NCBI GenBank assembly: GCA_964515405.1
Contig: CAZERD010000003.1
Span: 1-63,376 of the forward strand
DNA from: an uncultured Desulfurellales bacterium
GTDB taxonomy: Bacteria > Campylobacterota_A > Desulfurellia > Desulfurellales > CAZERD01
Direction: 5' to 3'
Length of the DNA: 63,376 bases
The position numbers were made by a program, and so were the translations under genes. Position 1 is the first letter of the stretch; every line of letters starts with the position of its first letter. Positions 1-63,376 of this stretch are shown piece after piece. The notes beneath the pieces are model-generated. The model was not told the origin of the DNA and made no database searches. It was given only the letters and a program-made list of their open reading frames with translations.

Positions 1-222
1 CTATAAATACTCACATCCTCAATATCGGCTGGCACGTTGCACTATTCCCGTTACTGAAGGGAATTACGACCTCTTGGAGCGGACCTCGAGGATGGTAGAC
101 ACGGCCGCCCCGGTTGCACTATTCCCGTTACTGAAGGGAATTACGACGGGGGGCTTGATCGTGGTCAAGTCCCCCGATGCTGAGAAAGTTGCACTATTCC
201 CGTTACTGAAGGGAGCTATTTG
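1..222 (+). CRISPR. Trailer-proximal end of a CRISPR array that continues upstream of the window. Repeats at 36-70, 113-147 and 188-222 (degenerate). Spacers at 71-112 (42 nt) and 148-187 (40 nt), plus a partial spacer at 1-35.
   Basis: The 35-nt unit GTTGCACTATTCCCGTTACTGAAGGGAATTACGAC is identical at 36-70 and 113-147. It has an internal 6-bp stem ATTCCC/GGGAAT. Spacers are unique and of regular length. Confidence 0.9.
188..222 (+). repeat. Degenerate terminal CRISPR repeat
   Basis: The first 27 nt match the consensus. The last 8 nt read GCTATTTG instead of ATTACGAC (2/8 identical). Decay of the last repeat is typical of the leader-distal end of an array. Confidence 0.8.
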
Positions 223-1713
223 GGAGAATCAGCTTAAAATACCTCCCATTGATATAAAACCACGCAAATCTCGCGTGAAACAGGTCATAATAGCGCTCCT
301 AGTCTCGCCAGGTTTGACCAAGAAACAAAGAATGCAGCCATACCTACCCTCTATACACGGGAGGAAATAGAAATGAAAAAATATAGGAATAAAGAACACT
401 AAATAAAGAATACTACAACATCTTCCATTCTATTATCGACAATTTCTACAACCCCCAACAAATCATCACCATATACTCCGAAAAATCCAGAGAAGCTCAA
501 ATACCGCTCCCCAAACATATAAGAAAAAGAAGAATCGGTAGTCAATTTATTCAAAGGCGAAGAAGGCAAAATAGCGAAGAGGAAACAAGCTCCTACGACA
601 AATAATACTATCGCGCATAGAAAATCAGAAATAAAATAGATGCTCCTCAAAGAATTTTCAGAATATATGATATCAAACTCCCCTAAAGCCTCGGTAAAAA
701 CAATCCACCACTGATCAGAAAAATCTTAAACAATATAGAAGAACTGCAAAAAACACCCAAAATTTCGTCATCCACAAATACCCTTCTGGAACGTGAAAAG
801 TTACCTAAAAATACCATCCCACCATATTTTATTTAAGGATCTCCAATTTCTCCGGAGTGTCTACAAAAGGCTGTGCCTTCTCAACGCGACCACACTGTTA
901 AACGAAGCTACTAGATTGCTAAGTGTGGAGCACCCAAAAGCCTAGACGAAACAGCGCATAGAAAACTACCAATCGCATAAAACCCACTTAGCGAACATAC
1001 AAAGTAGACCACCAATTAAAACTCCCGATAAAACAGAGATTCAACTTTCGGCACTTCTCTCCGGAAGAGGTAAAAGAAAATCCCAACACCAATCAACCCT
1101 CAAAGAGAATAGAAGAACAACTCAAACACAAGTGTACACCAGATAACCAGCACAAAATGAAATCGCAAGACATCAAGGAAAACTAAATACTTCAAACTAA
1201 AGAAGGAAAGAAAAGCTAATATCTAAAAGACATGGTTACCTCATCTAAAAAGTCAGTTCCTTCACTCACATCAAACGAACCTGAAACAAACAAAATCTCT
1301 CGATTAATAAACGAACTAAAGGACTCAAACTTCCTTAAAACGCTCAAAAATTAGAAAGTGAAGAACTCCCCACAAAGTTAACCACAAGGAAAATCACAGT
1401 AAAAAAGAAGTAAAAGACCTGATTTTTCTAAAACTCCAGTTTTTTGAAGAAAAAACAAAAAACTCAAAGAACTAATTGGAAGAACAGAAAAACCTAAAAA
1501 AACAACTTGGCTCAAACCAACACAGACACAGGAGGACCGTTCAAAGAAATAGAAAAAATAAAGAACTATCACGAAAAACTCGAGGAAACAGAAAAATCCA
1601 TCCTGAGCCAAACCACATGAACCATATCCATCAATATTATACACATCACATGTCAGTTTTTCAGCACAACTATCGTTAATAGTTATAAAACCTTATCTCA
1701 AGGAGGCGTAAAA
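223..1713. other. ORF-free, strongly G-depleted (A/C-rich on the + strand) non-coding tract downstream of the CRISPR array
   Basis: The only ORFs of 60 aa or more (399-650 minus, 1378-1644 minus, 1476-1679 plus) are low-complexity with no Shine-Dalgarno; 650-1378 has none in any frame. Hand count of 1081-1200: A60 C31 G13 T16. A control intergenic stretch, 2641-2760, gave A44 C23 G28 T25. Confidence 0.8.
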
Positions 1714-2574
1714 ATGCCATTGAAGGATCTGAAAAAAGGGATTTTATTTTTAGCTGTGCTGGAGACACTGGTATTTTTAACCGTACCCGTTCATGCTTCT
1801 TCATCGACGGCAACAAGCAACGTTCCAGGCTACAGGCTCTCCGTTGGCTATACAGGATACTCGTTCCACTACAAGGAGGACACGACCCCATCAGACAAGG
1901 ACACAGCATGGATGAATGGCGTGTTCATCACTGGAGAGACCATATCAAAACACAGGTTGTCTCTGGGTCACTTCTACAATTTCACAAGGATCGCATTTTC
2001 GGAATCAAACGGCAGGTACAACGGTTATCTCCAAACCGGAACCGGTGTTTACCTGCCTATAACTTCAGACACGAACGAGAAGATACTCAGAGTTGACGCT
2101 GGAACAGGCTTCGCCCAGATACAAAAACATCTCGTGACAAAAGAATCCCTTGTGCTCGGCATCAGGTTCTGGAAGAGAAAACTGGAAGGAATAGGTGGAT
2201 ACACGGAAGACTACAGAAACCTGTTTCTAGGATTGAAGTTTGAAACGGATTACTATTTCTCAAAGCACTTCTCTACGGGTATATCAGCTCTCGGAGCGGT
2301 CTCACCAAAGGCCAAATCCATCAACTTTATGTACAACGAAAAGTTTGACACCGTATTCCCAATGGGAACGGCTTATACATGGACCTTGACTCTACCCATA
2401 AAGTACAAAATAGGCCATCTCACTCTTGGGGTCGAAGGATTTTATACGGGGTGGAAATTCCACAAGTCGGAAAAGAAGACAGTAGTTACATCAAGCGGAA
2501 CGTACACAATGTGGGAGCCATCCAGCAGAACCGAGGAAACCGGGATTAACTTAGAGTTTTCACTGAGGTTTTAA
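1714..2574 (+). CDS. Putative outer-membrane beta-barrel protein, family not recognised
   Basis: AAGGAGG lies upstream of the ATG. N-terminal signal peptide (LTVPVHA/SSS). Alternating hydrophobic/aromatic strand pattern rich in Y/G/T. C-terminal EFSLRF with a terminal Phe, as in BAM substrates. Confidence 0.6.
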   Translation: MPLKDLKKGILFLAVLETLVFLTVPVHASSSTATSNVPGYRLSVGYTGYSFHYKEDTTPSDKDTAWMNGVFITGETISKHRLSLGHFYNFTRIAFSESNGRYNGYLQTGTGVYLPITSDTNEKILRVDAGTGFAQIQKHLVTKESLVLGIRFWKRKLEGIGGYTEDYRNLFLGLKFETDYYFSKHFSTGISALGAVSPKAKSINFMYNEKFDTVFPMGTAYTWTLTLPIKYKIGHLTLGVEGFYTGWKFHKSEKKTVVTSSGTYTMWEPSSRTEETGINLEFSLRF

Positions 2575-2904
2575 TAAGGAGAACCGTTTATGAGAAGGCT
2601 GGCTTTCGTAAACTTGATGCTTCTTGGAATGAGAAGGTCAGCCCTGTTCTAAGGATAATATTAGAAACACCGACAGAAAGAACCAAGCGTGTGGTAGATG
2701 TTACACTGATTAATGCAAGAACACTCTGTCCTGAGGAAATTTGAGGCCGAAAGAAAGCCACCCACGAACACCATCTTCTCTAGTATATTGTGTCAGACCG
2801 TAGAAAAAGCCACAGAAGAATAGCGAAATACCTTAAGAAAAATATGTAATCCACGAGGCTGTCCTCTGGAGCGGTTATCATCTACCGCCACCTGGAAAAT
2901 ACTC

Positions 2905-2935
2905 TTGACACAACCGGACAATTTATTTATATATT
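2905..2935 (+). promoter_or_regulatory. Candidate sigma70-type promoter for the MarR-like regulator / hut operon
   Basis: TTGACA at 2905-2910, a 17-nt spacer, then TATATA at 2928-2933, about 35 nt upstream of the ATG at 2968. Confidence 0.4.
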
Positions 2936-2967
2936 TTAGAGCTTAGTTAAGTATTAAAGGAAAAGGT

Positions 2968-3885
2968 ATGTCAATATTTGAGCTCTCAAAGGAACTGATA
3001 TTCGGAACAAGGCTAAGAAGACTCAGCGAGAGGTTCTTATCCGATGTAGCCTTCATATATAAGGAGAGGGGGATCCCATTTGAACCATCATGGTTTCCCA
3101 TATTTTTCCTTCTTGACAGATACGGGAAAATGAGCGTAAGCGACATAGCAAACGAACTAGACATAACCCAATCCGGCGCCAGCCAGATGGTCTCTCTACT
3201 TGAAAGAAAAGGGCTTGTTGAGACAACACACGATGGCACAGACAAAAGGATGAGGTATATATCCTTCACAAGGGAAGGCATTGAACTATTAAGAAGTGTA
3301 AAACCTGTGTGGAAAATAATAAAAGCAAAGATGAAAGAAATGCTGGAAGAGGGTGAAAACAGTAAATATTTCCTTGAAGCACTGAGCGAGATTGAATCCT
3401 CCTTCAAAAGACAGAGTCTCTCAGACAGGGTGTTGGACATACTGAACAAAAGCACATTCTCCATAGCAACGTACAATGAAACCCTGTACGGAGAGCTGAA
3501 AAGATTATTCTTCATGTGGCTCATGAACTATGGAGCAGAATCACTAAAGCTCGTAAATGAATTCCATACCATCGTAAGAAAAAACAAAAAAGGTATAATA
3601 ACAGCAACAGAGGGCAAAGAACTCCTTGGAGCATTGATACCCGTTGAGGAAAGCTCAGAGCTTAAGGTTTTCCTATGCGACAGAGATGATGTAGACAATA
3701 GTGTCTGTGCATCTCTCATCGGCGAATTCCTGAAGTCCTTGAGAAAAAGCAACAAGAAAATACACGTATACTTTGACGGAGACAAAATAGGTGTAAGCTA
3801 TTTGCTCGAAGAAAATGGTTTCCAGAAAACACAGAATAGGGAATTTGTTGATGTCGACAAAAGGCTCGCAGTATTCTCACGATAG
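2968..3885 (+). CDS. MarR-family winged-helix regulator fused to a GNAT-like C-terminal domain
   Basis: The N-terminal half has a MarR wHTH (MSVSDIANELDITQSGASQMVSLLERKGLV, TREG). The C-terminal ~150 aa looks like a GNAT fold but has no clear Q/RxxGxG/A acetyl-CoA motif. The gene sits directly upstream of hutH and overlaps it. Confidence 0.6.
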   Translation: MSIFELSKELIFGTRLRRLSERFLSDVAFIYKERGIPFEPSWFPIFFLLDRYGKMSVSDIANELDITQSGASQMVSLLERKGLVETTHDGTDKRMRYISFTREGIELLRSVKPVWKIIKAKMKEMLEEGENSKYFLEALSEIESSFKRQSLSDRVLDILNKSTFSIATYNETLYGELKRLFFMWLMNYGAESLKLVNEFHTIVRKNKKGIITATEGKELLGALIPVEESSELKVFLCDRDDVDNSVCASLIGEFLKSLRKSNKKIHVYFDGDKIGVSYLLEENGFQKTQNREFVDVDKRLAVFSR

Positions 3886-5428
3886 GCCGGAGTTTCGCTA
3901 CGGGATAGATAAACTTACACCTGGACTGGCTCTTGATATAGCAAGAGGAAAAACAAAGGCAACAATATCACCCCAAGCCGTGGAGAAAATAGAAAAATCA
4001 TTTGCAAACACAAAAAAATTGGCAACCTCCAGTAGACCAATATACGGCATAAACACTGGGTTTGGACCATTATGCAGAACAATAATATCGAAAGAAGAAA
4101 CCAAAACCCTACAGTACAATCTCATCAGGAGCCATAGCTGTGGAACAGGTGAGTTAGTATCCCCCGAAATTGTAAAACTCATGATTGTGACAAAAATACA
4201 CTCCCTGTGCATAGGATACTCAGGTGTCTCCTTGGAAACACTCAAAAGACTCCAATGGCATATGGAGAACAACATAATACCCGTGATATATACCCAGGGC
4301 TCCGTAGGGGCATCAGGAGATCTCGTACCACTGGCACACATGATATTGCCGTTAATAGGGGAAGGAAGCGTACTGTTTAAAGGTAAAATATACCCATCCA
4401 TGGAGATACTGAAAAGGTTTAACCTTAAACCCATTGAATTACATCCAAAAGAAGGATTGGCCCTGATAAATGGAACTCAGTTTACCCTGGCGCTTGCCAT
4501 AACTGGGATCTCAAAGCTGTTTAACTGTTTGGAAAACGCTGACCTTATATCATCAATCACCGTTGACGCCTTAAAAGGCTCCTTACAGCCTTTTGACGAG
4601 AGGTTACACAGTCTAAGACCCCACGCTGGCAGCATCCACGTTGCCAGAAAGATAAGAGTAATTCTCTCTGGCTCAGAGATCCTGAAATCCCATGAGAACT
4701 GCGAAAAGGTACAAGACCCTTACTCCATTAGATGCATCCCACAAGTACACGGAGCAGCGTGGGATGCATTCAAACACCTCAAGGAAACACTCACTATAGA
4801 ACTGAACTCCGTAACAGACAATCCTATCATCTTTGATGAGCAAACAGCCATAAGCGGCGGTAATTTCCACGGGGAACCAATAGCCTTACCAATAGACTAC
4901 GCCACACTATCAGCCATAGAGATAGGCAATATCTCAGATCGCAGAAGCTATCTGCTCCTCGCAGGAGACGAAGAACTACCTCCTCTACTCTCAAAGAATC
5001 CAGGGCTTAACTCCGGCTTCATGATAGCTCAATATACCTCAGCCGCCATATCAAGCGAAAACAAAACGCTCGGATTTCCACCGTCAGTAGACTCAGTTCC
5101 AACAGCACTGGGACAAGAAGACCACGTAAGTATGGGTTCTATATCCGCTCTTAAGTTGAATAGAATAACAGATAACCTTTCAAAGATACTCTCTGTGGAA
5201 TTATTGCTCTCCGCTCAAGCCCTAGATTTTAGAAAACCACTGAGGTCCTCATCTATCATTGAGGGATGCATGGAAATAATCCGCGATGTCATACCACACA
5301 TAGAGCAGGATGAAACCCTGTATAGACACATACAAACAGCAAACAAATTGATAAATGAAGGAAAATTGTTGGAAAAGGCAAGTACTTTAGGGCTCACAGT
5401 GGAAGGAAACGAATTTAGGTTATATTGA
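3851..5428 (+). CDS. hutH: Histidine ammonia-lyase
   Basis: YGINTGFGPL and the MIO-forming GSVGASGDLVPLAH motif. Start chosen at ATG 3851 (AGGGA about 9 nt upstream) because the ORF-track start 3815 adds a non-conserved N-terminus. Confidence 0.9.
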   Translation: MSTKGSQYSHDRPEFRYGIDKLTPGLALDIARGKTKATISPQAVEKIEKSFANTKKLATSSRPIYGINTGFGPLCRTIISKEETKTLQYNLIRSHSCGTGELVSPEIVKLMIVTKIHSLCIGYSGVSLETLKRLQWHMENNIIPVIYTQGSVGASGDLVPLAHMILPLIGEGSVLFKGKIYPSMEILKRFNLKPIELHPKEGLALINGTQFTLALAITGISKLFNCLENADLISSITVDALKGSLQPFDERLHSLRPHAGSIHVARKIRVILSGSEILKSHENCEKVQDPYSIRCIPQVHGAAWDAFKHLKETLTIELNSVTDNPIIFDEQTAISGGNFHGEPIALPIDYATLSAIEIGNISDRRSYLLLAGDEELPPLLSKNPGLNSGFMIAQYTSAAISSENKTLGFPPSVDSVPTALGQEDHVSMGSISALKLNRITDNLSKILSVELLLSAQALDFRKPLRSSSIIEGCMEIIRDVIPHIEQDETLYRHIQTANKLINEGKLLEKASTLGLTVEGNEFRLY

Positions 5429-5437
5429 GGTGACCGT

Positions 5438-6412
5438 ATGAAGCAGGGATATAGACCACCAAGCCTAGCGTGGAAGGGAAGAACAGATGGTAACGAGGAA
5501 GAGCTCAAAAGATGGCATCAGGTAGTAGAACCCCTGGATCTAAACCACATCCCCAAAGTTTCAAATGGATTCTGCATCATTGGATTCAAAAGCGATCTTG
5601 GCATCCTGAGGAACAGAGGAAGGGTGGGAGCAGCCCGAGCCCCTGACACAATAAGAACCTATCTCGCCTCGCTACCTTGGCATTTTGCAGGAGAGCACCT
5701 ATACGATGCCGGAGATGTTATATGTATTGATAACCTTGAAAAAGCACAAGAAACCCTGTCGCAATGTGTAAGCACTGTACTTAACCATGGAATATTCCCG
5801 ATAATAATAGGCGGGGGACATGAGGTGGCCTTCGGTTCTGTGATGGGAGATACAAAACACCTAGGCGAGATGCCATCTATAGTAAACTTCGATGCCCACT
5901 TTGACATGAGGCCGTACACCAACGGCGCCACCTCAGGAACCTCATTCCGACAACTTGCTGATATATGTGAACAAAACGGCAACGATTTTCATTACATGTG
6001 CGTTGGAATACAGAAAAGCGGCAACACACTCAGCCTGTTCAAGGACGCAGCCACATATGGAGTCTCATACATTAACTCAGAAGAAACTCACCAATATAAC
6101 ATCTCCATACCAAAACTCAAAAGCTTTATTGATTCAGCAGAAGTAATCCATCTCACCATATGTATGGACGTGTTCTCACAAGCTATAGCACCGGGTGTCA
6201 GCGCTCCTCAACCGCTAGGTATAAACATTGAAACATTCATGCCATTATTCCACACAGTGCTCAACTCAAAAAAGGTAATAAGCTTTGATATAGCTGAGGT
6301 TTCCCCCCTGCTTGACATTGACAACAGAACATCAAGGCTTGCTGCCCACATTATCTTCGGGGTTTTGGATTCTATCTCTTCAAATCAAAACCATGAAAAG
6401 GAGGGGTTATGA
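5438..6412 (+). CDS. hutG: Formimidoylglutamase (arginase fold)
   Basis: Arginase-family metal motifs GGGHEVAFGS, NFDAHFDMRP and CMDVF. Located between hutH and hutU. Confidence 0.8.
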   Translation: MKQGYRPPSLAWKGRTDGNEEELKRWHQVVEPLDLNHIPKVSNGFCIIGFKSDLGILRNRGRVGAARAPDTIRTYLASLPWHFAGEHLYDAGDVICIDNLEKAQETLSQCVSTVLNHGIFPIIIGGGHEVAFGSVMGDTKHLGEMPSIVNFDAHFDMRPYTNGATSGTSFRQLADICEQNGNDFHYMCVGIQKSGNTLSLFKDAATYGVSYINSEETHQYNISIPKLKSFIDSAEVIHLTICMDVFSQAIAPGVSAPQPLGINIETFMPLFHTVLNSKKVISFDIAEVSPLLDIDNRTSRLAAHIIFGVLDSISSNQNHEKEGL

Positions 6413-7560
6413 GGCTAAGAGAATTTGTGATGGTTCTAGTTGCTGTTCTTTTATCAGCAAACATTTCATTCGCAGGTGGTATCGTAAAGATAGGGTTTTT
6501 CGCACCGTTAACGGGATTTGCAGCCGCCGATGGAACAAGTGCCGAACACGGAGCACTGCTTGCCGTTGAAAGAATAAACTCCCACGGCGGTATCAACGGA
6601 AAAACCCTGAAACTCGTCGTTTACGACGACGCAGCAAGCGCACAGCAGGCCGTCATGATAGCAAGAAAGCTCATCCAGGAAGATGGAGTAGTAGGAGTCG
6701 TGAGCGGCTCTTACAGTACACCCACAAGAGCGGCAGCACCCATATACCAAAGATATCACATTCCTCTTGTGGTAGCTTATGCAACACACCCAGCCATAAC
6801 AAAGGCCGGAAACTACATCTTCCGCGTTGGGTTTCTAGCCACAGTTGAAGGGGCAGCAGGCGGGTATGTGGCCGTGAAAATGCTACACAAGAAACACATA
6901 GCGGTACTTACCATGGATAACGATTTCGGAAGAGCCCTCTCAAAAGGATTTATAAGCGAGGTGAAAAAACTCGGTGGAAAAATTATCGCGCAGATGACAT
7001 TTGCACTTGGTGCTAAAGACTTCAGACCCCTTCTAACAAAGATTAAAGAGCTGCATCCTGATCTCATATATTCAACCGGCTATTATTCGGAGGGCGCTTT
7101 AACAGTCAGACAAGCAAAAACACTCGGTGTTAAAGCAACCATACTGGGACAGGAAGGTTTTGACTCGCCCATGTTCTTAAAGATAGCTCAGTCCGCGGCA
7201 AACGGCACCATAATAACTACAGACCTAAACAGAGATGACAAAAGACCTATAGCAAAGTGGTTCATTACGGAGTACAGAAAGAAATACCACATGGAACCTG
7301 ACATGGTAGGAGCCTCTTCATTTGATGCTGTATATGTGCTAGCGGAAGCTATCAAGAGAGCTGGCTCCACAAATCCATCCAAGATAAGAAAGGCACTGGC
7401 CAGCACCAAGGACTTCAACGGGGTCACTGGATTTATCAAGGGATTCAACAAACTAGGGGAAGTTGTAAAACCTGTGCAGGTTCAAAAGGTGGTAGACGAG
7501 CATTTTACATATTTCGGTGTCGTAACAGATCCATCCATAATAACACCACCCAGCAAATAA
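6409..7560 (+). CDS. ABC transporter periplasmic substrate-binding protein, Leu/Ile/Val-binding (HAAT) family
   Basis: Signal peptide MVLVAVLLSANISFAG. Typical LivK-like IGFFAPLTGFAAADG, ING and VVGVVSG segments. ATGA start/stop overlap with hutG. Confidence 0.8.
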   Translation: MRLREFVMVLVAVLLSANISFAGGIVKIGFFAPLTGFAAADGTSAEHGALLAVERINSHGGINGKTLKLVVYDDAASAQQAVMIARKLIQEDGVVGVVSGSYSTPTRAAAPIYQRYHIPLVVAYATHPAITKAGNYIFRVGFLATVEGAAGGYVAVKMLHKKHIAVLTMDNDFGRALSKGFISEVKKLGGKIIAQMTFALGAKDFRPLLTKIKELHPDLIYSTGYYSEGALTVRQAKTLGVKATILGQEGFDSPMFLKIAQSAANGTIITTDLNRDDKRPIAKWFITEYRKKYHMEPDMVGASSFDAVYVLAEAIKRAGSTNPSKIRKALASTKDFNGVTGFIKGFNKLGEVVKPVQVQKVVDEHFTYFGVVTDPSIITPPSK

Positions 7561-7600
7561 AGGAGGGGAGATCCCCTCCCATCGATGCAAGGAGGCAACA

Positions 7601-9610
7601 ATGGGAAAAGTTGAACGCATTAAACTCCCCGATGAACTACCGCCATACCCTAAATTTGAGGAAGGAGTAAGAAGAGCCCCTGCAAGACACTTCAATCTGA
7701 GTCCATCACAAGTAAAACTCGCCCTAAAAAACGCCCTCAGATACGTTCCTAAGCATCTTCACGAGCGACTGATACATGAATTTCTCAAAGAATTAAAAAC
7801 ACGAGGCAGAATATACGCTTACCGATACAGACCAGAGGGTAGAATCTGGGGCAAACCCATCGAACAATACCGCGGAAAAACAGTAGAAGGAAAAGCCTTC
7901 CAGGTGATGGTAGACAATAACCTTGACTTTGACGTGGCCCTTTATCCATATGAACTTGTAACATATGGTGAAACAGGGCAAGTATTCCAGAATTGGATGC
8001 AGTACGTACTCGTAAAGCGTTATCTTGAAGTCATGGAAAAAGACCAAACCCTAGTTATAATGTCTGGTCACCCCTTAGGTCTGTTCAAATCCCACGAGGA
8101 AGCCCCACGGGTAATCATCACAAACTCCATGATGGTTGGCATGTTTGACAACCCAGAGGATTGGAATACCGCAGCCCAACTTGGGGTAGCAAATTACGGA
8201 CAGATGACAGCCGGAGGATGGATGTACATAGGCCCACAGGGAATCGTACACGGAACATATATCACTATCCTAAACGCAGCAAGACTATTTCTCAATGTAC
8301 CGTGGGATAGAGATCTCTCAGGACATCTCTTCGTGAGCTCTGGGCTTGGAGGCATGAGCGGAGCCCAAGCAAAAGCCGTTGAGATAGCAGGTGGAGTAGG
8401 AATAATAGCTGAAGTTGACGAATCAAGGATAAAAACAAGAAAGTCCCAAAAGTGGCTCAGCGTGGCAACCAACAGCCTATCAGAAGCTTTCTCCATTGCT
8501 CATAAGCATATTAAAGACAAGAAACCCATATCCATAGGATACCACGGCAACATCGTTGACCTTTTAGAGTACGCCGTGAACAACAACATTGACATAGAAC
8601 TCCTCTCAGACCAAACTTCCTGCCACGTGCCATATGACGGAGGCTATATCCCCCAGGGCCTCACCCTTGAAGAAAGCAGAGCAATGATAAAGAACAACCA
8701 TTCCAAATTCATAGAACATGTAAACTCATCACTCAAAAAACACTTTGGTCTTATAAAGAAACTCACAGAGAGAGGAAGTCACTTTTGGGACTACGGTAAC
8801 AGTTTTCTTAAGGCCGTATTTGATGCAGGCGTGAAAGAAGTCGCAAAAAACGGTTTCGACACAAGCGAGGGATTCATATTCCCCTCCTACGTTGAGGACA
8901 TAATGGGACCCTTATACTTTGATTACGGGTACGGGCCATTTAGATGGGTATGCCTATCAAGAAGACATGAGGACTTAATAAAAACAGATATGGCAGCCCT
9001 GCTTCTTATAAACAAGAACCGCAGGATGCAGGATAGAGATAACTACTATTGGATAAAAAATGCAGAAAAAAACAACCTTGTCGTTGGGACTGAAGCAAGA
9101 ATACTGTATGCTGACGCTCCAACAAGAACAGCAATAGCTTTAAAATTCAACGAAATGGTAAGAAAGGGTGAAATAGGGCCAGTGATGCTGGGAAGAGACC
9201 ACCACGATACCGGCGGCACAGACTCACCTTTCAGAGAAACAGCCAACATCAGGGATGGGAGCAACATCATGGCTGACATGTCAGTACACTGTTTCGCTGG
9301 AAACGCCGCACGGGGTATGAGCATGGTAGTCCTAAGCAACGGTGGAGGTGTTGGAATAGGAAAGGCAAAAAACGGGGGATTCGGGCTCGTTCTTGACGGT
9401 TCAGAAAGAATAGATGGAATAATAAGGAGGGCTATACCCTGGGACGTGATGGTAGGCGTAAGCAGGAGAGCATGGGCAAGAAACGAACACGCCCTTGCCG
9501 TAGTCAAGGAATGGAATAAAGACAGTGAGGATATAATAACAGTACCAGAATTAGCAGATGATGAACTTCTGGAAAATGTTGTGAAAGAGGAACTGAGAGA
9601 TGAGCTGTAA
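7601..9610 (+). CDS. hutU: Urocanate hydratase, long (669-aa) form
   Basis: GGWMYIGPQGIVHGTY and ELVTYGETGQVFQNW motifs. The N-terminal extension (NLSPSQVKLALKNALRYVP) resembles the ~670-aa eukaryote-type urocanases. AGGAGG Shine-Dalgarno. Confidence 0.9.
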   Translation: MGKVERIKLPDELPPYPKFEEGVRRAPARHFNLSPSQVKLALKNALRYVPKHLHERLIHEFLKELKTRGRIYAYRYRPEGRIWGKPIEQYRGKTVEGKAFQVMVDNNLDFDVALYPYELVTYGETGQVFQNWMQYVLVKRYLEVMEKDQTLVIMSGHPLGLFKSHEEAPRVIITNSMMVGMFDNPEDWNTAAQLGVANYGQMTAGGWMYIGPQGIVHGTYITILNAARLFLNVPWDRDLSGHLFVSSGLGGMSGAQAKAVEIAGGVGIIAEVDESRIKTRKSQKWLSVATNSLSEAFSIAHKHIKDKKPISIGYHGNIVDLLEYAVNNNIDIELLSDQTSCHVPYDGGYIPQGLTLEESRAMIKNNHSKFIEHVNSSLKKHFGLIKKLTERGSHFWDYGNSFLKAVFDAGVKEVAKNGFDTSEGFIFPSYVEDIMGPLYFDYGYGPFRWVCLSRRHEDLIKTDMAALLLINKNRRMQDRDNYYWIKNAEKNNLVVGTEARILYADAPTRTAIALKFNEMVRKGEIGPVMLGRDHHDTGGTDSPFRETANIRDGSNIMADMSVHCFAGNAARGMSMVVLSNGGGVGIGKAKNGGFGLVLDGSERIDGIIRRAIPWDVMVGVSRRAWARNEHALAVVKEWNKDSEDIITVPELADDELLENVVKEELRDEL

Positions 9611-10865
9611 CATTGATACGCTCATAGTGAATGCCAATATTTTTACAGTGGCTGACACGCAAAAGAGGGCAAAACGGGGTGAGGAATTAAAGGAACTCTT
9701 CGTAATAGAAAACGGAGCAATAGCCATACATAACGGAAGCATAGTGGATGTGGGACCAACAAAACACCTCATAAGAATCTATGGGGATGCACGTAACATA
9801 ACAGATGTTGAGGGCAACGCTGTACTACCCGGATTCATTGATCCACATACCCATGCCGTGTTTATCGGAACTAGGGAAAATGAATTCAGGATGAGACTTG
9901 AAGGAAAAACATACTTAGAAATCCTGAAAAACGGCGGTGGAATCATAAGTACAGTAAAAAGAGTCAGAGAAAGCTCCCTGGAAAAATTAATAGAGGCAAC
10001 AGCTGAAAGAATAAAAACATTCTACGAGTGGGGAACAACCACCATAGAAGCAAAAAGCGGGTACGGATTGAATTTTGAATCTGAAATAAAACAGCTAAAA
10101 GCAATAAAGGAACTCAACAGAACCCTGTCGTGTGAGATAATACCCACCTTCACGGGAGCTCATGCAATACCAACAGATATACCAAAAGGAAAGTACATTG
10201 ATAGCGTTATCAACGAAATGATACCATACGTAGCAACCAATAAACTCGCAGAGTTTATAGATGTGTTCTGTGAAAAGGGAGTATACTCCGCCTCAGAAAC
10301 AAAAGCCATACTAAACCAGGGGTTCAAATATGGTCTCAAAGCAAGAATACACTCTGATGAAATAGAAGCTATAGGATGCACTGAACTGGCTGACGAAATA
10401 CCTATGGTATCATGCGACCACCTTTTGAAAATAACGGAAAAAGGCATGGAAATATTAGCAAAAACCGGAACAATAGCTGTATTATTGCCCGGAACTGCCT
10501 TCAGCCTAAGAGAAACCTATGCTCCGGCCAGAAAAATGATAAAAGCAGGCATACCCATATCGTTAGCCACGGATTGCAATCCTGGAAGCTCATTCACCGA
10601 ATCAATGCCCACAATTATCACGCTATCTGTTATGGAAATGGGGCTCGCCATTGAAGAAGCTATAACAGCTTGCACCCTGAACGCAGCTTACTCACTCGGC
10701 AGAGAAAACACATTGGGAAGCATAGAAAAAGGGAAACAAGCAGACCTGATAATCCTGAAGTACCCACACCCCATATTCATACCTTACCACTTTGGTGTAA
10801 ACCCTATATTCGCCACATACAAAAGGGGAAGGAGGGTTTATAGTGCTCCTTCAGCAGATCGTTAA
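9600..10865 (+). CDS. hutI: Imidazolonepropionase
   Basis: Amidohydrolase motifs FIDPHTHAVF, RIHSDEIE and ATDCNPGS. Overlaps the end of hutU by 11 nt. Confidence 0.9.
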   Translation: MSCNIDTLIVNANIFTVADTQKRAKRGEELKELFVIENGAIAIHNGSIVDVGPTKHLIRIYGDARNITDVEGNAVLPGFIDPHTHAVFIGTRENEFRMRLEGKTYLEILKNGGGIISTVKRVRESSLEKLIEATAERIKTFYEWGTTTIEAKSGYGLNFESEIKQLKAIKELNRTLSCEIIPTFTGAHAIPTDIPKGKYIDSVINEMIPYVATNKLAEFIDVFCEKGVYSASETKAILNQGFKYGLKARIHSDEIEAIGCTELADEIPMVSCDHLLKITEKGMEILAKTGTIAVLLPGTAFSLRETYAPARKMIKAGIPISLATDCNPGSSFTESMPTIITLSVMEMGLAIEEAITACTLNAAYSLGRENTLGSIEKGKQADLIILKYPHPIFIPYHFGVNPIFATYKRGRRVYSAPSADR

Positions 10866-11709
10866 CGGTTTAACCATAGGTGGGGTATACGCACTCATAG
10901 CTGTAGGACTCGCTATGGTCTACGGCATACTCAGAATCATTCATGTAGCCCATGCGGGTGTATATGTGGTAGGTGCATATACCGGACTCTACACATTCAC
11001 ACTCACAGGGAGTCTTATCCTCTCAATGGCAGCAGCCATGGTCGTAAGTGCGCTGGTGGGCGTACTGATTCAGGATCTCGTGTATTTCCCATTACTAAAG
11101 TATCCACCTATAGTACCCCTGATAGCCAGTATAGGCATATTCATAAGCCTTGAAGAGGGCATGAGGCTCATATTTGGACCGTATATCCAGTCATTTCCAA
11201 AACACCTATTTGGCGAGGAGTTCCATATCGGCACCATAGTAATAGGTGGCTCTCAGCTAATTGTCTTAGCAGTATCCTTTTTTTCCATACTGGCTCTATG
11301 GTATATAACCGAACACACAAAATTTGGCATGAGCCTAAAAGCGATATCGCAGGACATGGAGATGGCAGAGGTAATGTCAATAAACAGCAAAAAAACAACG
11401 CTAATGGCATTCGCCCTGGGCTCTGCCCTGGCTGGTATCGCAGGCGTACTTGTCGGGGTATATTTCAACTCTGTTTATCCATCCATGGGCGATATGCCTG
11501 CATACAAATCCTTAGCTATTATAGTGGTTGGGGGAATGGGCAACATATGGGGAGCATTCTATGCAGCATTGCTCATAGGTCTAATAGAAGCCCTGTCAGT
11601 GGGAATATTCAATATCCCACTACCAAGAAATTCACTGGCGTTTTTGTTCATGATACTAGTCCTTATGATCAAACCGGAGGGTCTAACATCAGTATTTGGT
11701 AAGGGATAG
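10843..11709 (+). CDS. Branched-chain-type ABC transporter permease (LivH-like)
   Basis: Multi-pass membrane protein starting LLQQIVNGLTIGGVYALIAVGLAMVYG, the canonical LivH N-terminus. GTG start. Confidence 0.8.
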   Translation: MLLQQIVNGLTIGGVYALIAVGLAMVYGILRIIHVAHAGVYVVGAYTGLYTFTLTGSLILSMAAAMVVSALVGVLIQDLVYFPLLKYPPIVPLIASIGIFISLEEGMRLIFGPYIQSFPKHLFGEEFHIGTIVIGGSQLIVLAVSFFSILALWYITEHTKFGMSLKAISQDMEMAEVMSINSKKTTLMAFALGSALAGIAGVLVGVYFNSVYPSMGDMPAYKSLAIIVVGGMGNIWGAFYAALLIGLIEALSVGIFNIPLPRNSLAFLFMILVLMIKPEGLTSVFGKG

Positions 11710-11712
11710 GAA

Positions 11713-12591
11713 ATGTCTGCTTACATGTGTACTCTGCTAACCATAATAGGCATGTACATGATCTTAGCACTGAGTCTCAATATAATAGTCGGATATGCAG
11801 GACAAATATCACTGGGACACGCAGCATTTTGGGGCATAGGAGCATATTCCTTCGCTGTCCTCACCACAAAATTCTCCATCCCATTTCTGGAGTCAAGCAT
11901 AATAGCTGTTATAATAACCGCTATAATAGGCATAATACTCGGACTACCCAGCCTAAGAGTCAGGGATGATTTTCTCGCCATCACTACAATAGGCATAAAC
12001 TTCATTGTACAGGCCGTATTCAAATACGTAAAGTTTTTCGGCGGAGCAATGGGTATAGGAAACATCCCATTTCCAACATGGAATGGAACCATGATCTCAT
12101 CGGGTGAGTTTCTGGGGCTCACGTATCTGATGGTTGTATTCACCATAGCCATAAGTTACGCATTCAAACGTTCATGGGCAGGACTTGCCTCCTCAGCCAT
12201 AAAAGACGACGAGCTGGCCTCAAGCATCTCTGGGGTGGATCCTCGTAGATTCAAGGTAATGACATTTGCCCTGGGCTCTGCCTTGGCTGGTATTGCAGGC
12301 GTTCTATACGCAAGTTTCATGGGATTTATAAGTGCGAATACATTCTCCTTTCCAGTATCCGTAACAATACTTGCAATGGTTATGGTGGGAGGAGAAAACA
12401 CAATCATCGGTCCCATGTTCGGTGCCGTACTACTTGTGGTTATGCCTGAACTATTCAGGCCCATACACAACTACAGAATGTTGCTGTACGGTGGGCTGTT
12501 GCTTCTTATGATGAGATTCCAGCCGAGCGGGTTTTTCGGAAGAGAGGGAATACTATGGACGCTAATAAAACCAAAGAGATCCTACAGATAA
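11713..12591 (+). CDS. Branched-chain-type ABC transporter permease (LivM-like)
   Basis: Multi-pass membrane protein with the LivM-type segments GYAGQISLGHAAFWGIGAY and FALGSALAGIAGVLYA. Confidence 0.8.
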   Translation: MSAYMCTLLTIIGMYMILALSLNIIVGYAGQISLGHAAFWGIGAYSFAVLTTKFSIPFLESSIIAVIITAIIGIILGLPSLRVRDDFLAITTIGINFIVQAVFKYVKFFGGAMGIGNIPFPTWNGTMISSGEFLGLTYLMVVFTIAISYAFKRSWAGLASSAIKDDELASSISGVDPRRFKVMTFALGSALAGIAGVLYASFMGFISANTFSFPVSVTILAMVMVGGENTIIGPMFGAVLLVVMPELFRPIHNYRMLLYGGLLLLMMRFQPSGFFGREGILWTLIKPKRSYR

Positions 12592-13325
12592 ACAGCATAA
12601 CAAAGCTATTTAGCGGACTCAAAGCCTTGGACAGCGTTACATATTCTATTAGAAGGGGAGGTATATTCGGGATAGTTGGTCCAAACGGTGCCGGAAAAAC
12701 TACCTTGTTTAATATAATAAGTGGTGTGCTCAAACCAACCCACGGGAGTATATACTTGAATGGAGAAGAAACAACAGGCCTACCATCCCATCTAATGGTA
12801 AGAAAAGGCATAGGAAGAACCTTCCAAGTGGTGAGACCTTTCCGACACCTTTCAGTCCTTGAAAATGTTATGGTAGCCCACGGAATTAAGTTCTATCCCA
12901 GTATAAAGTGTTTCGGCATGTGGAAAAACAAACAGAACATAAAGAAGGTAGAATCAATCTTAGAGATAACTGGCCTGCTAAAGTTCAAGGACAGGCCAGC
13001 AGATACACTACCCCTCGGGTTTCAAAGGAAACTTGAAATAGCCAGGGCATTGGCCACGGATCCATCAATCGTACTCCTCGATGAATCATTCTCAGGGCTT
13101 AGCTTCTCAGAAATGGACGAGCTAAAAGAACTGGTGTTATCATTGAACAAAGATGGGATAACGATACTGATAATAGAACACAACATGCCCATTGTAATGG
13201 AACTCTGTGAACGTGTGATGGTGCTCAATTACGGTAAAAAAATAGCTGAAGGCATACCCAAAGACGTCGTGAATAACCCTACAGTCATAGAGGCTTACCT
13301 TGGAAGAAAGAGAAAGCTTAATTGA
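12555..13325 (+). CDS. ABC transporter ATP-binding protein (LivG-like)
   Basis: Walker A GPNGAGKTT, signature-like LPLGFQRKLEIARAL, Walker B IVLLDES, and the LivG-type C-terminal end VIEAYLG. Confidence 0.85.
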   Translation: MDANKTKEILQINSITKLFSGLKALDSVTYSIRRGGIFGIVGPNGAGKTTLFNIISGVLKPTHGSIYLNGEETTGLPSHLMVRKGIGRTFQVVRPFRHLSVLENVMVAHGIKFYPSIKCFGMWKNKQNIKKVESILEITGLLKFKDRPADTLPLGFQRKLEIARALATDPSIVLLDESFSGLSFSEMDELKELVLSLNKDGITILIIEHNMPIVMELCERVMVLNYGKKIAEGIPKDVVNNPTVIEAYLGRKRKLN

Positions 13326-14022
13326 AATAAAGGAACTTGAAGTCTCATATGGAGAGATAAAAGCCCTGAGAGGTATAACCCTCTCCGTGAAAAAACACGA
13401 ATGCGTTTCTGTTGTAGGAGCAAACGGCGCTGGAAAAAGCACACTCCTAAAAACAATAATGGGTTTAACACGTAAGAACAAGGGGCAGATAATTTATTCT
13501 GGAAGGGATATATCGAATCTTCCAGCCCACAGGAGAGCCAAATTGGGTATATCCCTTGTGCCTGAGGGAGGCAGAGTATTTCCTAAAATACCGGTTATAG
13601 GGAACTTGATGCTCGGGGCATACAGAGAGAAAAATAAAAGAATCATAGAACAAAGAGTAGAAGAGGTGTTCTCAATATTCCCCAGGCTCGCCGAGAGAAA
13701 AAATCAAACGGCAGGTACGCTTTCCGGTGGTGAAAGACAGATGCTTGCAGTGGCAAGGGCTTTAATGAGCGAACCAGAACTGCTCATGATAGACGAGATT
13801 TCACTGGGGCTCATGCCCAAACTCGTTGATACAGTATTTGAAACCATAGAAACCTTACACAAGAGAGGGATAACACTCCTATTGGCCGAACAGAATGCCC
13901 AAAAGGCCATAGAGGTATCACAAAGGATATACATACTCGAACTAGGCAGAATAGTGAAACACGGAGCCGCCGAAGGGATAATAGAGGATGAAGATATTAA
14001 GAAAGCCTACTTAGGTTACTAA
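13300..14022 (+). CDS. ABC transporter ATP-binding protein (LivF-like)
   Basis: Walker A GANGAGKST, signature LSGGERQML, Walker B LLMIDEIS, and the LivF-type end KKAYLG. The start (TTG 13300) is uncertain. Confidence 0.85.
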   Translation: MEERESLIEIKELEVSYGEIKALRGITLSVKKHECVSVVGANGAGKSTLLKTIMGLTRKNKGQIIYSGRDISNLPAHRRAKLGISLVPEGGRVFPKIPVIGNLMLGAYREKNKRIIEQRVEEVFSIFPRLAERKNQTAGTLSGGERQMLAVARALMSEPELLMIDEISLGLMPKLVDTVFETIETLHKRGITLLLAEQNAQKAIEVSQRIYILELGRIVKHGAAEGIIEDEDIKKAYLGY

Positions 14023-14037
14023 AAAAGGAACTTCTTA

Positions 14038-14066
14038 TTGACCTAACATAAAATACAGCCTATAAT
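14038..14066 (+). promoter_or_regulatory. Candidate sigma70-type promoter for the ODP-MCP-membrane-cynS operon
   Basis: TTGACC at 14038-14043, a 17-nt spacer, TATAAT at 14061-14066. GGAGG Shine-Dalgarno at about 14090 and ATG at 14101. Confidence 0.55.
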
Positions 14067-14100
14067 CAGGATATAGCATTGTTTTGAACGGAGGCAAACT

Positions 14101-14880
14101 ATGGCCTACTGTAGTAAATCCAATTCAGACGTGGACCTGGAAAAGGGTGAGATTTTATACGAGGAACCGGGATACCAATTCATATGGCTGGGGTGGGGAA
14201 AGTTTGACGAAGGGCTTATACAAACAAACCAGTACCTCATCATCAACAACGGAAAGGGAATACTCCTTGACCCAGGGGGCATACACATATTCCCCAAAGT
14301 GGTCGCAAACATCACAAACTATATAGATCTCGAGAACATCAAGTATATCTTCTTCACCCATCAAGACCCAGATGTGAGTTCGGGGTTATCCATGTGGTTA
14401 TCCGTGACAGAAGCCAGTGTTTACATCTCTTCACTGTGGGTAAGGTTTCTACCACACCTTGGCATAACAGACCTCTCCAGAATAAAACCCATAGAAGACA
14501 GTGGCGGCACCTTGGAACACGCAAGATTTATTCCCGCACACTTTTTGCATTCACCTGGCTTTCATACGCTGTATGACCAAAAATCCAAAATACTATTCAG
14601 TGGAGACATAGGAGCCGCTGTGTTCTCTGAATCTGAAAAATACCTATTCGTGGATGATTTTGACACCCATGTGAAATTGATGGAAGCTTTCCATAAAAGA
14701 TACATGGCATCCTCCAACGCATGCAGGAAATTCATCAGCCTCATAAGGCAGCTGGATATAGAAATGATAGCTCCACAACACGGGGGTGTTTTCAGAGGAA
14801 AATCCGTGAAGAAATTCATAGATTGGTTGGAAAGGTTAAAATGTGGAAGCGATATAATTGACGAAATATCTGGTATGTGA
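14101..14880 (+). CDS. Metallo-beta-lactamase-fold di-iron protein, ODP-like (flavodiiron-type metal domain without a flavodoxin domain)
   Basis: [12 protein letters not shown] metal motif, further His/Asp ligand candidates ([24 protein letters not shown]), about 260 aa, directly upstream of a sensorless MCP. Confidence 0.65.
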
Positions 14881-14889
14881 GGTTCACAA

Positions 14890-15744
14890 ATGTCCGATTC
14901 AATAAATCGACATACAGGACCAAAGGAAAACGCGATAAAAAAGCTCTCTATGGGCGTAATAAAGAGCTCTCTCCTATCAACGGCAATGGTAGAAAGCATA
15001 AATATCATATCCCATAACATAGCAACACTGGATGACGAAATGAAAACCTTCTCTGCATCACTTGAAGAAATGGACGGAAACCTCAGGGGAATGAAAGACA
15101 ATATACTGAGCGTGAATGACAGTTTTAAAACTTTCAACAGCGATATAGGAGAGATAGCGGAGAATATAGTAAAAAGAAGCAACGACCTTGAGGAAAGAAA
15201 GAGTGACATAGGGGAATTTGTAGAGGAAATAAAGGGACTTGGCAGGGTGGCAGAAACAGTCAACTCAATAACAGACAACATATCCGAGATAGCAAGCCAA
15301 ACAAATCTCCTTGCCCTGAACGCAGCGATAGAAGCAGCAAGGGTCGGGGATAAAGGAAAAGGATTTGGAGTGGTAGCGGACGAGATAAAAAAACTTGCAG
15401 ATAAATCGCACAACCTTGCCGCAAGGATACAGGATATAATGGATGAATTTAATGACAAGCTAGACGAGATCCTGGAAAACGTAGAAGTGGTGTATAAGTT
15501 TCTTGAAACACTCAGCAGTGACTTTCAGAAATTTGCAGGCGTGTTTTCAGAGGTCAACGACACATCAAACACCATAGGCGAAGCTCTGAATGAAAATACT
15601 CTTGCAATCAATGAACACGCTGAAGTAATAAGCGATCTGGTGGAAAGGGTGGCGAACATATACAGACTCCTGAACAATATGCTTAAAGTTGTCAACGCTC
15701 TAAAGTATGCTAACAATAGAATAGAAAAACTTGTTAAACTGTGA
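14890..15744 (+). CDS. Soluble methyl-accepting chemotaxis protein (signalling domain only; no TM or sensor domain)
   Basis: Highly conserved MCP hairpin tip [38 protein letters not shown]. 284 aa with no hydrophobic segments. Confidence 0.85.
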
Positions 15745-15748
15745 GAGC

Positions 15749-16369
15749 ATGACATCCTACAAACCATTTACCATAGGCGAAGTACTATCTGTCTCCTGGG
15801 AAATAGTGAAAAGGAAGTTTCTCTTCTTCATAGTAATCATGATCATCATGCTGCTCACTGTTACAATCCTGGATTCAATAACCCACTCGGCAAACTGGAT
15901 CCTGCTGAAAACCGCCTCTGTGGTACTGGCCTACATAGTCTCATGGGTATTTGAAACAGGCATGATAAACATTTCCCTCATTCTCTGCGACGGTAAAAGA
16001 CCCCAGTACTCAGACATGTTTCCTCCTTTCCCCTTACTGCTAAACTTTATAGGAGCTTCTATACTCTATGCTCTGATCATCTTTGTCGGTCTATTACTGT
16101 TGGTCATACCCGGAATAATATGGAGCGTATCCTTTTCACTTTATGGATTTTCAATAGTTGATGAAGGACTTGAACCAGTCTCAGCGCTCAAGAAAAGCAG
16201 CGAACTAACCAGAGGCATGCGGTGGGAAATTTTCGGCCTTATCATAATATTAACTGCGTTAAATACTATAGGCGCACTCCTGCTAGGGCTTGGTTTACTT
16301 GTCACGGTTCCACTGTCGTTTGTATCCATGAGCTACGTATACAGAAAACTAGAAAGCCACAGGAGGTGA
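15749..16369 (+). CDS. Integral membrane protein of unknown function (about 5-6 TM)
   Basis: Several long hydrophobic segments. Start moved to ATG 15749 (MTSYKPF), 4 nt after the MCP stop. Family not confidently recognised. Confidence 0.55.
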   Translation: MTSYKPFTIGEVLSVSWEIVKRKFLFFIVIMIIMLLTVTILDSITHSANWILLKTASVVLAYIVSWVFETGMINISLILCDGKRPQYSDMFPPFPLLLNFIGASILYALIIFVGLLLLVIPGIIWSVSFSLYGFSIVDEGLEPVSALKKSSELTRGMRWEIFGLIIILTALNTIGALLLGLGLLVTVPLSFVSMSYVYRKLESHRR

Positions 16370-16372
16370 AAT

Positions 16373-16813
16373 ATGGAGTTACCAAAGGTAACTGAAGTGC
16401 TGTTGGAAGCCAAAGAAAAGAAAAACCTAACCTTTGAAGAACTGGGTAAACTCATAGGTAGAAATGAGGTATGGGTAGCCGCTCTGTTCTACAGACAAGC
16501 AAGTGCATCAGAGGAGGAAGCCAAAAAACTTGTATCAGAGCTAGAACTCGGTAAAGAGATAGCAAAGGAACTCACCAAATTCCCCACAAAAGGGCTTGGA
16601 CCTTCCATACCAACAGATCCACTCATATACAGGCTCTATGAAATCATACAGGTTTATGGTATGCCTATTAAATCAGTGATACATGAAAAATTCGGTGATG
16701 GAATAATGAGTGCCATAGACTTCACGATAAACATAGACAAGGAGAAAGATCCTAAGGGAGACCGCGTAAAGATTATTCTATCAGGTAAATTCCTCCCGTA
16801 CAAAAAGTGGTAA
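16373..16813 (+). CDS. cynS: Cyanate hydratase (cyanase)
   Basis: Full-length resemblance to CynS: N-terminal HTH-like region ([22 protein letters not shown]) and C-terminal catalytic region ([24 protein letters not shown]). 146 aa. Confidence 0.85.
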
Positions 16814-16840
16814 CAAATGGAAATATAGTCAAGGCAGCTC

Positions 16841-17215
16841 TCACTCCTCCTCAACAGTGATCTCAACAATTGTAGTCTCTCGCTTTGGAGAGAGAGCTGT
16901 CTTTCTGGCGTACTCTTCTTCTATTTTTCTCCTGAGCCTATCTTCCAGGTTCTCTATCACCTCATGGAGTTCTTCTATCTGCCTCTTCATCCTCAAAATT
17001 ATATCAACCCCTGCAAGGTTCACACCTAAACCCTGGGTAAGCTCCCGTATGAACTTTATTTCCTCAATGTCTTCATCCGTGTAAATCCTTATACCACCTG
17101 GCGTTCTCTTCGTCCTTATAAGCCCTTCCCTCTCATACTCCCTTATGGTATGAGGATGTATCTCAAGCATCTCCGCTACCATACCTATTGAATAATATCC
17201 TTTCTTAACCCTCAT
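16841..17215 (-). CDS. hspR: MerR-family heat-shock repressor HspR
   Basis: YSIGMVAEMLEIHPHTIREYEREGLI HTH followed by a coiled-coil tail. Located immediately downstream of a J-protein gene, as in cbpA-hspR operons. Confidence 0.8.
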   Translation of the reverse strand: MRVKKGYYSIGMVAEMLEIHPHTIREYEREGLIRTKRTPGGIRIYTDEDIEEIKFIRELTQGLGVNLAGVDIILRMKRQIEELHEVIENLEDRLRRKIEEEYARKTALSPKRETTIVEITVEEE

Positions 17216-17218
17216 GGC

Positions 17219-18043
17219 TTACACTCCCAGAATCCTTTTTATCTCGTCCGTTTCTGGCACGTTTTTGGGAATAGACACACTAGCCTTAGCGTACAGATCT
17301 CCTCCTCCAATGCCCTTACCCTTTATCCTGAATATTTGGTTGCACTGGGTACCCCTCGGAATCCTTATAGTTATCTCACCATCCGGAGTTTTAACCCTCG
17401 CTGTTCCTCCAAAAAGGGCAACTCCCAACGGCACGGTAAAATCTGTATAGAGCTTATCGTCTTTCACATAAAAGTCTTTGCTTGGGGTTACATTAACCAC
17501 TATGTATAAATCTCCTCGTCCCCCGAGTCCTTTTTGCCCTTTCCCTCTCACACGCAACTTCGTTCCGTCCCTAACACCCGGAGGTATCTTTACCTGCACC
17601 TTCTCATTGCCTATGTTAAGAGTCACAACCCTCCCTTTTATGGCATCGTTAAAATCCAGCGTCAGATTGTAATAGACATCAGCACCAGGAGGATAACCAG
17701 TGGAAAACCCAAAATCACTTCCTGCTGTCCTTCTCCCAAAAAACTCTTCAAATATTCTCCCTATATCAAAATCTCCAAACGAGCCGGAGGAAAAGTCGTA
17801 CTGTTGGTATCCCCCTGCACCATCCCCAAATCCAGCAAACCCAAATTTATCATACTTTTCTTTTTTTTCCCTGTCCGACAGTATGGAATAAGCTTCGTTT
17901 ATTTCCTTAAACTTCTTCTCCGCTTCTTTGTTATTGGGGTTGAGATCCGGATGATATTTTCTCGCCAACTTTCTATAAGCCTTTTTTATCTCCTCTTCTG
18001 TCGCGTCTCTGGAAACTCCCAGTACTTCATAAGGGTCTCTCAT
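17219..18043 (-). CDS. cbpA: J-domain co-chaperone, CbpA-like (type II, no zinc finger)
   Basis: [35 protein letters not shown] domain, a G/F-rich linker, DnaJ C-terminal domains, and no CxxCxGxG repeats. Start set at ATG 18043 with a GAGGGGTGAG Shine-Dalgarno. Confidence 0.8.
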
Positions 18044-18071
18044 GCTCTCACCCCTCTTTCTTTTTTTAAAG

Positions 18072-18099
18072 ATTATAAGATTTATAATTATATTGTCAA
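18072..18099 (-). promoter_or_regulatory. Near-consensus sigma70 promoter for cbpA-hspR
   Basis: On the minus strand: TTGACA (18099-18094), a 16-nt spacer, TATAAT (18077-18072). Confidence 0.6.
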
Positions 18100-18164
18100 G
18101 TTTGAAATGCTTTATCAAAAGCAAAAACTAAGAGTAAACACAATTTTTGCTCCAAACTTGACAA
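18093..18164. promoter_or_regulatory. Perfect 12-bp inverted repeat (TTGTCAAGTTTG / CAAACTTGACAA) spanning both -35 boxes, plus an inner 7-bp inverted repeat. Candidate HspR operator region.
   Basis: 18093-18104 and 18153-18164 are exact reverse complements. GCAAAAA at 18121-18127 pairs with TTTTTGC at 18144-18150. Confidence 0.45.
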
Positions 18165-18185
18165 ATTTACTATTAGGTTTATAAT
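18158..18185 (+). promoter_or_regulatory. Near-consensus sigma70 promoter for hsp20-clpB
   Basis: TTGACA at 18158-18163, a 16-nt spacer, TATAAT at 18180-18185. Confidence 0.6.
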
Positions 18186-18226
18186 ACTCAATGGAAAAAA
18201 TAAAAAACCAAAGGGAGGTGAAAGCC

Positions 18227-18664
18227 ATGCTGAAACCATTTGATCCATTCAGGGAGCTAACGACACTACAGGAGAAGCTTAATCAGGTATTTGATGACTT
18301 CCTGCCCAATCTGAGGAGTGGAAAAGATTCAGGTGAGTGGATTCCAGCGGTAGACATCTATGAAACACCAGATTCTGTGGAGCTGGAATTCGAAATACCA
18401 GGCATAACAGAAAAAGACATTAAAATAAGGGTTGAAGACAACACACTCACCGTCTCTGGAGAAAGAATGTTTGAAAAGAAAGATGAAAAACACAACTACT
18501 ACAGGGTTGAAAGAAGTTATGGTAGCTTTGCAAGAAGCTTCCTGTTACCAAATAATGTTGACCCGGACAAGATAAAGGCAACATACAAGGATGGAGTGCT
18601 GAAAATAAGCATCCCAAAGAAGCCAGAATCCAAACCAAAGGAGATAGCAATATCCAAAGATTGA
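18227..18664 (+). CDS. Small heat-shock protein (Hsp20 / alpha-crystallin family)
   Basis: Alpha-crystallin domain (PAVDIYETPDSVELEFEIPG, GVLKISIPK). Start set at ATG 18227 behind AGGGAGGTGA. The ORF-track start 18191 would lie at the predicted TSS. Confidence 0.85.
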   Translation: MLKPFDPFRELTTLQEKLNQVFDDFLPNLRSGKDSGEWIPAVDIYETPDSVELEFEIPGITEKDIKIRVEDNTLTVSGERMFEKKDEKHNYYRVERSYGSFARSFLLPNNVDPDKIKATYKDGVLKISIPKKPESKPKEIAISKD

Positions 18665-18675
18665 TAAAAGTGCAG

Positions 18676-18702
18676 AGGGGCGGTAAGCCCCTTTGTTCTT
18701 TT
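18676..18702 (+). terminator. Intrinsic terminator/attenuator hairpin between hsp20 and clpB
   Basis: AGGGGC-GGTAA-GCCCCT stem-loop (18676-18692) followed by TTGTTCTTTT. Confidence 0.5.
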
Positions 18703-18726
18703 ACCAACAGAAAAGGAGGTTAGAAT

Positions 18727-21336
18727 ATGGATATAAACAAGCTAACAATAAAGTCCCAAGAAGCTATACAAAATGCAAAGGCAATAACAGACGAAAACAA
18801 GCACCAGGAAATATCAAGTCTCCACTTTCTGAAAGCCATCATTCAAGATAAAGACTCAGTAGCCGTATCATTATTCAACAAACTTGGAGTCAACCCAGAT
18901 ACCATAAACGCAGCTATAGACTCAGAACTAAAAAAGATACCCCAGGTGGAGACAACCAGCTCCACTGCAACACAGATATACATAACAAAAGAGCTGGACG
19001 AAGTGTTCAAAAGAGCAGAAAAAGAAGCCCAAAAAATGGGCGATGAATATATAAGCATAGAGCACTTTCTCATAGGGATGATGGAAGACTGTCAAGCAGC
19101 TGGTATACTGAAGAACCTGGGAGTAAAGAAGGATGATTTACTGAAAGCACTATACGAAATAAGGGGATCTCAGAGAATAACTGACCAGAACCCTGAAGAT
19201 AAGTATGAAGCTTTAAAAAAATATGGTAAGGATATAACAGAACTCGCAGAAAAGGGAAAATTAGATCCCGTTATAGGAAGAGATGAAGAAATAAGAAGAA
19301 CCATACAAATCCTCTCAAGAAGAACGAAAAACAACCCAGTACTCATAGGAGAACCCGGTGTAGGCAAAACAGCGATAGTAGAAGGTCTGGCTCAGAGAAT
19401 AGCAACTAAAGATGTTCCGGAATCCCTAAAGAATAAAAGAATAATAGCCTTAGATCTGGGCTCACTGATAGCTGGAGCCAAATTCAGAGGAGAATTTGAA
19501 GATAGACTTAAAGCAGTACTCAACGAGGTAAAAAGAGCTGAAGGAAAGATCATACTGTTTATAGATGAGTTACATACCCTGGTCGGAGCTGGAGCGGCTG
19601 AAGGTTCTGTAGATGCATCCAACATGCTAAAACCGATGCTTGCCAGGGGAGAACTAAGATGTATAGGAGCAACAACCCTGAAAGAGTACAGAAAATACAT
19701 AGAGAAGGATGCAGCCCTCCAGAGAAGATTCCAACCAGTATACGTCAAGGAACCGTCCGTTGAGGATACCATCTCTATCCTCAGGGGACTTAAGGAAAAG
19801 TATGAGCTACACCACGGAGTCAAGATAAGGGACTCTGCCATAATCGCAGCGGCAACACTATCACACAGATACATAACGGATAGATTCCTACCAGATAAGG
19901 CAATAGACCTTATAGATGAAGCTGCTGCAAGCCTAAAAATGAGACTGGAGAGTGGGATTGATCTTGCTGACGATTTGCAGAGAAAAATAGCCCAACTTGA
20001 AGTGGAGAAACAGGCCTTGAAAAAAGAAAAGGATGAAGACTCTAGAAAAAGGCTTGAAGGAATAGAAAAAGAATTAGCCAACCTCAAAGAACAACTTAAT
20101 GAAATTACAGCAAAATGGCAACGAGAAAAGGAAATCCTATCTCGAATAAATGAGACAAAGGAACAGATAGATAGAGTAAAAACAAATATGGAAATCGCAG
20201 AAAGAAATGGAGACTTTGAGAAAGCAAGCATTCTCAAATACGGAGAATTACCCAAACTGCAAAAAGAGTTAGAAGAATACAACAAAAAGTTGGAAACCCT
20301 GGGAGAGAGGATGCTTAGGGAAGAGGTAACGGAGGACGATATAGCTCAGATAGTCTCCAAATGGACAGGTATACCCGTCTCCAAGATGCTAGAGAGTGAA
20401 AGGGAAAAAATTCTCAAAATCAAGGAAAAACTCAGAGAACGCGTTGTAGGTCAGGACAGGGCTATAGAAGCTGTTGGCAACGCTATTCTTAGATCAAGAG
20501 CAGGATTATCTGATCCCAACAGACCTATAGCATCATTCATTTTCCTCGGACCAACAGGTGTTGGAAAAACAGAACTCTCAAAGGCTTTAGCAGAATTTCT
20601 CTTTGATAATGAACGCGCAATGGTACGCATAGACATGAGTGAGTATATGGAAAAATTTTCCGTATCAAGATTGATAGGAGCACCACCAGGATACGTCGGC
20701 TACGAGGAAGGCGGCCAGCTAACAGAGGCTGTCAGAAGAAGACCATACTCTGTGGTTCTCCTCGACGAAATAGAGAAGGCCCATCCCGATGTGTTCAACA
20801 TCTTGCTCCAAGTGCTGGATGAAGGCAGATTAACAGATTCCAAAGGTGTAACGGTAGACTTCAGAAACACTATCATCATCATGACATCAAATCTCGGCAG
20901 TCAATATCTAACCCAAATAACGGTTGACCCCGACAATCCCGAGTTTGAGAACAGATTCAACGAAGCCAAAAAGTTAGTCGAAACTGAGGTACACAGAACC
21001 TTTAAGCCGGAATTCCTCAACAGAGTAGATGAAATTATTATATTCAATCCTCTCGGCAAAAAACAAATAAGGGAAATAGTAAAGCTCCTACTGAACAAAA
21101 CCAAACAAAAAGTACAGGACAAAGGATTTGACATAGAGTTCTCCGAAGCGTTAATAGACACCATAGCAAACGAGGGATTTGATCCCGTATTTGGCGCAAG
21201 ACCATTGAGAAGGTACATCCAGAACAACGTTGAAAATAAACTTGCAGAAGCCATTCTCAAGGGCTTATTCACAAAGGGAGACACCATAAAAGCCGATGTA
21301 CAGAACGGAGAAATAGTATTTCTCAAAAAAAGTTAA
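18727..21336 (+). CDS. clpB: ATP-dependent disaggregase ClpB
   Basis: 869 aa. Clp N-domain, two AAA+ modules ([18 protein letters not shown]), a long coiled-coil middle domain. AAAGGAGG Shine-Dalgarno. Confidence 0.95.
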
Positions 21337-21362
21337 GCCTCAGGCGTTTGTCTGGGGCTTCC

Positions 21363-21995
21363 TTATCCAAGTATCACGCCTCCTCCTACATTTCTGCCAC
21401 AGACACCATCCCTTCTATAGGAAAAGAATCTCCTATCCTCATACGTGCACACACCCACATTCTCTATATTCTTGGGGGGAATTCCACACTCCAGCAACTG
21501 TTTCCTATTTACGCAGGCAAGATCCAGAAACAGGCTATCTCCACTCTTCCTAATGCACTCAGACTGGAAAAGCTCGGCCACCTCTCCACCAACTTCATAA
21601 CAGCCACCACATATATGCGGTCCGAATGAAACAATCATCCCTTCTTTAGAAGCCCCTTCCTCTACAAGCTTAGCCACCGCTTTCTTCACTATCCCCTTGG
21701 CACTCCCACGCCAACCTGCATGAACAGAACAAATAATCCTACTCCCAGTATCAAGAATCACTATAGGCACACAATCCGCTACCTTAACAGCCACAAAAAC
21801 ACCAGGAAGATGCGTATATACACCATCAGCCTCCTGAACCTCAGATGGATGCCACCTCACGACTATATCTGAATGAACCTGCCTGACCAGTGCAACGTGT
21901 GTAACAATAGCTAATTCACCGATTCCACCATATTTGTCAAAGAAAAAACAAGCTGCGCCGTATCTTCTGAATCTCCTGTCCTCAATAAATCCCAT
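21363..21995 (-). CDS. YfiH/PgeF-family (laccase-domain, DUF152) protein, short form
   Basis: Conserved His/Cys/His pattern (QVHSDIVV, VADCVPIV, SVHAGWRG, GPHICGGCYEV). 210 aa. Confidence 0.7.
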   Translation of the reverse strand: MGFIEDRRFRRYGAACFFFDKYGGIGELAIVTHVALVRQVHSDIVVRWHPSEVQEADGVYTHLPGVFVAVKVADCVPIVILDTGSRIICSVHAGWRGSAKGIVKKAVAKLVEEGASKEGMIVSFGPHICGGCYEVGGEVAELFQSECIRKSGDSLFLDLACVNRKQLLECGIPPKNIENVGVCTYEDRRFFSYRRDGVCGRNVGGGVILG

Positions 21996-23255
21996 CTACC
22001 CTATACGATCCTTCCCAAAATAGGGAATAAGAGCCTTTGGTATCCTGACACTCCCATCTTCTTCCTGATAATTTTCAAGGATAGCGACCAGCGTTCTACC
22101 AACTGCAAGCCCAGAACCGTTGAGAGTGTGCGGGAATCTAATCCTACCACTCTCATCCCTATACCTTATGGAAGCTCTTCTCGCCTGAAAATCCAGCGTA
22201 TTTGAACACGACGAAATCTCTCTGAACCTACCCTGCCCCGGCAACCACACTTCTATGTCATACGTTTTAGCGGCAGCAAATCCTATATCACCGCTGGAAA
22301 GTACAACAACCCTGTACGGTAACTCCAGTCTGCGCAGAACACTTTCAGCATGCTCAGTGAGCTCCTCCAACGCCGTAAAGGATAACTCCGGCTCTACAAA
22401 CTGGACAAGTTCAACTTTATTAAACTGATGCTGCCTTATTATCCCCTTAACATCCTTGCCGTAACTACCAGCCTCTTTCCTGAAGCAGGCTGTATATGCC
22501 ACATACTTTATAGGAAGTAAACTACCATCCAATATCTCTTCCCTGTGAAGATTAACCAAAGGCACCTCAGCAGTCGGAATCAAATATTGACCATCTGTTT
22601 CGTACACTTCTTCCCTGAACTTCGGCAGCTGACCGGTACCTACCATCACTTCCTCATTCACGATGTAGGGCGGAATAATTTCCTCATATTCATGCTCTCC
22701 AGTATGAAGATCCAACATAAAGTTTATCAATGCCCTTTCAAGACGAGCTCCATCCCTTTTATAAACCACAAACCTTGAGCCCGACAGCTTCACACCACGT
22801 TCGAAATCAAGTATCCCGAGCCTCTGGGCTATTTCAAAATGTTCCTTAGGTTCAAACCCGAACTCCCTGAGTTCACCCCACCTCCTCACTTCAACGTTAG
22901 AAGAATCATCCTCTCCAATGGGAACCGAATCATCTATAAGGTTTGGAACCACAAGCCACTTGTTAACAAAATCACTCTCAAGTCCCCTAAGCTCACTCTC
23001 AACACTAGGGATCATTTCAGAAATCTTTAAGGCCTCTTCAGAAATACTATCAACGGGTAATCCCTTGGACTTCAATCTGCCTATCTCCTTTGAGAGCTTT
23101 TTTCTCTTGGAAAACAGCGCTTCAAGCTCCAGTTTCTTTTTCCTTATACTCCTATCAAGCTCAACAAGTTCATCGACATCTATATCGCTGAATCTGTCTT
23201 TGAGTTTTTCCTTAAGAAGCTCAGGGTTTTTTCTCAAAATCGCCCTATCCAGCAT
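21996..23255 (-). CDS. serS: Seryl-tRNA synthetase
   Basis: N-terminal coiled-coil arm plus class II core ([29 protein letters not shown]). Confidence 0.95.
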
Positions 23256-24117
23256 CTATCACCTCTCTCAAATACTTCTTCAGTTCATCCTTTATTTCCT
23301 CGTCTTTAAGAGCAAACTTCACAGTAGCCTTTATCAGACCCAGCTTGTTCCCACAGTCATATCTTTCAACGTCAAGTATATACCCGTACACAGCTTCTTT
23401 CCTATTCAAAGAGGCTATAGCATCCGTCAATTGGATCTCACCATGTTTTCCACACTCTGTTCTCTCAAGTTCTTCAAACACACGAGGTGTAAGTATGTAC
23501 CTGCCCACTATAGCTAGATTACTCGGGGCTTCTTCCGGTCTCGGTTTCTCCACAAACTTCTCAAGTTTATAAAGCCTCTCATCTATATGTATACCATCAA
23601 CTATACCATATTTATCAACATTCTTAGGCTCAACCTCCTGTAACCCAAGTACGCTACACTGATACATATCAAACACCTCAACCAGTTGAGCAGTGGCAGA
23701 TCTCTCTCCATCCATCACCTCATCTGGGAGTATAACAGCAAACGGCTCATCACCTATAATATCTCTCGCCCTAAGAACAGCATGTCCAAGTCCCCTCGGC
23801 TCCTTCTGTCTTATATAAACAAAATCCGCCATATTGCTTATACCCCTCATCTGCTCAGCAAGCTCCCCCTTACCATGGGTCCTCAAATGGTACTCAAGCT
23901 CAAAGGAAATATCAAAATAATCCTCTATAGCCCTCTTACCACGGCCTGTGACAAACACAATAAGCTCAATCCCCGCCTTTATAGCATCCATAACCCCATA
24001 GTGAATGAGTGGTTTATCCACTACAGGAAGCATCTCCTTAGAAGAACTCTTAGTAGCGGGTAAAAATCTCGTGCCAAGCCCAGCTACTGGGAAAACAGCC
24101 TTTCTAACCCTTTTCAT
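23245..24117 (-). CDS. galU: UTP--glucose-1-phosphate uridylyltransferase
   Basis: [17 protein letters not shown] and VEKP motifs. 290 aa. Confidence 0.9.
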
Positions 24118-25358
24118 ACCCCAACCTCCAAAGCTTCCTTTATCAATTCAATCGTATGTACCGTCTTTATATCGTCACGACCATATCTATGCAAAATCTC
24201 TGAAAGTTGCATCATGCAAGCAGAACACCCCGTAACAAGATAATCAGCTTCGGTTTCAGCTATCCACTCAAATTTCCTGGAACCTATCCTGAGAGAGAGC
24301 TCCCTATAATCCACACTAAATGTTCCACCATTGCCGCAGCATCTATCTGCATTCTTCATTTCTCTGAACCTGCTTATCTTTCTCAAAAAATCCCTGGGTT
24401 CATTCTTTATTCCTTGCGTCCTCTTCAAGTGACAGGGATCGTGATACGTCGTGTTCACATCAAGATTGCCAAGCATCCTTATCAAATTCGTATTCTCATA
24501 CAGAAACTTAACAGGATCTATCATCCTCGCAGCAACCTTCCTCGTCTTCTCCTCAAGCTCTTTATCCTCCAAATACATAGCGAGCTTGGGGTAATCAAAC
24601 TTCATGACACTCAAACACGTCGGTTCCAAAACAATTATGTGCTCAACATCCAAAGAGAGGAACAGTTCCACGTTTTTCCTGGCAAGATACTCAGCATCCT
24701 TGAAATTGCCAGCAAAATAAACAGGTCCTCCACAACACATCTGCTTCTCAGGAACTACAAAGTCAATCCCCAACTCACCCAGAATGTAAACAAAGTCATC
24801 CCCTACCTTCCTATACGAATAATTGATAAGGCAACCAGGAAACAAAGCCACCCTACCCCGCTTCCTCTTGGCATACTTATTGATAAAACTCACCCTATCC
24901 ATAGGAGGAATCAATCTATCCAATAAAGAACCTGGAAGTTCAATTGCCTCTCTGGAGAGCTTCGTACTCTTAAACAACGTAGAAAGCAAAACAGCTCCAC
25001 TGCCCACTATAAAATCCATAAGCTCTCTATTCTTCAACACATGCCCCATAACCCTCTTATAAAGGGGCAACCCATGCCTCTTGGATACATGCAACCTTGC
25101 AATCTCAACAACTGTATCGGTCTCCGCACTGTTGGGGCACGCCTCAACACAGGTGGCACACAACAAACACTTGTAAAGATAATCTTTGGACTTTTCACCG
25201 GAAAAATCAATCTTACCTTTCATAAACTCAGACAAAAGTGCAATGTGCCCACGCGCCACAAAAGGTTCTGCCTTTTCCTCCCGAAACACAGGACACACAT
25301 CCCTGCACAAGCCACACTTTACACATGATTCCCATGCTTCTTTTAATCGCTCATCCAT
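24114..25358 (-). CDS. Fe-S oxidoreductase, GlcF-like (2x[4Fe-4S] plus two CCG domains)
   Basis: CVKCGLCRDVCP and CLLCATCVEACP ferredoxin motifs. C-terminal CCG-type Cys patterns (MCCGGP, RCCGNGG). Start set at ATG 25358, 1 nt after the upstream stop. Confidence 0.75.
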   Translation of the reverse strand: MDERLKEAWESCVKCGLCRDVCPVFREEKAEPFVARGHIALLSEFMKGKIDFSGEKSKDYLYKCLLCATCVEACPNSAETDTVVEIARLHVSKRHGLPLYKRVMGHVLKNRELMDFIVGSGAVLLSTLFKSTKLSREAIELPGSLLDRLIPPMDRVSFINKYAKRKRGRVALFPGCLINYSYRKVGDDFVYILGELGIDFVVPEKQMCCGGPVYFAGNFKDAEYLARKNVELFLSLDVEHIIVLEPTCLSVMKFDYPKLAMYLEDKELEEKTRKVAARMIDPVKFLYENTNLIRMLGNLDVNTTYHDPCHLKRTQGIKNEPRDFLRKISRFREMKNADRCCGNGGTFSVDYRELSLRIGSRKFEWIAETEADYLVTGCSACMMQLSEILHRYGRDDIKTVHTIELIKEALEVGV

Positions 25359-25359
25359 A

Positions 25360-26730
25360 TCACAACCCCATTTTACCCGGATTAAGTATGTTGTGTGGGT
25401 CAAAAGCTCTCTTTATAGCTCTGAACAGCTCAACTGAGCGTGCTCCTACCTGCTTCTCCAGGTAACTAGACTTCGTTATACCCACACCATGTTCCCCCGT
25501 TATACTCCCACCCATGGAGATGCACGCATCAAATACCGCGTCCATAGCCATAACTGCTCTCTCTTTCTCAGCACTATCACCCGTGTGGTACATTATATTA
25601 ACATGTATATTACCATCACCAGCATGGCCGAAATTAACTATGGGAACACCAAAATCTTTTGATATTGAATGTATTTTTTTCACCATCTCGGCAATCTTAG
25701 ATCGAGGGACAACAATATCCTCATTCAGCTTACCATCAGCTATGCTTTTAAGAGTTGGTGATATATATCTCCTCGCCATCCACAGTTCTTCAGCTTCCTC
25801 CTCATCTTGGGCAACCCTAAATTCAACAACTCCAAAATTCTTACACACCTCCTCTATCCTCTCTACCTCACCATCAACAGACGCCCTCTCACCGTCTACT
25901 TCCACTATCAACATGGCATCCGCATCAGGAAGATTAACACCCATCGCATCCCTAACCGACTTTACAGCATACCCATCAATAAACTCTATAGACACAGGTA
26001 CAATCTTAGCTCTGATGATAGCGCTCACAGCCAAAGCAGCATCGCTCATATCACCAAAACACATCCTTAATGTTGCCTTATAGGGAGGCACGGGGTGCAA
26101 TCTAAGTATAGCCTTTGTGACAACACAGAGAGTACCCTCACTACCGACTATCAAGCCAGTCAGATTATATCCTGCAACGTCCTTCATGTTCTTGGAACCA
26201 GTGTTTACTACCGACCCATCCGGCAACACTACCTCAAGACCCACAACCCAATCCTTAGTTACACCATACTTTACAGCCCTTGGACCGCCAGCATTCTCAG
26301 CTATATTGCCCCCTATGGTTGAAAACCTCCAGCTTGACGGATCCGGCGGAAAAAACAAACCCAATGGTTTCAGGGCTTCCTGCAAATCATAGTTAACAAC
26401 CCCCGCTTCCACAACAGCCACAAGATTGTCCTCATCTATTTCCAGTATCCTGTCCATCCTCTCCATGGAAAGACATATGCCACCCTTCACGCTTAGAGCC
26501 CCTCCACTGAACCCACTACCCCAACCACGAGGCACAACAGGAATCCTATACCTACCCGCGAGTTTCATTATAGTCGAAACCTCTTCCGTAGTCTCAGGCA
26601 ACACAACAACACTAGGGGGGAACATCAACTGGGTGGCGTCGTAAGAGTACTGAACCCTATCAAGCTCATCATTCAAACATCTATCATCCAGAAGAGACTT
26701 CAATTCCCTAAAGGCCGAAGACTTAAACAC
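25360..26730 (-). CDS. FAD-linked oxidase, GlcD / D-lactate dehydrogenase-like
   Basis: FAD_binding_4-type N-terminus (VPRGWGSGFSGG) and a C-terminal FAD-oxidase domain (GSITGEHGVG). Confidence 0.8.
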   Translation of the reverse strand: MFKSSAFRELKSLLDDRCLNDELDRVQYSYDATQLMFPPSVVVLPETTEEVSTIMKLAGRYRIPVVPRGWGSGFSGGALSVKGGICLSMERMDRILEIDEDNLVAVVEAGVVNYDLQEALKPLGLFFPPDPSSWRFSTIGGNIAENAGGPRAVKYGVTKDWVVGLEVVLPDGSVVNTGSKNMKDVAGYNLTGLIVGSEGTLCVVTKAILRLHPVPPYKATLRMCFGDMSDAALAVSAIIRAKIVPVSIEFIDGYAVKSVRDAMGVNLPDADAMLIVEVDGERASVDGEVERIEEVCKNFGVVEFRVAQDEEEAEELWMARRYISPTLKSIADGKLNEDIVVPRSKIAEMVKKIHSISKDFGVPIVNFGHAGDGNIHVNIMYHTGDSAEKERAVMAMDAVFDACISMGGSITGEHGVGITKSSYLEKQVGARSVELFRAIKRAFDPHNILNPGKMGL

Positions 26731-26798
26731 ACACCACCCCCTCTGTTTTACTTAAGAAGATACTCACTTTCACTCAATAATCAATATATGCACAAGGG

Positions 26799-26822
26799 AA
26801 AGCCCCTGAGGCCAGAGGCTTT
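26799..26822 (-). terminator. Hairpin immediately after the sucD stop (candidate terminator; no clear U-tract)
   Basis: 10-bp stem with one mismatch (AAAGCCCCTG / CAGAGGCTTT) and a 4-nt loop. Confidence 0.35.
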
Positions 26823-27706
26823 CAGACGTGATAGTATTTCTTTAAAACGTCGTATATGGTTTCACCTATTCGGCCTGGATCCTCTATTGTATATACCCCT
26901 GCACTCCTCAGTGCCTCATATTTTGACTCTGCTGTACCACTTTTGCCCATTATTATAGCACCCGCGTGACCCATCCTCCTACCCGGAGGCGCAGTTCTGC
27001 CAGCTATAAACGCAAAAACAGGTTTCTTAACTTCCCTCTTTATATACTCGGCTGCTATCTCCTCAGCATTGCCGCCTATCTCTCCAACCATCATTATAGC
27101 TTCAGTCTCAGGGTCCTCTTCAAATTTCTCCAGCCAATATATATAATCTGTACCCACTATGGGATCTCCACCCATCCCGACACAGGTGGATTGCCCAAGT
27201 CCCATCCTCGAAATCTGATCAGCCGTTTCATAAAGGAGTGTACCGCTCCTTGTAACTATACCCACACTACCCCTTTTGAATATATGACCCGGCATTATGC
27301 CTATCTTCGCAGCACCGGGTGTAATAATCCCTGGGCAATTAGGACCTATAAGCGTCACTCCCTCCTTTTCAATAACACGTTTCACTTTGACCATATCAAG
27401 CACAGGGATACCTTCAGTAATACACACAATAACTTTAATACCACTACCCACAGCTTCAAGTATGGCATCAGCAGCAAATGGAGGTGGCACAAATATTAGA
27501 CTCACGTTGGGATGGGTCTTGTGTACAGCCTCCTCCACGGTATTAAACACTGGGATACCAGCTACCTCCTGTCCCCCTTTGCCCGGTGTAACACCGCTTA
27601 CAACCTTGGTTCCATACTCCTTACAAGCTTTAGCATGGAAGCTACCTTCTTTACCGGTTATACCTTGTACAACAACCCTACTCGTATTGTACACGCAAAT
27701 AGCCAT
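26822..27706 (-). CDS. sucD: Succinyl-CoA synthetase alpha subunit
   Basis: [16 protein letters not shown]-terminus and the phosphohistidine loop MGHAGAII. Confidence 0.95.
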
Positions 27707-27707
27707 A

Positions 27708-28922
27708 TTAATTCTCCTTCTTCTCCTCAGATTTCTGTTTTGAAGACGACTTCGACTTAGGCTTACCGTTCTTAGCCAGTTCAGAAACCATCTTAGCAGC
27801 CTCTTTAAGATCAGCAGCTATATAAAAGTCCATGGGAGCCTTCTTCAATATCTCCATACCCTGCTCCTTATTGGCTCCGGTAAGCCTTATGACAACGGGT
27901 ATGTTAACCGTGACCCTCTTGAGAGCATCTATTATACCGTTTGCAACCTTATCGCACCTGACAATCCCCCCGAATATATTAATAAACATAGCTTTTACGT
28001 TGGGATCTCTTGTTATTATTTCAAAGGCTTTTGAAACTGTCTCGGGAGTCGCCTCGCCACCCACATCAAGGAAATTAGCAGGCATTCCACCGGCCAGTTT
28101 AATAATATCCATTGTAGCCATAGCAAGGCCTGCACCGTTAACCATACAACCTATATTGCCGTCCAGTTTTATAAAGTTTAAACCCGCAAAACGCGCCTCA
28201 AGTTCATCCGGATCATACTCTGTCAGATCCCTCATCTTGGATATGCTCTTCCTCCGAAACAGAGCATTGTCATCTATATCCATCTTAGCATCAACAGCAA
28301 GCAGGTGTCCTGTTCCAGTAACTACAAACGGGTTAGTCTCAACAAGTGAGCAGTCTTTGTCCATAAAAGCATTATACAACCCCTTAAAAAACTTCTCAGC
28401 CTCCTTGGCGATATCTGTAAGTTCAAGATCATAAACAAGCCGGCGAATTTGGTAAGGCAGAAATCCAACAGCAGGATCAATGGGGATCTTTATTATATCC
28501 TCTGGGTACTTCTCTGCAACTTCCTCTATGTCCATCCCTCCCCTTTTTGAGGCTATAACGGTCGGCCTTGAAGTTGTTCTATCAATTATGATTGACAAAT
28601 AGAGCTCCCTCTTTATATCCGCCGCTTTTTCCACAAGCACCTTCCTTATTTTAACACCTTCAGGACCTGTTTGCCTCGTAACCAACACCTTCCCAAACAG
28701 TTCTTGGGCAACCTCTCTTGCTTCAGAAGAGCTCCTAACAAGCTTTACACCTCCTGCCTTACCCCTACCTCCTGTAAGAACCTGAGCCTTGAGCACCACA
28801 GGGAAGCCAAGCTCCATGGCAACCATCCAAGCATCGTCTGGAAAATACGTAACCCTCGACTCAGGAACAGGAACTCCATATTCAGCTAAGATTTCCTTAG
28901 CTTGATACTCGTGCAATTTCAT
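27708..28922 (-). CDS. sucC: Succinyl-CoA synthetase beta subunit, with a Lys/Ser-rich C-terminal tail
   Basis: [12 protein letters not shown] start, ATP-grasp, and GGIVRCD. The extra tail is [21 protein letters not shown]. Confidence 0.95.
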
Positions 28923-28956
28923 AAAAACCTCCGTCCAAACCTTTTTCTAAAGGATT

Positions 28957-28985
28957 ATGATAATGCCACTTCACGTAAAAGTCAA
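28957..28985 (-). promoter_or_regulatory. Candidate sigma70 promoter for sucCD
   Basis: On the minus strand: TTGACT (28985-28980), a 17-nt spacer, TATCAT (28962-28957). GGAGG Shine-Dalgarno before ATG 28922. Confidence 0.5.
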
Positions 28986-29001
28986 GCTACACAGGAAAGA
29001 A

Positions 29002-29808
29002 TTAAGCCCTAATAAAAGCATAGGCATTGTGATTATGTATACTCTCAAAACTCTCAACTTCAACAGAGAAATTCTCAAGGCTGAGCGTTTTTTTCATACC
29101 CACAACAACATTTCTAGCGATATCTTCAACAAACATAGGGTTATCATAAGCTTTCTCTGTCACATATTTCTCATCGGGTCTCTTCAACAGAGCATATATA
29201 TCACAACTTGCAGAGGACTCAACAATGCCAACAACATCTTCTATCCACACCATCCTGCTATCCAACTTAACAGAGACAGTAACAAGACACCTTTGATTAT
29301 GTGCCCCTCTGTCGCTTATTTCACGGGAACATGGGCATAGACTCGTAACCGGAACCATAACACTCAACGTTACCTCTCTCCCTTCCAATCCACAAAGCGC
29401 ATCCACCTTACACTCATAGCTCATAATGGAAGGTATACCGGTAATAGGGGCATGCTTCTCTATAAAATAGGGAAACATCATCTCGATATATGCCTTCTCA
29501 GCCTGAAACTTATCTCTCATTTCGTCAAGCATGAGACCTATCTTTCTTATGTCTATACTTTCCCTATGTGCATTGAGCACCTCAATAAATCTACTCATAT
29601 GTGTACCCTTAAATCGGCTCGGCAACAGTACGTACATATTAATAACAGCAATGGTATGCTGGGTATTATGAGCCCTATCAAGAAGAACTATAGGATACTT
29701 TAACCCTTTAACCCCAACCTTATCTATTTCTATGTTCCTATAATCCCTCATGGACTGAACATCCTTGAGTTCTCCCATGCCGTGAAGTATAAAAAAACAG
29801 TTCGCCAT
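29002..29808 (-). CDS. folE2: GTP cyclohydrolase I type 2 (FolE2/MptA family)
   Basis: LKDVQ, KGTHMSRF, SLCPCS and ESIHNHNAYA motifs typical of FolE2. The true start may be Met11 (29778). Confidence 0.8.
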   Translation of the reverse strand: MANCFFILHGMGELKDVQSMRDYRNIEIDKVGVKGLKYPIVLLDRAHNTQHTIAVINMYVLLPSRFKGTHMSRFIEVLNAHRESIDIRKIGLMLDEMRDKFQAEKAYIEMMFPYFIEKHAPITGIPSIMSYECKVDALCGLEGREVTLSVMVPVTSLCPCSREISDRGAHNQRCLVTVSVKLDSRMVWIEDVVGIVESSASCDIYALLKRPDEKYVTEKAYDNPMFVEDIARNVVVGMKKTLSLENFSVEVESFESIHNHNAYAFIRA

Positions 29809-29848
29809 TTACAACCTACTTATATAGTTAGTTGAACAATAACTTCAG

Positions 29849-29876
29849 TTGAAAAAAGATAAACAATGCATATAAT
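29849..29876 (+). promoter_or_regulatory. Candidate sigma70 promoter for htpX
   Basis: TTGAAA at 29849-29854, a 16-nt spacer, TATAAT at 29871-29876. AGTTGAA direct repeat at about 29830 and 29847. Confidence 0.5.
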
Positions 29877-29914
29877 ATCACACGGAAAGTACAAAAGTAG
29901 AGGGAGAGGTATCT

Positions 29915-30763
29915 ATGAATGCAATAAAAACTGTCCTGCTTCTCGGAACACTAACTGCTCTCTTAATACTTATAGGAGGCATGATAGCTGGGAAGGGAGG
30001 TCTCATAGTAGCATTAATATTCGCCGGTATAATGAACTTCACAAGTTACTTCTTCTCAGACAAAATAGCGCTCTCAATGTACAGAGCACAGCCAGTAACA
30101 ATAGAAGAAGCACCTGAACTCTACGAAATAGTTGAATATCTCTCTCAGAAAGCTGGGATACCCACACCAAGGATATATATTATACCCCAAGAAGCACCAA
30201 ATGCGTTCGCTACCGGTAGAAATCCAGAAAACGCTGTAATTGCCGTAACGGAAGGTGCTCTGAGATTGCTCAGTGAAGAAGAGCTCATGGGCGTTCTCGG
30301 ACACGAGATAGGACATGTAAAACATAGAGATATACTCATCTCCTCAATTGCGGCCACTATTGCAGGTGCGATAATGGTACTTGCAAATATGATGCAATGG
30401 GCAGCCATATTCGGTGGATTTTCCAGGGATCAAGACTCACCAAACCCGCTTATTCTACTCGTGACAGCCCTTGTCGCTCCCATAGCAGCCACCCTAATTC
30501 AGCTCGCCATATCAAGGGCAAGGGAATACTCAGCTGACAGGGCAGGTGCAATATATTCCGGCAACCCCCTGTACCTGGCACACGCTCTTGAAAAACTTGA
30601 AGCCTACTCCCAGAGAATAAGATTACAGGGTTCACCCACAACAGAACATATGTTCATTATAAATCCATTCAAAGGGCAGAACCTGGCAACCTTGTTCTCA
30701 ACCCATCCCCCAACCGAAGAAAGAATAAAAAGACTTATACAAATGGCTAAAGAAGGCGCTTAA
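29915..30763 (+). CDS. htpX: Membrane zinc metalloprotease HtpX
   Basis: HEIGHVKHRD zinc motif, four TM segments, and a REYSADR segment. Confidence 0.9.
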   Translation: MNAIKTVLLLGTLTALLILIGGMIAGKGGLIVALIFAGIMNFTSYFFSDKIALSMYRAQPVTIEEAPELYEIVEYLSQKAGIPTPRIYIIPQEAPNAFATGRNPENAVIAVTEGALRLLSEEELMGVLGHEIGHVKHRDILISSIAATIAGAIMVLANMMQWAAIFGGFSRDQDSPNPLILLVTALVAPIAATLIQLAISRAREYSADRAGAIYSGNPLYLAHALEKLEAYSQRIRLQGSPTTEHMFIINPFKGQNLATLFSTHPPTEERIKRLIQMAKEGA

Positions 30764-31646
30764 TTTTACCAACAGCCCCTTGAGAAGGCACCCAGTGAGC
30801 CCAATCAAATCTGCTCCGGAAGTGTGTAACCTGTCTCTTAGCATATAAAATTGTATCCCTTGTTATCCTTTTCACCAACTCATCCATATCAATTTTGCCA
30901 AGCACGAAATCAATTGCCTCTTTATATCCTATGGACCCCATCGGCTTAGATGTGGCATACCCCATTTTTATCAACTCCTTCACTTCATCCACAAGTCCTT
31001 TCTCTATCATCTTAATAACCCTTTTCTCTATTCTACACCTCAATGTATCCATCTGTTCATTCACTACAAAAACGCTAAACCGCTCAACAGGAATACGCAC
31101 CTTCTTCTCAACGATACACTCTCCAATAGCCACGCCGGTGCTCAGATATACACCCAATCCTCTTTTTATCCTTTGAGAATCATGGGCATTTATCCGTGTA
31201 GCCCACACATTATCCACTACCTCGAGCCACTTATACATATCTCCCGCAGAAGTCTCCCTAATAGCATCTTCGAGATACAAAAACACCCTTTCATCCACCT
31301 TTGGCACATCATCAAGTCCAAAAACAAGAGAATCAACATAAAAACCACTACCACCCACAATAATCGCCCTCTTCCCACGGCTCTCTATGTCATCTATGCA
31401 TTTAAGACACAACCCAACGAACTCTCCACTCGAATAAGGCTCATCCGGATCCTTTATATCTATCAGATGGTGCCTCACCTTACTCAACTGCTCCGGCGTA
31501 GGTTTTGCTGTTCCTATATCCATATATCTATACACCTGAACGGAATCTGAAGATATAATCTCAGCATTCAGTTCACCTGCGAGTTCCACCGCAATTTCAG
31601 TCTTCCCAACAGCCGTAGGCCCAAGTAATACTATTACTCTATTCAT
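30747..31646 (-). CDS. miaA: tRNA dimethylallyltransferase
   Basis: P-loop LLGPTAVGKTEIA and SSDSVQVYRYMDIGTAKP. Confidence 0.9.
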   Translation of the reverse strand: MNRVIVLLGPTAVGKTEIAVELAGELNAEIISSDSVQVYRYMDIGTAKPTPEQLSKVRHHLIDIKDPDEPYSSGEFVGLCLKCIDDIESRGKRAIIVGGSGFYVDSLVFGLDDVPKVDERVFLYLEDAIRETSAGDMYKWLEVVDNVWATRINAHDSQRIKRGLGVYLSTGVAIGECIVEKKVRIPVERFSVFVVNEQMDTLRCRIEKRVIKMIEKGLVDEVKELIKMGYATSKPMGSIGYKEAIDFVLGKIDMDELVKRITRDTILYAKRQVTHFRSRFDWAHWVPSQGAVGKIKRLL

Positions 31647-31710
31647 GATAAATATTATACACTAAAGCAAACTATTTAACAAAAGTGCTTTTTAATATAT
31701 AATACCTTAC

Positions 31711-33531
31711 ATGAACAATCTAACGGAATCCCTCAAGGAGAACATAAAACCCTTGGGGCTTGTATTTGGCGATATAGGAACAAGTCCTATATATACCCTC
31801 ACAATACTATTCCTACTCATACACCCAACAAGAGAAACAGTGTTGGGCATGCTTTCGCTCGTCTTCTGGACTGTCACAACACTAGTTACCATGCAGTACG
31901 TGTGGTTGGCCATGAGCCTGGATAAAAAGGGGGAAGGTGGAACAATAGTGTTAAAGGAGATACTAACACCCCATTTAAAATCTCCAGGTATAATAGCTTT
32001 TATAAGCGTACTCACGTTTGTTGGCATATCATTCCTTATAGGAGATAGTGTCATAACTCCCGCCATAAGCATACTGAGTGCTGTGGAGGGTTCGGCATTA
32101 ATTCCAGGTCTTAAAAACATAACAACAACAGAAATCGTAATAGCCTCGCTTATAATAGCCATACTGCTGTTCAGCTTTCAGAAAAAAGGCACAGACAAGG
32201 TCGCCGGTGCCTTCGGCCCCATAATGCTGGTTTGGTTCCTATCCTTGGCCCTATTCGGCGCAATATACATCATAAAAGCACCCTTCGTGGTAAAAGCCAT
32301 CAGCCCTGGCTACTTGGTAGATCTTGCAACACACCATCCATGGGATGCATTTTTCGCACTTTCAAGCGCTATTCTCGCGGCTACGGGCGGAGAAGCCATA
32401 TACGCTGACATGGGACATGTGGGCAGAAAACCTATAAGAAATGCCTGGGCTTTTGTATCAACAGCACTTATGCTAAACTATTTTGGGCAGGGAGCATATG
32501 TCATAGAACATCTATCAAACAAGCACAATATACTATTTGAGATGGTACTCACTCAGGCCAAATTTTTCTATGTTCCCTTTCTCGTATTAAGCATAATAGC
32601 CACAGTTATAGCATCTCAAGCTGTTATAAGCGGGATGTTCTCAATAGTATATCAAGGCATTACAACACGAATAATGCCCCTCCTAAGGGTAGAATATACA
32701 TCCAAAAAAATGAGATCCCAAATCTATATCGGAGTCGTCAACTGGATGCTGTTCTTGGCAGTTGTATTAATAATGATAGGATTTAGAACCTCCGAGCACC
32801 TCGCCGCAGCGTATGGACTAGCTGTTACAATCACAATGAGTGCCACAAGCCTCATGATGGCAATAGTATTCTTCTACCTTAAAAGATACGTAAAGATGAC
32901 CATAGCCTTGCTTCTAATGCTCGTGGATCTGTGTTTTGTCTCCTCAAACATAGTATTCAAATTCCCAGATGGGGCTTATTGGGCTTTGTTTATAGGATTT
33001 ATGGTCCTATCAACCATTCTAATATATACCTCCGGCCAGAAAAAACTTTACAACTCCCTGAAGCCAATAAAGCTAAAAAATTTCCTCAATGCTTACAATA
33101 AAGCGTATTCCACGTCCACCAAGATAAATGGGACAGCAATGTTTTTCATAAGGAATTACAACTACATATCCCCCTACATATACAGAACACTCCTCGAACA
33201 GAAGATTATCTACAAAAACAACATATTTGTTTCTCTAAACATAACAGACGAACCCTATGACATAATAGGATCGTTCACAAAAGAACTTGCAGATGGACTC
33301 AAAGTGTTTGAGATAAAGATGGGATACATGGAAACACTCAACATAGAATCCGTCTTTCAGGAAGCAGGCATAAAAACAGATGTCATCTTCTACGGTATAG
33401 AGGACATCATGACAAACAACATTGTATGGAAGATTTTTGCTGTATTCAAAAGAATTACACCATCATTTGTGCAATTCTACAACCTCACACCGAGTAAGCT
33501 CCATGGTGTGATAACAAGGGTGAAGATGTGA
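31711..33531 (+). CDS. kup: KUP/HAK/KT potassium uptake protein
   Basis: FGDIGTSPIYTL signature, 12 TM segments plus a cytoplasmic C-terminal domain. 606 aa. Confidence 0.9.
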   Translation: MNNLTESLKENIKPLGLVFGDIGTSPIYTLTILFLLIHPTRETVLGMLSLVFWTVTTLVTMQYVWLAMSLDKKGEGGTIVLKEILTPHLKSPGIIAFISVLTFVGISFLIGDSVITPAISILSAVEGSALIPGLKNITTTEIVIASLIIAILLFSFQKKGTDKVAGAFGPIMLVWFLSLALFGAIYIIKAPFVVKAISPGYLVDLATHHPWDAFFALSSAILAATGGEAIYADMGHVGRKPIRNAWAFVSTALMLNYFGQGAYVIEHLSNKHNILFEMVLTQAKFFYVPFLVLSIIATVIASQAVISGMFSIVYQGITTRIMPLLRVEYTSKKMRSQIYIGVVNWMLFLAVVLIMIGFRTSEHLAAAYGLAVTITMSATSLMMAIVFFYLKRYVKMTIALLLMLVDLCFVSSNIVFKFPDGAYWALFIGFMVLSTILIYTSGQKKLYNSLKPIKLKNFLNAYNKAYSTSTKINGTAMFFIRNYNYISPYIYRTLLEQKIIYKNNIFVSLNITDEPYDIIGSFTKELADGLKVFEIKMGYMETLNIESVFQEAGIKTDVIFYGIEDIMTNNIVWKIFAVFKRITPSFVQFYNLTPSKLHGVITRVKM

Positions 33532-33537
33532 ACAAAA

Positions 33538-34908
33538 CTACACCAGAGGAATGCTAATACTGACACACAGACCAGGATTGTTTGGAGCAAATTTCAGTTC
33601 AGCCCTATGCAATTCAGCAACAGCCTTAACAAGACTCAAACCAAGTCCATTCCCCCCTGACCCCCTCGAGCCATCAAGCCTAACAAACTTTTGTGTTATC
33701 CTATCATAATGCTCAGGCTCAACACCACACCCATCATCACAAACACTAAGTTTAACCTTTTCATCACACTGCTTAGCAAATACACCAATCCTGCTCTGTG
33801 TATACTTCACTGCGTTATCCATCACATTGCCAAAGGCTTGGGCTATAAGTTGTTTATTTCCCATAACCTCAAGTCCCTCTTCTACATCTATTTCCACAAC
33901 AATACCGCTTTCCTCAGCTAGTGGCTGATAAAAATCCACAACATCGTGCACGATACTCGTTATGTCCACCATTTCCCAGTTCCCCCTAAGTACACCACTC
34001 TCAACTCTAGAAATACTCAACAGAGCATTCAGCATGCCTACAATCCTATCCACATCACTAACTACATCACTTAAGGATTCACACCCATCGTTTCCTCTCT
34101 GCAATAACCCCTCTACCCTATTCCTCATTCTGTTTATCGGGGTTTTAATATCATGAGCAATGCTATCCACCATCTCCTTGGACTGAACAACCAACCTTTC
34201 CAGCTCATCAAGCATAGAGTTTATAAGCTCACCTATGGAATCAAATTCATCATTCCTGGAACTTACAGGAATTCTTTTGGAAAGATCACCACTCACAATA
34301 CTGTTATACATACCCTTAATCCTATCTACATGGAAAAGCACATCCCTACCCAGTAAAATCCCCATTGTGAGCATTAAAACCACCACAGAGGCAAAAATAA
34401 CAGCCATTACAGCAAACAAGGTTTCTCTTAAATCCTCAAGCCTTCTTATTCCCTGAGCTATAAGAACTTTGTCTCCATTTTTTAGCCCTACAGCCACTAC
34501 CGGCCATAACCCGTCTCCATCAGGCACTTTTCCAATGATGTTCTTCTCCGATATCCATATGTTTCTCACAGGTCGCCCCGGCTTAATATCACCAGGCCAC
34601 CATCTCAAGTCTCCCGTCACCACCCTGCCACCTTTATCAACTAACAAATAATACCTATGGTCTTCTCCCCTGAACCGCTCATGAGCATCAATGTACTGTT
34701 CAACGCCGCTTACCCCATTTTTACTATACACGGAAACTATCTTATGAACTTCTCTTTCCAAACTCACCGAAACCTGTGCTTCAACGAAATCTGTTATGAA
34801 CCAATAAAGCACAAAAAAAGCTATGCCTAAAATTACAACATATATTAGAGAATATCTAAGAGAAAGCCTCACGGCGGTGGTATCAAGCAGTTTTATAAGC
34901 CTACCCAA
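33538..34908 (-). CDS. Sensor histidine kinase (2 TM, HAMP, HisKA, HATPase_c)
   Basis: H-box SIAHDIKTPIN and G-box GGNGLGLSLVKAV. Overlaps the upstream response regulator by 8 nt. Confidence 0.85.
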   Translation of the reverse strand: MGRLIKLLDTTAVRLSLRYSLIYVVILGIAFFVLYWFITDFVEAQVSVSLEREVHKIVSVYSKNGVSGVEQYIDAHERFRGEDHRYYLLVDKGGRVVTGDLRWWPGDIKPGRPVRNIWISEKNIIGKVPDGDGLWPVVAVGLKNGDKVLIAQGIRRLEDLRETLFAVMAVIFASVVVLMLTMGILLGRDVLFHVDRIKGMYNSIVSGDLSKRIPVSSRNDEFDSIGELINSMLDELERLVVQSKEMVDSIAHDIKTPINRMRNRVEGLLQRGNDGCESLSDVVSDVDRIVGMLNALLSISRVESGVLRGNWEMVDITSIVHDVVDFYQPLAEESGIVVEIDVEEGLEVMGNKQLIAQAFGNVMDNAVKYTQSRIGVFAKQCDEKVKLSVCDDGCGVEPEHYDRITQKFVRLDGSRGSGGNGLGLSLVKAVAELHRAELKFAPNNPGLCVSISIPLV

Positions 34909-35575
34909 TCTTGTACCCCAGACCTCTTACTGTCTTTATTAACTCCTTACCAAAACCTTTATCCACCTTAGCCCTCAATCTGCTTATATGAACATCTATA
35001 ACGTTGGTTTGAGGATCGAAATTGTAATCCCACACTGCCTCAATAACCATGGTCCGTGTAACTACTTGACCTGCATGTCTCATTAAATACTCAAGGAGCT
35101 TAAACTCTCTTGGTTTTAAATCAATCTGTTTTCCTCCTCTTGTAACCCTATACCTCCTCAAGTCCAGCTCCAAATCATCCACTACAAGTTTATCCTCAAC
35201 ACTTAAAGAAATAAATCTTCTACGGGCCAAAGCTTCAAGTCTGGCAATAAGCTCAGAAAAAGCATAAGGTTTCGGTAGATAATCGTCCGCACCAGCCCTC
35301 AAACCCGTTACCCTATCTTCTGTGTCACCCAGAGCACTAAGTACGAGCACAGGTATTGTCATCCCGGAGGCTCTAAGCTCTCTTATTACCTGTAACCCAT
35401 CCCCATCTGGAAGCATCCTATCCACCACCAGAACATCATATGAATGATTACCAGCCAAATATAAACACTCCTCCCCGTTCACAACGCTATCTACAACATG
35501 ATTCATCTCTCTGAGCCCTTTGACTATATACGCAGCAGCTTCAGCATCGTCCTCAACAAGCAAAATCTTCATCAC
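34901..35575 (-). CDS. OmpR/PhoB-family response regulator
   Basis: Receiver domain (ILLVEDD, VLVVDRMLPDGDG, DDYLPKPY) plus a winged-helix output (IKTVRGLGYKI). Confidence 0.9.
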   Translation of the reverse strand: MMKILLVEDDAEAAAYIVKGLREMNHVVDSVVNGEECLYLAGNHSYDVLVVDRMLPDGDGLQVIRELRASGMTIPVLVLSALGDTEDRVTGLRAGADDYLPKPYAFSELIARLEALARRRFISLSVEDKLVVDDLELDLRRYRVTRGGKQIDLKPREFKLLEYLMRHAGQVVTRTMVIEAVWDYNFDPQTNVIDVHISRLRAKVDKGFGKELIKTVRGLGYKIG

Positions 35576-35712
35576 ACAATTTTCATACAGCCAAGCTTCA
35601 CGTTTGTCAAATTACAAAATGTTAATGTTAAAGCAATGAACAGTTAACCCAAGGCATTTAATAATAATGATATTTTACCTCGCAACCGTGGTGGCAAGGA
35701 GAAAAGTAACAA

Positions 35713-36291
35713 ATGACGAACAATTTCAACACTGAGCTTTTCAAAAGAATTAATTCTTACACCAGTAAATATCCGGCATTGGATATCATAGCAATTTTCA
35801 TCGCCAAAGCCGGTGTTCTGGTGATACCTACATATCTAATATGGATTTTTTTGAAAGACAAAGGACGATACAGACAACAAGCCCTGTCAGGACTGTACTG
35901 CGGTACCCTGGGACTTTTACTCAACTACCTTACAAGCTTACTCTACTTTGTGCCAAGACCATCCACCGTACATGCAGGCATAACACTTATACATCACTCC
36001 AATGACGCCTCCTTTCCATCGGACCACGTAACACTGATATTATCTGTGGGTTTTTACTTTATGTACAACACGGAACTAAGATATCAAGGAGTGTTCATAA
36101 CCTTATTAGGAGTAGCCGTCGGACTAGCGAGGGTATTCTGTGGAATCCACTGGCCCATGGATGTAATGGGATCAATAGCAACATCTCTCATCGCGTGTGT
36201 CACTATAATATCAATCGAACCACTATTAAATAGGCTGAACAATTGCATTATTCACTTGATAGATAAAACCCTCAAAAAGCTACTCGACTAA
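35713..36291 (+). CDS. PAP2-family lipid phosphatase (BcrC / undecaprenyl-diphosphatase-like)
   Basis: PAP2 motifs VPRPS, FPSDHV and ARVFCGIHWPMDV. Multi-TM. Confidence 0.75.
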   Translation: MTNNFNTELFKRINSYTSKYPALDIIAIFIAKAGVLVIPTYLIWIFLKDKGRYRQQALSGLYCGTLGLLLNYLTSLLYFVPRPSTVHAGITLIHHSNDASFPSDHVTLILSVGFYFMYNTELRYQGVFITLLGVAVGLARVFCGIHWPMDVMGSIATSLIACVTIISIEPLLNRLNNCIIHLIDKTLKKLLD

Positions 36292-37025
36292 CGCCTGCAG
36301 AAAAACCCCACTATCTCCCCTAAGCACAACGCACCACTTGAAACGTCAAAATATCAGAACATCCACCCGTACACAACAAAGCTATAGAGAAGGAAAAACT
36401 ATACAAGAATCAAACACATTCACCAACATTACTTAGCCCATCGGACGTTCACACCGCATTGACAGAGTCGAGTAATATATACATAACACCAGACATAGGA
36501 CCACATAACTTCTATAACTTCCACCAAAAGATTATTTGCATTGGCAACGCTAAACCACTAAATGAAACAATCATATCAATATTTGGAGTCACACTGGCAA
36601 GAATACACGGATATGACTTATACGACAGTGAGTCCCTCAACTCAAACAAGATACATCCACCCCAAAATCTTATATCCCAAAGTCGCTAAGGAAACACAAC
36701 ATGCATAAACAAAAGGCTGAAATATGCAAAAAACAAAGATGTTTTTGGTGATATGGACATAGACAACACAACAAATATTCATAAAGTCAAAGTAACACAC
36801 AGGACAACCGTAAAGCTGGTATTGTTACGCTTATTCGTCTACTGTACTAGATTCCAAACAGCAATACCAAATAGAAGCAACCCGATCAGAAATAACCAAA
36901 CGTTCTATAAAAGAGTATTTAAAATCATCCCTGATTATAGCAGTTAGTATCTGCATATCAGATCATAAAATCAGTTAATCTCCATGTAATGGAAATTTAA
37001 CGTCCCCTCGCTAGAATAGTTTCCT
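36292..37025. other. Second ORF-free, G-depleted (A/C-rich on the + strand) non-coding tract
   Basis: Only two short unconvincing ORFs (36459-36689 and 36753-36947). Hand count of 36301-36420: A55 C35 G12 T18. Confidence 0.75.
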
Positions 37026-37625
37026 GTGAGCAGTTCAAACAAAGCCATGGAAATTTTAAACTTCATAAAGGAATTTATCATTCACCCCGTACTCATCAGC
37101 TCAATCACCCCTTCCTCGAAAAGACTTTCAAGCACCATGGTATCCATGGTAACCCATGGTAAGGAAGCTCGATACATATTTGAACTCGGTTGTGGTACAG
37201 GAGCTATTACAGAAGAAATAATAAAAACATTCGGAGAAGCCAAGATACTATGTATAGACATTAATCCAGCATTCACCAATTTAATCTCCGCAAAGTTCCC
37301 ATATGTTACATCCATAAATGACAAGGCAGAAAACATGGAGAAACACGCAAAAAAATACTCAATAGACGCGGTAGACATAGTATTCTCCTCGCTACCCTGG
37401 TCAGCATTTAACACAGAAACTCAGAAACACATACTAGAAGCGATATTTAGAATTCTTCGTCCAGGGGGTGAATTGTTAACATACAGCTACTTACACACAA
37501 AGATACTCTTTCCAAGCCACAAAAGATTCATAAAACTGGCCAACTCCATATTCGCATCTGTCACAACATCGTCAGTAGTCTGGAGAAATATACCGCCAGC
37601 TATAATAGTGAAGTGTAAAAAGTAA
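37026..37625 (+). CDS. Class I SAM-dependent methyltransferase (phospholipid N-methyltransferase-like)
   Basis: SAM motif I ELGCGTGAIT, then FSSLPW and LRPGGELLTYSY segments. GTG start at 37026, or ATG at 37047. Confidence 0.65.
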   Translation: MSSSNKAMEILNFIKEFIIHPVLISSITPSSKRLSSTMVSMVTHGKEARYIFELGCGTGAITEEIIKTFGEAKILCIDINPAFTNLISAKFPYVTSINDKAENMEKHAKKYSIDAVDIVFSSLPWSAFNTETQKHILEAIFRILRPGGELLTYSYLHTKILFPSHKRFIKLANSIFASVTTSSVVWRNIPPAIIVKCKK

Positions 37626-37663
37626 TTTAAATAACTAAAACACATTATACCAAACACATAAAT

Positions 37664-37692
37664 TTGACAGGCAAAACAAAAAAATGAATAAT
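37664..37692 (+). promoter_or_regulatory. Candidate sigma70 promoter for the FadH-like oxidoreductase gene
   Basis: TTGACA at 37664-37669, a 17-nt spacer, AATAAT at 37687-37692. Confidence 0.45.
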
Positions 37693-37719
37693 AAATGAAA
37701 AAATCATGGAGGTTTAAAC

Positions 37720-39582
37720 ATGAGGATTTTTGAGGAAACTAATCTCAGCGGACTGAGGCTTAAAAACAGAATATTTTCAGCTCCTATAAAAACAGCTTAT
37801 GGACCAGAGTGTACAGACAGACATATATCCTACTACTCAAAATTAGCCTCTGGCGGAGCATCAATGATAATAGTGGAACCCATAGCCGTAACAGAAAATG
37901 GTAGAGAACACCCAAAACAACTCAGGCTTGACAGGGAGGAGTTTATACCATCCGTATCCTCCATTATAAAAGCCATACATCAAAACGGTGCCTTAGCCTG
38001 TATCCATATAAACCACGCTGGCAGGGCAGCCAATCCCAGGGTAGCAGGAACACCAGTGGCTCCATCTGCCACAGTGTGCCCCTCTACCGGTGCCCAGGCA
38101 AGGGAGCTAAGCACAGATGAAATTTCAGAAATAATAAAATCATTCGGAAAAGTATCCATGTACGCCAAAAGCGCTGGGGCAGACGCTATAGAACTACAGA
38201 TGGGTTTAGGATATTTGATTTCACAATTCTTCTCAAAAAAAACAAACAGAAGAACAGATGCCTATAAAGAACCCCTCAAATTCGCAGAAGAGGTGTTGGA
38301 CACCGTTTCTAGAGCAGGGTTACCTGTCATAGCCAGGATTTCAGGATATGAGATGAGCGAAAACGGACTAACACCTGAGGACCTTAAACCCCTCATGCAG
38401 CTCGCAAAAGAAAAGGGTGTTATAGCTCTTCACGTGAGCATGGGGGACGCATGCGAAACACCTCCCTTTTACTACCACCACATGTCTTTGCCTACTACAA
38501 AACAGGAGGAAGCCTTTAATCAGTTAAGGAAACTTACAGATCTACCCATAATAGCAGCCGGAAGATTTGGAAGCCCAGAAAGGCTCAAGCAAGAAGAAGA
38601 ACAGGGAAGAATTGACTATTTCGCCCTAGGACGTTCCCTTGTGGCAGATCCCATGTTTCCCAAAAAGGTAATGGAGGGAAACCTTGACAACATAATCTAC
38701 TGTGGAGGCTGTCTGCAAGGATGCTTAGCCAAGGTTAAAGCTGGCGAGGGGCTTGATTGTATAGTAAACCCCATGGTAGGATTCATGGGCCAAATAAAGA
38801 AAACCGAATCTCCAAAAAGCATTGCTGTAGTAGGTGGAGGACCAGCAGGTCTTGAGGCTGCACGCATACTCAGCGACAGAGGACATAGAGTAGTCCTCTT
38901 TGAAAAAACAAACAGACTCGGCGGAACAGCACTGCTCGCAAGTAAAGCCATAGGCAAATCCACAATGTCAAAACCCATAAGTTCACTCATCAAGCGTATC
39001 GAACACTCTCCCCGGGTAGAAGTAAAATTCAACACTAAACCTGACAGCAAAATCTTAGAGGAATTCGATGTCGTGATTTCAGCAGTAGGTGCCCACCCCA
39101 GAAGCCTATCTATCCATGGATTGGAGTCCATAAAACACATGAGCGGACACGATTTCTTCTTAAACCCGGACTCTCTGAAAGATGTTAAACGAGTATTAAT
39201 AATAGGTGGTGGAATGATAGGTATAGAGGCTGCGGAATTATTATCGGAGGCAGGCAAAGAAGTAATTGTTGTGGAACTACTGGATGATATAGCAAGGGAT
39301 ATGGAGATGGTAACAAAAAAACTAACCCTTGCGAGGATAAAATCCAAGTCTATAACGATCTATACGAAGACAACAGTAAAATCTGTCTTAAACGGAAATG
39401 TACTATGCTCCATAGACGGTGAAGAAAAACACATAGGTAAGGTTGATGCCGTAATAATCTCTGTGGGAGTTGAACCAAACCCATCCCCAAGTGCAACACA
39501 CATAAAGATAGGAGATGCAAACAAACCAGGACAGATATACGATGCAGTGCATTCAGCCTTTTTAGAATCCATAAATATCTAA
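37720..39582 (+). CDS. FMN/Fe-S/FAD oxidoreductase of the 2,4-dienoyl-CoA reductase (FadH) / OYE-fusion family
   Basis: OYE-type TIM barrel N-terminus, [4Fe-4S] motif CGGCLQGCLAKV...C, and a Rossmann VVGGGPAGLEAA plus a second dinucleotide fold. Confidence 0.8.
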   Translation: MRIFEETNLSGLRLKNRIFSAPIKTAYGPECTDRHISYYSKLASGGASMIIVEPIAVTENGREHPKQLRLDREEFIPSVSSIIKAIHQNGALACIHINHAGRAANPRVAGTPVAPSATVCPSTGAQARELSTDEISEIIKSFGKVSMYAKSAGADAIELQMGLGYLISQFFSKKTNRRTDAYKEPLKFAEEVLDTVSRAGLPVIARISGYEMSENGLTPEDLKPLMQLAKEKGVIALHVSMGDACETPPFYYHHMSLPTTKQEEAFNQLRKLTDLPIIAAGRFGSPERLKQEEEQGRIDYFALGRSLVADPMFPKKVMEGNLDNIIYCGGCLQGCLAKVKAGEGLDCIVNPMVGFMGQIKKTESPKSIAVVGGGPAGLEAARILSDRGHRVVLFEKTNRLGGTALLASKAIGKSTMSKPISSLIKRIEHSPRVEVKFNTKPDSKILEEFDVVISAVGAHPRSLSIHGLESIKHMSGHDFFLNPDSLKDVKRVLIIGGGMIGIEAAELLSEAGKEVIVVELLDDIARDMEMVTKKLTLARIKSKSITIYTKTTVKSVLNGNVLCSIDGEEKHIGKVDAVIISVGVEPNPSPSATHIKIGDANKPGQIYDAVHSAFLESINI

Positions 39583-39676
39583 ATTTGCCTTGAGCAACAA
39601 TCCATGGTATTAATACTCTCTAAAAGGGACCTCTGATAGGGATCCCTTCAACTCTTACCGCACAAAGGAGGTTAAA

Positions 39677-41842
39677 ATGAAAACATACGCATACGGCTTC
39701 CCCAGACTGGGCAAACAGAGAGAATACAAGAAGCTTATTGAGGGATACTGGTCAAATAAATTGTCTGGAAAAGAGCTACTGGAAGGTCTATACAAGCTAA
39801 ACAACACAAGGGAAAAAACCTACTCTGTATATGTAGATGCCTTCCCTCATGGAGAGATGACACTGTATGACAACGTGTTTGATGCTGCAATAGCGTCTGG
39901 TATGTACAGAGTTACCACACTAGACGAGTACTACAACCTTTGTCGTGGTAAAGACGCGTTGGAAATGACGAAGTGGTTCAACACAAACTATCATTACCTC
40001 GTCCCAAACCTAAACGATACATACCCAAACCTAAGTCCACAAAAACCGTTTTGGGAGAAGTACAAAAGCACATCAAATGCATACATGTTGGGACCCTTAA
40101 CCCTATTAAAACTATCAAAAGGACTTCCAAAAAAATCTTTCAATAAACTGCTGGATGAACTAACCGACGTTTACGTCTCACTAATAAATTCTTATGGATT
40201 TGAATCTGTCCATCTTGACGACCCAGGATTTGTACTTGAACTAACCAATGAAGAATGGAAAGCCGTGGAAAGAGCTTACACAAGATTTGAAAATACAAAA
40301 GCCCTTGTAAATGCATTCACATATTACGACAGTGTGGAAAGATTGGAGCTCCTGTTTGATCTACCCATATCGGGCATAGGCGTTGACCTAATACACGATA
40401 GGGGTGAAAATCTAAGAGCTCTACAAAATATATCAACAAGCAAAATACTGTTCGCTGGAGTCATAGACGGAAGAAACGTGTGGAGGAACAACATTCTCAA
40501 AACATGCAGACTCATAGAAACACTCAGCGAAAAATTCAACGTCACAGTCACAAACGCTGGACCACTCTTCCATCTCCCTGTGAACCTTGAAGGCGTTAAC
40601 ATAGAAGATGAACTAAAAAAACAGGTAGCATTCGCAGAGGAAAAACTATATGAGCTAAAGCTGATTGATATGGTATCACAAGGTGAAACAGAGAAAGCAA
40701 CAGAATGGACAAACGGTCACACATCATCTTTTGGAATCATAGAGGACGTAAAAGAGAGAGTCAAAGATCTGAAGGAAACAGATTTTGAGAAAAAAACACC
40801 TTTTAAGGAAAGGCTCAAAATACATAAGAGGGAATTTAACTTCCCTCTATTCCCTACCACGACCATAGGCAGTTTTCCACAAACCGAAGAGGTTAGAAGA
40901 ATAAGACTGTTACACAGAAACGGAAAACTGGATAAAGAAAGCTATAAAACCTTTATAAAAGGGGAAATAGCCAAAGCCGTCCGGATACAGGAGGAAATAG
41001 GCCTCGATGTGCTTGTACACGGCGAATTTGAAAGAACGGACATGGTAGAATACTTTGCTGAGAAGCTAAACGGTATAGCAACAACAAACAACGGTTGGAT
41101 AATATCTTATGGCACAAGATGTTACAGGCCTCCAATAATATACGGAGATGTTAAAAGAACGGGAGATATGACAGTTGAAGAAATTGCATACGCACAGAGC
41201 CTCACTCAAAAACCAGTTAAAGGTATGCTGACCGGCCCAGTAACCATCATAGCGTGGAGCTATTGCAGAGAAGATATACCGCAGAGCGAGGTGGCTTATC
41301 AAATAGCCCTATCCCTGAAGGATGAGATAAACGCTTACGAACGCGCTGGAATAAGAATCGTACAAATAGATGAACCCGCATTCAGAGAAAAAGCCCCTAT
41401 AAAGAGGAAGAACTGGGAAGAGTACTTTAAATGGGCAGTCAAGGCTTTTAAGCTATGTCATTCGTCCGCAAAGCCAGAAACACAGATACATACACACATG
41501 TGCTACTCCGAATTTGGGGAAATAATAGAGTACATAGCAGAAATGGACTTCGACGTGATATCAATAGAAGCCTCACGCTCGAAGGGAGACATTATAGAAT
41601 CATTTGAGAGAGTGAAGTTTAACAAACAGATAGGCCTCGGAGTATGGGACATACACTCTCCATATGTGCCCTCACAAGAAGAAATGAGGGAAATAGTAAC
41701 AAGAGCACTCAAGGTCATACCCATGGAGAACTTCTGGATAAATCCAGACTGTGGACTTAAAACCAGAAGATGGGAAGAATCCATACCCGCAATGAGAAAC
41801 ATAGTAGCCCTCGCTAAAAAACTAAGAAAATCGAGCGGGTAG
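39677..41842 (+). CDS. metE: Cobalamin-independent methionine synthase
   Basis: 721 aa, two Meth_synt domains. C-terminal zinc/catalytic segments HTHMCYSEF and NPDCGLKTR. Confidence 0.95.
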   Translation: MKTYAYGFPRLGKQREYKKLIEGYWSNKLSGKELLEGLYKLNNTREKTYSVYVDAFPHGEMTLYDNVFDAAIASGMYRVTTLDEYYNLCRGKDALEMTKWFNTNYHYLVPNLNDTYPNLSPQKPFWEKYKSTSNAYMLGPLTLLKLSKGLPKKSFNKLLDELTDVYVSLINSYGFESVHLDDPGFVLELTNEEWKAVERAYTRFENTKALVNAFTYYDSVERLELLFDLPISGIGVDLIHDRGENLRALQNISTSKILFAGVIDGRNVWRNNILKTCRLIETLSEKFNVTVTNAGPLFHLPVNLEGVNIEDELKKQVAFAEEKLYELKLIDMVSQGETEKATEWTNGHTSSFGIIEDVKERVKDLKETDFEKKTPFKERLKIHKREFNFPLFPTTTIGSFPQTEEVRRIRLLHRNGKLDKESYKTFIKGEIAKAVRIQEEIGLDVLVHGEFERTDMVEYFAEKLNGIATTNNGWIISYGTRCYRPPIIYGDVKRTGDMTVEEIAYAQSLTQKPVKGMLTGPVTIIAWSYCREDIPQSEVAYQIALSLKDEINAYERAGIRIVQIDEPAFREKAPIKRKNWEEYFKWAVKAFKLCHSSAKPETQIHTHMCYSEFGEIIEYIAEMDFDVISIEASRSKGDIIESFERVKFNKQIGLGVWDIHSPYVPSQEEMREIVTRALKVIPMENFWINPDCGLKTRRWEESIPAMRNIVALAKKLRKSSG

Positions 41843-41859
41843 AGGAAAATCCTCTGCCC
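41837..41859 (+). terminator. Hairpin overlapping the metE stop codon (candidate terminator)
   Basis: GGGTAGAGG-AAAAT-CCTCTGCCC (9 bp including one G-U). A T-run follows after a few nt. Confidence 0.4.
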
Positions 41860-41965
41860 ACATTGACTTTTTAAACTCCCGACCTATAAAATTAGGTGAG
41901 TCTTGTGGTTACCAGAGTCAGTACGGCTTATTGATATAATCCAAAATCAACAAAGGAGGTAAGCC

Positions 41966-43573
41966 GTGAAAAACATTTCCGTGAAAAACATAACGCTAGG
42001 AGCTTTTGGCCTCATATTTCTAGGGTTCATTATATCTGCTATATATACTTTTACCATCATAGGCAAAAGTGGCAACAGGATAAACACGATGTATCACAGG
42101 GACTTAGCACAGTTAAAACTATACCACAACATAAAGGAAGCTTTCAGCCATGGAGAAAAACTCCTCATAAAAGCATACGCACTGAGAGACAAAACACTGC
42201 TAGAGCAAGCAAGAAAGTGCTTTTCCCAAGTGGACAATCTTATATCCTCAAACATCAAGGAATTTAGAGCAATACTAACAGCCAGAGAAATAAATGCTTT
42301 ACAGCGCCTCAAAGGTAGTATAGACTCTCAGTTAAAACTCGCTGTCGTGCAGGTGGAAAACAGTATATCAACAGGAGAAATAAAGAAAGAAGAGATAAAC
42401 AAAACGGACCAGATGGCTTCATCCATAGACAATCAGCTTACACATCTAATGAATCATAGGATTGAACTCATGAGAACATCTATGGACAGACTGAAAAACA
42501 ATCTGAAAAACACTGAAGTTGTAGTATCCATTGTGTATATTATCATAACCATAATAATAATACTGAGCTTCATCACCATCAAAAACATGCTCTTGAATCC
42601 GCTACTAGACACATCTAAAACAATAGAACTCATAGGAAAGGGAGATCTGAGCATCAGATTCAACATAGACTCCAACAACGAAATAGGTAAACTCTCCAAG
42701 GAACTTAACAATATGGTGAACAATCTCCAAAGTATGGTAAAAAATATTAGAGAGGCAGCAGACTCCATGGTAAGTCATTCTGTCAGACTCTCATCCGCGG
42801 CGGTTGAAATGTCAGCAGCAAACGATCAAACCACGCAAAGCATGAATGAAATAGCAACAGCCATTGACGAAGCGGCAAAAGCTATAGAGAGTATAGCAGT
42901 CTCAACCGAGAATGTAACACAACACGCAAATAGCATAGCAGAGGTTAACGAAAAAATGCTAAAGGATATAGAGGAAAGGGTAAACAACATGAATCTGAAT
43001 GCAAAACTTGCAGAGGAAACCATGCACCAGATAAACATCGTCGGAGAATCTTCCAAAAATATAGGCAAAATAGTGGATGTCATAAGTGACATCGCAGACC
43101 AAACCAACCTATTGGCACTAAATGCAGCTATAGAAGCAGCCAGAGCTGGAGAATCTGGGAGAGGGTTTGCCGTTGTGGCAGATGAGGTAAGAAAGCTGGC
43201 CGAAAAAACCCAAAACTCTACAGAGGAAATAAGAAACATGATAATCAAGATGCAAAATGACGTCAAAAAAGCCACAGAACAAACAAAAAAAACCCAGGAA
43301 AGCATTCTCTCCGAAGCTAAAGCTATAACAACAAATAAAGAGCACATCAACGCTGTCGTGGAAAGAACAAACAGAACCATAGAAGAGATAAACTCAACCA
43401 GCGCGGCTACAGAAGAGATATCATCAACAGTTTCTGAAATAGATTCCCAAGTGAAAGAAGTATCAGAGGCCGCAAAAGAAAATGCAAAAGCATCAGAAGA
43501 CGTGGCCAAAGCCTCGGTGGAACTCAAAGACATAGCTCAAAACGTACTTGAGCTTGTAAACAAGTTCAAATAA
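41966..43573 (+). CDS. Transmembrane methyl-accepting chemotaxis protein (periplasmic helical sensor, HAMP, signalling domain)
   Basis: GTG start behind AAAGGAGG. Two TM segments, HAMP, and the conserved tip [38 protein letters not shown]. Confidence 0.9.
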
Positions 43574-44339
43574 GGGGTAAACCTAACAGAGCAGCACCAT
43601 AAGCACCAACAAACTGAGGATGCTTGGGTAACTGAGGAAGCTCTCCAATTTCCTCTCTAAGCATTTCTTGGATAGCCCTATTGAGAACAACCCCACCGGA
43701 AAGCATTAGAGGAGGTCTTAACCCGATTATGCCTATCATAGCCACCACCCTCTTCACAAGGGATCTATGGAGACCTCTAATAACAGGCTCAAGCCTTTCT
43801 CCCCGAGCAAGTCTTGAAATTACCTCACTCTCGGCAAACACAGCACATGTGCTTGATATACTTACCTCCTCTTCCGTTGAAAGAGCCACGTTGCCCATCT
43901 CCTCCATGGGGATTCTCAGCCTCCACGCCGAATTTTCAAGAAACCTTCCCGTACCTGCGGCACACTTATCATTCATCACAAAATCTACTACTTTTCCTTC
44001 ATCATCCACTATTATCACCTTGCTATCCTGCCCCCCTACATCAAGCAGAGTACCTCCGTGTCCCATAAACCCAAATATCCCCTTAGCATGGCATGTTATC
44101 TCTGTAATCTTCCTGCGAGCACGACTAACAAGCTTGCTCCCATAACCAGTGGCTACTACAACAACATCAGACAGTCCAAAAGCATGCTCTGTTGCGGCTT
44201 TCTCAAGCACAGTTCTAACCTGTTCCTCCATCCTCGGATCAGTGGGTTCAGATACAGCAAACTCTATCTCACCCCTGCTACTTATACCCACAACCTTTAG
44301 AACAGTAGAGCCAGCATCTACACCAACAGACACAACCAT
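43566..44339 (-). CDS. BcrAD/BadFG/HgdC-type ATPase (archerase/activator of a radical dehydratase or reductase)
   Basis: ASKHA fold ([20 protein letters not shown]) and cluster-bridging Cys segments [13 protein letters not shown] and [10 protein letters not shown]. Confidence 0.85.
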
Positions 44340-44340
44340 G

Positions 44341-45648
44341 CTAATCCCCTAAAACCTCTACAAATGCTGAAAGCCTCGCAAGTACCTGCTCCTCCGAATA
44401 AGAACGAGGATCACTATGATCAGCTTCCAAAATAAGAGAGGGTATAATCTCAGCAAGCCTATTCCTCTGATCCACCTGACCAATAGAATAAGGTTTACAA
44501 GAACGATCAGAGTGCAGAATAACTCCATCAAGATCGTATTCTTTGACCATTCTCATCATTGTATCAAGTTTATGCCCCGTTCCTCTATTCAAAATGGGGT
44601 GTATATAAGCCCTCGCCATTGATTCTATAGGTCTATCTGGATCCATTATCGGAGCGAGTTCACCCCACGCATTTGTATACGTGGACACTACAACAGATAT
44701 CCCACGCTCAGCCAAAAACTCGGAGAGAAATCTAAGCCTGTACCATATCGGAAGATTATCCCACAGCAATCTTTTCCTTTCCCGAAGCACAGTCCCTACA
44801 CCATTCTTTATCCTTTCGTCAATCTCACTAAGCATCCTATGGTAGAAGTCCACAGTAACCACATCACCTCTCATCTCAACTATAGGAGCCATATGTATAA
44901 ATTGATCAAAGACAGAGATCGGTGCAGGTTTGTACTTACCCCTTCTTATGATCTCTAGCCACAATTCAGCAGCTTTCTTGCTTAACTCCAACACTTCCCT
45001 TAGTTTGGAGAATTTCAACTCCCTTCTGGATACCCTCTCTGCAACAGGGATAATCCCTTCAATCTGTCTTTTGACATACTCAACAGAGTGTTCACCTACC
45101 CTATCGTATACAAACGGAGTATCAACAACCACAAGCGGAACCCTGTAATGTTCAGAAAGAACCTTATACCAGAACAACACGGTCTGACAAATATTCGTGC
45201 ATGCAAGCAATAAATCAGGTTTCGGGAGCCTACCAACGGGTGTTTTACCAGATATTACCATTCCCAGATCTGTGCGAGCATAGGAGCACAAATCCGATGA
45301 ATAACCCACCTTTTCCGCCTCCTGAGATATTTCGCCAACCACCCTCCTGACTCCGCACAAAGCAGCATGATTCTCAGGATACAATACATAAAACCCTAGG
45401 GCTTTAAGCATCTCCACAGGGGCACCAGATGTAACCCAAGCCACAGGTTTAACCCCCTCAACGTACCTACCCTCAAGATAGTGCCGTGCCACAATTTCCT
45501 TTGTAAAAACCCCAATTTTCAGTGGAGGTGCAAGTATATCACCCCTCCACCCAAGAGGAGAGACACTTCTTCCTCTTGCTTTAATCCTCTGCATCTTCAG
45601 AGCAAGCGAACCAAAACCGTATCTGATCCTATTCAGCACTGAACTCAC
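44341..45648 (-). CDS. 2-hydroxyacyl-CoA dehydratase / benzoyl-CoA reductase family subunit (HgdB/BcrB-like)
   Basis: Family-typical [30 protein letters not shown] overlap with the upstream subunit gene. Confidence 0.7.
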
Positions 45649-46745
45649 AATCCCCCTCCAAGTGCCTCTATGAAAGCACCAAGCCTCATGGAAATCTGCT
45701 GCGGAAGGGGTTCATTTATATCCACTTCAATGTCTACCGAATCAATTCCATCCTCCCTTAACATTCTCTTAAGCATGGGTTGATAGAATCTCTCCGGCTC
45801 ACAGAACTTAATATGGTAAAACACTACTCCACTCGCACCAGAGGACACCACAACATCCTTCAGAAACGAAAATCTTTCCCTAAGAGAACTACCCATTGTA
45901 GAATCCGGAGGACCACCAAGTAACCTCTGAGCCATTCTCAAAAACGGATCAGGGGATCTACCCTTACCATATATCCTTCTCCTCAAACACATAAAATCAT
46001 CACCCACAACGGTCCCGCCTAGTTCATCAACCTCATCTAAAACATCCATAGGTTCCGGTACAACACCAGATATAACAACACCCACCCCTTGAGCCCCGGA
46101 GGAACTATCAATAACCTTCATGTAATCACTCAGCACGCCCAAAAACATATTTGGTGGAAGATACTCCCTCGCCCTAAGTATCCTGTAAAACTCCAAGCTA
46201 TGCCCTGTAACACCTCTCCTAAGCTTATAAGCCTCCAACAACTTTTCATCTACCTCTTCCTCTCTCAAGACAGCCTCCATGAAATCATCATCCGACGGCT
46301 TATAACCTGTTACAGAAGCTATCCTGTCACACAAATTTAATATCTCCTCCCTGAGAAACTCCTCACCGTTTCTTCCACCATTACGAGGAAGATATAACGG
46401 ATAAACCGGCCTACCGAGGTTAACAAAGTCAATCAGTAAGCTCCCAAACCCTTGTAGTGAATCACAAGAGTGAGGTACAATAACCATATCCACATCATCA
46501 AAGTGCCCCTTAAGAAAAACCAAAGCACTATGAACAACAGAACACACATAACTCTGAAGATGAACAGATGCAGAAGCAGTATCAATCCCTGGAGGGCCCC
46601 ATATTTCCATGGTGTATACCCCGAAACTGCTGAACAACTCTCTTGGATAGTGGACCGGCAAAACTGCCACTATAGGCTTACCCTCCTCTTTTGCCATCTT
46701 TATAACATCACTCCTCGTCGGTATGCCCACACTCACTCCTTTCAT
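45645..46745 (-). CDS. 2-hydroxyacyl-CoA dehydratase / benzoyl-CoA reductase family subunit (HgdA/BcrC-like)
   Basis: [20 protein letters not shown] family segment. ATG 46745 preferred over the ORF-track TTG 46802, but the start is uncertain. Confidence 0.65.
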
Positions 46746-46805
46746 ATCCACACATCCTAAAGCATCAAAATTCAACCCCGGTAATACAAAGCAAAAAATC
46801 AACCA

Positions 46806-47594
46806 TCAGCGGCATCGCTTCTTGACCTTAGCTTCCTGCCACAGTGTTTCCATATCATCGAGGGTCATATTTTCCAACCGCTTTCCCTCTTTCTGTGCAG
46901 CTTCTTCCATATACCTGAACCTCTCTTCCACCCTATCAATGGCTTTGTGGAGAGATCCTTCTACATCCACCCCCATAAATCTTCCCAAATTTACTGCGGT
47001 GAACAACACATCACCTAGCTCATGCTCAATCCCATCCCTGTCAACGGCTTTCTTCAGTTCCTCAATTTCCTCAAACAACTTATCCCATACACAATCAACA
47101 TTCTCCCAATCAAACCCAACTTTACTCAGCTTCTTCTGTATTTTTTGTGCTCTCAACAGAGCTGGCATTCTTTTAGGTACTCCATCCAAGAGGGATTCTC
47201 TGTTCTTCTCCTCCCTTTTTATATCCTCCCATTGCTTCAGTACACTATCGGAGTCACCAAGTTTAGTCCCTCCGAACACATGGGGGTGCCTCCTTATCAA
47301 CTTCTCAGTTACACTATTCACAACGTCAACTATATCAAATTCTCCCAGGTCCTCCTTTATACGGGAATGAAAAAGAACCTGAAGCAAAACATCGCCAAGT
47401 TCCTCAATTATAAACTCCCTATTTCCACTCTCTATTGCCTCAAAGAGTTCATAAGCCTCCTCTATAAGATTATTCTTTATAGATTCATTAGTCTGTTCCC
47501 TATCCCAGGGACATTCTCTCCTGAGCTTTGAAACCACATCCACAAGCCTCTGAAAAGCTGTACCATCCTTTCTGCATCCACTATTCTCACCCAT
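46806..47594 (-). CDS. mazG: Nucleoside triphosphate pyrophosphohydrolase MazG
   Basis: ECPWDREQT and two EELGDVLLQV / ELGDVLFT MazG repeats. Start set at ATG 47594 behind GGAGGAGGGA. Confidence 0.85.
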   Translation of the reverse strand: MGENSGCRKDGTAFQRLVDVVSKLRRECPWDREQTNESIKNNLIEEAYELFEAIESGNREFIIEELGDVLLQVLFHSRIKEDLGEFDIVDVVNSVTEKLIRRHPHVFGGTKLGDSDSVLKQWEDIKREEKNRESLLDGVPKRMPALLRAQKIQKKLSKVGFDWENVDCVWDKLFEEIEELKKAVDRDGIEHELGDVLFTAVNLGRFMGVDVEGSLHKAIDRVEERFRYMEEAAQKEGKRLENMTLDDMETLWQEAKVKKRCR

Positions 47595-48171
47595 TCCCTC
47601 CTCCAAAATCCATCAACTCAACTCCTGTTGCCCCAAGCTCTATCATTTCATTAATGGCTCTATCCGGGTTTATAACCCCCTTTATAGCATCAAGTAGTAG
47701 AAAAACCTGGAATCCCAGATTCAACCCACCTACTACGGTATGTTTCACGCAAAAATCTGTAGCTACTCCACCAACGAATATTCTCCACACTCCTCGCTCC
47801 CTAAGCAACACTTCAAGAACTGTACCCTGAAATCCAGAATAAGCATCAAACTCTATAGACGTACCCTTTGAAATTATAAATTTATTATCACCAGGCAACT
47901 TTAAACCATCAACAAATTCCGCCCCACTCGTTCCCTTAATACAGTGCTCAGGCCACACACCACCAAATCCCTTAAAAGAAACATGCCCCTCTGGATGCCA
48001 ATCTCTCGTAAAAAAAACAGGTGCACCCACATTAACAAACAAATCCATATACTCATTCAACCGTGGCACTATTTCATCGCCACCCGGAACAGGCAAAGAA
48101 CCCCCCGGCATAAAATCCTTCTGCATGTCTACAACAACAAGCGCATCAGTTTTCCCCACGCTAATCTTCAT
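47587..48171 (-). CDS. pncA: Nicotinamidase/pyrazinamidase (isochorismatase family)
   Basis: ALVVVDMQKDFMPGGSL, TRDWHP, and the catalytic Cys context GGVATDFCVKHT. Confidence 0.8.
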   Translation of the reverse strand: MKISVGKTDALVVVDMQKDFMPGGSLPVPGGDEIVPRLNEYMDLFVNVGAPVFFTRDWHPEGHVSFKGFGGVWPEHCIKGTSGAEFVDGLKLPGDNKFIISKGTSIEFDAYSGFQGTVLEVLLRERGVWRIFVGGVATDFCVKHTVVGGLNLGFQVFLLLDAIKGVINPDRAINEMIELGATGVELMDFGGGNG

Positions 48172-48248
48172 ACTCCACCTCCTATACCTTCTTATTATAG
48201 CATCTCACGTCTGTTTCGAAAACCCACACACAACAAGAACACCTACCT

Positions 48249-48276
48249 TTGACTTTCTTGAGAATATTATTATAAT
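48249..48276 (+). promoter_or_regulatory. Candidate sigma70 promoter for the BI-1/YccA-family gene
   Basis: TTGACT at 48249-48254, a 16-nt spacer, TATAAT at 48271-48276. Confidence 0.55.
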
Positions 48277-48307
48277 TTAAGCTGGAAAACTTGAACGGAG
48301 GGAAAAA

Positions 48308-49009
48308 ATGGAGAATGGAAGATTCATTAGTGGAGAAAGAACATACACTGCTACCATCAGTGCCTTTATGAGCAGAGTTTATATGTGGATGTTCATTGGA
48401 CTGTTTATTACGGCCATAGCAGCATCCATCACAATAGGGGTACCAAGCATATTTGCATTTGTGTACACGCATCAGCTTGTGTTCTGGGGACTCATAATAG
48501 CAGAATTTGTACTCGTATTCTCAATCAGTGGGGCAATAAACAGGATTAGCGCTTCAACAGCAGGAATGTTATTCATCACCTACAGCATATTGAACGGTGT
48601 GTTATTCTCATCCCTCTTCCTGATATACACAAGCACATCTATAGCACTCGCTTTCTTAACTGCATCGGCTATGTTCCTCGTAATGAGCATATACGGGCTC
48701 GTCACAAAGAAAGACTTAACCTCCTGGGGGAGCTTCCTCTTTATGGGATTGGTAGGCATAATAATAGCTGCGCTAATAAATATATTCCTCAAAAGCCCAA
48801 TGATGAATTTCGTTATCAGCGGTGTAGGAGTAATAGTGTTCACAGGTCTCACAGCTTACGACAACCAAAGACTCAAGAAAATGGGATATGAAATAGCAGG
48901 TAACGGGGCATTAGCGAAGAAAATGTCTGTAGTAGGAGCCTTAATGCTCTACCTGGACTTTATCAACCTATTTATCATGCTGTTGAACTTATTCGGGGAA
49001 AGAAGATAA
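48308..49009 (+). CDS. BAX inhibitor-1 / YccA-family membrane protein
   Basis: Seven TM segments, an N-terminal FMSRVYMWM segment, and a C-terminal LYLDFINLFIMLL segment typical of the family. Confidence 0.8.
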   Translation: MENGRFISGERTYTATISAFMSRVYMWMFIGLFITAIAASITIGVPSIFAFVYTHQLVFWGLIIAEFVLVFSISGAINRISASTAGMLFITYSILNGVLFSSLFLIYTSTSIALAFLTASAMFLVMSIYGLVTKKDLTSWGSFLFMGLVGIIIAALINIFLKSPMMNFVISGVGVIVFTGLTAYDNQRLKKMGYEIAGNGALAKKMSVVGALMLYLDFINLFIMLLNLFGERR

Positions 49010-49019
49010 CACTCCCCTC

Positions 49020-49047
49020 AGAGGGAAGGGTACTAACCCTTCCCTCT
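49020..49047. terminator. Perfect 12-bp stem / 4-nt loop hairpin between convergent genes (bidirectional terminator candidate)
   Basis: AGAGGGAAGGGT-ACTA-ACCCTTCCCTCT. The stop codon of the minus-strand gene lies in the loop, and its last codons (KGRGKG) form the 3' arm. Confidence 0.55.
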
Positions 49048-49434
49048 CCCCTTGGCAAATTCAATGTATTCCTTTATCAGTTCCTTCAGCAACTCCCCAA
49101 GCGTCATGTTTATATTTATCCTTGTAGTAACAGCAAAAATTGGAGGTTCTATATCAATCTCTCTAAGCAAGTCCATAGCTCTACTCACTTCTTTCCCATT
49201 CAAACCCGAGAGAAGAATAACTCTTGGAAGTTTCTCATCAAAGAAACCTCCACACTCCATGTTAAGTGCCTCACTGACTTTAACCTTCAGCATTTCTTTG
49301 CAAAAAACCTTCACTGAAACACCAATGTCCTTGGCAATACCTTCTAATCTCTTCACGTCGCGTGCACTATAACCACATACAAGCATAACACGCGGTCCAA
49401 CACCTAACGTACCCTTCAGCGGTTCAAACACCAC
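49033..49434 (-). CDS. Hypothetical protein (DUF3783-like), last gene of the 13-gene operon
   Basis: 133-aa ORF with a GTG start (alternative ATG at 49386), 8 nt downstream of the csaA-like gene. The family assignment is tentative and from memory. Confidence 0.4.
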   Translation of the reverse strand: MVFEPLKGTLGVGPRVMLVCGYSARDVKRLEGIAKDIGVSVKVFCKEMLKVKVSEALNMECGGFFDEKLPRVILLSGLNGKEVSRAMDLLREIDIEPPIFAVTTRININMTLGELLKELIKEYIEFAKGRGKG

Positions 49435-49442
49435 AACACACC

Positions 49443-49808
49443 TCAGAACAGCTTGCTCCCAAGCTTTACATCTTTAGCTGGTGTAACATACGTAGCAACC
49501 CCGCTCTCCGCACCAGGACATTGAACACCTAGTATCAACACCTCAGAAACAACATCCCCCACCCGCTTGGGTGGGAAATTTAATACACCCAAAACAAGTT
49601 TATTTCTAAGTTCATCTATCCCATGACACGTGAGTCTCGCCACACTAGTTTTCTCCCCAAATCTCCCGAAGTTAACCACCAACCTATAGGACTCACACGG
49701 AGCAGATGGCTCCAACCTCACGTCAACAATCCTCCCAACTCGAATGTCCAACCTACCAAATGTATCCCCAAAATCCACAACAGGTTTTATCTCCCTGGCC
49801 TTAGCCAC
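49443..49808 (-). CDS. csaA: CsaA-type tRNA-binding-domain (OB-fold) protein
   Basis: LDIRVGRIVDV, NFPPKRVGDVVSEVLILG pattern of the tRNA_bind/CsaA domain. 121 aa. Confidence 0.7.
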   Translation of the reverse strand: MAKAREIKPVVDFGDTFGRLDIRVGRIVDVRLEPSAPCESYRLVVNFGRFGEKTSVARLTCHGIDELRNKLVLGVLNFPPKRVGDVVSEVLILGVQCPGAESGVATYVTPAKDVKLGSKLF

Positions 49809-49811
49809 ATC

Positions 49812-50459
49812 TCACCCCCTTAAATATTCCATCATCCGCGATAAAGCTCCCCCAACACTCCTAATTGAACATCCTCCAATAAAACCAACCATGGAAACAA
49901 CCCCGTTTTCTTCATCCACTACAATCTCATCACATGCAACATCCACAGGCTGACATCCAAGTTCCGACACAACGTACTCAAATGAGTCCTCTCCGCCAAC
50001 AGCAAGCCTCATCCCAGACCCCTCGAAAATCCTCGCCGCCAACACCACGCTTGCACCAATAAATCCGAGTGGTTTACCGTTATCGTGCAGACCTTCAACC
50101 GCATCTCTAAGGGGCGTAATAATGCCGCAATCAATACCAGCAAAGGCAAAACTACTCAAGTGCTTCAGTACACCAAACCCACCCGGTATAACAAGGGCAT
50201 CCAGCATCCTAAAATTCATTCTTCTAATATCAAAGGCGTCTCCCCTAACAATCCTTGCAGACTCCACAAGTACATTTCTCACCTCAACCTTATTTTCCTC
50301 CGTAAGGTGATTGGCAACGTGAGATTGAGGCATGTTCGGAGCAAAGACTACAGGTTCCAAACCAAGCCTGTCAATATGATACAGCACCAGGGTTGACTCC
50401 ACCACATCACTACCGTCAATACATCCACAACCAGCAAGCACCACAGCAACCCTACTCAT
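49812..50459 (-). CDS. DJ-1/PfpI-superfamily protein, ElbB-like
   Basis: The N-terminus VAVVLAGCGCIDGSDVVES resembles E. coli ElbB (SGCGVYDGSEIHE), plus an FAPN segment. 215 aa. Confidence 0.7.
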   Translation of the reverse strand: MSRVAVVLAGCGCIDGSDVVESTLVLYHIDRLGLEPVVFAPNMPQSHVANHLTEENKVEVRNVLVESARIVRGDAFDIRRMNFRMLDALVIPGGFGVLKHLSSFAFAGIDCGIITPLRDAVEGLHDNGKPLGFIGASVVLAARIFEGSGMRLAVGGEDSFEYVVSELGCQPVDVACDEIVVDEENGVVSMVGFIGGCSIRSVGGALSRMMEYLRG

Positions 50460-50462
50460 ATC

Positions 50463-51512
50463 TCACTCCTCTGATATCCATTCATGCACCCCTCCAGACT
50501 CCTCATGCTCCAGAAATTCTTTGAAAAATTCTCTCAAACGTTCCTTTCTCCTCTTACCCTGCTCACACACAGGGCAAAGCTTCTCTTCCCTATTGGAGTA
50601 AAACTCTCGTGAACACAGCACACAAATTCTTTTCTCAAGTTCAACAAGCTTAACCGCTTTGGGCTTCAAATCAAGTGTAACTCCCACCTCCTTTGAAATA
50701 GCTTCATTCAAACACACATCCACACACGAATCACATGCTGTACACAACGAAGGATTAAAATATATAGCAGCACTGTTCTCTTTCTTTCTCATGATAAGAG
50801 CACCTTGGGTGCACGAGTTCACACACGCGCCACACATGTCACAACCGCCTTTTACTTTGAGCCTATATATGGCACCATACTCAACAACTTTCCCCAAAGC
50901 ATCATCCACAGCCTCTATCATTATATCTCTCTTTGGCTTATGAGGGGTCACAAGTTTCTTTGAAAAGATAAACCTCCTCGACACTGTATTTTTGGGGATA
51001 TGGGGTTCATCAGACAAGGACTCAACAATCAACACATTCTCTAATCCTTTACCCATAGAAAACAGCACGGACTTAGCCCTTTTCAAGTGCTCATCAAATA
51101 CACTGAGCGTCTTTCCAAACCGACACTTCTCACACTTACCCTTCTTGATAATTACTTTTCTCTTCGTCACAGCCCAGGAAACTATCAAATCATCCGTCAG
51201 TCTAGACAAACAAAACACATGAACAGCAGCATCAGAAAATATACACCCTACTTCAACCTCCTCCATTTCAGAAAGCTGCACCAGCATCCTATAATTATCA
51301 GTCTTTATCTCTATCGCCGAGCCTTCGCACGCTGCATAGCATAGACCACAGTGGATGCACTTACCCTTGTCAATAGTCACTGCACGTCCCATCCTTATGG
51401 CACCTACCATGCACACATCCTTGCACCTCTGACACCTACTACCAACAAAAGCAGAATATACGCATCTATCGGTAACCCTAACAAATCCAGCATGAGAAAA
51501 ATCATCAATCAT
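50463..51512 (-). CDS. Polyferredoxin-like protein with a C-terminal CxxC...CxxC zinc-ribbon-like tail, function unknown
   Basis: Cys clusters CQRCKDVC, CIHCGLCYAAC, CDMCGACVNSC and CTACDSCVDVC, then CVLC...CPVC. ATGA overlap with the feoB stop. Confidence 0.7.
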   Translation of the reverse strand: MIDDFSHAGFVRVTDRCVYSAFVGSRCQRCKDVCMVGAIRMGRAVTIDKGKCIHCGLCYAACEGSAIEIKTDNYRMLVQLSEMEEVEVGCIFSDAAVHVFCLSRLTDDLIVSWAVTKRKVIIKKGKCEKCRFGKTLSVFDEHLKRAKSVLFSMGKGLENVLIVESLSDEPHIPKNTVSRRFIFSKKLVTPHKPKRDIMIEAVDDALGKVVEYGAIYRLKVKGGCDMCGACVNSCTQGALIMRKKENSAAIYFNPSLCTACDSCVDVCLNEAISKEVGVTLDLKPKAVKLVELEKRICVLCSREFYSNREEKLCPVCEQGKRRKERLREFFKEFLEHEESGGVHEWISEE

Positions 51513-53398
51513 ACCAAAGCCACCACCTTAATCCCGTAGGCAAGGAAACAAGCCACAAAGAATGTAGAAACAATCAAAGTAATCGTATATTTAACCCCTA
51601 TTTCTCTAACAAGAGCAGCCATTGTTGCTACACACGGCACATAAAACATTACAAACACAGTAAAAACAAGCATTTGTACATGGCTCATGGTAGACGGTAT
51701 CATAGCCAAGCTCGAAACACCAAGAGCCTCATACAGCATCAAAAGTGTAAGTTCCTTCCTCAAAACTCCAAAGATCAGCACTACACCCACAGAAGCAGGC
51801 AAACCAAGCACACCCTCAAGTAAAGGGCTAAAAACGGCATTAATATAGGCGTCCACCCTGAAATATCCCATGAGTGCAAGAGCTATACTACCAGCTACAA
51901 GCATAGGCACGGCTATATAAACGAAATCCTTAATTTTATACCACACCTTAAGAACAAGACTTCTAAAGGTGGGAATACGATAAGGCGGTATATCAAACAT
52001 GGTTTCATGGCTTATACCAGGTATTACTCTCTTTAGCACAACCCCTGCAAGCACCACAACAACTACATCCAAACCATACAGAAAAATAACATAATAATAT
52101 CCAAGGAAATATCCCACAAGCCCCATTATAACAAGACTCCTGGCAGAACACGGCACCAATGAAGCTATAAAGGCAGTGATGAGCTTCTCCTTCTTGTTGT
52201 TCAGCATCCTCGTTGCCATCACAGCCGGAACATTACACCCGTAACCCATTATGAATGGTATTATGCTCATGCCGTGAACCCCCATCTTGTGAAGGAAAGA
52301 ATCCATTAGATACGCAATTCTTGGCAGATAACCCACATCCTCAAGGAAAGAAATTATGAGAATAAATGGTACAAGATAGGGCAAAGCTATGGTCAACGCC
52401 GCTCCTATTCCGTCCACAGCACTCTTTACAATTACGAAAGCCAACGTATTACCCATAACGGATAACAAAACATCATTCACCCTGATAAAGAAATCTCCAA
52501 TGATAGACTCAAACGGTGCTCCCCCCTTAAAAACAACATAGAACAAGGCCAAAAAGACCACTATCATTATGAGATAGCCAAGGATCGGGTGCATAACCAG
52601 AGAATCTATCCTGTCCTCAAGAGAAACTCCCGAACGAGACCTTACCCTGGCACAATGCTCAAATATATCCATGCACAGAGCATGCCTTTCCCTCTCAAGC
52701 GCTCCCTCGGGTATAAGCTCACGGACCTCCTCAAGCCTACCACTGCACCCCACATCCCTTACCATCTCTACGGCAGGCAGAAAACCCTCAACAGCCTTGA
52801 CAGAAAGCAATTTAACAGGCCACTCAACACCACGATGAGGCTTATTCTCCATGCAGTCCATTAATGCATCTATAACTCCCTCCGTCTCCTTAGAATACAC
52901 ACACCGTTCCAAAGGAGGCCTAGCACGTAAAGCTTCTCTCAACAACCTTTTTATATTTTTTCCCTTCCTAGCCACAATAGGAATTACTTCAACACCAAGC
53001 CTATCCTTTAGTTTCCCAACATCTATAGTAATACCTTTCCTCTCCGCTTCATCCATCATGTTCAAAGCCACAACCATAGGTTTATTGAGAGAAATAAGCT
53101 CAAGCGTAAGTTCTATACTCCTTATCATGGAGCTAGCATCGACTATGTTTACTATCACATCTATGCCAAGCGTAAAGATACCATTAACCGCCTCTTTCTC
53201 AGCATCATCGTAATAACTTAAGGAGTAGGTACCAGGTAGATCAACTACCTCAACAACAGTACCGTCAATCATCGTCTTTCCCACAATATAACCTACTGTA
53301 GCACCTGGAAAATTGGCAGGAAGACTCCTATACCCTGCTATGTTATTAAATAGTGTACTTTTACCGCAATTGGGTTGACCTACAAGCGCTATCCTCAA
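51509..53398 (-). CDS. feoB: Ferrous iron transporter FeoB
   Basis: N-terminal G-domain IALVGQPNCGKSTLFN and DLPGTYSL, followed by a polytopic membrane domain. 629 aa. Confidence 0.95.
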   Translation of the reverse strand: MRIALVGQPNCGKSTLFNNIAGYRSLPANFPGATVGYIVGKTMIDGTVVEVVDLPGTYSLSYYDDAEKEAVNGIFTLGIDVIVNIVDASSMIRSIELTLELISLNKPMVVALNMMDEAERKGITIDVGKLKDRLGVEVIPIVARKGKNIKRLLREALRARPPLERCVYSKETEGVIDALMDCMENKPHRGVEWPVKLLSVKAVEGFLPAVEMVRDVGCSGRLEEVRELIPEGALERERHALCMDIFEHCARVRSRSGVSLEDRIDSLVMHPILGYLIMIVVFLALFYVVFKGGAPFESIIGDFFIRVNDVLLSVMGNTLAFVIVKSAVDGIGAALTIALPYLVPFILIISFLEDVGYLPRIAYLMDSFLHKMGVHGMSIIPFIMGYGCNVPAVMATRMLNNKKEKLITAFIASLVPCSARSLVIMGLVGYFLGYYYVIFLYGLDVVVVVLAGVVLKRVIPGISHETMFDIPPYRIPTFRSLVLKVWYKIKDFVYIAVPMLVAGSIALALMGYFRVDAYINAVFSPLLEGVLGLPASVGVVLIFGVLRKELTLLMLYEALGVSSLAMIPSTMSHVQMLVFTVFVMFYVPCVATMAALVREIGVKYTITLIVSTFFVACFLAYGIKVVALV

Positions 53399-53628
53399 CT
53401 ACCATTCATCTCCTCAACTATGATTTTGCTCGCTATTCCTCTCCCAACCACCACGTTACTCCCGTCCACTTCAACCACAATTGGTCCCCTCAACGGTGCT
53501 TTCCTTTTCAGTTTTACAATCACACCCGGGACTATCCCCAGAGAAACCATCCTCATCCTCGCCACGCAACCTCTCTCTATACTCCTAATCCTGTAGCTTT
53601 TACCAAGCTCCCCTTCTATAAGCCTCAT
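53395..53628 (-). CDS. feoA: FeoA-family protein
   Basis: 77-aa SH3-like FeoA pattern (LGIVPGVIVKLKRKAPLRGPIVVEVDGSNVVVGRGIASKI). ATGA overlap with feoB. Confidence 0.8.
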   Translation of the reverse strand: MRLIEGELGKSYRIRSIERGCVARMRMVSLGIVPGVIVKLKRKAPLRGPIVVEVDGSNVVVGRGIASKIIVEEMNGS

Positions 53629-53652
53629 AATCCTCAGCGCTTCAGAGATTGC

Positions 53653-53841
53653 CTACTCCTTATCTCTCTTGGAAAGTTTCTCATCTATTTCAGAAAGCTT
53701 CCTCCTTATTGAAATAAGCACAAACGGCACAATAGCCCAACCAACAACAAAAATAACCACAAAAACTACCAACAACACCGCCATCAACACGGATATAGTG
53801 TTACCAAAGGCCCTTTCGATAATATAGGAAAAATCACTCAT
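53653..53841 (-). CDS. Small single/double-pass membrane protein (62 aa), unknown function
   Basis: Hydrophobic core VLMAVLLVVFVVIFVVGWAIVPFVLI with a charged tail. 4-nt overlap with the upstream gene and a GAGGA Shine-Dalgarno context for the next gene. Confidence 0.4.
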   Translation of the reverse strand: MSDFSYIIERAFGNTISVLMAVLLVVFVVIFVVGWAIVPFVLISIRRKLSEIDEKLSKRDKE

Positions 53842-54740
53842 ATCTTTTCACCTACCACCACAACAAATCCACCCTCGCCATAACCCTCTTTAAATCCTTG
53901 AACATCACTTATATCCGAAAGGGAAAAACCAAACAAGGTTTGACGAACCGACCTAACCTTGAATCCAACAACATCAAACAACCTAATAACTTCCTGTGCT
54001 GAAAAAAACTTTGCCATCCTATAGAACACACTTGCCTCTTTCTTTGAAAGGTACATCTGGCCAATCCTGCTATCCTTATCTACTATGGCAACCACAATCC
54101 TGCCGTGTTCCTCCAATACCCTGTGGGCCTCCTTCAATGCCCTATCAGGTTCCTTAATGAAACATATGGCAACGGCCATCAACACAGAACCAACACTCTT
54201 ATTCTCAAAAGGCAAATCCTCTGCAAAACCAAATTTAATATGCATACCTCTTCTGATAGCCAGCTTCCCCATCTCAAAGGAAGGCTCAACTCCACATCTC
54301 ACGCCGAGGGGAATACCGAATCTACCACTTCCGGCACCAACCTCAAGATCACCTCCATCCGGCAGTACGCTTTTAAGAACAAAGAGTTCAGTCCGATAAA
54401 CTACATCATTCCTTTCAAACCATCCCTCATAGTCCTCTTGGAATTCACCAAACACTGAGAATCCATCTATCCTGTTTCTATAAAAGCCGAGGGCCTCATC
54501 AACAGAGTTAATTCTCCTAAACTCTACCGGTTCTATATCATTCACAATAAAGGGTCTTTCATCAACAACACCCCTTGAAAGCACAACATTTACACCTAGC
54601 CCAACAAGATAGTCACCATCACAATGCTCTACTCTCTTCACATTCCACCTATCTGAATCTAGTACAACCCATTCCTGATCCAGCGAATAATCACCCCTAA
54701 TAAGCTTCCCATTTCCATCGGAACAAACTGCAATCCTCAT
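53838..54740 (-). CDS. Fusion protein: degenerate NifX/NifB-C-like N-terminal domain plus a class I SAM methyltransferase
   Basis: N-terminus MRIAVCSDGNGK...GVNVVLSRG...SVDEAL resembles the Nitro_FeMo-Co domain layout. C-terminal Methyltransf_11-type LEVGAGSGRF and LEEHGRIVV. Confidence 0.6.
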   Translation of the reverse strand: MRIAVCSDGNGKLIRGDYSLDQEWVVLDSDRWNVKRVEHCDGDYLVGLGVNVVLSRGVVDERPFIVNDIEPVEFRRINSVDEALGFYRNRIDGFSVFGEFQEDYEGWFERNDVVYRTELFVLKSVLPDGGDLEVGAGSGRFGIPLGVRCGVEPSFEMGKLAIRRGMHIKFGFAEDLPFENKSVGSVLMAVAICFIKEPDRALKEAHRVLEEHGRIVVAIVDKDSRIGQMYLSKKEASVFYRMAKFFSAQEVIRLFDVVGFKVRSVRQTLFGFSLSDISDVQGFKEGYGEGGFVVVVGEKI

Positions 54741-54749
54741 GCTAGCACT

Positions 54750-55040
54750 CTACTTCTTATCGAGAGCCTTTAGAAATTCCATTGTTTCCTTGGCCCAAAC
54801 AAAGTTTTCCACAACAATATCAACGTCTTCTACACCTTCCAACGAGAGTAACGCCTTCTTTATAGCTATGGCGAGCTGCATTCCCACAGGACAGTTTTCC
54901 ACCGTAGGCCTGAACTTCAGGGATACCTTTTCACCCTCAACCTTAATGTCTCTCACGAGTTGCAGTTTTAATACGTTCTCTTTCAGCTCAGGATCATAAA
55001 CCTCCTCAAGCTTCCTCAACACCACATCTCTCAAACTCAT
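54750..55040 (-). CDS. DUF59 / MIP18-family Fe-S assembly-type protein
   Basis: 96 aa with VYDPELKENV and TVENCPVG segments typical of DUF59 (SufT/PaaD-like). Confidence 0.75.
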   Translation of the reverse strand: MSLRDVVLRKLEEVYDPELKENVLKLQLVRDIKVEGEKVSLKFRPTVENCPVGMQLAIAIKKALLSLEGVEDVDIVVENFVWAKETMEFLKALDKK

Positions 55041-55909
55041 AGTTCACCTATTATTCTACTCAAAATTTCAGAAAACACGCCCCTCAGATGAAAGCAGTAC
55101 TCAACAGCTATCTTTTCCTCCACGAGAGCATCCATAACACACCTATCGAACGGTATCCTTCCCAGGAGTACCATATCTTCCTTTTCAGCAAACTCCTCTA
55201 TCCTATCCCTTACATCCTCATTTACATCGTGTTTATTTATTACTATACCACTCCTAAGCTTGAACGAATTAATCAGATCTTTCAGTCTCTTAAGATCATG
55301 GAATCCTGAGTGTGTAGGCTCAACCACAACAATCGCAAAGTCAGCATCGGAAAGAGTAGATATGACAGGACATCCAATACCAGGAGAACCGTCCACCAAA
55401 ACGTAAGGAATAGATTCCTCATCTGCCACTATACGGGCCCTATGCTTTACCATGGTAACAAGGTTACCGGAGTTTTCGGCACCTGGAAACAGCCTGGCAT
55501 GTATAAACTTCCCATACGCAGTGTCTGACTCAAACCACTCCCCACTAAAAACCTCCACCATATCAATAGCCCCAGAAGCACACGCTATTTTGCAAAGGGT
55601 ACAGCTATCACATCTAACAGGATCCACTTCATAAATGCCAGAATCACTCACACTAATAGCATCGAATCTGCACAACTGCGCACATACATCACACCTGGTA
55701 CACCTTTTAGGGTCTATTCTAGCGATAGACTTTCCCTTGAACAGTTCTCTTCTTTTGACATTGGGCTTCAGAAGTACATGCAAATCAGCAGCATCAGCAT
55801 CAGCATCCACTATAACCTTATTATCAAGCAAAACACACAGGGAAGCAACAAGAGTTGTCTTGCCAGAGCCGCCCTTCCCGCTTACGACAACTATCTCTTT
55901 GACACTCAT
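55037..55909 (-). CDS. MinD/Mrp-superfamily P-loop ATPase with an inserted 2x[4Fe-4S] ferredoxin domain
   Basis: Deviant Walker A VSGKGGSGKT, insert CTRCDVCAQLC and CDSCTLCKIAC, and a conserved GSPGIGCPV. Confidence 0.85.
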   Translation of the reverse strand: MSVKEIVVVSGKGGSGKTTLVASLCVLLDNKVIVDADADAADLHVLLKPNVKRRELFKGKSIARIDPKRCTRCDVCAQLCRFDAISVSDSGIYEVDPVRCDSCTLCKIACASGAIDMVEVFSGEWFESDTAYGKFIHARLFPGAENSGNLVTMVKHRARIVADEESIPYVLVDGSPGIGCPVISTLSDADFAIVVVEPTHSGFHDLKRLKDLINSFKLRSGIVINKHDVNEDVRDRIEEFAEKEDMVLLGRIPFDRCVMDALVEEKIAVEYCFHLRGVFSEILSRIIGEL

Positions 55910-56736
55910 ATTAATTCCCTGATTTTGCCAAGTAATCTGACGAAGCTATCCCTATACTGCTCAACAAACAGATCACCACGTGAGTACTGCTTCATAAAAC
56001 CCTCCGCATAGGGTATCCTATGAATGACATCTATACCTTCTTCCTTGGCATATTCATCTATTATGGTAACGCTTCTATTATCCTTGTTTATCAGTACTCC
56101 AAATTTCTTACCTAGCTTCTTGACAAGCTCTACAGATAATACAAGATCGTTCAATCCAAACGGAGTAGGTTCAGTAACAAGAATCACGTAATCAGCATCA
56201 TGTATAGCCTCAACAACCGGACAACTTGTACCCGGCGGTGTATCCAGTATATTCACTTTTGAATCATCCATATACCTCTTCATGCCCTCAATCAGCGGAA
56301 CAGCACTGGGTTGTCCAACGTCCAACACCCCCTCAATGAAACACACACCAGCAGCAGAACCGATATGGATTTCACCTTTCCTATCCTGAATCTCAACCAA
56401 GGCATCTTCTACAGGACAAACATACTTACACACTCCGCAGGAGTGACATAGATCTTTGAAAAACATCGTTTTCCTTAGGACATTACTCACAACGAGAGCT
56501 TTATACACACAGGCATCTGCACATTTCTCACAGAAAGAACACTCATTCTCATTAATCTTTGGCACCGGCTCAGTGTATTCTATAACCCTTTCTATCACGG
56601 GTTTAAGAAATATATGACCGTTTGGCTCCTCCACATCACAATCCACATAACATGCATTATCAACAGACAAAGCCATCATCACAGCTATACTTGTCTTACC
56701 AGTACCGCCCTTACCACTCGCTATGGCAATCTTCAT
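55906..56736 (-). CDS. MinD/Mrp-superfamily P-loop ATPase with an inserted 2x[4Fe-4S] ferredoxin domain (paralog)
   Basis: ASGKGGTGKT, insert CSFCEKCADAC and CHSCGVCKYVCP, and TPPGTSCPV. 4-nt overlap with its paralog. Confidence 0.85.
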   Translation of the reverse strand: MKIAIASGKGGTGKTSIAVMMALSVDNACYVDCDVEEPNGHIFLKPVIERVIEYTEPVPKINENECSFCEKCADACVYKALVVSNVLRKTMFFKDLCHSCGVCKYVCPVEDALVEIQDRKGEIHIGSAAGVCFIEGVLDVGQPSAVPLIEGMKRYMDDSKVNILDTPPGTSCPVVEAIHDADYVILVTEPTPFGLNDLVLSVELVKKLGKKFGVLINKDNRSVTIIDEYAKEEGIDVIHRIPYAEGFMKQYSRGDLFVEQYRDSFVRLLGKIRELI

Positions 56737-56745
56737 GCCAATCCC

Positions 56746-57078
56746 TCAAAAATGGCTTAAACTCCCCTTTTTAAACCTATCAACAACCTCTTTCACACTG
56801 AGACTCCCATCGGTAACATACATATCTATTGAAGCCATCTTTAATGTCTCCTGGGCGTTAGGGCCAAAACTACCCGATATCACTGCCCTGACACCTTTAT
56901 CTATGCAAAGCTTAGCCACAGATACACCTACCCCCCCATGTTCTCCGGTATGAGGATTTTCAATACTCTCAAAATCACCACTCTCTATATCATAAACAAT
57001 AAAATAGCGGGACCGCCCAAACCTTTCATCAACAGGACTGTCAATGGACGGCCCCATAGCTGTTACAAGTACCTTCAT
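56746..57078 (-). CDS. NifX/NifB-C-terminal-like (Nitro_FeMo-Co domain) protein
   Basis: 110 aa. MKVLVTA...ERFGRSRYFIVYD...GVRAVISGSFGPNA matches the family pattern. Confidence 0.8.
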   Translation of the reverse strand: MKVLVTAMGPSIDSPVDERFGRSRYFIVYDIESGDFESIENPHTGEHGGVGVSVAKLCIDKGVRAVISGSFGPNAQETLKMASIDMYVTDGSLSVKEVVDRFKKGSLSHF

Positions 57079-57317
57079 CCCAACTCCTTATCCAATTTTT
57101 CAAGTCTACCGTTAAGATAATCAAGATACTCCTTAACCCTCTTTATCTCCTCAGAAATAAACCTTTTCTCCTCGCTACGGGATACAGGTTCGTCATAATA
57201 CCACGGATCATACCACCTCCTGAGGCCCCACCTGGGTCTGTCAAAACCGTACACCCATCTCCTACAGTAATATCCTCTCCCAAACCCTCTACCAAATCCT
57301 CTACCATACCCAAACAT
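57075..57317 (-). CDS. DUF5320-like small protein (RG/aromatic N-terminus plus a C-terminal coiled coil)
   Basis: MFGYGRGFGRGFGRGYYCRR followed by the heptad-like EEIKRVKEYLDYLNGRLEKLDKEL. GGAGGTG Shine-Dalgarno. ATGA overlap with the next gene. Confidence 0.55.
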   Translation of the reverse strand: MFGYGRGFGRGFGRGYYCRRWVYGFDRPRWGLRRWYDPWYYDEPVSRSEEKRFISEEIKRVKEYLDYLNGRLEKLDKELG

Positions 57318-57340
57318 AGAGACACCTCCACTTTTTTAGT

Positions 57341-57369
57341 ATTATTGCACAAACACACCATATTGTCAC
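57341..57369 (-). promoter_or_regulatory. Candidate promoter of the 13-gene iron/Fe-S operon
   Basis: On the minus strand: GTGACA (57369-57364), a 17-nt spacer, AATAAT (57346-57341). An upstream TGTATACA palindrome at 57378-57385 sits in an alternating AT tract. Confidence 0.35.
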
Positions 57370-57404
57370 CCCATTTGTGTATACATATATATAGACAGGT
57401 GAAA

Positions 57405-58610
57405 CTAAACCAGATAAAATTCTACCATGCTCCCCCTTTCAATCAGGGAAACCTGCTTAGGAGCAACGAAGAAAGCATCAGCTTGAGAGAGCGTCGTGAA
57501 GTCACCCGAACCGTGATAGTTCAATTCAGATATTACATAGCCAGAGTCAACAAAATCCACCTTACAGGGGACAAAATGAACCCTATCCGGCTTCTTTTTA
57601 AACTCAAAGTCTATCCTCCCCCGGTAGAACGGAGTTATAAAAGCACTGCTCCCCAACAACCTGGCAATCAATCTTTGAACGAAGAGCTTGAACACACTGT
57701 ACGTGGATACTGGGTTTCCAGGCATACCAACTATCCACTTCCCCTCACCCGACCTAGCCAAAACAGTAGGCTTACCCGGTTTCATCGCAACCCTCTGCGT
57801 CAGTATATGAGCTGATATACTCTTAAGTGCAGGAACAGCGAAATCCTTATCTCCAAAGGATGAGCCGCCCGTAATAAGAATAATATCACATTCATCCACA
57901 GCACGCGAAAGAACCTCTGTTATCAGATCTTTATCGTCCCTAACAATACCAAAGAACCTCGGTATCTGAAATACACTCCTTATCTGTGCTATAAGCGAAA
58001 AGCTGGATGAATCTCTTATTTGACCATCAGTTGGCATATCATGTATTTCTACAAGTTCATCTCCGGTCGTCACAATCCCTATGGTGAGCCTTCTCCTGAC
58101 GGGGATCTCAGCCATTCCAAGTGAAGCAAAAAGATTAATCATGCTTGGTGTTATTAACGTCCCCCTATCAAAAGCAACCTCACCCTTTTTAAGATCCTCT
58201 CCTCTGTATGCTATGTTCGCACCCATGCCAACTTTTCCAATAATTTTGACCCTATCCCCTTTAACCTCCGTCTTTTCAAACTCAACCACTGTATCGCAAG
58301 AGTCGGGCACCGGTGCACCAGTCATTATCCTCACACACTCGCCCTTGCCAAGCTCTACAGGTTTGTAATCTCCCGCGTAAACCATATCCCTGACCCTTAA
58401 CTCCAACCCCTCTTCTACATCTCCATACCTACAAGCAAATCCATCCATAGTGGCCTTATTAAATGGTGGCAAATCACACCCAGATATGACCTTATCGCAC
58501 ACCACCCTCCCAACAGCCTCATATATACCAACCTTCTCACATTCTTTTAGCTCTTCAGCAGTATCTATAATAGACAAAGCCTCTTCAAACTCAACCATCC
58601 GTTCCCCCAT
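57405..58610 (-). CDS. moeA: Molybdopterin molybdenumtransferase MoeA
   Basis: MoeA N/linker, MoCF_biosynth (ILITGGSSFGDKD) and C-terminal domains. The start may be ATG 58598 (MVEFEEALSII) behind GGGGGA. Confidence 0.9.
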   Translation of the reverse strand: MGERMVEFEEALSIIDTAEELKECEKVGIYEAVGRVVCDKVISGCDLPPFNKATMDGFACRYGDVEEGLELRVRDMVYAGDYKPVELGKGECVRIMTGAPVPDSCDTVVEFEKTEVKGDRVKIIGKVGMGANIAYRGEDLKKGEVAFDRGTLITPSMINLFASLGMAEIPVRRRLTIGIVTTGDELVEIHDMPTDGQIRDSSSFSLIAQIRSVFQIPRFFGIVRDDKDLITEVLSRAVDECDIILITGGSSFGDKDFAVPALKSISAHILTQRVAMKPGKPTVLARSGEGKWIVGMPGNPVSTYSVFKLFVQRLIARLLGSSAFITPFYRGRIDFEFKKKPDRVHFVPCKVDFVDSGYVISELNYHGSGDFTTLSQADAFFVAPKQVSLIERGSMVEFYLV

Positions 58611-59793
58611 AAATTATCTCTTCTCTCTTCTTGTTCACATATCTCCCCAAACCAACCCCGTTTCCAACAGCCACATCAAACGCTTCTTTCGTAATGTTCG
58701 ATCCGCTTACAGCAAACCTTATACCACTATTAACAATCTTTTTCATGCTCAGAGATGTCAACCTCCCAGATGTAACAAACAACACTTTACCAAGATCAAT
58801 ACCATTCAATAACGCATAACCTACACATTTATCTATGGTATTATATTTACTAACATCCTCGTTCACGAACAGAAGCTTACCGTCCTCTGAAAACAAAGCG
58901 CCACCATGATAGCCACCGACAGCGCTGTGTAGGTATATATTGTTGTTAAATACTATCATAGCATTTTTAATCATCTCAACGGAAGGTCTAAGAGAAACAG
59001 CTTTATCGCCCACGATGTAGGCTTTAGGAACAACCTCAGCATATAGCTTAAGCCCCTCCTGAACCATACTAACTTCATCATTCAACCCAACATAACCACT
59101 AGAGTACAAATACCCGTGCACTAGTTCCTTAAGGAACACAGGGGTAACATTGAGCGCGGCCACCTTTTTATTGTTCAGATAAATATCCATTTGCTTCTCA
59201 TAAACAAGGAACCTTTCAAACGCCGAATCTGCTCCACCAAGTATTACCGAGGCAACAGTTAAATCATATTTAGTATTAATGTTGAAAAGATTCGTGCAAG
59301 TTTTCCATTTAAGCACATCAACACCAAATGAATCTATAAGTTCCTTTATCCTTCTATTGCCACAGCCTTGATATTTAAAAAACTCAAACACCCTTCTTGA
59401 TAAACCAAGTGGAAGAGGCGTCCAATTACCCTCGCACTCAAACATAACAGCACTTGACCCACTTTCAAGGGTTTCAACTATTGCGTCCACCATATTCTTA
59501 TTCACAAACGGCATATCACCACTAAGAAAAACATACCCATCAGCTTCAACTTTTTTCATAACACTATAAACCCCACACAGAGGACCACCAAAGGGTTCTT
59601 CGTCTCTTATAAGTTCAATATCTCCAAATAGTTCATCATTAAACCTACCAGATACATAAACTGGGACCCCATACCTGTTCAACAATGTAATAGGATAATC
59701 TATAAGCCTCCTATTCCCCAGCAAGCTTAGCCTTTTATCTCCTCCAAACCTATAGCTTCTGCCCCCAGCCAACACGCAATAAACAAACCTCAC
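58591..59793 (-). CDS. Fusion of molybdenum cofactor guanylyltransferase (MobA-like) and an FdhD-like sulfur-carrier domain
   Basis: N-terminus VLAGGRSYRFGGDK (the MobA LAGGxSxRMGxDK motif). C-terminus GGYHGGALF, DVSKYNTIDKCVGYAL and VTSGRLTSLSMKK, as in FdhD. Confidence 0.7.
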   Translation of the reverse strand: MRFVYCVLAGGRSYRFGGDKRLSLLGNRRLIDYPITLLNRYGVPVYVSGRFNDELFGDIELIRDEEPFGGPLCGVYSVMKKVEADGYVFLSGDMPFVNKNMVDAIVETLESGSSAVMFECEGNWTPLPLGLSRRVFEFFKYQGCGNRRIKELIDSFGVDVLKWKTCTNLFNINTKYDLTVASVILGGADSAFERFLVYEKQMDIYLNNKKVAALNVTPVFLKELVHGYLYSSGYVGLNDEVSMVQEGLKLYAEVVPKAYIVGDKAVSLRPSVEMIKNAMIVFNNNIYLHSAVGGYHGGALFSEDGKLLFVNEDVSKYNTIDKCVGYALLNGIDLGKVLFVTSGRLTSLSMKKIVNSGIRFAVSGSNITKEAFDVAVGNGVGLGRYVNKKREEIIYGGTDG

Positions 59794-59797
59794 AACC

Positions 59798-60451
59798 TCA
59801 AGCCCCCTTCAACAGACCTTTCTTAGCCTTATCTGCGTATATATGGGCAAGCCTGGTCGGTTCTGGCAACCTATACCCAGCGACGAACATCTTCACCACC
59901 TCAAAACTACTTTCAAGGTCCACAAGATGCCCCACCGACAAAAATACTGGCTTAACCCCCCTTCTGGTTCTCACGACATATCCTATTACATCATTGCCAT
60001 CGTAAAGTAAACTAAAATCCCATTGTTTTTCTCCAACCTCCTTATAGCTCCCTATCAACCTGCTTTTGGCGCAACCTATAGACGGAACCCCGAGTATTAC
60101 ACCAAAATGGCTCGCCAAGCCCAACTTACGGGGATGGGCTATGCCTTGAGAATCAAGTATAAACACATCCGGCATAACCCTCAGGTTTTTAAAAGCTCTG
60201 TATATGGGAGGAAACTCTCTAAAAGAAAGAAAACCCGGTATATAAGGCATTCTTATAGAAGTTATGCCTACACTGAGATCCACAAGGCTTAATGCTCTGT
60301 CAAGTACACATATGGCGGCAAAAGCAGTATTGGTGTTCCTATCAAAAGCAACATCAACTCCGCCAACAAGTTCAACCTCACCCTCAAGTGGTTTCACAAC
60401 CACTTTTCTGGACAAGGCTTCCTGCACCTTAATGAGTTTCCCATAATCCAT
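59798..60451 (-). CDS. nfi: Endonuclease V
   Basis: GGVDVAF, PYIPGFLSFREFP and SVGH segments. 217 aa. Confidence 0.9.
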   Translation of the reverse strand: MDYGKLIKVQEALSRKVVVKPLEGEVELVGGVDVAFDRNTNTAFAAICVLDRALSLVDLSVGITSIRMPYIPGFLSFREFPPIYRAFKNLRVMPDVFILDSQGIAHPRKLGLASHFGVILGVPSIGCAKSRLIGSYKEVGEKQWDFSLLYDGNDVIGYVVRTRRGVKPVFLSVGHLVDLESSFEVVKMFVAGYRLPEPTRLAHIYADKAKKGLLKGA

Positions 60452-60490
60452 AGCTTGCCCCTTTGATGCTAATAATCTATAATCTCAATC

Positions 60491-61666
60491 ATGTTTGTCA
60501 ACAAAAAGAAGGTATGCCTCATATATAAAAAACTATCAAACTACGGGGGGCAGGAAAGATTCATACTAAACTTATACAACTACCTGAGTAAGAATGGATG
60601 GGATGTAGCTCTCATGGTGGGAAAAGTGGAGAAACCTATAAACGCAAGGAATGTAATCGCAGTACCTTACATACCGTTTCCCCCGTGGCTGAGAACACTT
60701 TCCTTCTCATTAAGTGCCTACATTCAGTCCAACACAATGAGAAAAAGAGGGTATATAACATTCGGCTTTGGCAAAACCTTCTGCACAGACGTATTCAGGG
60801 CAGGGGGCGGAGTTCATCTCAAGTACGCTCATCAGTCACTATTGAGGTTCAGAAACCCACTTTCCATAACCTACCACAGACTCAAGAGAATGCTTTCTCC
60901 CTACCACCACACTGTGCTCCTCATAGAGAAAATAAACTTCAAATGCAAAAGTACAAAGGTCTTTATAGCCCCATCAAAAATGGTAAAACAAGACCTCGTG
61001 GAATACTTCGGCATCAGCGAGAGCAGAATAACCGTTATATATAACGAAGTTGACAGATCAGTATTCAACAGCAGAAACAAAAATAAGGCAAGAAAAACGC
61101 TAGAAAGGATACTGGGTATACATGGATTTCTGTTTCTATTCGCTTCTACAAACCATATGCTAAAGGGCTTGGACTATCTGATTGATGCCTTCAAGGTTAC
61201 CATGCCTAAAATACCCTCCGCCAAACTATTGATAGCCGGTTCAGGTCAGGAAAAGTACTTCACAAGGAAGATAAGGAAAATGGGTCTAAACGGCAGAATC
61301 ATAGTACTGGGGAGGGTGAAGGATATGTCACTACTGTACCGTGGGAGCGATGTTCTCATCTATCCTTCCTTATTTGACGCTTCAAGCAACGTTGTAATTG
61401 AGGCCATGGCCTGCGGACTTCCGGTGGCAGTGAGCAAACACACAGGATATTACGAGCTGGTGGAGTCATCAGGTGGAGGAGTAGTAATAAACGATCCCAC
61501 AAATATAGCAGAACTCTCAGAGATACTTACAGATATATACAACAAAACACCAGCAGAACTCTCTCTGCTCGGAAACAGAGGTGAACAGTATATTGAGAAG
61601 ATAAACGCAAACCAACTACAAAGAATAGAGGAGATACTCAATGAACTTATTCCTGGTGGACCTTGA
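60491..61666 (+). CDS. GT-B glycosyltransferase, family 4-like
   Basis: C-terminal Glycos_transf_1 domain with SLFDASSNVVIEAMACGLPVAVS (EX7E region). Confidence 0.8.
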   Translation: MFVNKKKVCLIYKKLSNYGGQERFILNLYNYLSKNGWDVALMVGKVEKPINARNVIAVPYIPFPPWLRTLSFSLSAYIQSNTMRKRGYITFGFGKTFCTDVFRAGGGVHLKYAHQSLLRFRNPLSITYHRLKRMLSPYHHTVLLIEKINFKCKSTKVFIAPSKMVKQDLVEYFGISESRITVIYNEVDRSVFNSRNKNKARKTLERILGIHGFLFLFASTNHMLKGLDYLIDAFKVTMPKIPSAKLLIAGSGQEKYFTRKIRKMGLNGRIIVLGRVKDMSLLYRGSDVLIYPSLFDASSNVVIEAMACGLPVAVSKHTGYYELVESSGGGVVINDPTNIAELSEILTDIYNKTPAELSLLGNRGEQYIEKINANQLQRIEEILNELIPGGP

Positions 61667-62267
61667 CAATACACTCTACTCAAAGGATACAGGGGTATTT
61701 GAAAGGATAAACGCAAGGATAGACCTCTACATGGAAAGATACCTGAACATCCCACATGAAGAAGTACAACCGCTCAGAAACGCATACAAGATAAAATTCA
61801 AATCCACACTTCTGGGACTCATGAAGGACTACCAAATAGATCCTTTCCACTTTTTAGACTACGTTCATGATATAGACATAAATGGCTTACTCATGCCCAA
61901 TATAAAACTCAAAGAAAAATTGAAAGCAATAGACGCAAAGAAAATTATATTCACAAACGCACCCCGAAAGCACGCGGAAAGCGTTATAAGCACTATGAAT
62001 CTTAAAGGAATATTTGACGACATAATAGACATAGTTAGCACAGATTTCCTTGGGAAACCCTACATGCAAACATACGCTAGAATCAAAGAAACATACAACG
62101 CAAATAGATATGCCATGGCTGACGATGTTGAAGCAAATCTGCTACCTGCAAAAAAACTCGGTATGACATCAATATTTATCTCAGATAATCCATCACCTAT
62201 AGCGGATATAACCATAAAAAGGCTTGAGGAAATAGAACCAGAATTTATAAGAGCAACATTTCCCTGA
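61641..62267 (+). CDS. HAD-superfamily hydrolase, pyrimidine 5'-nucleotidase-like
   Basis: Motif I LFLVDLDNTLY, motif II IFTNAP, and motif III region ADDVEANL. Confidence 0.7.
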   Translation: MNLFLVDLDNTLYSKDTGVFERINARIDLYMERYLNIPHEEVQPLRNAYKIKFKSTLLGLMKDYQIDPFHFLDYVHDIDINGLLMPNIKLKEKLKAIDAKKIIFTNAPRKHAESVISTMNLKGIFDDIIDIVSTDFLGKPYMQTYARIKETYNANRYAMADDVEANLLPAKKLGMTSIFISDNPSPIADITIKRLEEIEPEFIRATFP

Positions 62268-63072
62268 CCACACTGGCAGCAACAACAGCGGAAATACCTG
62301 ATGTATCGTAATGTGGACTGAGCTCCACCACGTCAATACCAACCACATTGAGGTTGCTCAACCAATCTACAAACTCTATAAACTCCCTGTAGGTTATACC
62401 ACCCGGTTCTGGGGTCCCGGTACCAGGCAACACAGAGGGGTCAAAAACATCTAAATCAAACGTAATATAAACGTGTCTGTTCCCTATCCTATCAATACAA
62501 TCAGATATACCACCCAAAGAAAACATAAACATATTGGAATCCCTCAACGGGAGAAGCATATCTGTCTCTGTCAAACTCCTTATCCCAAACTGAAACAGAT
62601 TTTCAAAACCGATAACCTCAGCCACCCTTCTCATAACAGTAGCATGAGAAACCTTCTCCGACATGTAAGAATCCACAAGATCACTGTGGGCATCCACATG
62701 AATAACAACAAGATCATTATATTTCCTGCTGTAATTCTCAATTATGGGAAGGCTTATCAAGTGTTCACCCCCCAGAGATACAAGTTTCTTGCCCTTAGAT
62801 ATTACCTTCCCTGTAAATGACGCAATAATCTTCAGTATAAGGTCCTTATCCCCATAAGGGAGAGGAATGTCACCCATATCACATATCCTTAAAGATCTCA
62901 AATCCTTTCTTGCATAGGGGCTGTACGATTCTATGCTGTAGGAAGCTTCTCTTATAGCTTGGGGTCCAAAGCGGGAGCCAGGTCTGAAAGAAGATGTACC
63001 ATCATACCCAACTCCCACTATCACGATACCTGCCCTCTCAAAATCACTCGTTGCGCAGTAGTACCTATTCAT
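62245..63072 (-). CDS. speB: Agmatinase
   Basis: Arginase-fold metal motifs HVDAHSDL, FDLDVFDPS and GGEH. Directly downstream of pdaD. Confidence 0.9.
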   Translation of the reverse strand: MNRYYCATSDFERAGIVIVGVGYDGTSSFRPGSRFGPQAIREASYSIESYSPYARKDLRSLRICDMGDIPLPYGDKDLILKIIASFTGKVISKGKKLVSLGGEHLISLPIIENYSRKYNDLVVIHVDAHSDLVDSYMSEKVSHATVMRRVAEVIGFENLFQFGIRSLTETDMLLPLRDSNMFMFSLGGISDCIDRIGNRHVYITFDLDVFDPSVLPGTGTPEPGGITYREFIEFVDWLSNLNVVGIDVVELSPHYDTSGISAVVAASVVREMLLL

Positions 63073-63376
63073 ACCACAGTGTCACACAAGCAAACACAGC
63101 CCCATGATTCTCAACAACATGAGATACAGCAATACTCTCAATTCTCTCTACCTCATAGTCCCTGTGTGCCATACCCCATTCAACCATTTCCCTCACTATC
63201 CTTTCAGCTTCCTCACGATCCTTTCCCACAGACTCATATTCCATAATGAGCCCATTGAGGGATCTATCGCGGGGTATCCCCACCGCAACAGCCGCAGATA
63301 TTAATTCCCCCTTCCTACTTGAAGTTATAGCACTATAGGCCACTGGAACGAGCGCCCCGGGGGGTAAAATTATATT
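63065..63376 (-). CDS. pdaD: Pyruvoyl-dependent arginine decarboxylase, 5'-truncated by the window edge
   Basis: The frame stays open to the window end (no stop between 63343 and 63376), so the GTG at 63343 is not the real start. The C-terminal part (GIPRD...LIMEYES...AVSHVV) resembles PdaD. Confidence 0.75.
   Translation of the reverse strand, partial: NIILPPGALVPVAYSAITSSRKGELISAAVAVGIPRDRSLNGLIMEYESVGKDREEAERIVREMVEWGMAHRDYEVERIESIAVSHVVENHGAVFACVTLWYE

Follow-up and report, generated by a model that had tools for sequence, protein, structure and literature searches.

The thirteen-gene array and its putative transcription signals

The window, the whole 63,376-nucleotide stretch of DNA analyzed here, contains an array of 13 minus-strand genes from a hydrothermal-vent bacterium. 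The genes run from 57317 to 49033, no gap between them exceeds 24 nt (Table 1), and purine-rich RBS-like motifs lie 5' of nearly all of their starts. ORF coordinates and HMM searches bore out the gene content and tight packing described in an earlier note, including the positions of all the ORFs and nearly all of the domain calls. The note had also reported six ATGA-type overlaps of 4 nt; we counted six overlaps, five of them ATGA and one TTGA. No cysteine desulfurase or scaffold gene was found within the 13-gene cluster.

Table 1. Features of the array, listed from 5' to 3' on the minus strand.
Feature	Coordinates	Strand	Evidence	Junction with next gene
Promoter-like site	57341..57369	-	GTGACA, 17 nt, AATAAT, TG before the -10; consensus scan and sequence	
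DUF5320-family protein, 80 aa	57075..57317	-	PF17253, 29.5 bits	4-nt overlap (ATGA)
NifX-like protein, 110 aa, Orp8-like	56746..57078	-	PF02579 (Nitro_FeMo-Co), 82 bits	9-nt gap
MinD/Mrp-superfamily ATPase, paralogue 1, 276 aa	55906..56736	-	CbiA/ParA and Fer4; Orp3/Orp4-type	4-nt overlap (ATGA)
MinD-type ATPase, paralogue 2, 290 aa	55037..55909	-	CbiA and Fer4; Orp3/Orp4-type	4-nt overlap (ATGA)
DUF59/FeS_assembly_P protein, 96 aa	54750..55040	-	PF01883, 53 bits	9-nt gap
NifX-like::SAM-methyltransferase fusion, 300 aa	53838..54740	-	Methyltransf_11, residues 132-217	4-nt overlap (ATGA)
62-aa membrane peptide	53653..53841	-	Translationally coupled to fusion gene; directly 5' of feoA	24-nt gap
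FeoA, 77 aa	53395..53628	-	PF04023, 68 bits	4-nt overlap (TTGA; FeoB start is TTG)
FeoB, 629 aa, TTG start	51509..53398	-	FeoB_N 169.8 bits, Gate x2, FeoB_C	4-nt overlap (ATGA)
Polyferredoxin, 349 aa	50463..51512	-	Fer4 families; two 2x[4Fe-4S] pairs and C-terminal CxxC...CxxC ribbon	3-nt gap
ElbB-type DJ-1-family glyoxalase, 215 aa	49812..50459	-	NF008747 201.8 bits, over cutoff 180	3-nt gap
CsaA-like tRNA_bind-domain protein, 121 aa	49443..49808	-	PF01588, 29.9 bits	8-nt gap
DUF3783-domain protein, 133 aa	49033..49434	-	PF12646, 60.5 bits	
Terminator-like hairpin	49012..49028	-	Scan and sequence; directly 3' of last stop; weak T-run	

Independent Logan contigs from the same run covered the DUF59/fusion junction (53519-56253), the FeoB/polyferredoxin junction (48500-52868) and the DUF5320/MoeA junction (56723-57489), each with 0 differences. 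Because these contigs bridge key junctions identically, a chimeric assembly is ruled out.

Judged from sequence signals, the 13 genes probably form a single transcript. A promoter-like site lies in the 87-nt gap between MoeA and the array, and this putative promoter is probably the start of the transcript; in relatives, the promoter 5' of the DUF5320 gene is clearer and of the TTGAC(A/T) type. At the other end, a hairpin that may act as a terminator separates the array from a convergent Bax1-I gene. Within the array, terminator-like matches (11, compared to 8.6+/-2.8 in shuffles) and promoter-like matches (22, compared to 24.5+/-4.9) were both at chance level.

The same-strand block continues upstream of the array with genes for EndoV, a MobA::FdhD fusion and MoeA (60451-57405), which the earlier note had missed.

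An ORP-type module

The NifX-like gene and its ATPase partners had been thought to have no assigned function and to be part of an undescribed system. However, a NifX-like protein and two COG1149-type ATPases are the core (Orp8, Orp3 and Orp4) of the published orange-protein (ORP) complex of Desulfovibrio [J Bacteriol 193:3207 (2011); Pardoux et al. 2019, PMC6345978; Fievet et al. 2021, PMC8359166]. Orp3 and Orp4 resemble each other, and each has two [4Fe-4S] motifs; they co-purify with Orp8 and get Fe-S clusters from MrpORP, and both ORP and Orp8 hold a [S2MoS2CuS2MoS2] cluster (PMC6345978). On architecture and context rather than direct alignment, we infer that the window ATPases are homologous to DVU2103/DVU2104.

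The window module resembles the Desulfovibrio system in several respects. Both have two paralogous P-loop ATPases with two [4Fe-4S] ferredoxin motifs each, beside single-domain NifX-like (Di-Nase) genes, and both are confined to anaerobes. A sigma54 enhancer-binding protein, as in Desulfovibrio, is also encoded at 11/80 homologous loci. In contrast to Desulfovibrio, the window has no MrpORP gene, with a stand-alone DUF59 protein in that place. The window unit is led by a DUF5320 gene, is fused to a Feo unit, and forms one operon where Desulfovibrio has two. These two are divergent. No sigma54 promoter or OrpR was found in the window.

Each ATPase has an inserted 2x[4Fe-4S] ferredoxin domain. 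Paralogue 1 has more than 8000 homologues; its eight cysteines, GKGGTGKT, EEPNG and a cysteine at the switch-II position (Cys172) were invariant in a 26-sequence alignment (A1). In relatives, paralogue 2 always comes after paralogue 1. No solved structure of the ferredoxin-inserted subfamily was found. Residues 258-275 form a long helix at the C-terminal end of the AF2 model of paralogue 1 (pLDDT 92), and the solved folds nearest to this model were MinD, FleN, ATPase-type HypB, Cfd1 and ApbC (15-19% identity). The window ATPases share three traits with the SIMIBI metal-delivery ATPases (Mrp/NBP35/ApbC, Cfd1, ATPase-type HypB, CooC and NifH): a dimer-type fold, the deviant Walker A motif GKGGxGKT, and a cysteine that is conserved on the C-terminal side of the Walker B aspartate. 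Their fold is as similar to Cfd1, ApbC and HypB as to MinD. They differ from that group, to which identity is only 15-19%, in having a whole ferredoxin inserted after the P-loop region and, relative to Mrp, in lacking the CxxC Mrp signature.

The single-domain NifX-like protein belongs to the Di-Nase, MTH1175/TM1290/ORP family. It matched PDB 1rdu (E=1.7e-19), 1eo1 (MTH1175; 1.2e-16) and D. gigas ORP (2wfb; E=3.3e-12). This last match, together with partial matches to MrpORP models, points to ORP homology. It shares the NifX-type domain (IPR003731/PF02579) with IssA, the thioferrate iron-sulfur storage protein of Pyrococcus furiosus, and with the NifX/NafY/NifB-C cofactor carriers, a domain that holds iron-sulfur or FeMo clusters. 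It differs from these proteins in having no cationic C-terminal tail in its 110 residues, and we noticed no nitrogenase genes in the window. The proteins that it matches best are TM1290 and MTH1175.

We compared the module with two census samples, 80 distant ORP-type loci and 80 FeoB loci. A NifX-like gene adjoins the ATPase pair in 70/80 ORP-type loci, from both Bacteria and Archaea. DUF5320 HMM matches were found in 46/80 ORP-type loci compared to 1/80 FeoB loci. The window DUF5320 protein, a Gly/Arg-rich repeat followed by a coiled-coil-like part, is N-terminally truncated, because its match is limited to PF17253 profile positions 37-99. Its orthologues match over their full length (107-111 bits) and contain PWGDRTGPxGxGPRTGRGLGxC, which was not found in any of the three frames examined in the window. 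The DUF59 protein carries the conserved PTVENCPVG cysteine and scored 47.6 bits with SUF_assoc, under that model's cutoff. Its position after ATPase 2 is kept in five related loci (L082, L087, L175 from Hippea, L176 and L177), and DUF59 was found in only 1/80 distant ORP-type loci.

The Feo unit and the four distal genes

In the fusion protein, a class I SAM methyltransferase of the TM1293 type follows a NifX-like N-domain that has decayed. The N-domain had no Pfam match at E<=0.01, whereas fusion orthologues match PF02579 at 34-40 bits; the window protein lacks approximately 13 residues, among them the ENPY..DKHHD segment. The AF2 methyltransferase domain (pLDDT >90) superposes on TM1293, a SAM-dependent methyltransferase of Thermotoga maritima (PDB 1vlm; TMt 0.96, 43-44% identity), and differs from it in being joined to a NifX-like domain and tied to feoAB. 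PDB 1rdu, the best PDB match of the NifX-like protein, is presumably TM1290, three locus tags from TM1293, and this proximity suggests that Thermotoga may hold a similar NifX-methyltransferase neighborhood.

The 62-aa peptide had no homologue in a protein database search. It is 48% identical to the L082 peptide, and an HMM search of 38,350 ORFs found the family only where the NifX::methyltransferase-FeoAB unit occurs (4 other lineages). FeoB has a G-domain and permease (TIGR00437, 437 bits, over the cutoff of 315.65). As in FeoAB(C) operons, feoA overlaps a downstream feoB that encodes a G-domain, gate domains and FeoB_C. In contrast to those operons, there is no FeoC, and the conserved peptide and fusion genes precede feoA, an arrangement seen only in this FeoB clade.

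A further difference is the polyferredoxin gene, which shares 4 nt with the end of feoB. A CxxCxxCxxxC ORF was found directly 3' of none of 58 other FeoB genes (0/58), and the polyferredoxin was missing from both 80-locus samples; it is specific to this lineage. Its PDB matches were through the ferredoxin domains only. The next three genes are probably passengers. ElbB was beside neither an ORP-type module nor FeoB in the 80 + 80 loci, the CsaA-like protein scored 82 bits with TIGR02222, under its cutoff, and for the DUF3783 protein we found no solved relative and no literature.

Conservation, iron linkage and interpretation

The array consists of three modules of differing evolutionary range. 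Module (a), DUF5320-NifX-ATPase-ATPase-DUF59, is a compact unit kept gene-for-gene in five related lineages: L082-84, L087-88, L176, L177 and the cultured Hippea maritima (L175, CP002606). Unit (b), the NifX::methyltransferase, the 62-aa peptide, FeoA and FeoB, is kept in L082, L087, L176 and L093. It lies beside module (a) in L082, L087 and L176, where a patatin gene in antisense orientation and a separate sigma70-type promoter make the two units distinct transcription units, and stands alone in L093; module (a) has no Feo linkage in Hippea and L177. Module (c), polyferredoxin-ElbB-CsaA-DUF3783, was found only in the window. These differences in range do not support the coherent 13-gene system that the earlier note had proposed, as the distal four occur with neither module elsewhere (0/80 ORP-type loci, 0/80 FeoB loci). 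Since the window DUF5320 protein and the NifX domain of the fusion are truncated or decayed, they too count against a finely tuned 13-gene machine. Internal signals that split feoAB from the upstream genes, which the note had named as evidence against its proposal, are present in the sister lineages (the patatin gene and promoter) and not in the window.

The proposed non-random link between the NifX/ferredoxin-MinD genes and FeoAB was supported. Their adjacency is kept in L082, L087 and L176 and recurs in distant phyla. FeoB was within ~6 kb in 6/80 ORP-type loci, Fur was near 8/80 and DtxR near 4/80; the union is 13 of 80 loci, from Chloroflexota, Acidobacteriota, Clostridia, Altiarchaeota and others. 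Only 15 of 558 neighbor families recurred in at least 6 loci, and FeoB and Fur were among these 15. Independent same-strand ORP-Fur/DtxR-Feo arrays were found in at least five distant lineages (L016, L047, L052, L114 and L027). The metagenome locus L114 is a single tight array, NifX-NifX-ATPase-ATPase-Fur-FeoA-FeoA-FeoB. The homologous genes of D. desulfuricans, Ddes_1864-1867, group with feoA, feoB and flavodoxin (PMC5701242). The link is recurrent, based on the FeoB and Fur counts and the L114 array, yet a minority one: 74/80 ORP-type loci had no FeoB linkage, and from the FeoB side only 1-2/80 loci carry an ORP-type module.

Our results are compatible, at about even confidence, with the notion that the array is a merger, specific to this lineage, of two neighboring units plus four passengers, in which the module serves the iron or Fe-S economy. 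One transcript would run from the promoter near 57345 to the hairpin near 49020. Unit (a) would be an ORP-type module with an Orp8-like NifX carrier, an Orp3/Orp4-like ATPase pair, DUF59 in the place of MrpORP, and DUF5320. Unit (b) would be a clade-specific Feo unit with the NifX-like::TM1293-type methyltransferase, the membrane peptide, FeoA and FeoB. By family membership, FeoAB would import Fe(II), and strict co-occurrence suggests accessory roles for the peptide and fusion in this FeoB clade. The ATPases, as a [4Fe-4S]-loaded heterodimer bound to the NifX-like carrier, would assemble, retain or transfer a metal-sulfide cluster, Fe-S or another kind, at the expense of ATP, with DUF59 as a transfer adaptor. 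ATPase-NifX binding has been shown for the Desulfovibrio homologues and may extend to the window proteins. The lack of a cysteine desulfurase or scaffold gene in the cluster, the rarity of the Feo linkage and the distinct transcription units of the sister lineages count against this scheme. We propose a role under anaerobic iron demand because the module is probably co-expressed with Feo and because Fur or DtxR is embedded in such arrays in other phyla. The recurrent pairing with FeoAB in several distant anaerobes suggests that the ORP-type module works in iron/iron-sulfur handling.

It is possible, though doubtful, that the ORP-type and Feo units are independent and were merged, with no biochemical link, upon loss of the antisense patatin gene, the distal four being passengers. 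This would fit the patatin gene and separate promoter retained between the units in sister lineages, the occurrence of each unit alone (L093; Hippea and L177), the four genes unique to the window and its two decayed components. However, the independent ORP-Fur/DtxR-Feo arrays and the recurrence of FeoB and Fur argue for more than juxtaposition. A molybdenum or tungsten function appears unlikely. In this reading the NifX-like protein, like ORP and Orp8 (PMC6345978), would bind a cluster of Mo (or W), Cu and sulfide, and the module would buffer thiomolybdate or thiotungstate or deliver it to the Moco enzymes served by the MoeA and MobA::FdhD genes, which are encoded 87 nt upstream on the same strand. 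Of the 80 ORP-type loci, 2 had MoeA nearby and 1 had MobA, but this recurrence is below that of Feo, Fur and DtxR, and Moco genes adjoin the module in no close relative. Further, the promoter-like site separates the Moco block from the array, no Rfam family, Moco riboswitches included, matched the window, and no Mo/W transporter was among the recurrent neighbor families.

We consider it very unlikely that the ATPases are membrane-associated spatial regulators of positioning or cell division, as first proposed for Desulfovibrio ORP, and that the iron genes are unrelated. Published work tentatively favors a division role (PMC8359166), inactivation of OrpR in D. vulgaris causes morphological defects, and an amphipathic helix lies at the C terminus of Orp3/Orp4 (PMC8359166, PMC6345978); the helix that ends our model and the presence of MinD, FleN and ParA among the nearest solved folds are consistent with such a role. 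However, the likeness to MinD (15-19% identity) is no greater than that to HypB, Cfd1 or ApbC, and each ATPase has eight invariant ferredoxin cysteines and the switch-II cysteine. The constant partners, the NifX-like protein in 70/80 loci and also DUF59 within this clade, are metal-cluster proteins rather than MinC/MinE, and the relative L093 has a true minCDE set elsewhere.

Structure and contents of the array

We found that the 13 ORFs of the array are arranged in tandem on the minus strand. At six of their junctions, start and stop codons overlap by 4 nt (ATGA at five, TTGA at FeoA/FeoB), and the remaining gaps are 3, 3, 8, 9, 9 and 24 nt. This bears out the layout claimed in an earlier note on this DNA (13 genes, gaps of at most 24 nt, six 4-nt overlaps), except that one overlap is not of the ATGA type. 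RBS-like purine-rich motifs precede almost all starts. The 87-nt gap 5' of the first gene contains a promoter-like GTGACA-17-AATAAT with an upstream TG, and a hairpin lies 3' of the last stop codon. Promoter-like and terminator-like matches within the array were not commoner than in shuffled sequence. From the sequence, we infer that the array is read as a single transcript.

We verified that the NifX-like/ferredoxin-MinD genes are physically joined to FeoAB, as had been claimed. Independently assembled contigs from the source run span the DUF59/fusion, FeoB/polyferredoxin and MoeA/DUF5320 junctions with zero differences, indicating that the array is genuine and was not created by assembly. 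The window sequence was present in three runs, all of DNA, from one hydrothermal-vent metagenome study.

Coordinates of features in the window and in loci fetched from other genomes
Sequence	Positions	Strand	Feature
Window	49033-57317	minus	Array of 13 genes, read from 57317 to 49033
Window	57075-57317	minus	DUF5320 protein
Window	54366-54740	minus	NifX-like domain of the methyltransferase fusion
Window	49554-49579	minus	GC-rich hairpin, 11-bp stem (CCCACCC...GGGTGGG), within the CsaA-like coding region
Window	57405-60451	minus	EndoV, MobA::FdhD fusion (400 aa) and MoeA
Window	45645-46802	minus	HGD-D-family gene (385 aa)
Window	43566-45648	minus	Two unannotated ORFs (435 aa and 257 aa)
Window	14050-15770		Region without a long plus-strand ORF
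L082 (sister lineage)	18749-20831	opposite to Feo unit	sigma54-dependent response regulator and histidine kinase
L087 (sister lineage)	18729-20283	opposite to Feo unit	sigma54-dependent response regulator and histidine kinase
L091 (Spirochaetota MAG)	5177-7624		DUF134, NifX-like gene, two small ORFs and TM1293-type methyltransferase

Searches with Pfam and NCBIfam profiles supported most of the domain calls of the earlier note. The NifX-like protein (110 aa) matched PF02579 with 82 bits, and both ATPases have CbiA/ParA and Fer4 domains, with an inserted 2x[4Fe-4S] ferredoxin whose eight cysteines are invariant in 26 homologues. FeoA (PF04023, 68 bits) and FeoB (FeoB_N 169.8 bits, Gate x2, FeoB_C; TIGR00437 437 bits, cutoff 315.65) have the features of a Feo transporter: an N-terminal G-domain, a polytopic gate/permease and a FeoA partner. 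The DUF59 protein matched PF01883, and ElbB scored above its equivalog cutoff. The other products include a polyferredoxin, a CsaA-like tRNA_bind protein, a DUF3783 protein and a class I methyltransferase.

An E. coli-type Fur box had no match with up to 3 mismatches allowed. There were no Rfam matches or tRNAs in the window, and hence no Moco or other riboswitch. Directly upstream of the array and on the same strand are the genes for EndoV, MobA::FdhD and MoeA, which the earlier note did not mention; the last two overlap by 20 nt.

The ORP-type core

The NifX/ferredoxin-MinD core of the array is of the ORP ("orange protein") complex type, an assignment based on homology, architecture and context. 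The PDB matches of the NifX-like protein are 1rdu, MTH1175 and the D. gigas orange protein 2wfb (E=3.3e-12 across residues 2-106). The MrpORP model NF041136 gave partial matches to the NifX-like protein and both ATPases (30-36 bits; cutoff 450). First described in 2011, the ORP complex is very widely distributed among anaerobic Bacteria and Archaea. In D. vulgaris, the similar proteins Orp3 and Orp4 carry two [4Fe-4S] ferredoxin motifs apiece and share a MinD-like C-terminal helix, Orp5 and Orp8 consist of one NifX-type domain, and MrpORP is the last member; Orp3, Orp4 and Orp8 co-purify, and MrpORP gives them Fe-S clusters in vitro (PMC6345978). The role of the complex has been called unclear, and one in cell division hypothesised (PMC8359166). 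Given this homology and the published work, the core is a system already described in Desulfovibrio (PMC6345978, PMC8359166) and not, as had been proposed, an undescribed one.

The window is a variant of the ORP type. Like an ORP cluster, it encodes two paralogous P-loop ATPases with two [4Fe-4S] motifs each and a single-domain Di-Nase/NifX-like homologue of ORP/Orp8. ORP clusters also encode MrpORP (Mrp/NBP35 plus Di-Nase). In contrast, the window array has no Mrp-type gene; DUF5320 and DUF59 are found in place of MrpORP, and the core is joined, probably translationally, to a clade-specific Feo unit. ORP clusters have a sigma54 promoter and the regulator OrpR, whereas the upstream promoter gap of the array had no sigma54 -24/-12 match (28 matches in all, 25.7+/-5.5 expected by chance), and the annotated genes on either side of the array (45645-60451) include none for a sigma54 activator (EBP).

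[quoted passage not shown] In the thioferrate storage protein IssA, a cationic C-terminal tail extends beyond the NifX-type domain (PMC6345978), whereas the window NifX-like protein stops at residue 110, directly after the domain. No nifHDK, nifEN or nifB genes, the context of NifX/NafY, were noticed among the window ORFs, which are only partly HMM-annotated.

Three gene groups and their history

We found that the array is made up of three parts: module (a), DUF5320-NifX-ATPase-ATPase-DUF59; unit (b), comprising the NifX::methyltransferase fusion, a 62-aa membrane peptide, FeoA and FeoB; and group (c), polyferredoxin-ElbB-CsaA-DUF3783. ATPase 1 shares just 54-59% identity with its closest homologues, and the best named relative is Hippea maritima (57%). 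These relatives were reached through contigs encoding ATPase homologues and are not among the matches listed in our two locus scans. Five lineages, among them the cultured H. maritima, retain all of module (a), each gene and overlap included. In H. maritima DSM 10411, the module is located at about 1.204-1.223 Mb of CP002606.1.

The linkage of module (a) to Feo was partly conserved. Unit (b) follows module (a) in three of the five lineages, but in H. maritima and L177 no Feo unit adjoins it, and in a fourth lineage (L093) unit (b) stands alone. Internal promoters splitting feoAB from the module would count against a single pathway. Promoter-like matches were at chance level within the window array, but in the three sister lineages a patatin gene in antisense orientation and a good promoter of the sigma70 type (TTGATA-17-TAgAAT) separate module (a) from unit (b). 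Footprinting by k-mers of six DUF5320 upstream regions revealed only an RBS and an A-rich leader.

The peptide of unit (b) is 61-66 aa long across lineages and 48% identical between them. Among 38,350 translated ORFs of all fetched loci, its family occurs only with unit (b), in the four lineages having the fusion, and in a database search the 62-aa peptide matched nothing but itself. Group (c) probably consists of four unrelated passenger genes: in 160 loci (among the matches listed), they adjoin neither anchor, and no ferredoxin-motif ORF directly follows FeoB in 58 other loci.

Two parts of the array look decayed in the window lineage. Of the DUF5320 family profile, the window protein matched just the C-terminal two thirds, and it lacks the N-terminal motif PWGDRTGPxGxGPRTGRGLGxC present in all five orthologues; we found no frameshifted N-terminal remnant. 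In the fusion, ~13 residues of the NifX-like domain have been lost, among them the conserved ENPY..DKHHD. This N-domain had no Pfam match at E<=0.01 in the window copy (orthologues, 34-40 bits on PF02579). A profile-profile comparison linked it only weakly to NifX-like proteins (probability 15%, E=0.0018), and its AF2 model failed (pLDDT <50 at residues 1-77), so the NifX assignment rests on the Pfam matches of the orthologues. With four passengers and two decayed parts, a coherent 13-gene pathway is too strong a reading. In the simplest history, the window lineage would have lost the internal promoter along with the patatin gene, module (a) and unit (b) would then have merged into one transcript, and four unrelated genes would have been appended, some parts subsequently decaying.

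Iron, the wider ORP-type loci and the methyltransferase

Both locus scans are samples, of 80 ORP-type loci and 80 FeoB loci among the matches listed. The ORP-type loci come from across Bacteria and Archaea, with 40-49% identity to ATPase 1, and 70/80 have a NifX-like gene with the ATPase pair.

Gene families neighbouring the ATPase pair in 80 ORP-type loci (among the matches listed)
Family	Loci
DUF5320	46/80
FmdB-type Zn ribbon	22/80
DUF89/ARMT1-like	17/80
Radical SAM+HTH	16/80
DUF134	15/80
MBL hydrolase	15/80
Class I methyltransferases	12/80
sigma54 activator (EBP)	11/80 (distant loci)
Fur family	8/80
DUF364/DUF4213 'heavy-metal chelation'	8/80
DUF1847	6/80
FeoB (within ~6 kb)	6/80
DtxR family	4/80

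Among the matches listed, there were 558 neighbour families, 496 of them seen once and 15, including FeoB and Fur, in at least 6 loci; FeoB, Fur or DtxR occurred at 13 of the 80 loci. The Feo-linked loci belong to Dehalococcoidia, Chloroflexia, Acidobacteriota, Clostridia and Altiarchaeota. As a rough estimate and not a computed control, chance would give ~0.5/80 for a one- or two-copy gene in a 10-kb span of a 3-Mb genome. One locus (L114) is a tight NifX-NifX-ATPase-ATPase-Fur-FeoA-FeoA-FeoB array; palindromes 5' of this cluster and that of L052 were not convincingly shared. In nitrate-grown D. desulfuricans, four homologous genes fall together with feoA, feoB and a flavodoxin gene (PMC5701242). 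Viewed from FeoB, the neighbourhood is rare, with an ORP-type module at 1-2/80 loci (among the matches listed). Based on the locus counts, L114 and the D. desulfuricans data, the link of the ORP type to iron homeostasis is recurrent and independently arisen, yet a minority arrangement.

Located a few kilobases 3' of the Feo unit, the two-component genes of L082 and L087 are reminiscent of OrpR-type control.

We consider it about evenly balanced whether the ORP-type module and Feo serve a joint iron/Fe-S economy. FeoAB, judging from family membership, would import Fe(II). The peptide and the fusion may be accessory to this FeoB clade, as their strict co-occurrence and translational coupling suggest. 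By analogy with SIMIBI metal-delivery ATPases and the Desulfovibrio complex, the ATPase heterodimer would act together with DUF59 and the NifX-like protein, using ATP to hold or transfer a cluster of the Fe-S or metal-sulfide kind, and co-expression with Feo would reflect a role in iron or Fe-S economy. Somewhat unlikely is the alternative of mere juxtaposition of the units once the intervening gene was lost, which the patatin gene of the sister lineages favours and the independent Feo linkages speak against. The ORP Mo-Cu cluster and the MoeA and MobA::FdhD genes adjoining the array would fit a Mo/W-sulfide role for the module, but these Moco-maturation genes are beside the module in no close relative, and MoeA or MobA occurs in just 3/80 ORP-type loci (among the matches listed); we regard this role as quite improbable.

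A MinD-like positioning role for the ATPases is highly improbable. The predicted model of ATPase 1 (pLDDT 92) is about equally like MinD, FleN, ATPase-type HypB, Cfd1 and ApbC (15-19% identity), and the subfamily of ferredoxin-inserted ATPases apparently has no solved structure. Identity with the cell-division ATPase MinD itself was rejected: minD_bact and minD_arch gave 23-54 bits (cutoffs >200), the ferredoxin insert is present, and minC and minE are absent from the array.

The iron/Fe-S reading can be extended, though the extension is doubtful as a whole. The NifX-like carrier, ferredoxin-inserted ATPase heterodimer, DUF5320 and clade-specific DUF59 would form a widespread, anaerobe-specific set; Fe(II) from Feo, sensed by Fur/DtxR, would be stored or delivered with ATP as Fe-S or iron-sulfide; and the peptide and NifX::methyltransferase would be previously unrecognised FeoB accessory subunits. 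If true, this would be a route of Fe-S/iron trafficking beyond ISC, SUF and NIF.

For ORP function, a question of 15 years' standing, the recurrent tie to FeoAB/Fur/DtxR, in a translationally coupled array here and independently in at least 5 distant lineages, is a testable lead towards iron/Fe-S handling rather than cell division. The frequency of DUF5320 (46/80 loci among the matches listed) and the DUF59 protein in MrpORP's place here widen the ORP parts list. A narrow FeoB clade gains two candidate accessory genes, for the small membrane peptide and the NifX::TM1293-type methyltransferase, and H. maritima offers a cultured vent bacterium with the same 5-gene module for experiments.

The methyltransferase domain of the fusion closely matches Thermotoga TM1293 in structure (1vlm; TMt 0.96, 43-44% identity). 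Its family, surveyed in 1.84 billion representative proteins, is nearly always stand-alone (~210 aa), and NifX fusions make up just three or four 50%-identity clusters. The methyltransferases near ORP-type loci are mixed, none with the TM1293-type C-terminal motif (among the matches listed), so the fusion methyltransferase is not a general ORP component. The best PDB match of the window NifX-like protein, 1rdu, is TM1290, which hints at a NifX-methyltransferase neighbourhood in Thermotoga likewise. Elsewhere, TM1293-type domains are fused to rhodanese, C_GCAxxG_C_C (putative redox-active) and glyoxalase domains (P0207, P0252, P0239), hinting at a sulfur- or thiol-related substrate. In a Spirochaetota MAG (L091 and L092), the methyltransferase is 45% identical to the window domain, and the NifX-like and methyltransferase genes have those for thioredoxin, SBF (Acr3-like) and an ArsP-type permease as neighbours, which may place the pair in a metalloid context. 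Together, the fusions and this neighbourhood point towards sulfur, thiol or metalloid chemistry. Literature on DUF5320, COG1149, DUF3783 and TM1290-1293 yielded nothing useful.

Elsewhere in the window, the region at 14050-15770, among plus-strand genes, may represent non-coding DNA or a pseudogene. The single ORF there, 298 aa long, Ser/Leu-rich and on the minus strand, resembles an antisense artefact. The Pfam-confirmed HGD-D gene (2-hydroxyacyl-CoA dehydratase D-component), preceded by two unannotated ORFs, is just downstream of convergent Bax1-I, nicotinamidase-like and MazG genes. GC skew is strongly strand-linked, at -0.3 to -0.43 across minus-strand gene blocks (purine-rich coding strands), which, combined with the vent origin and with proteins rich in Glu, Lys and Val, suggests that the host is a thermophile.
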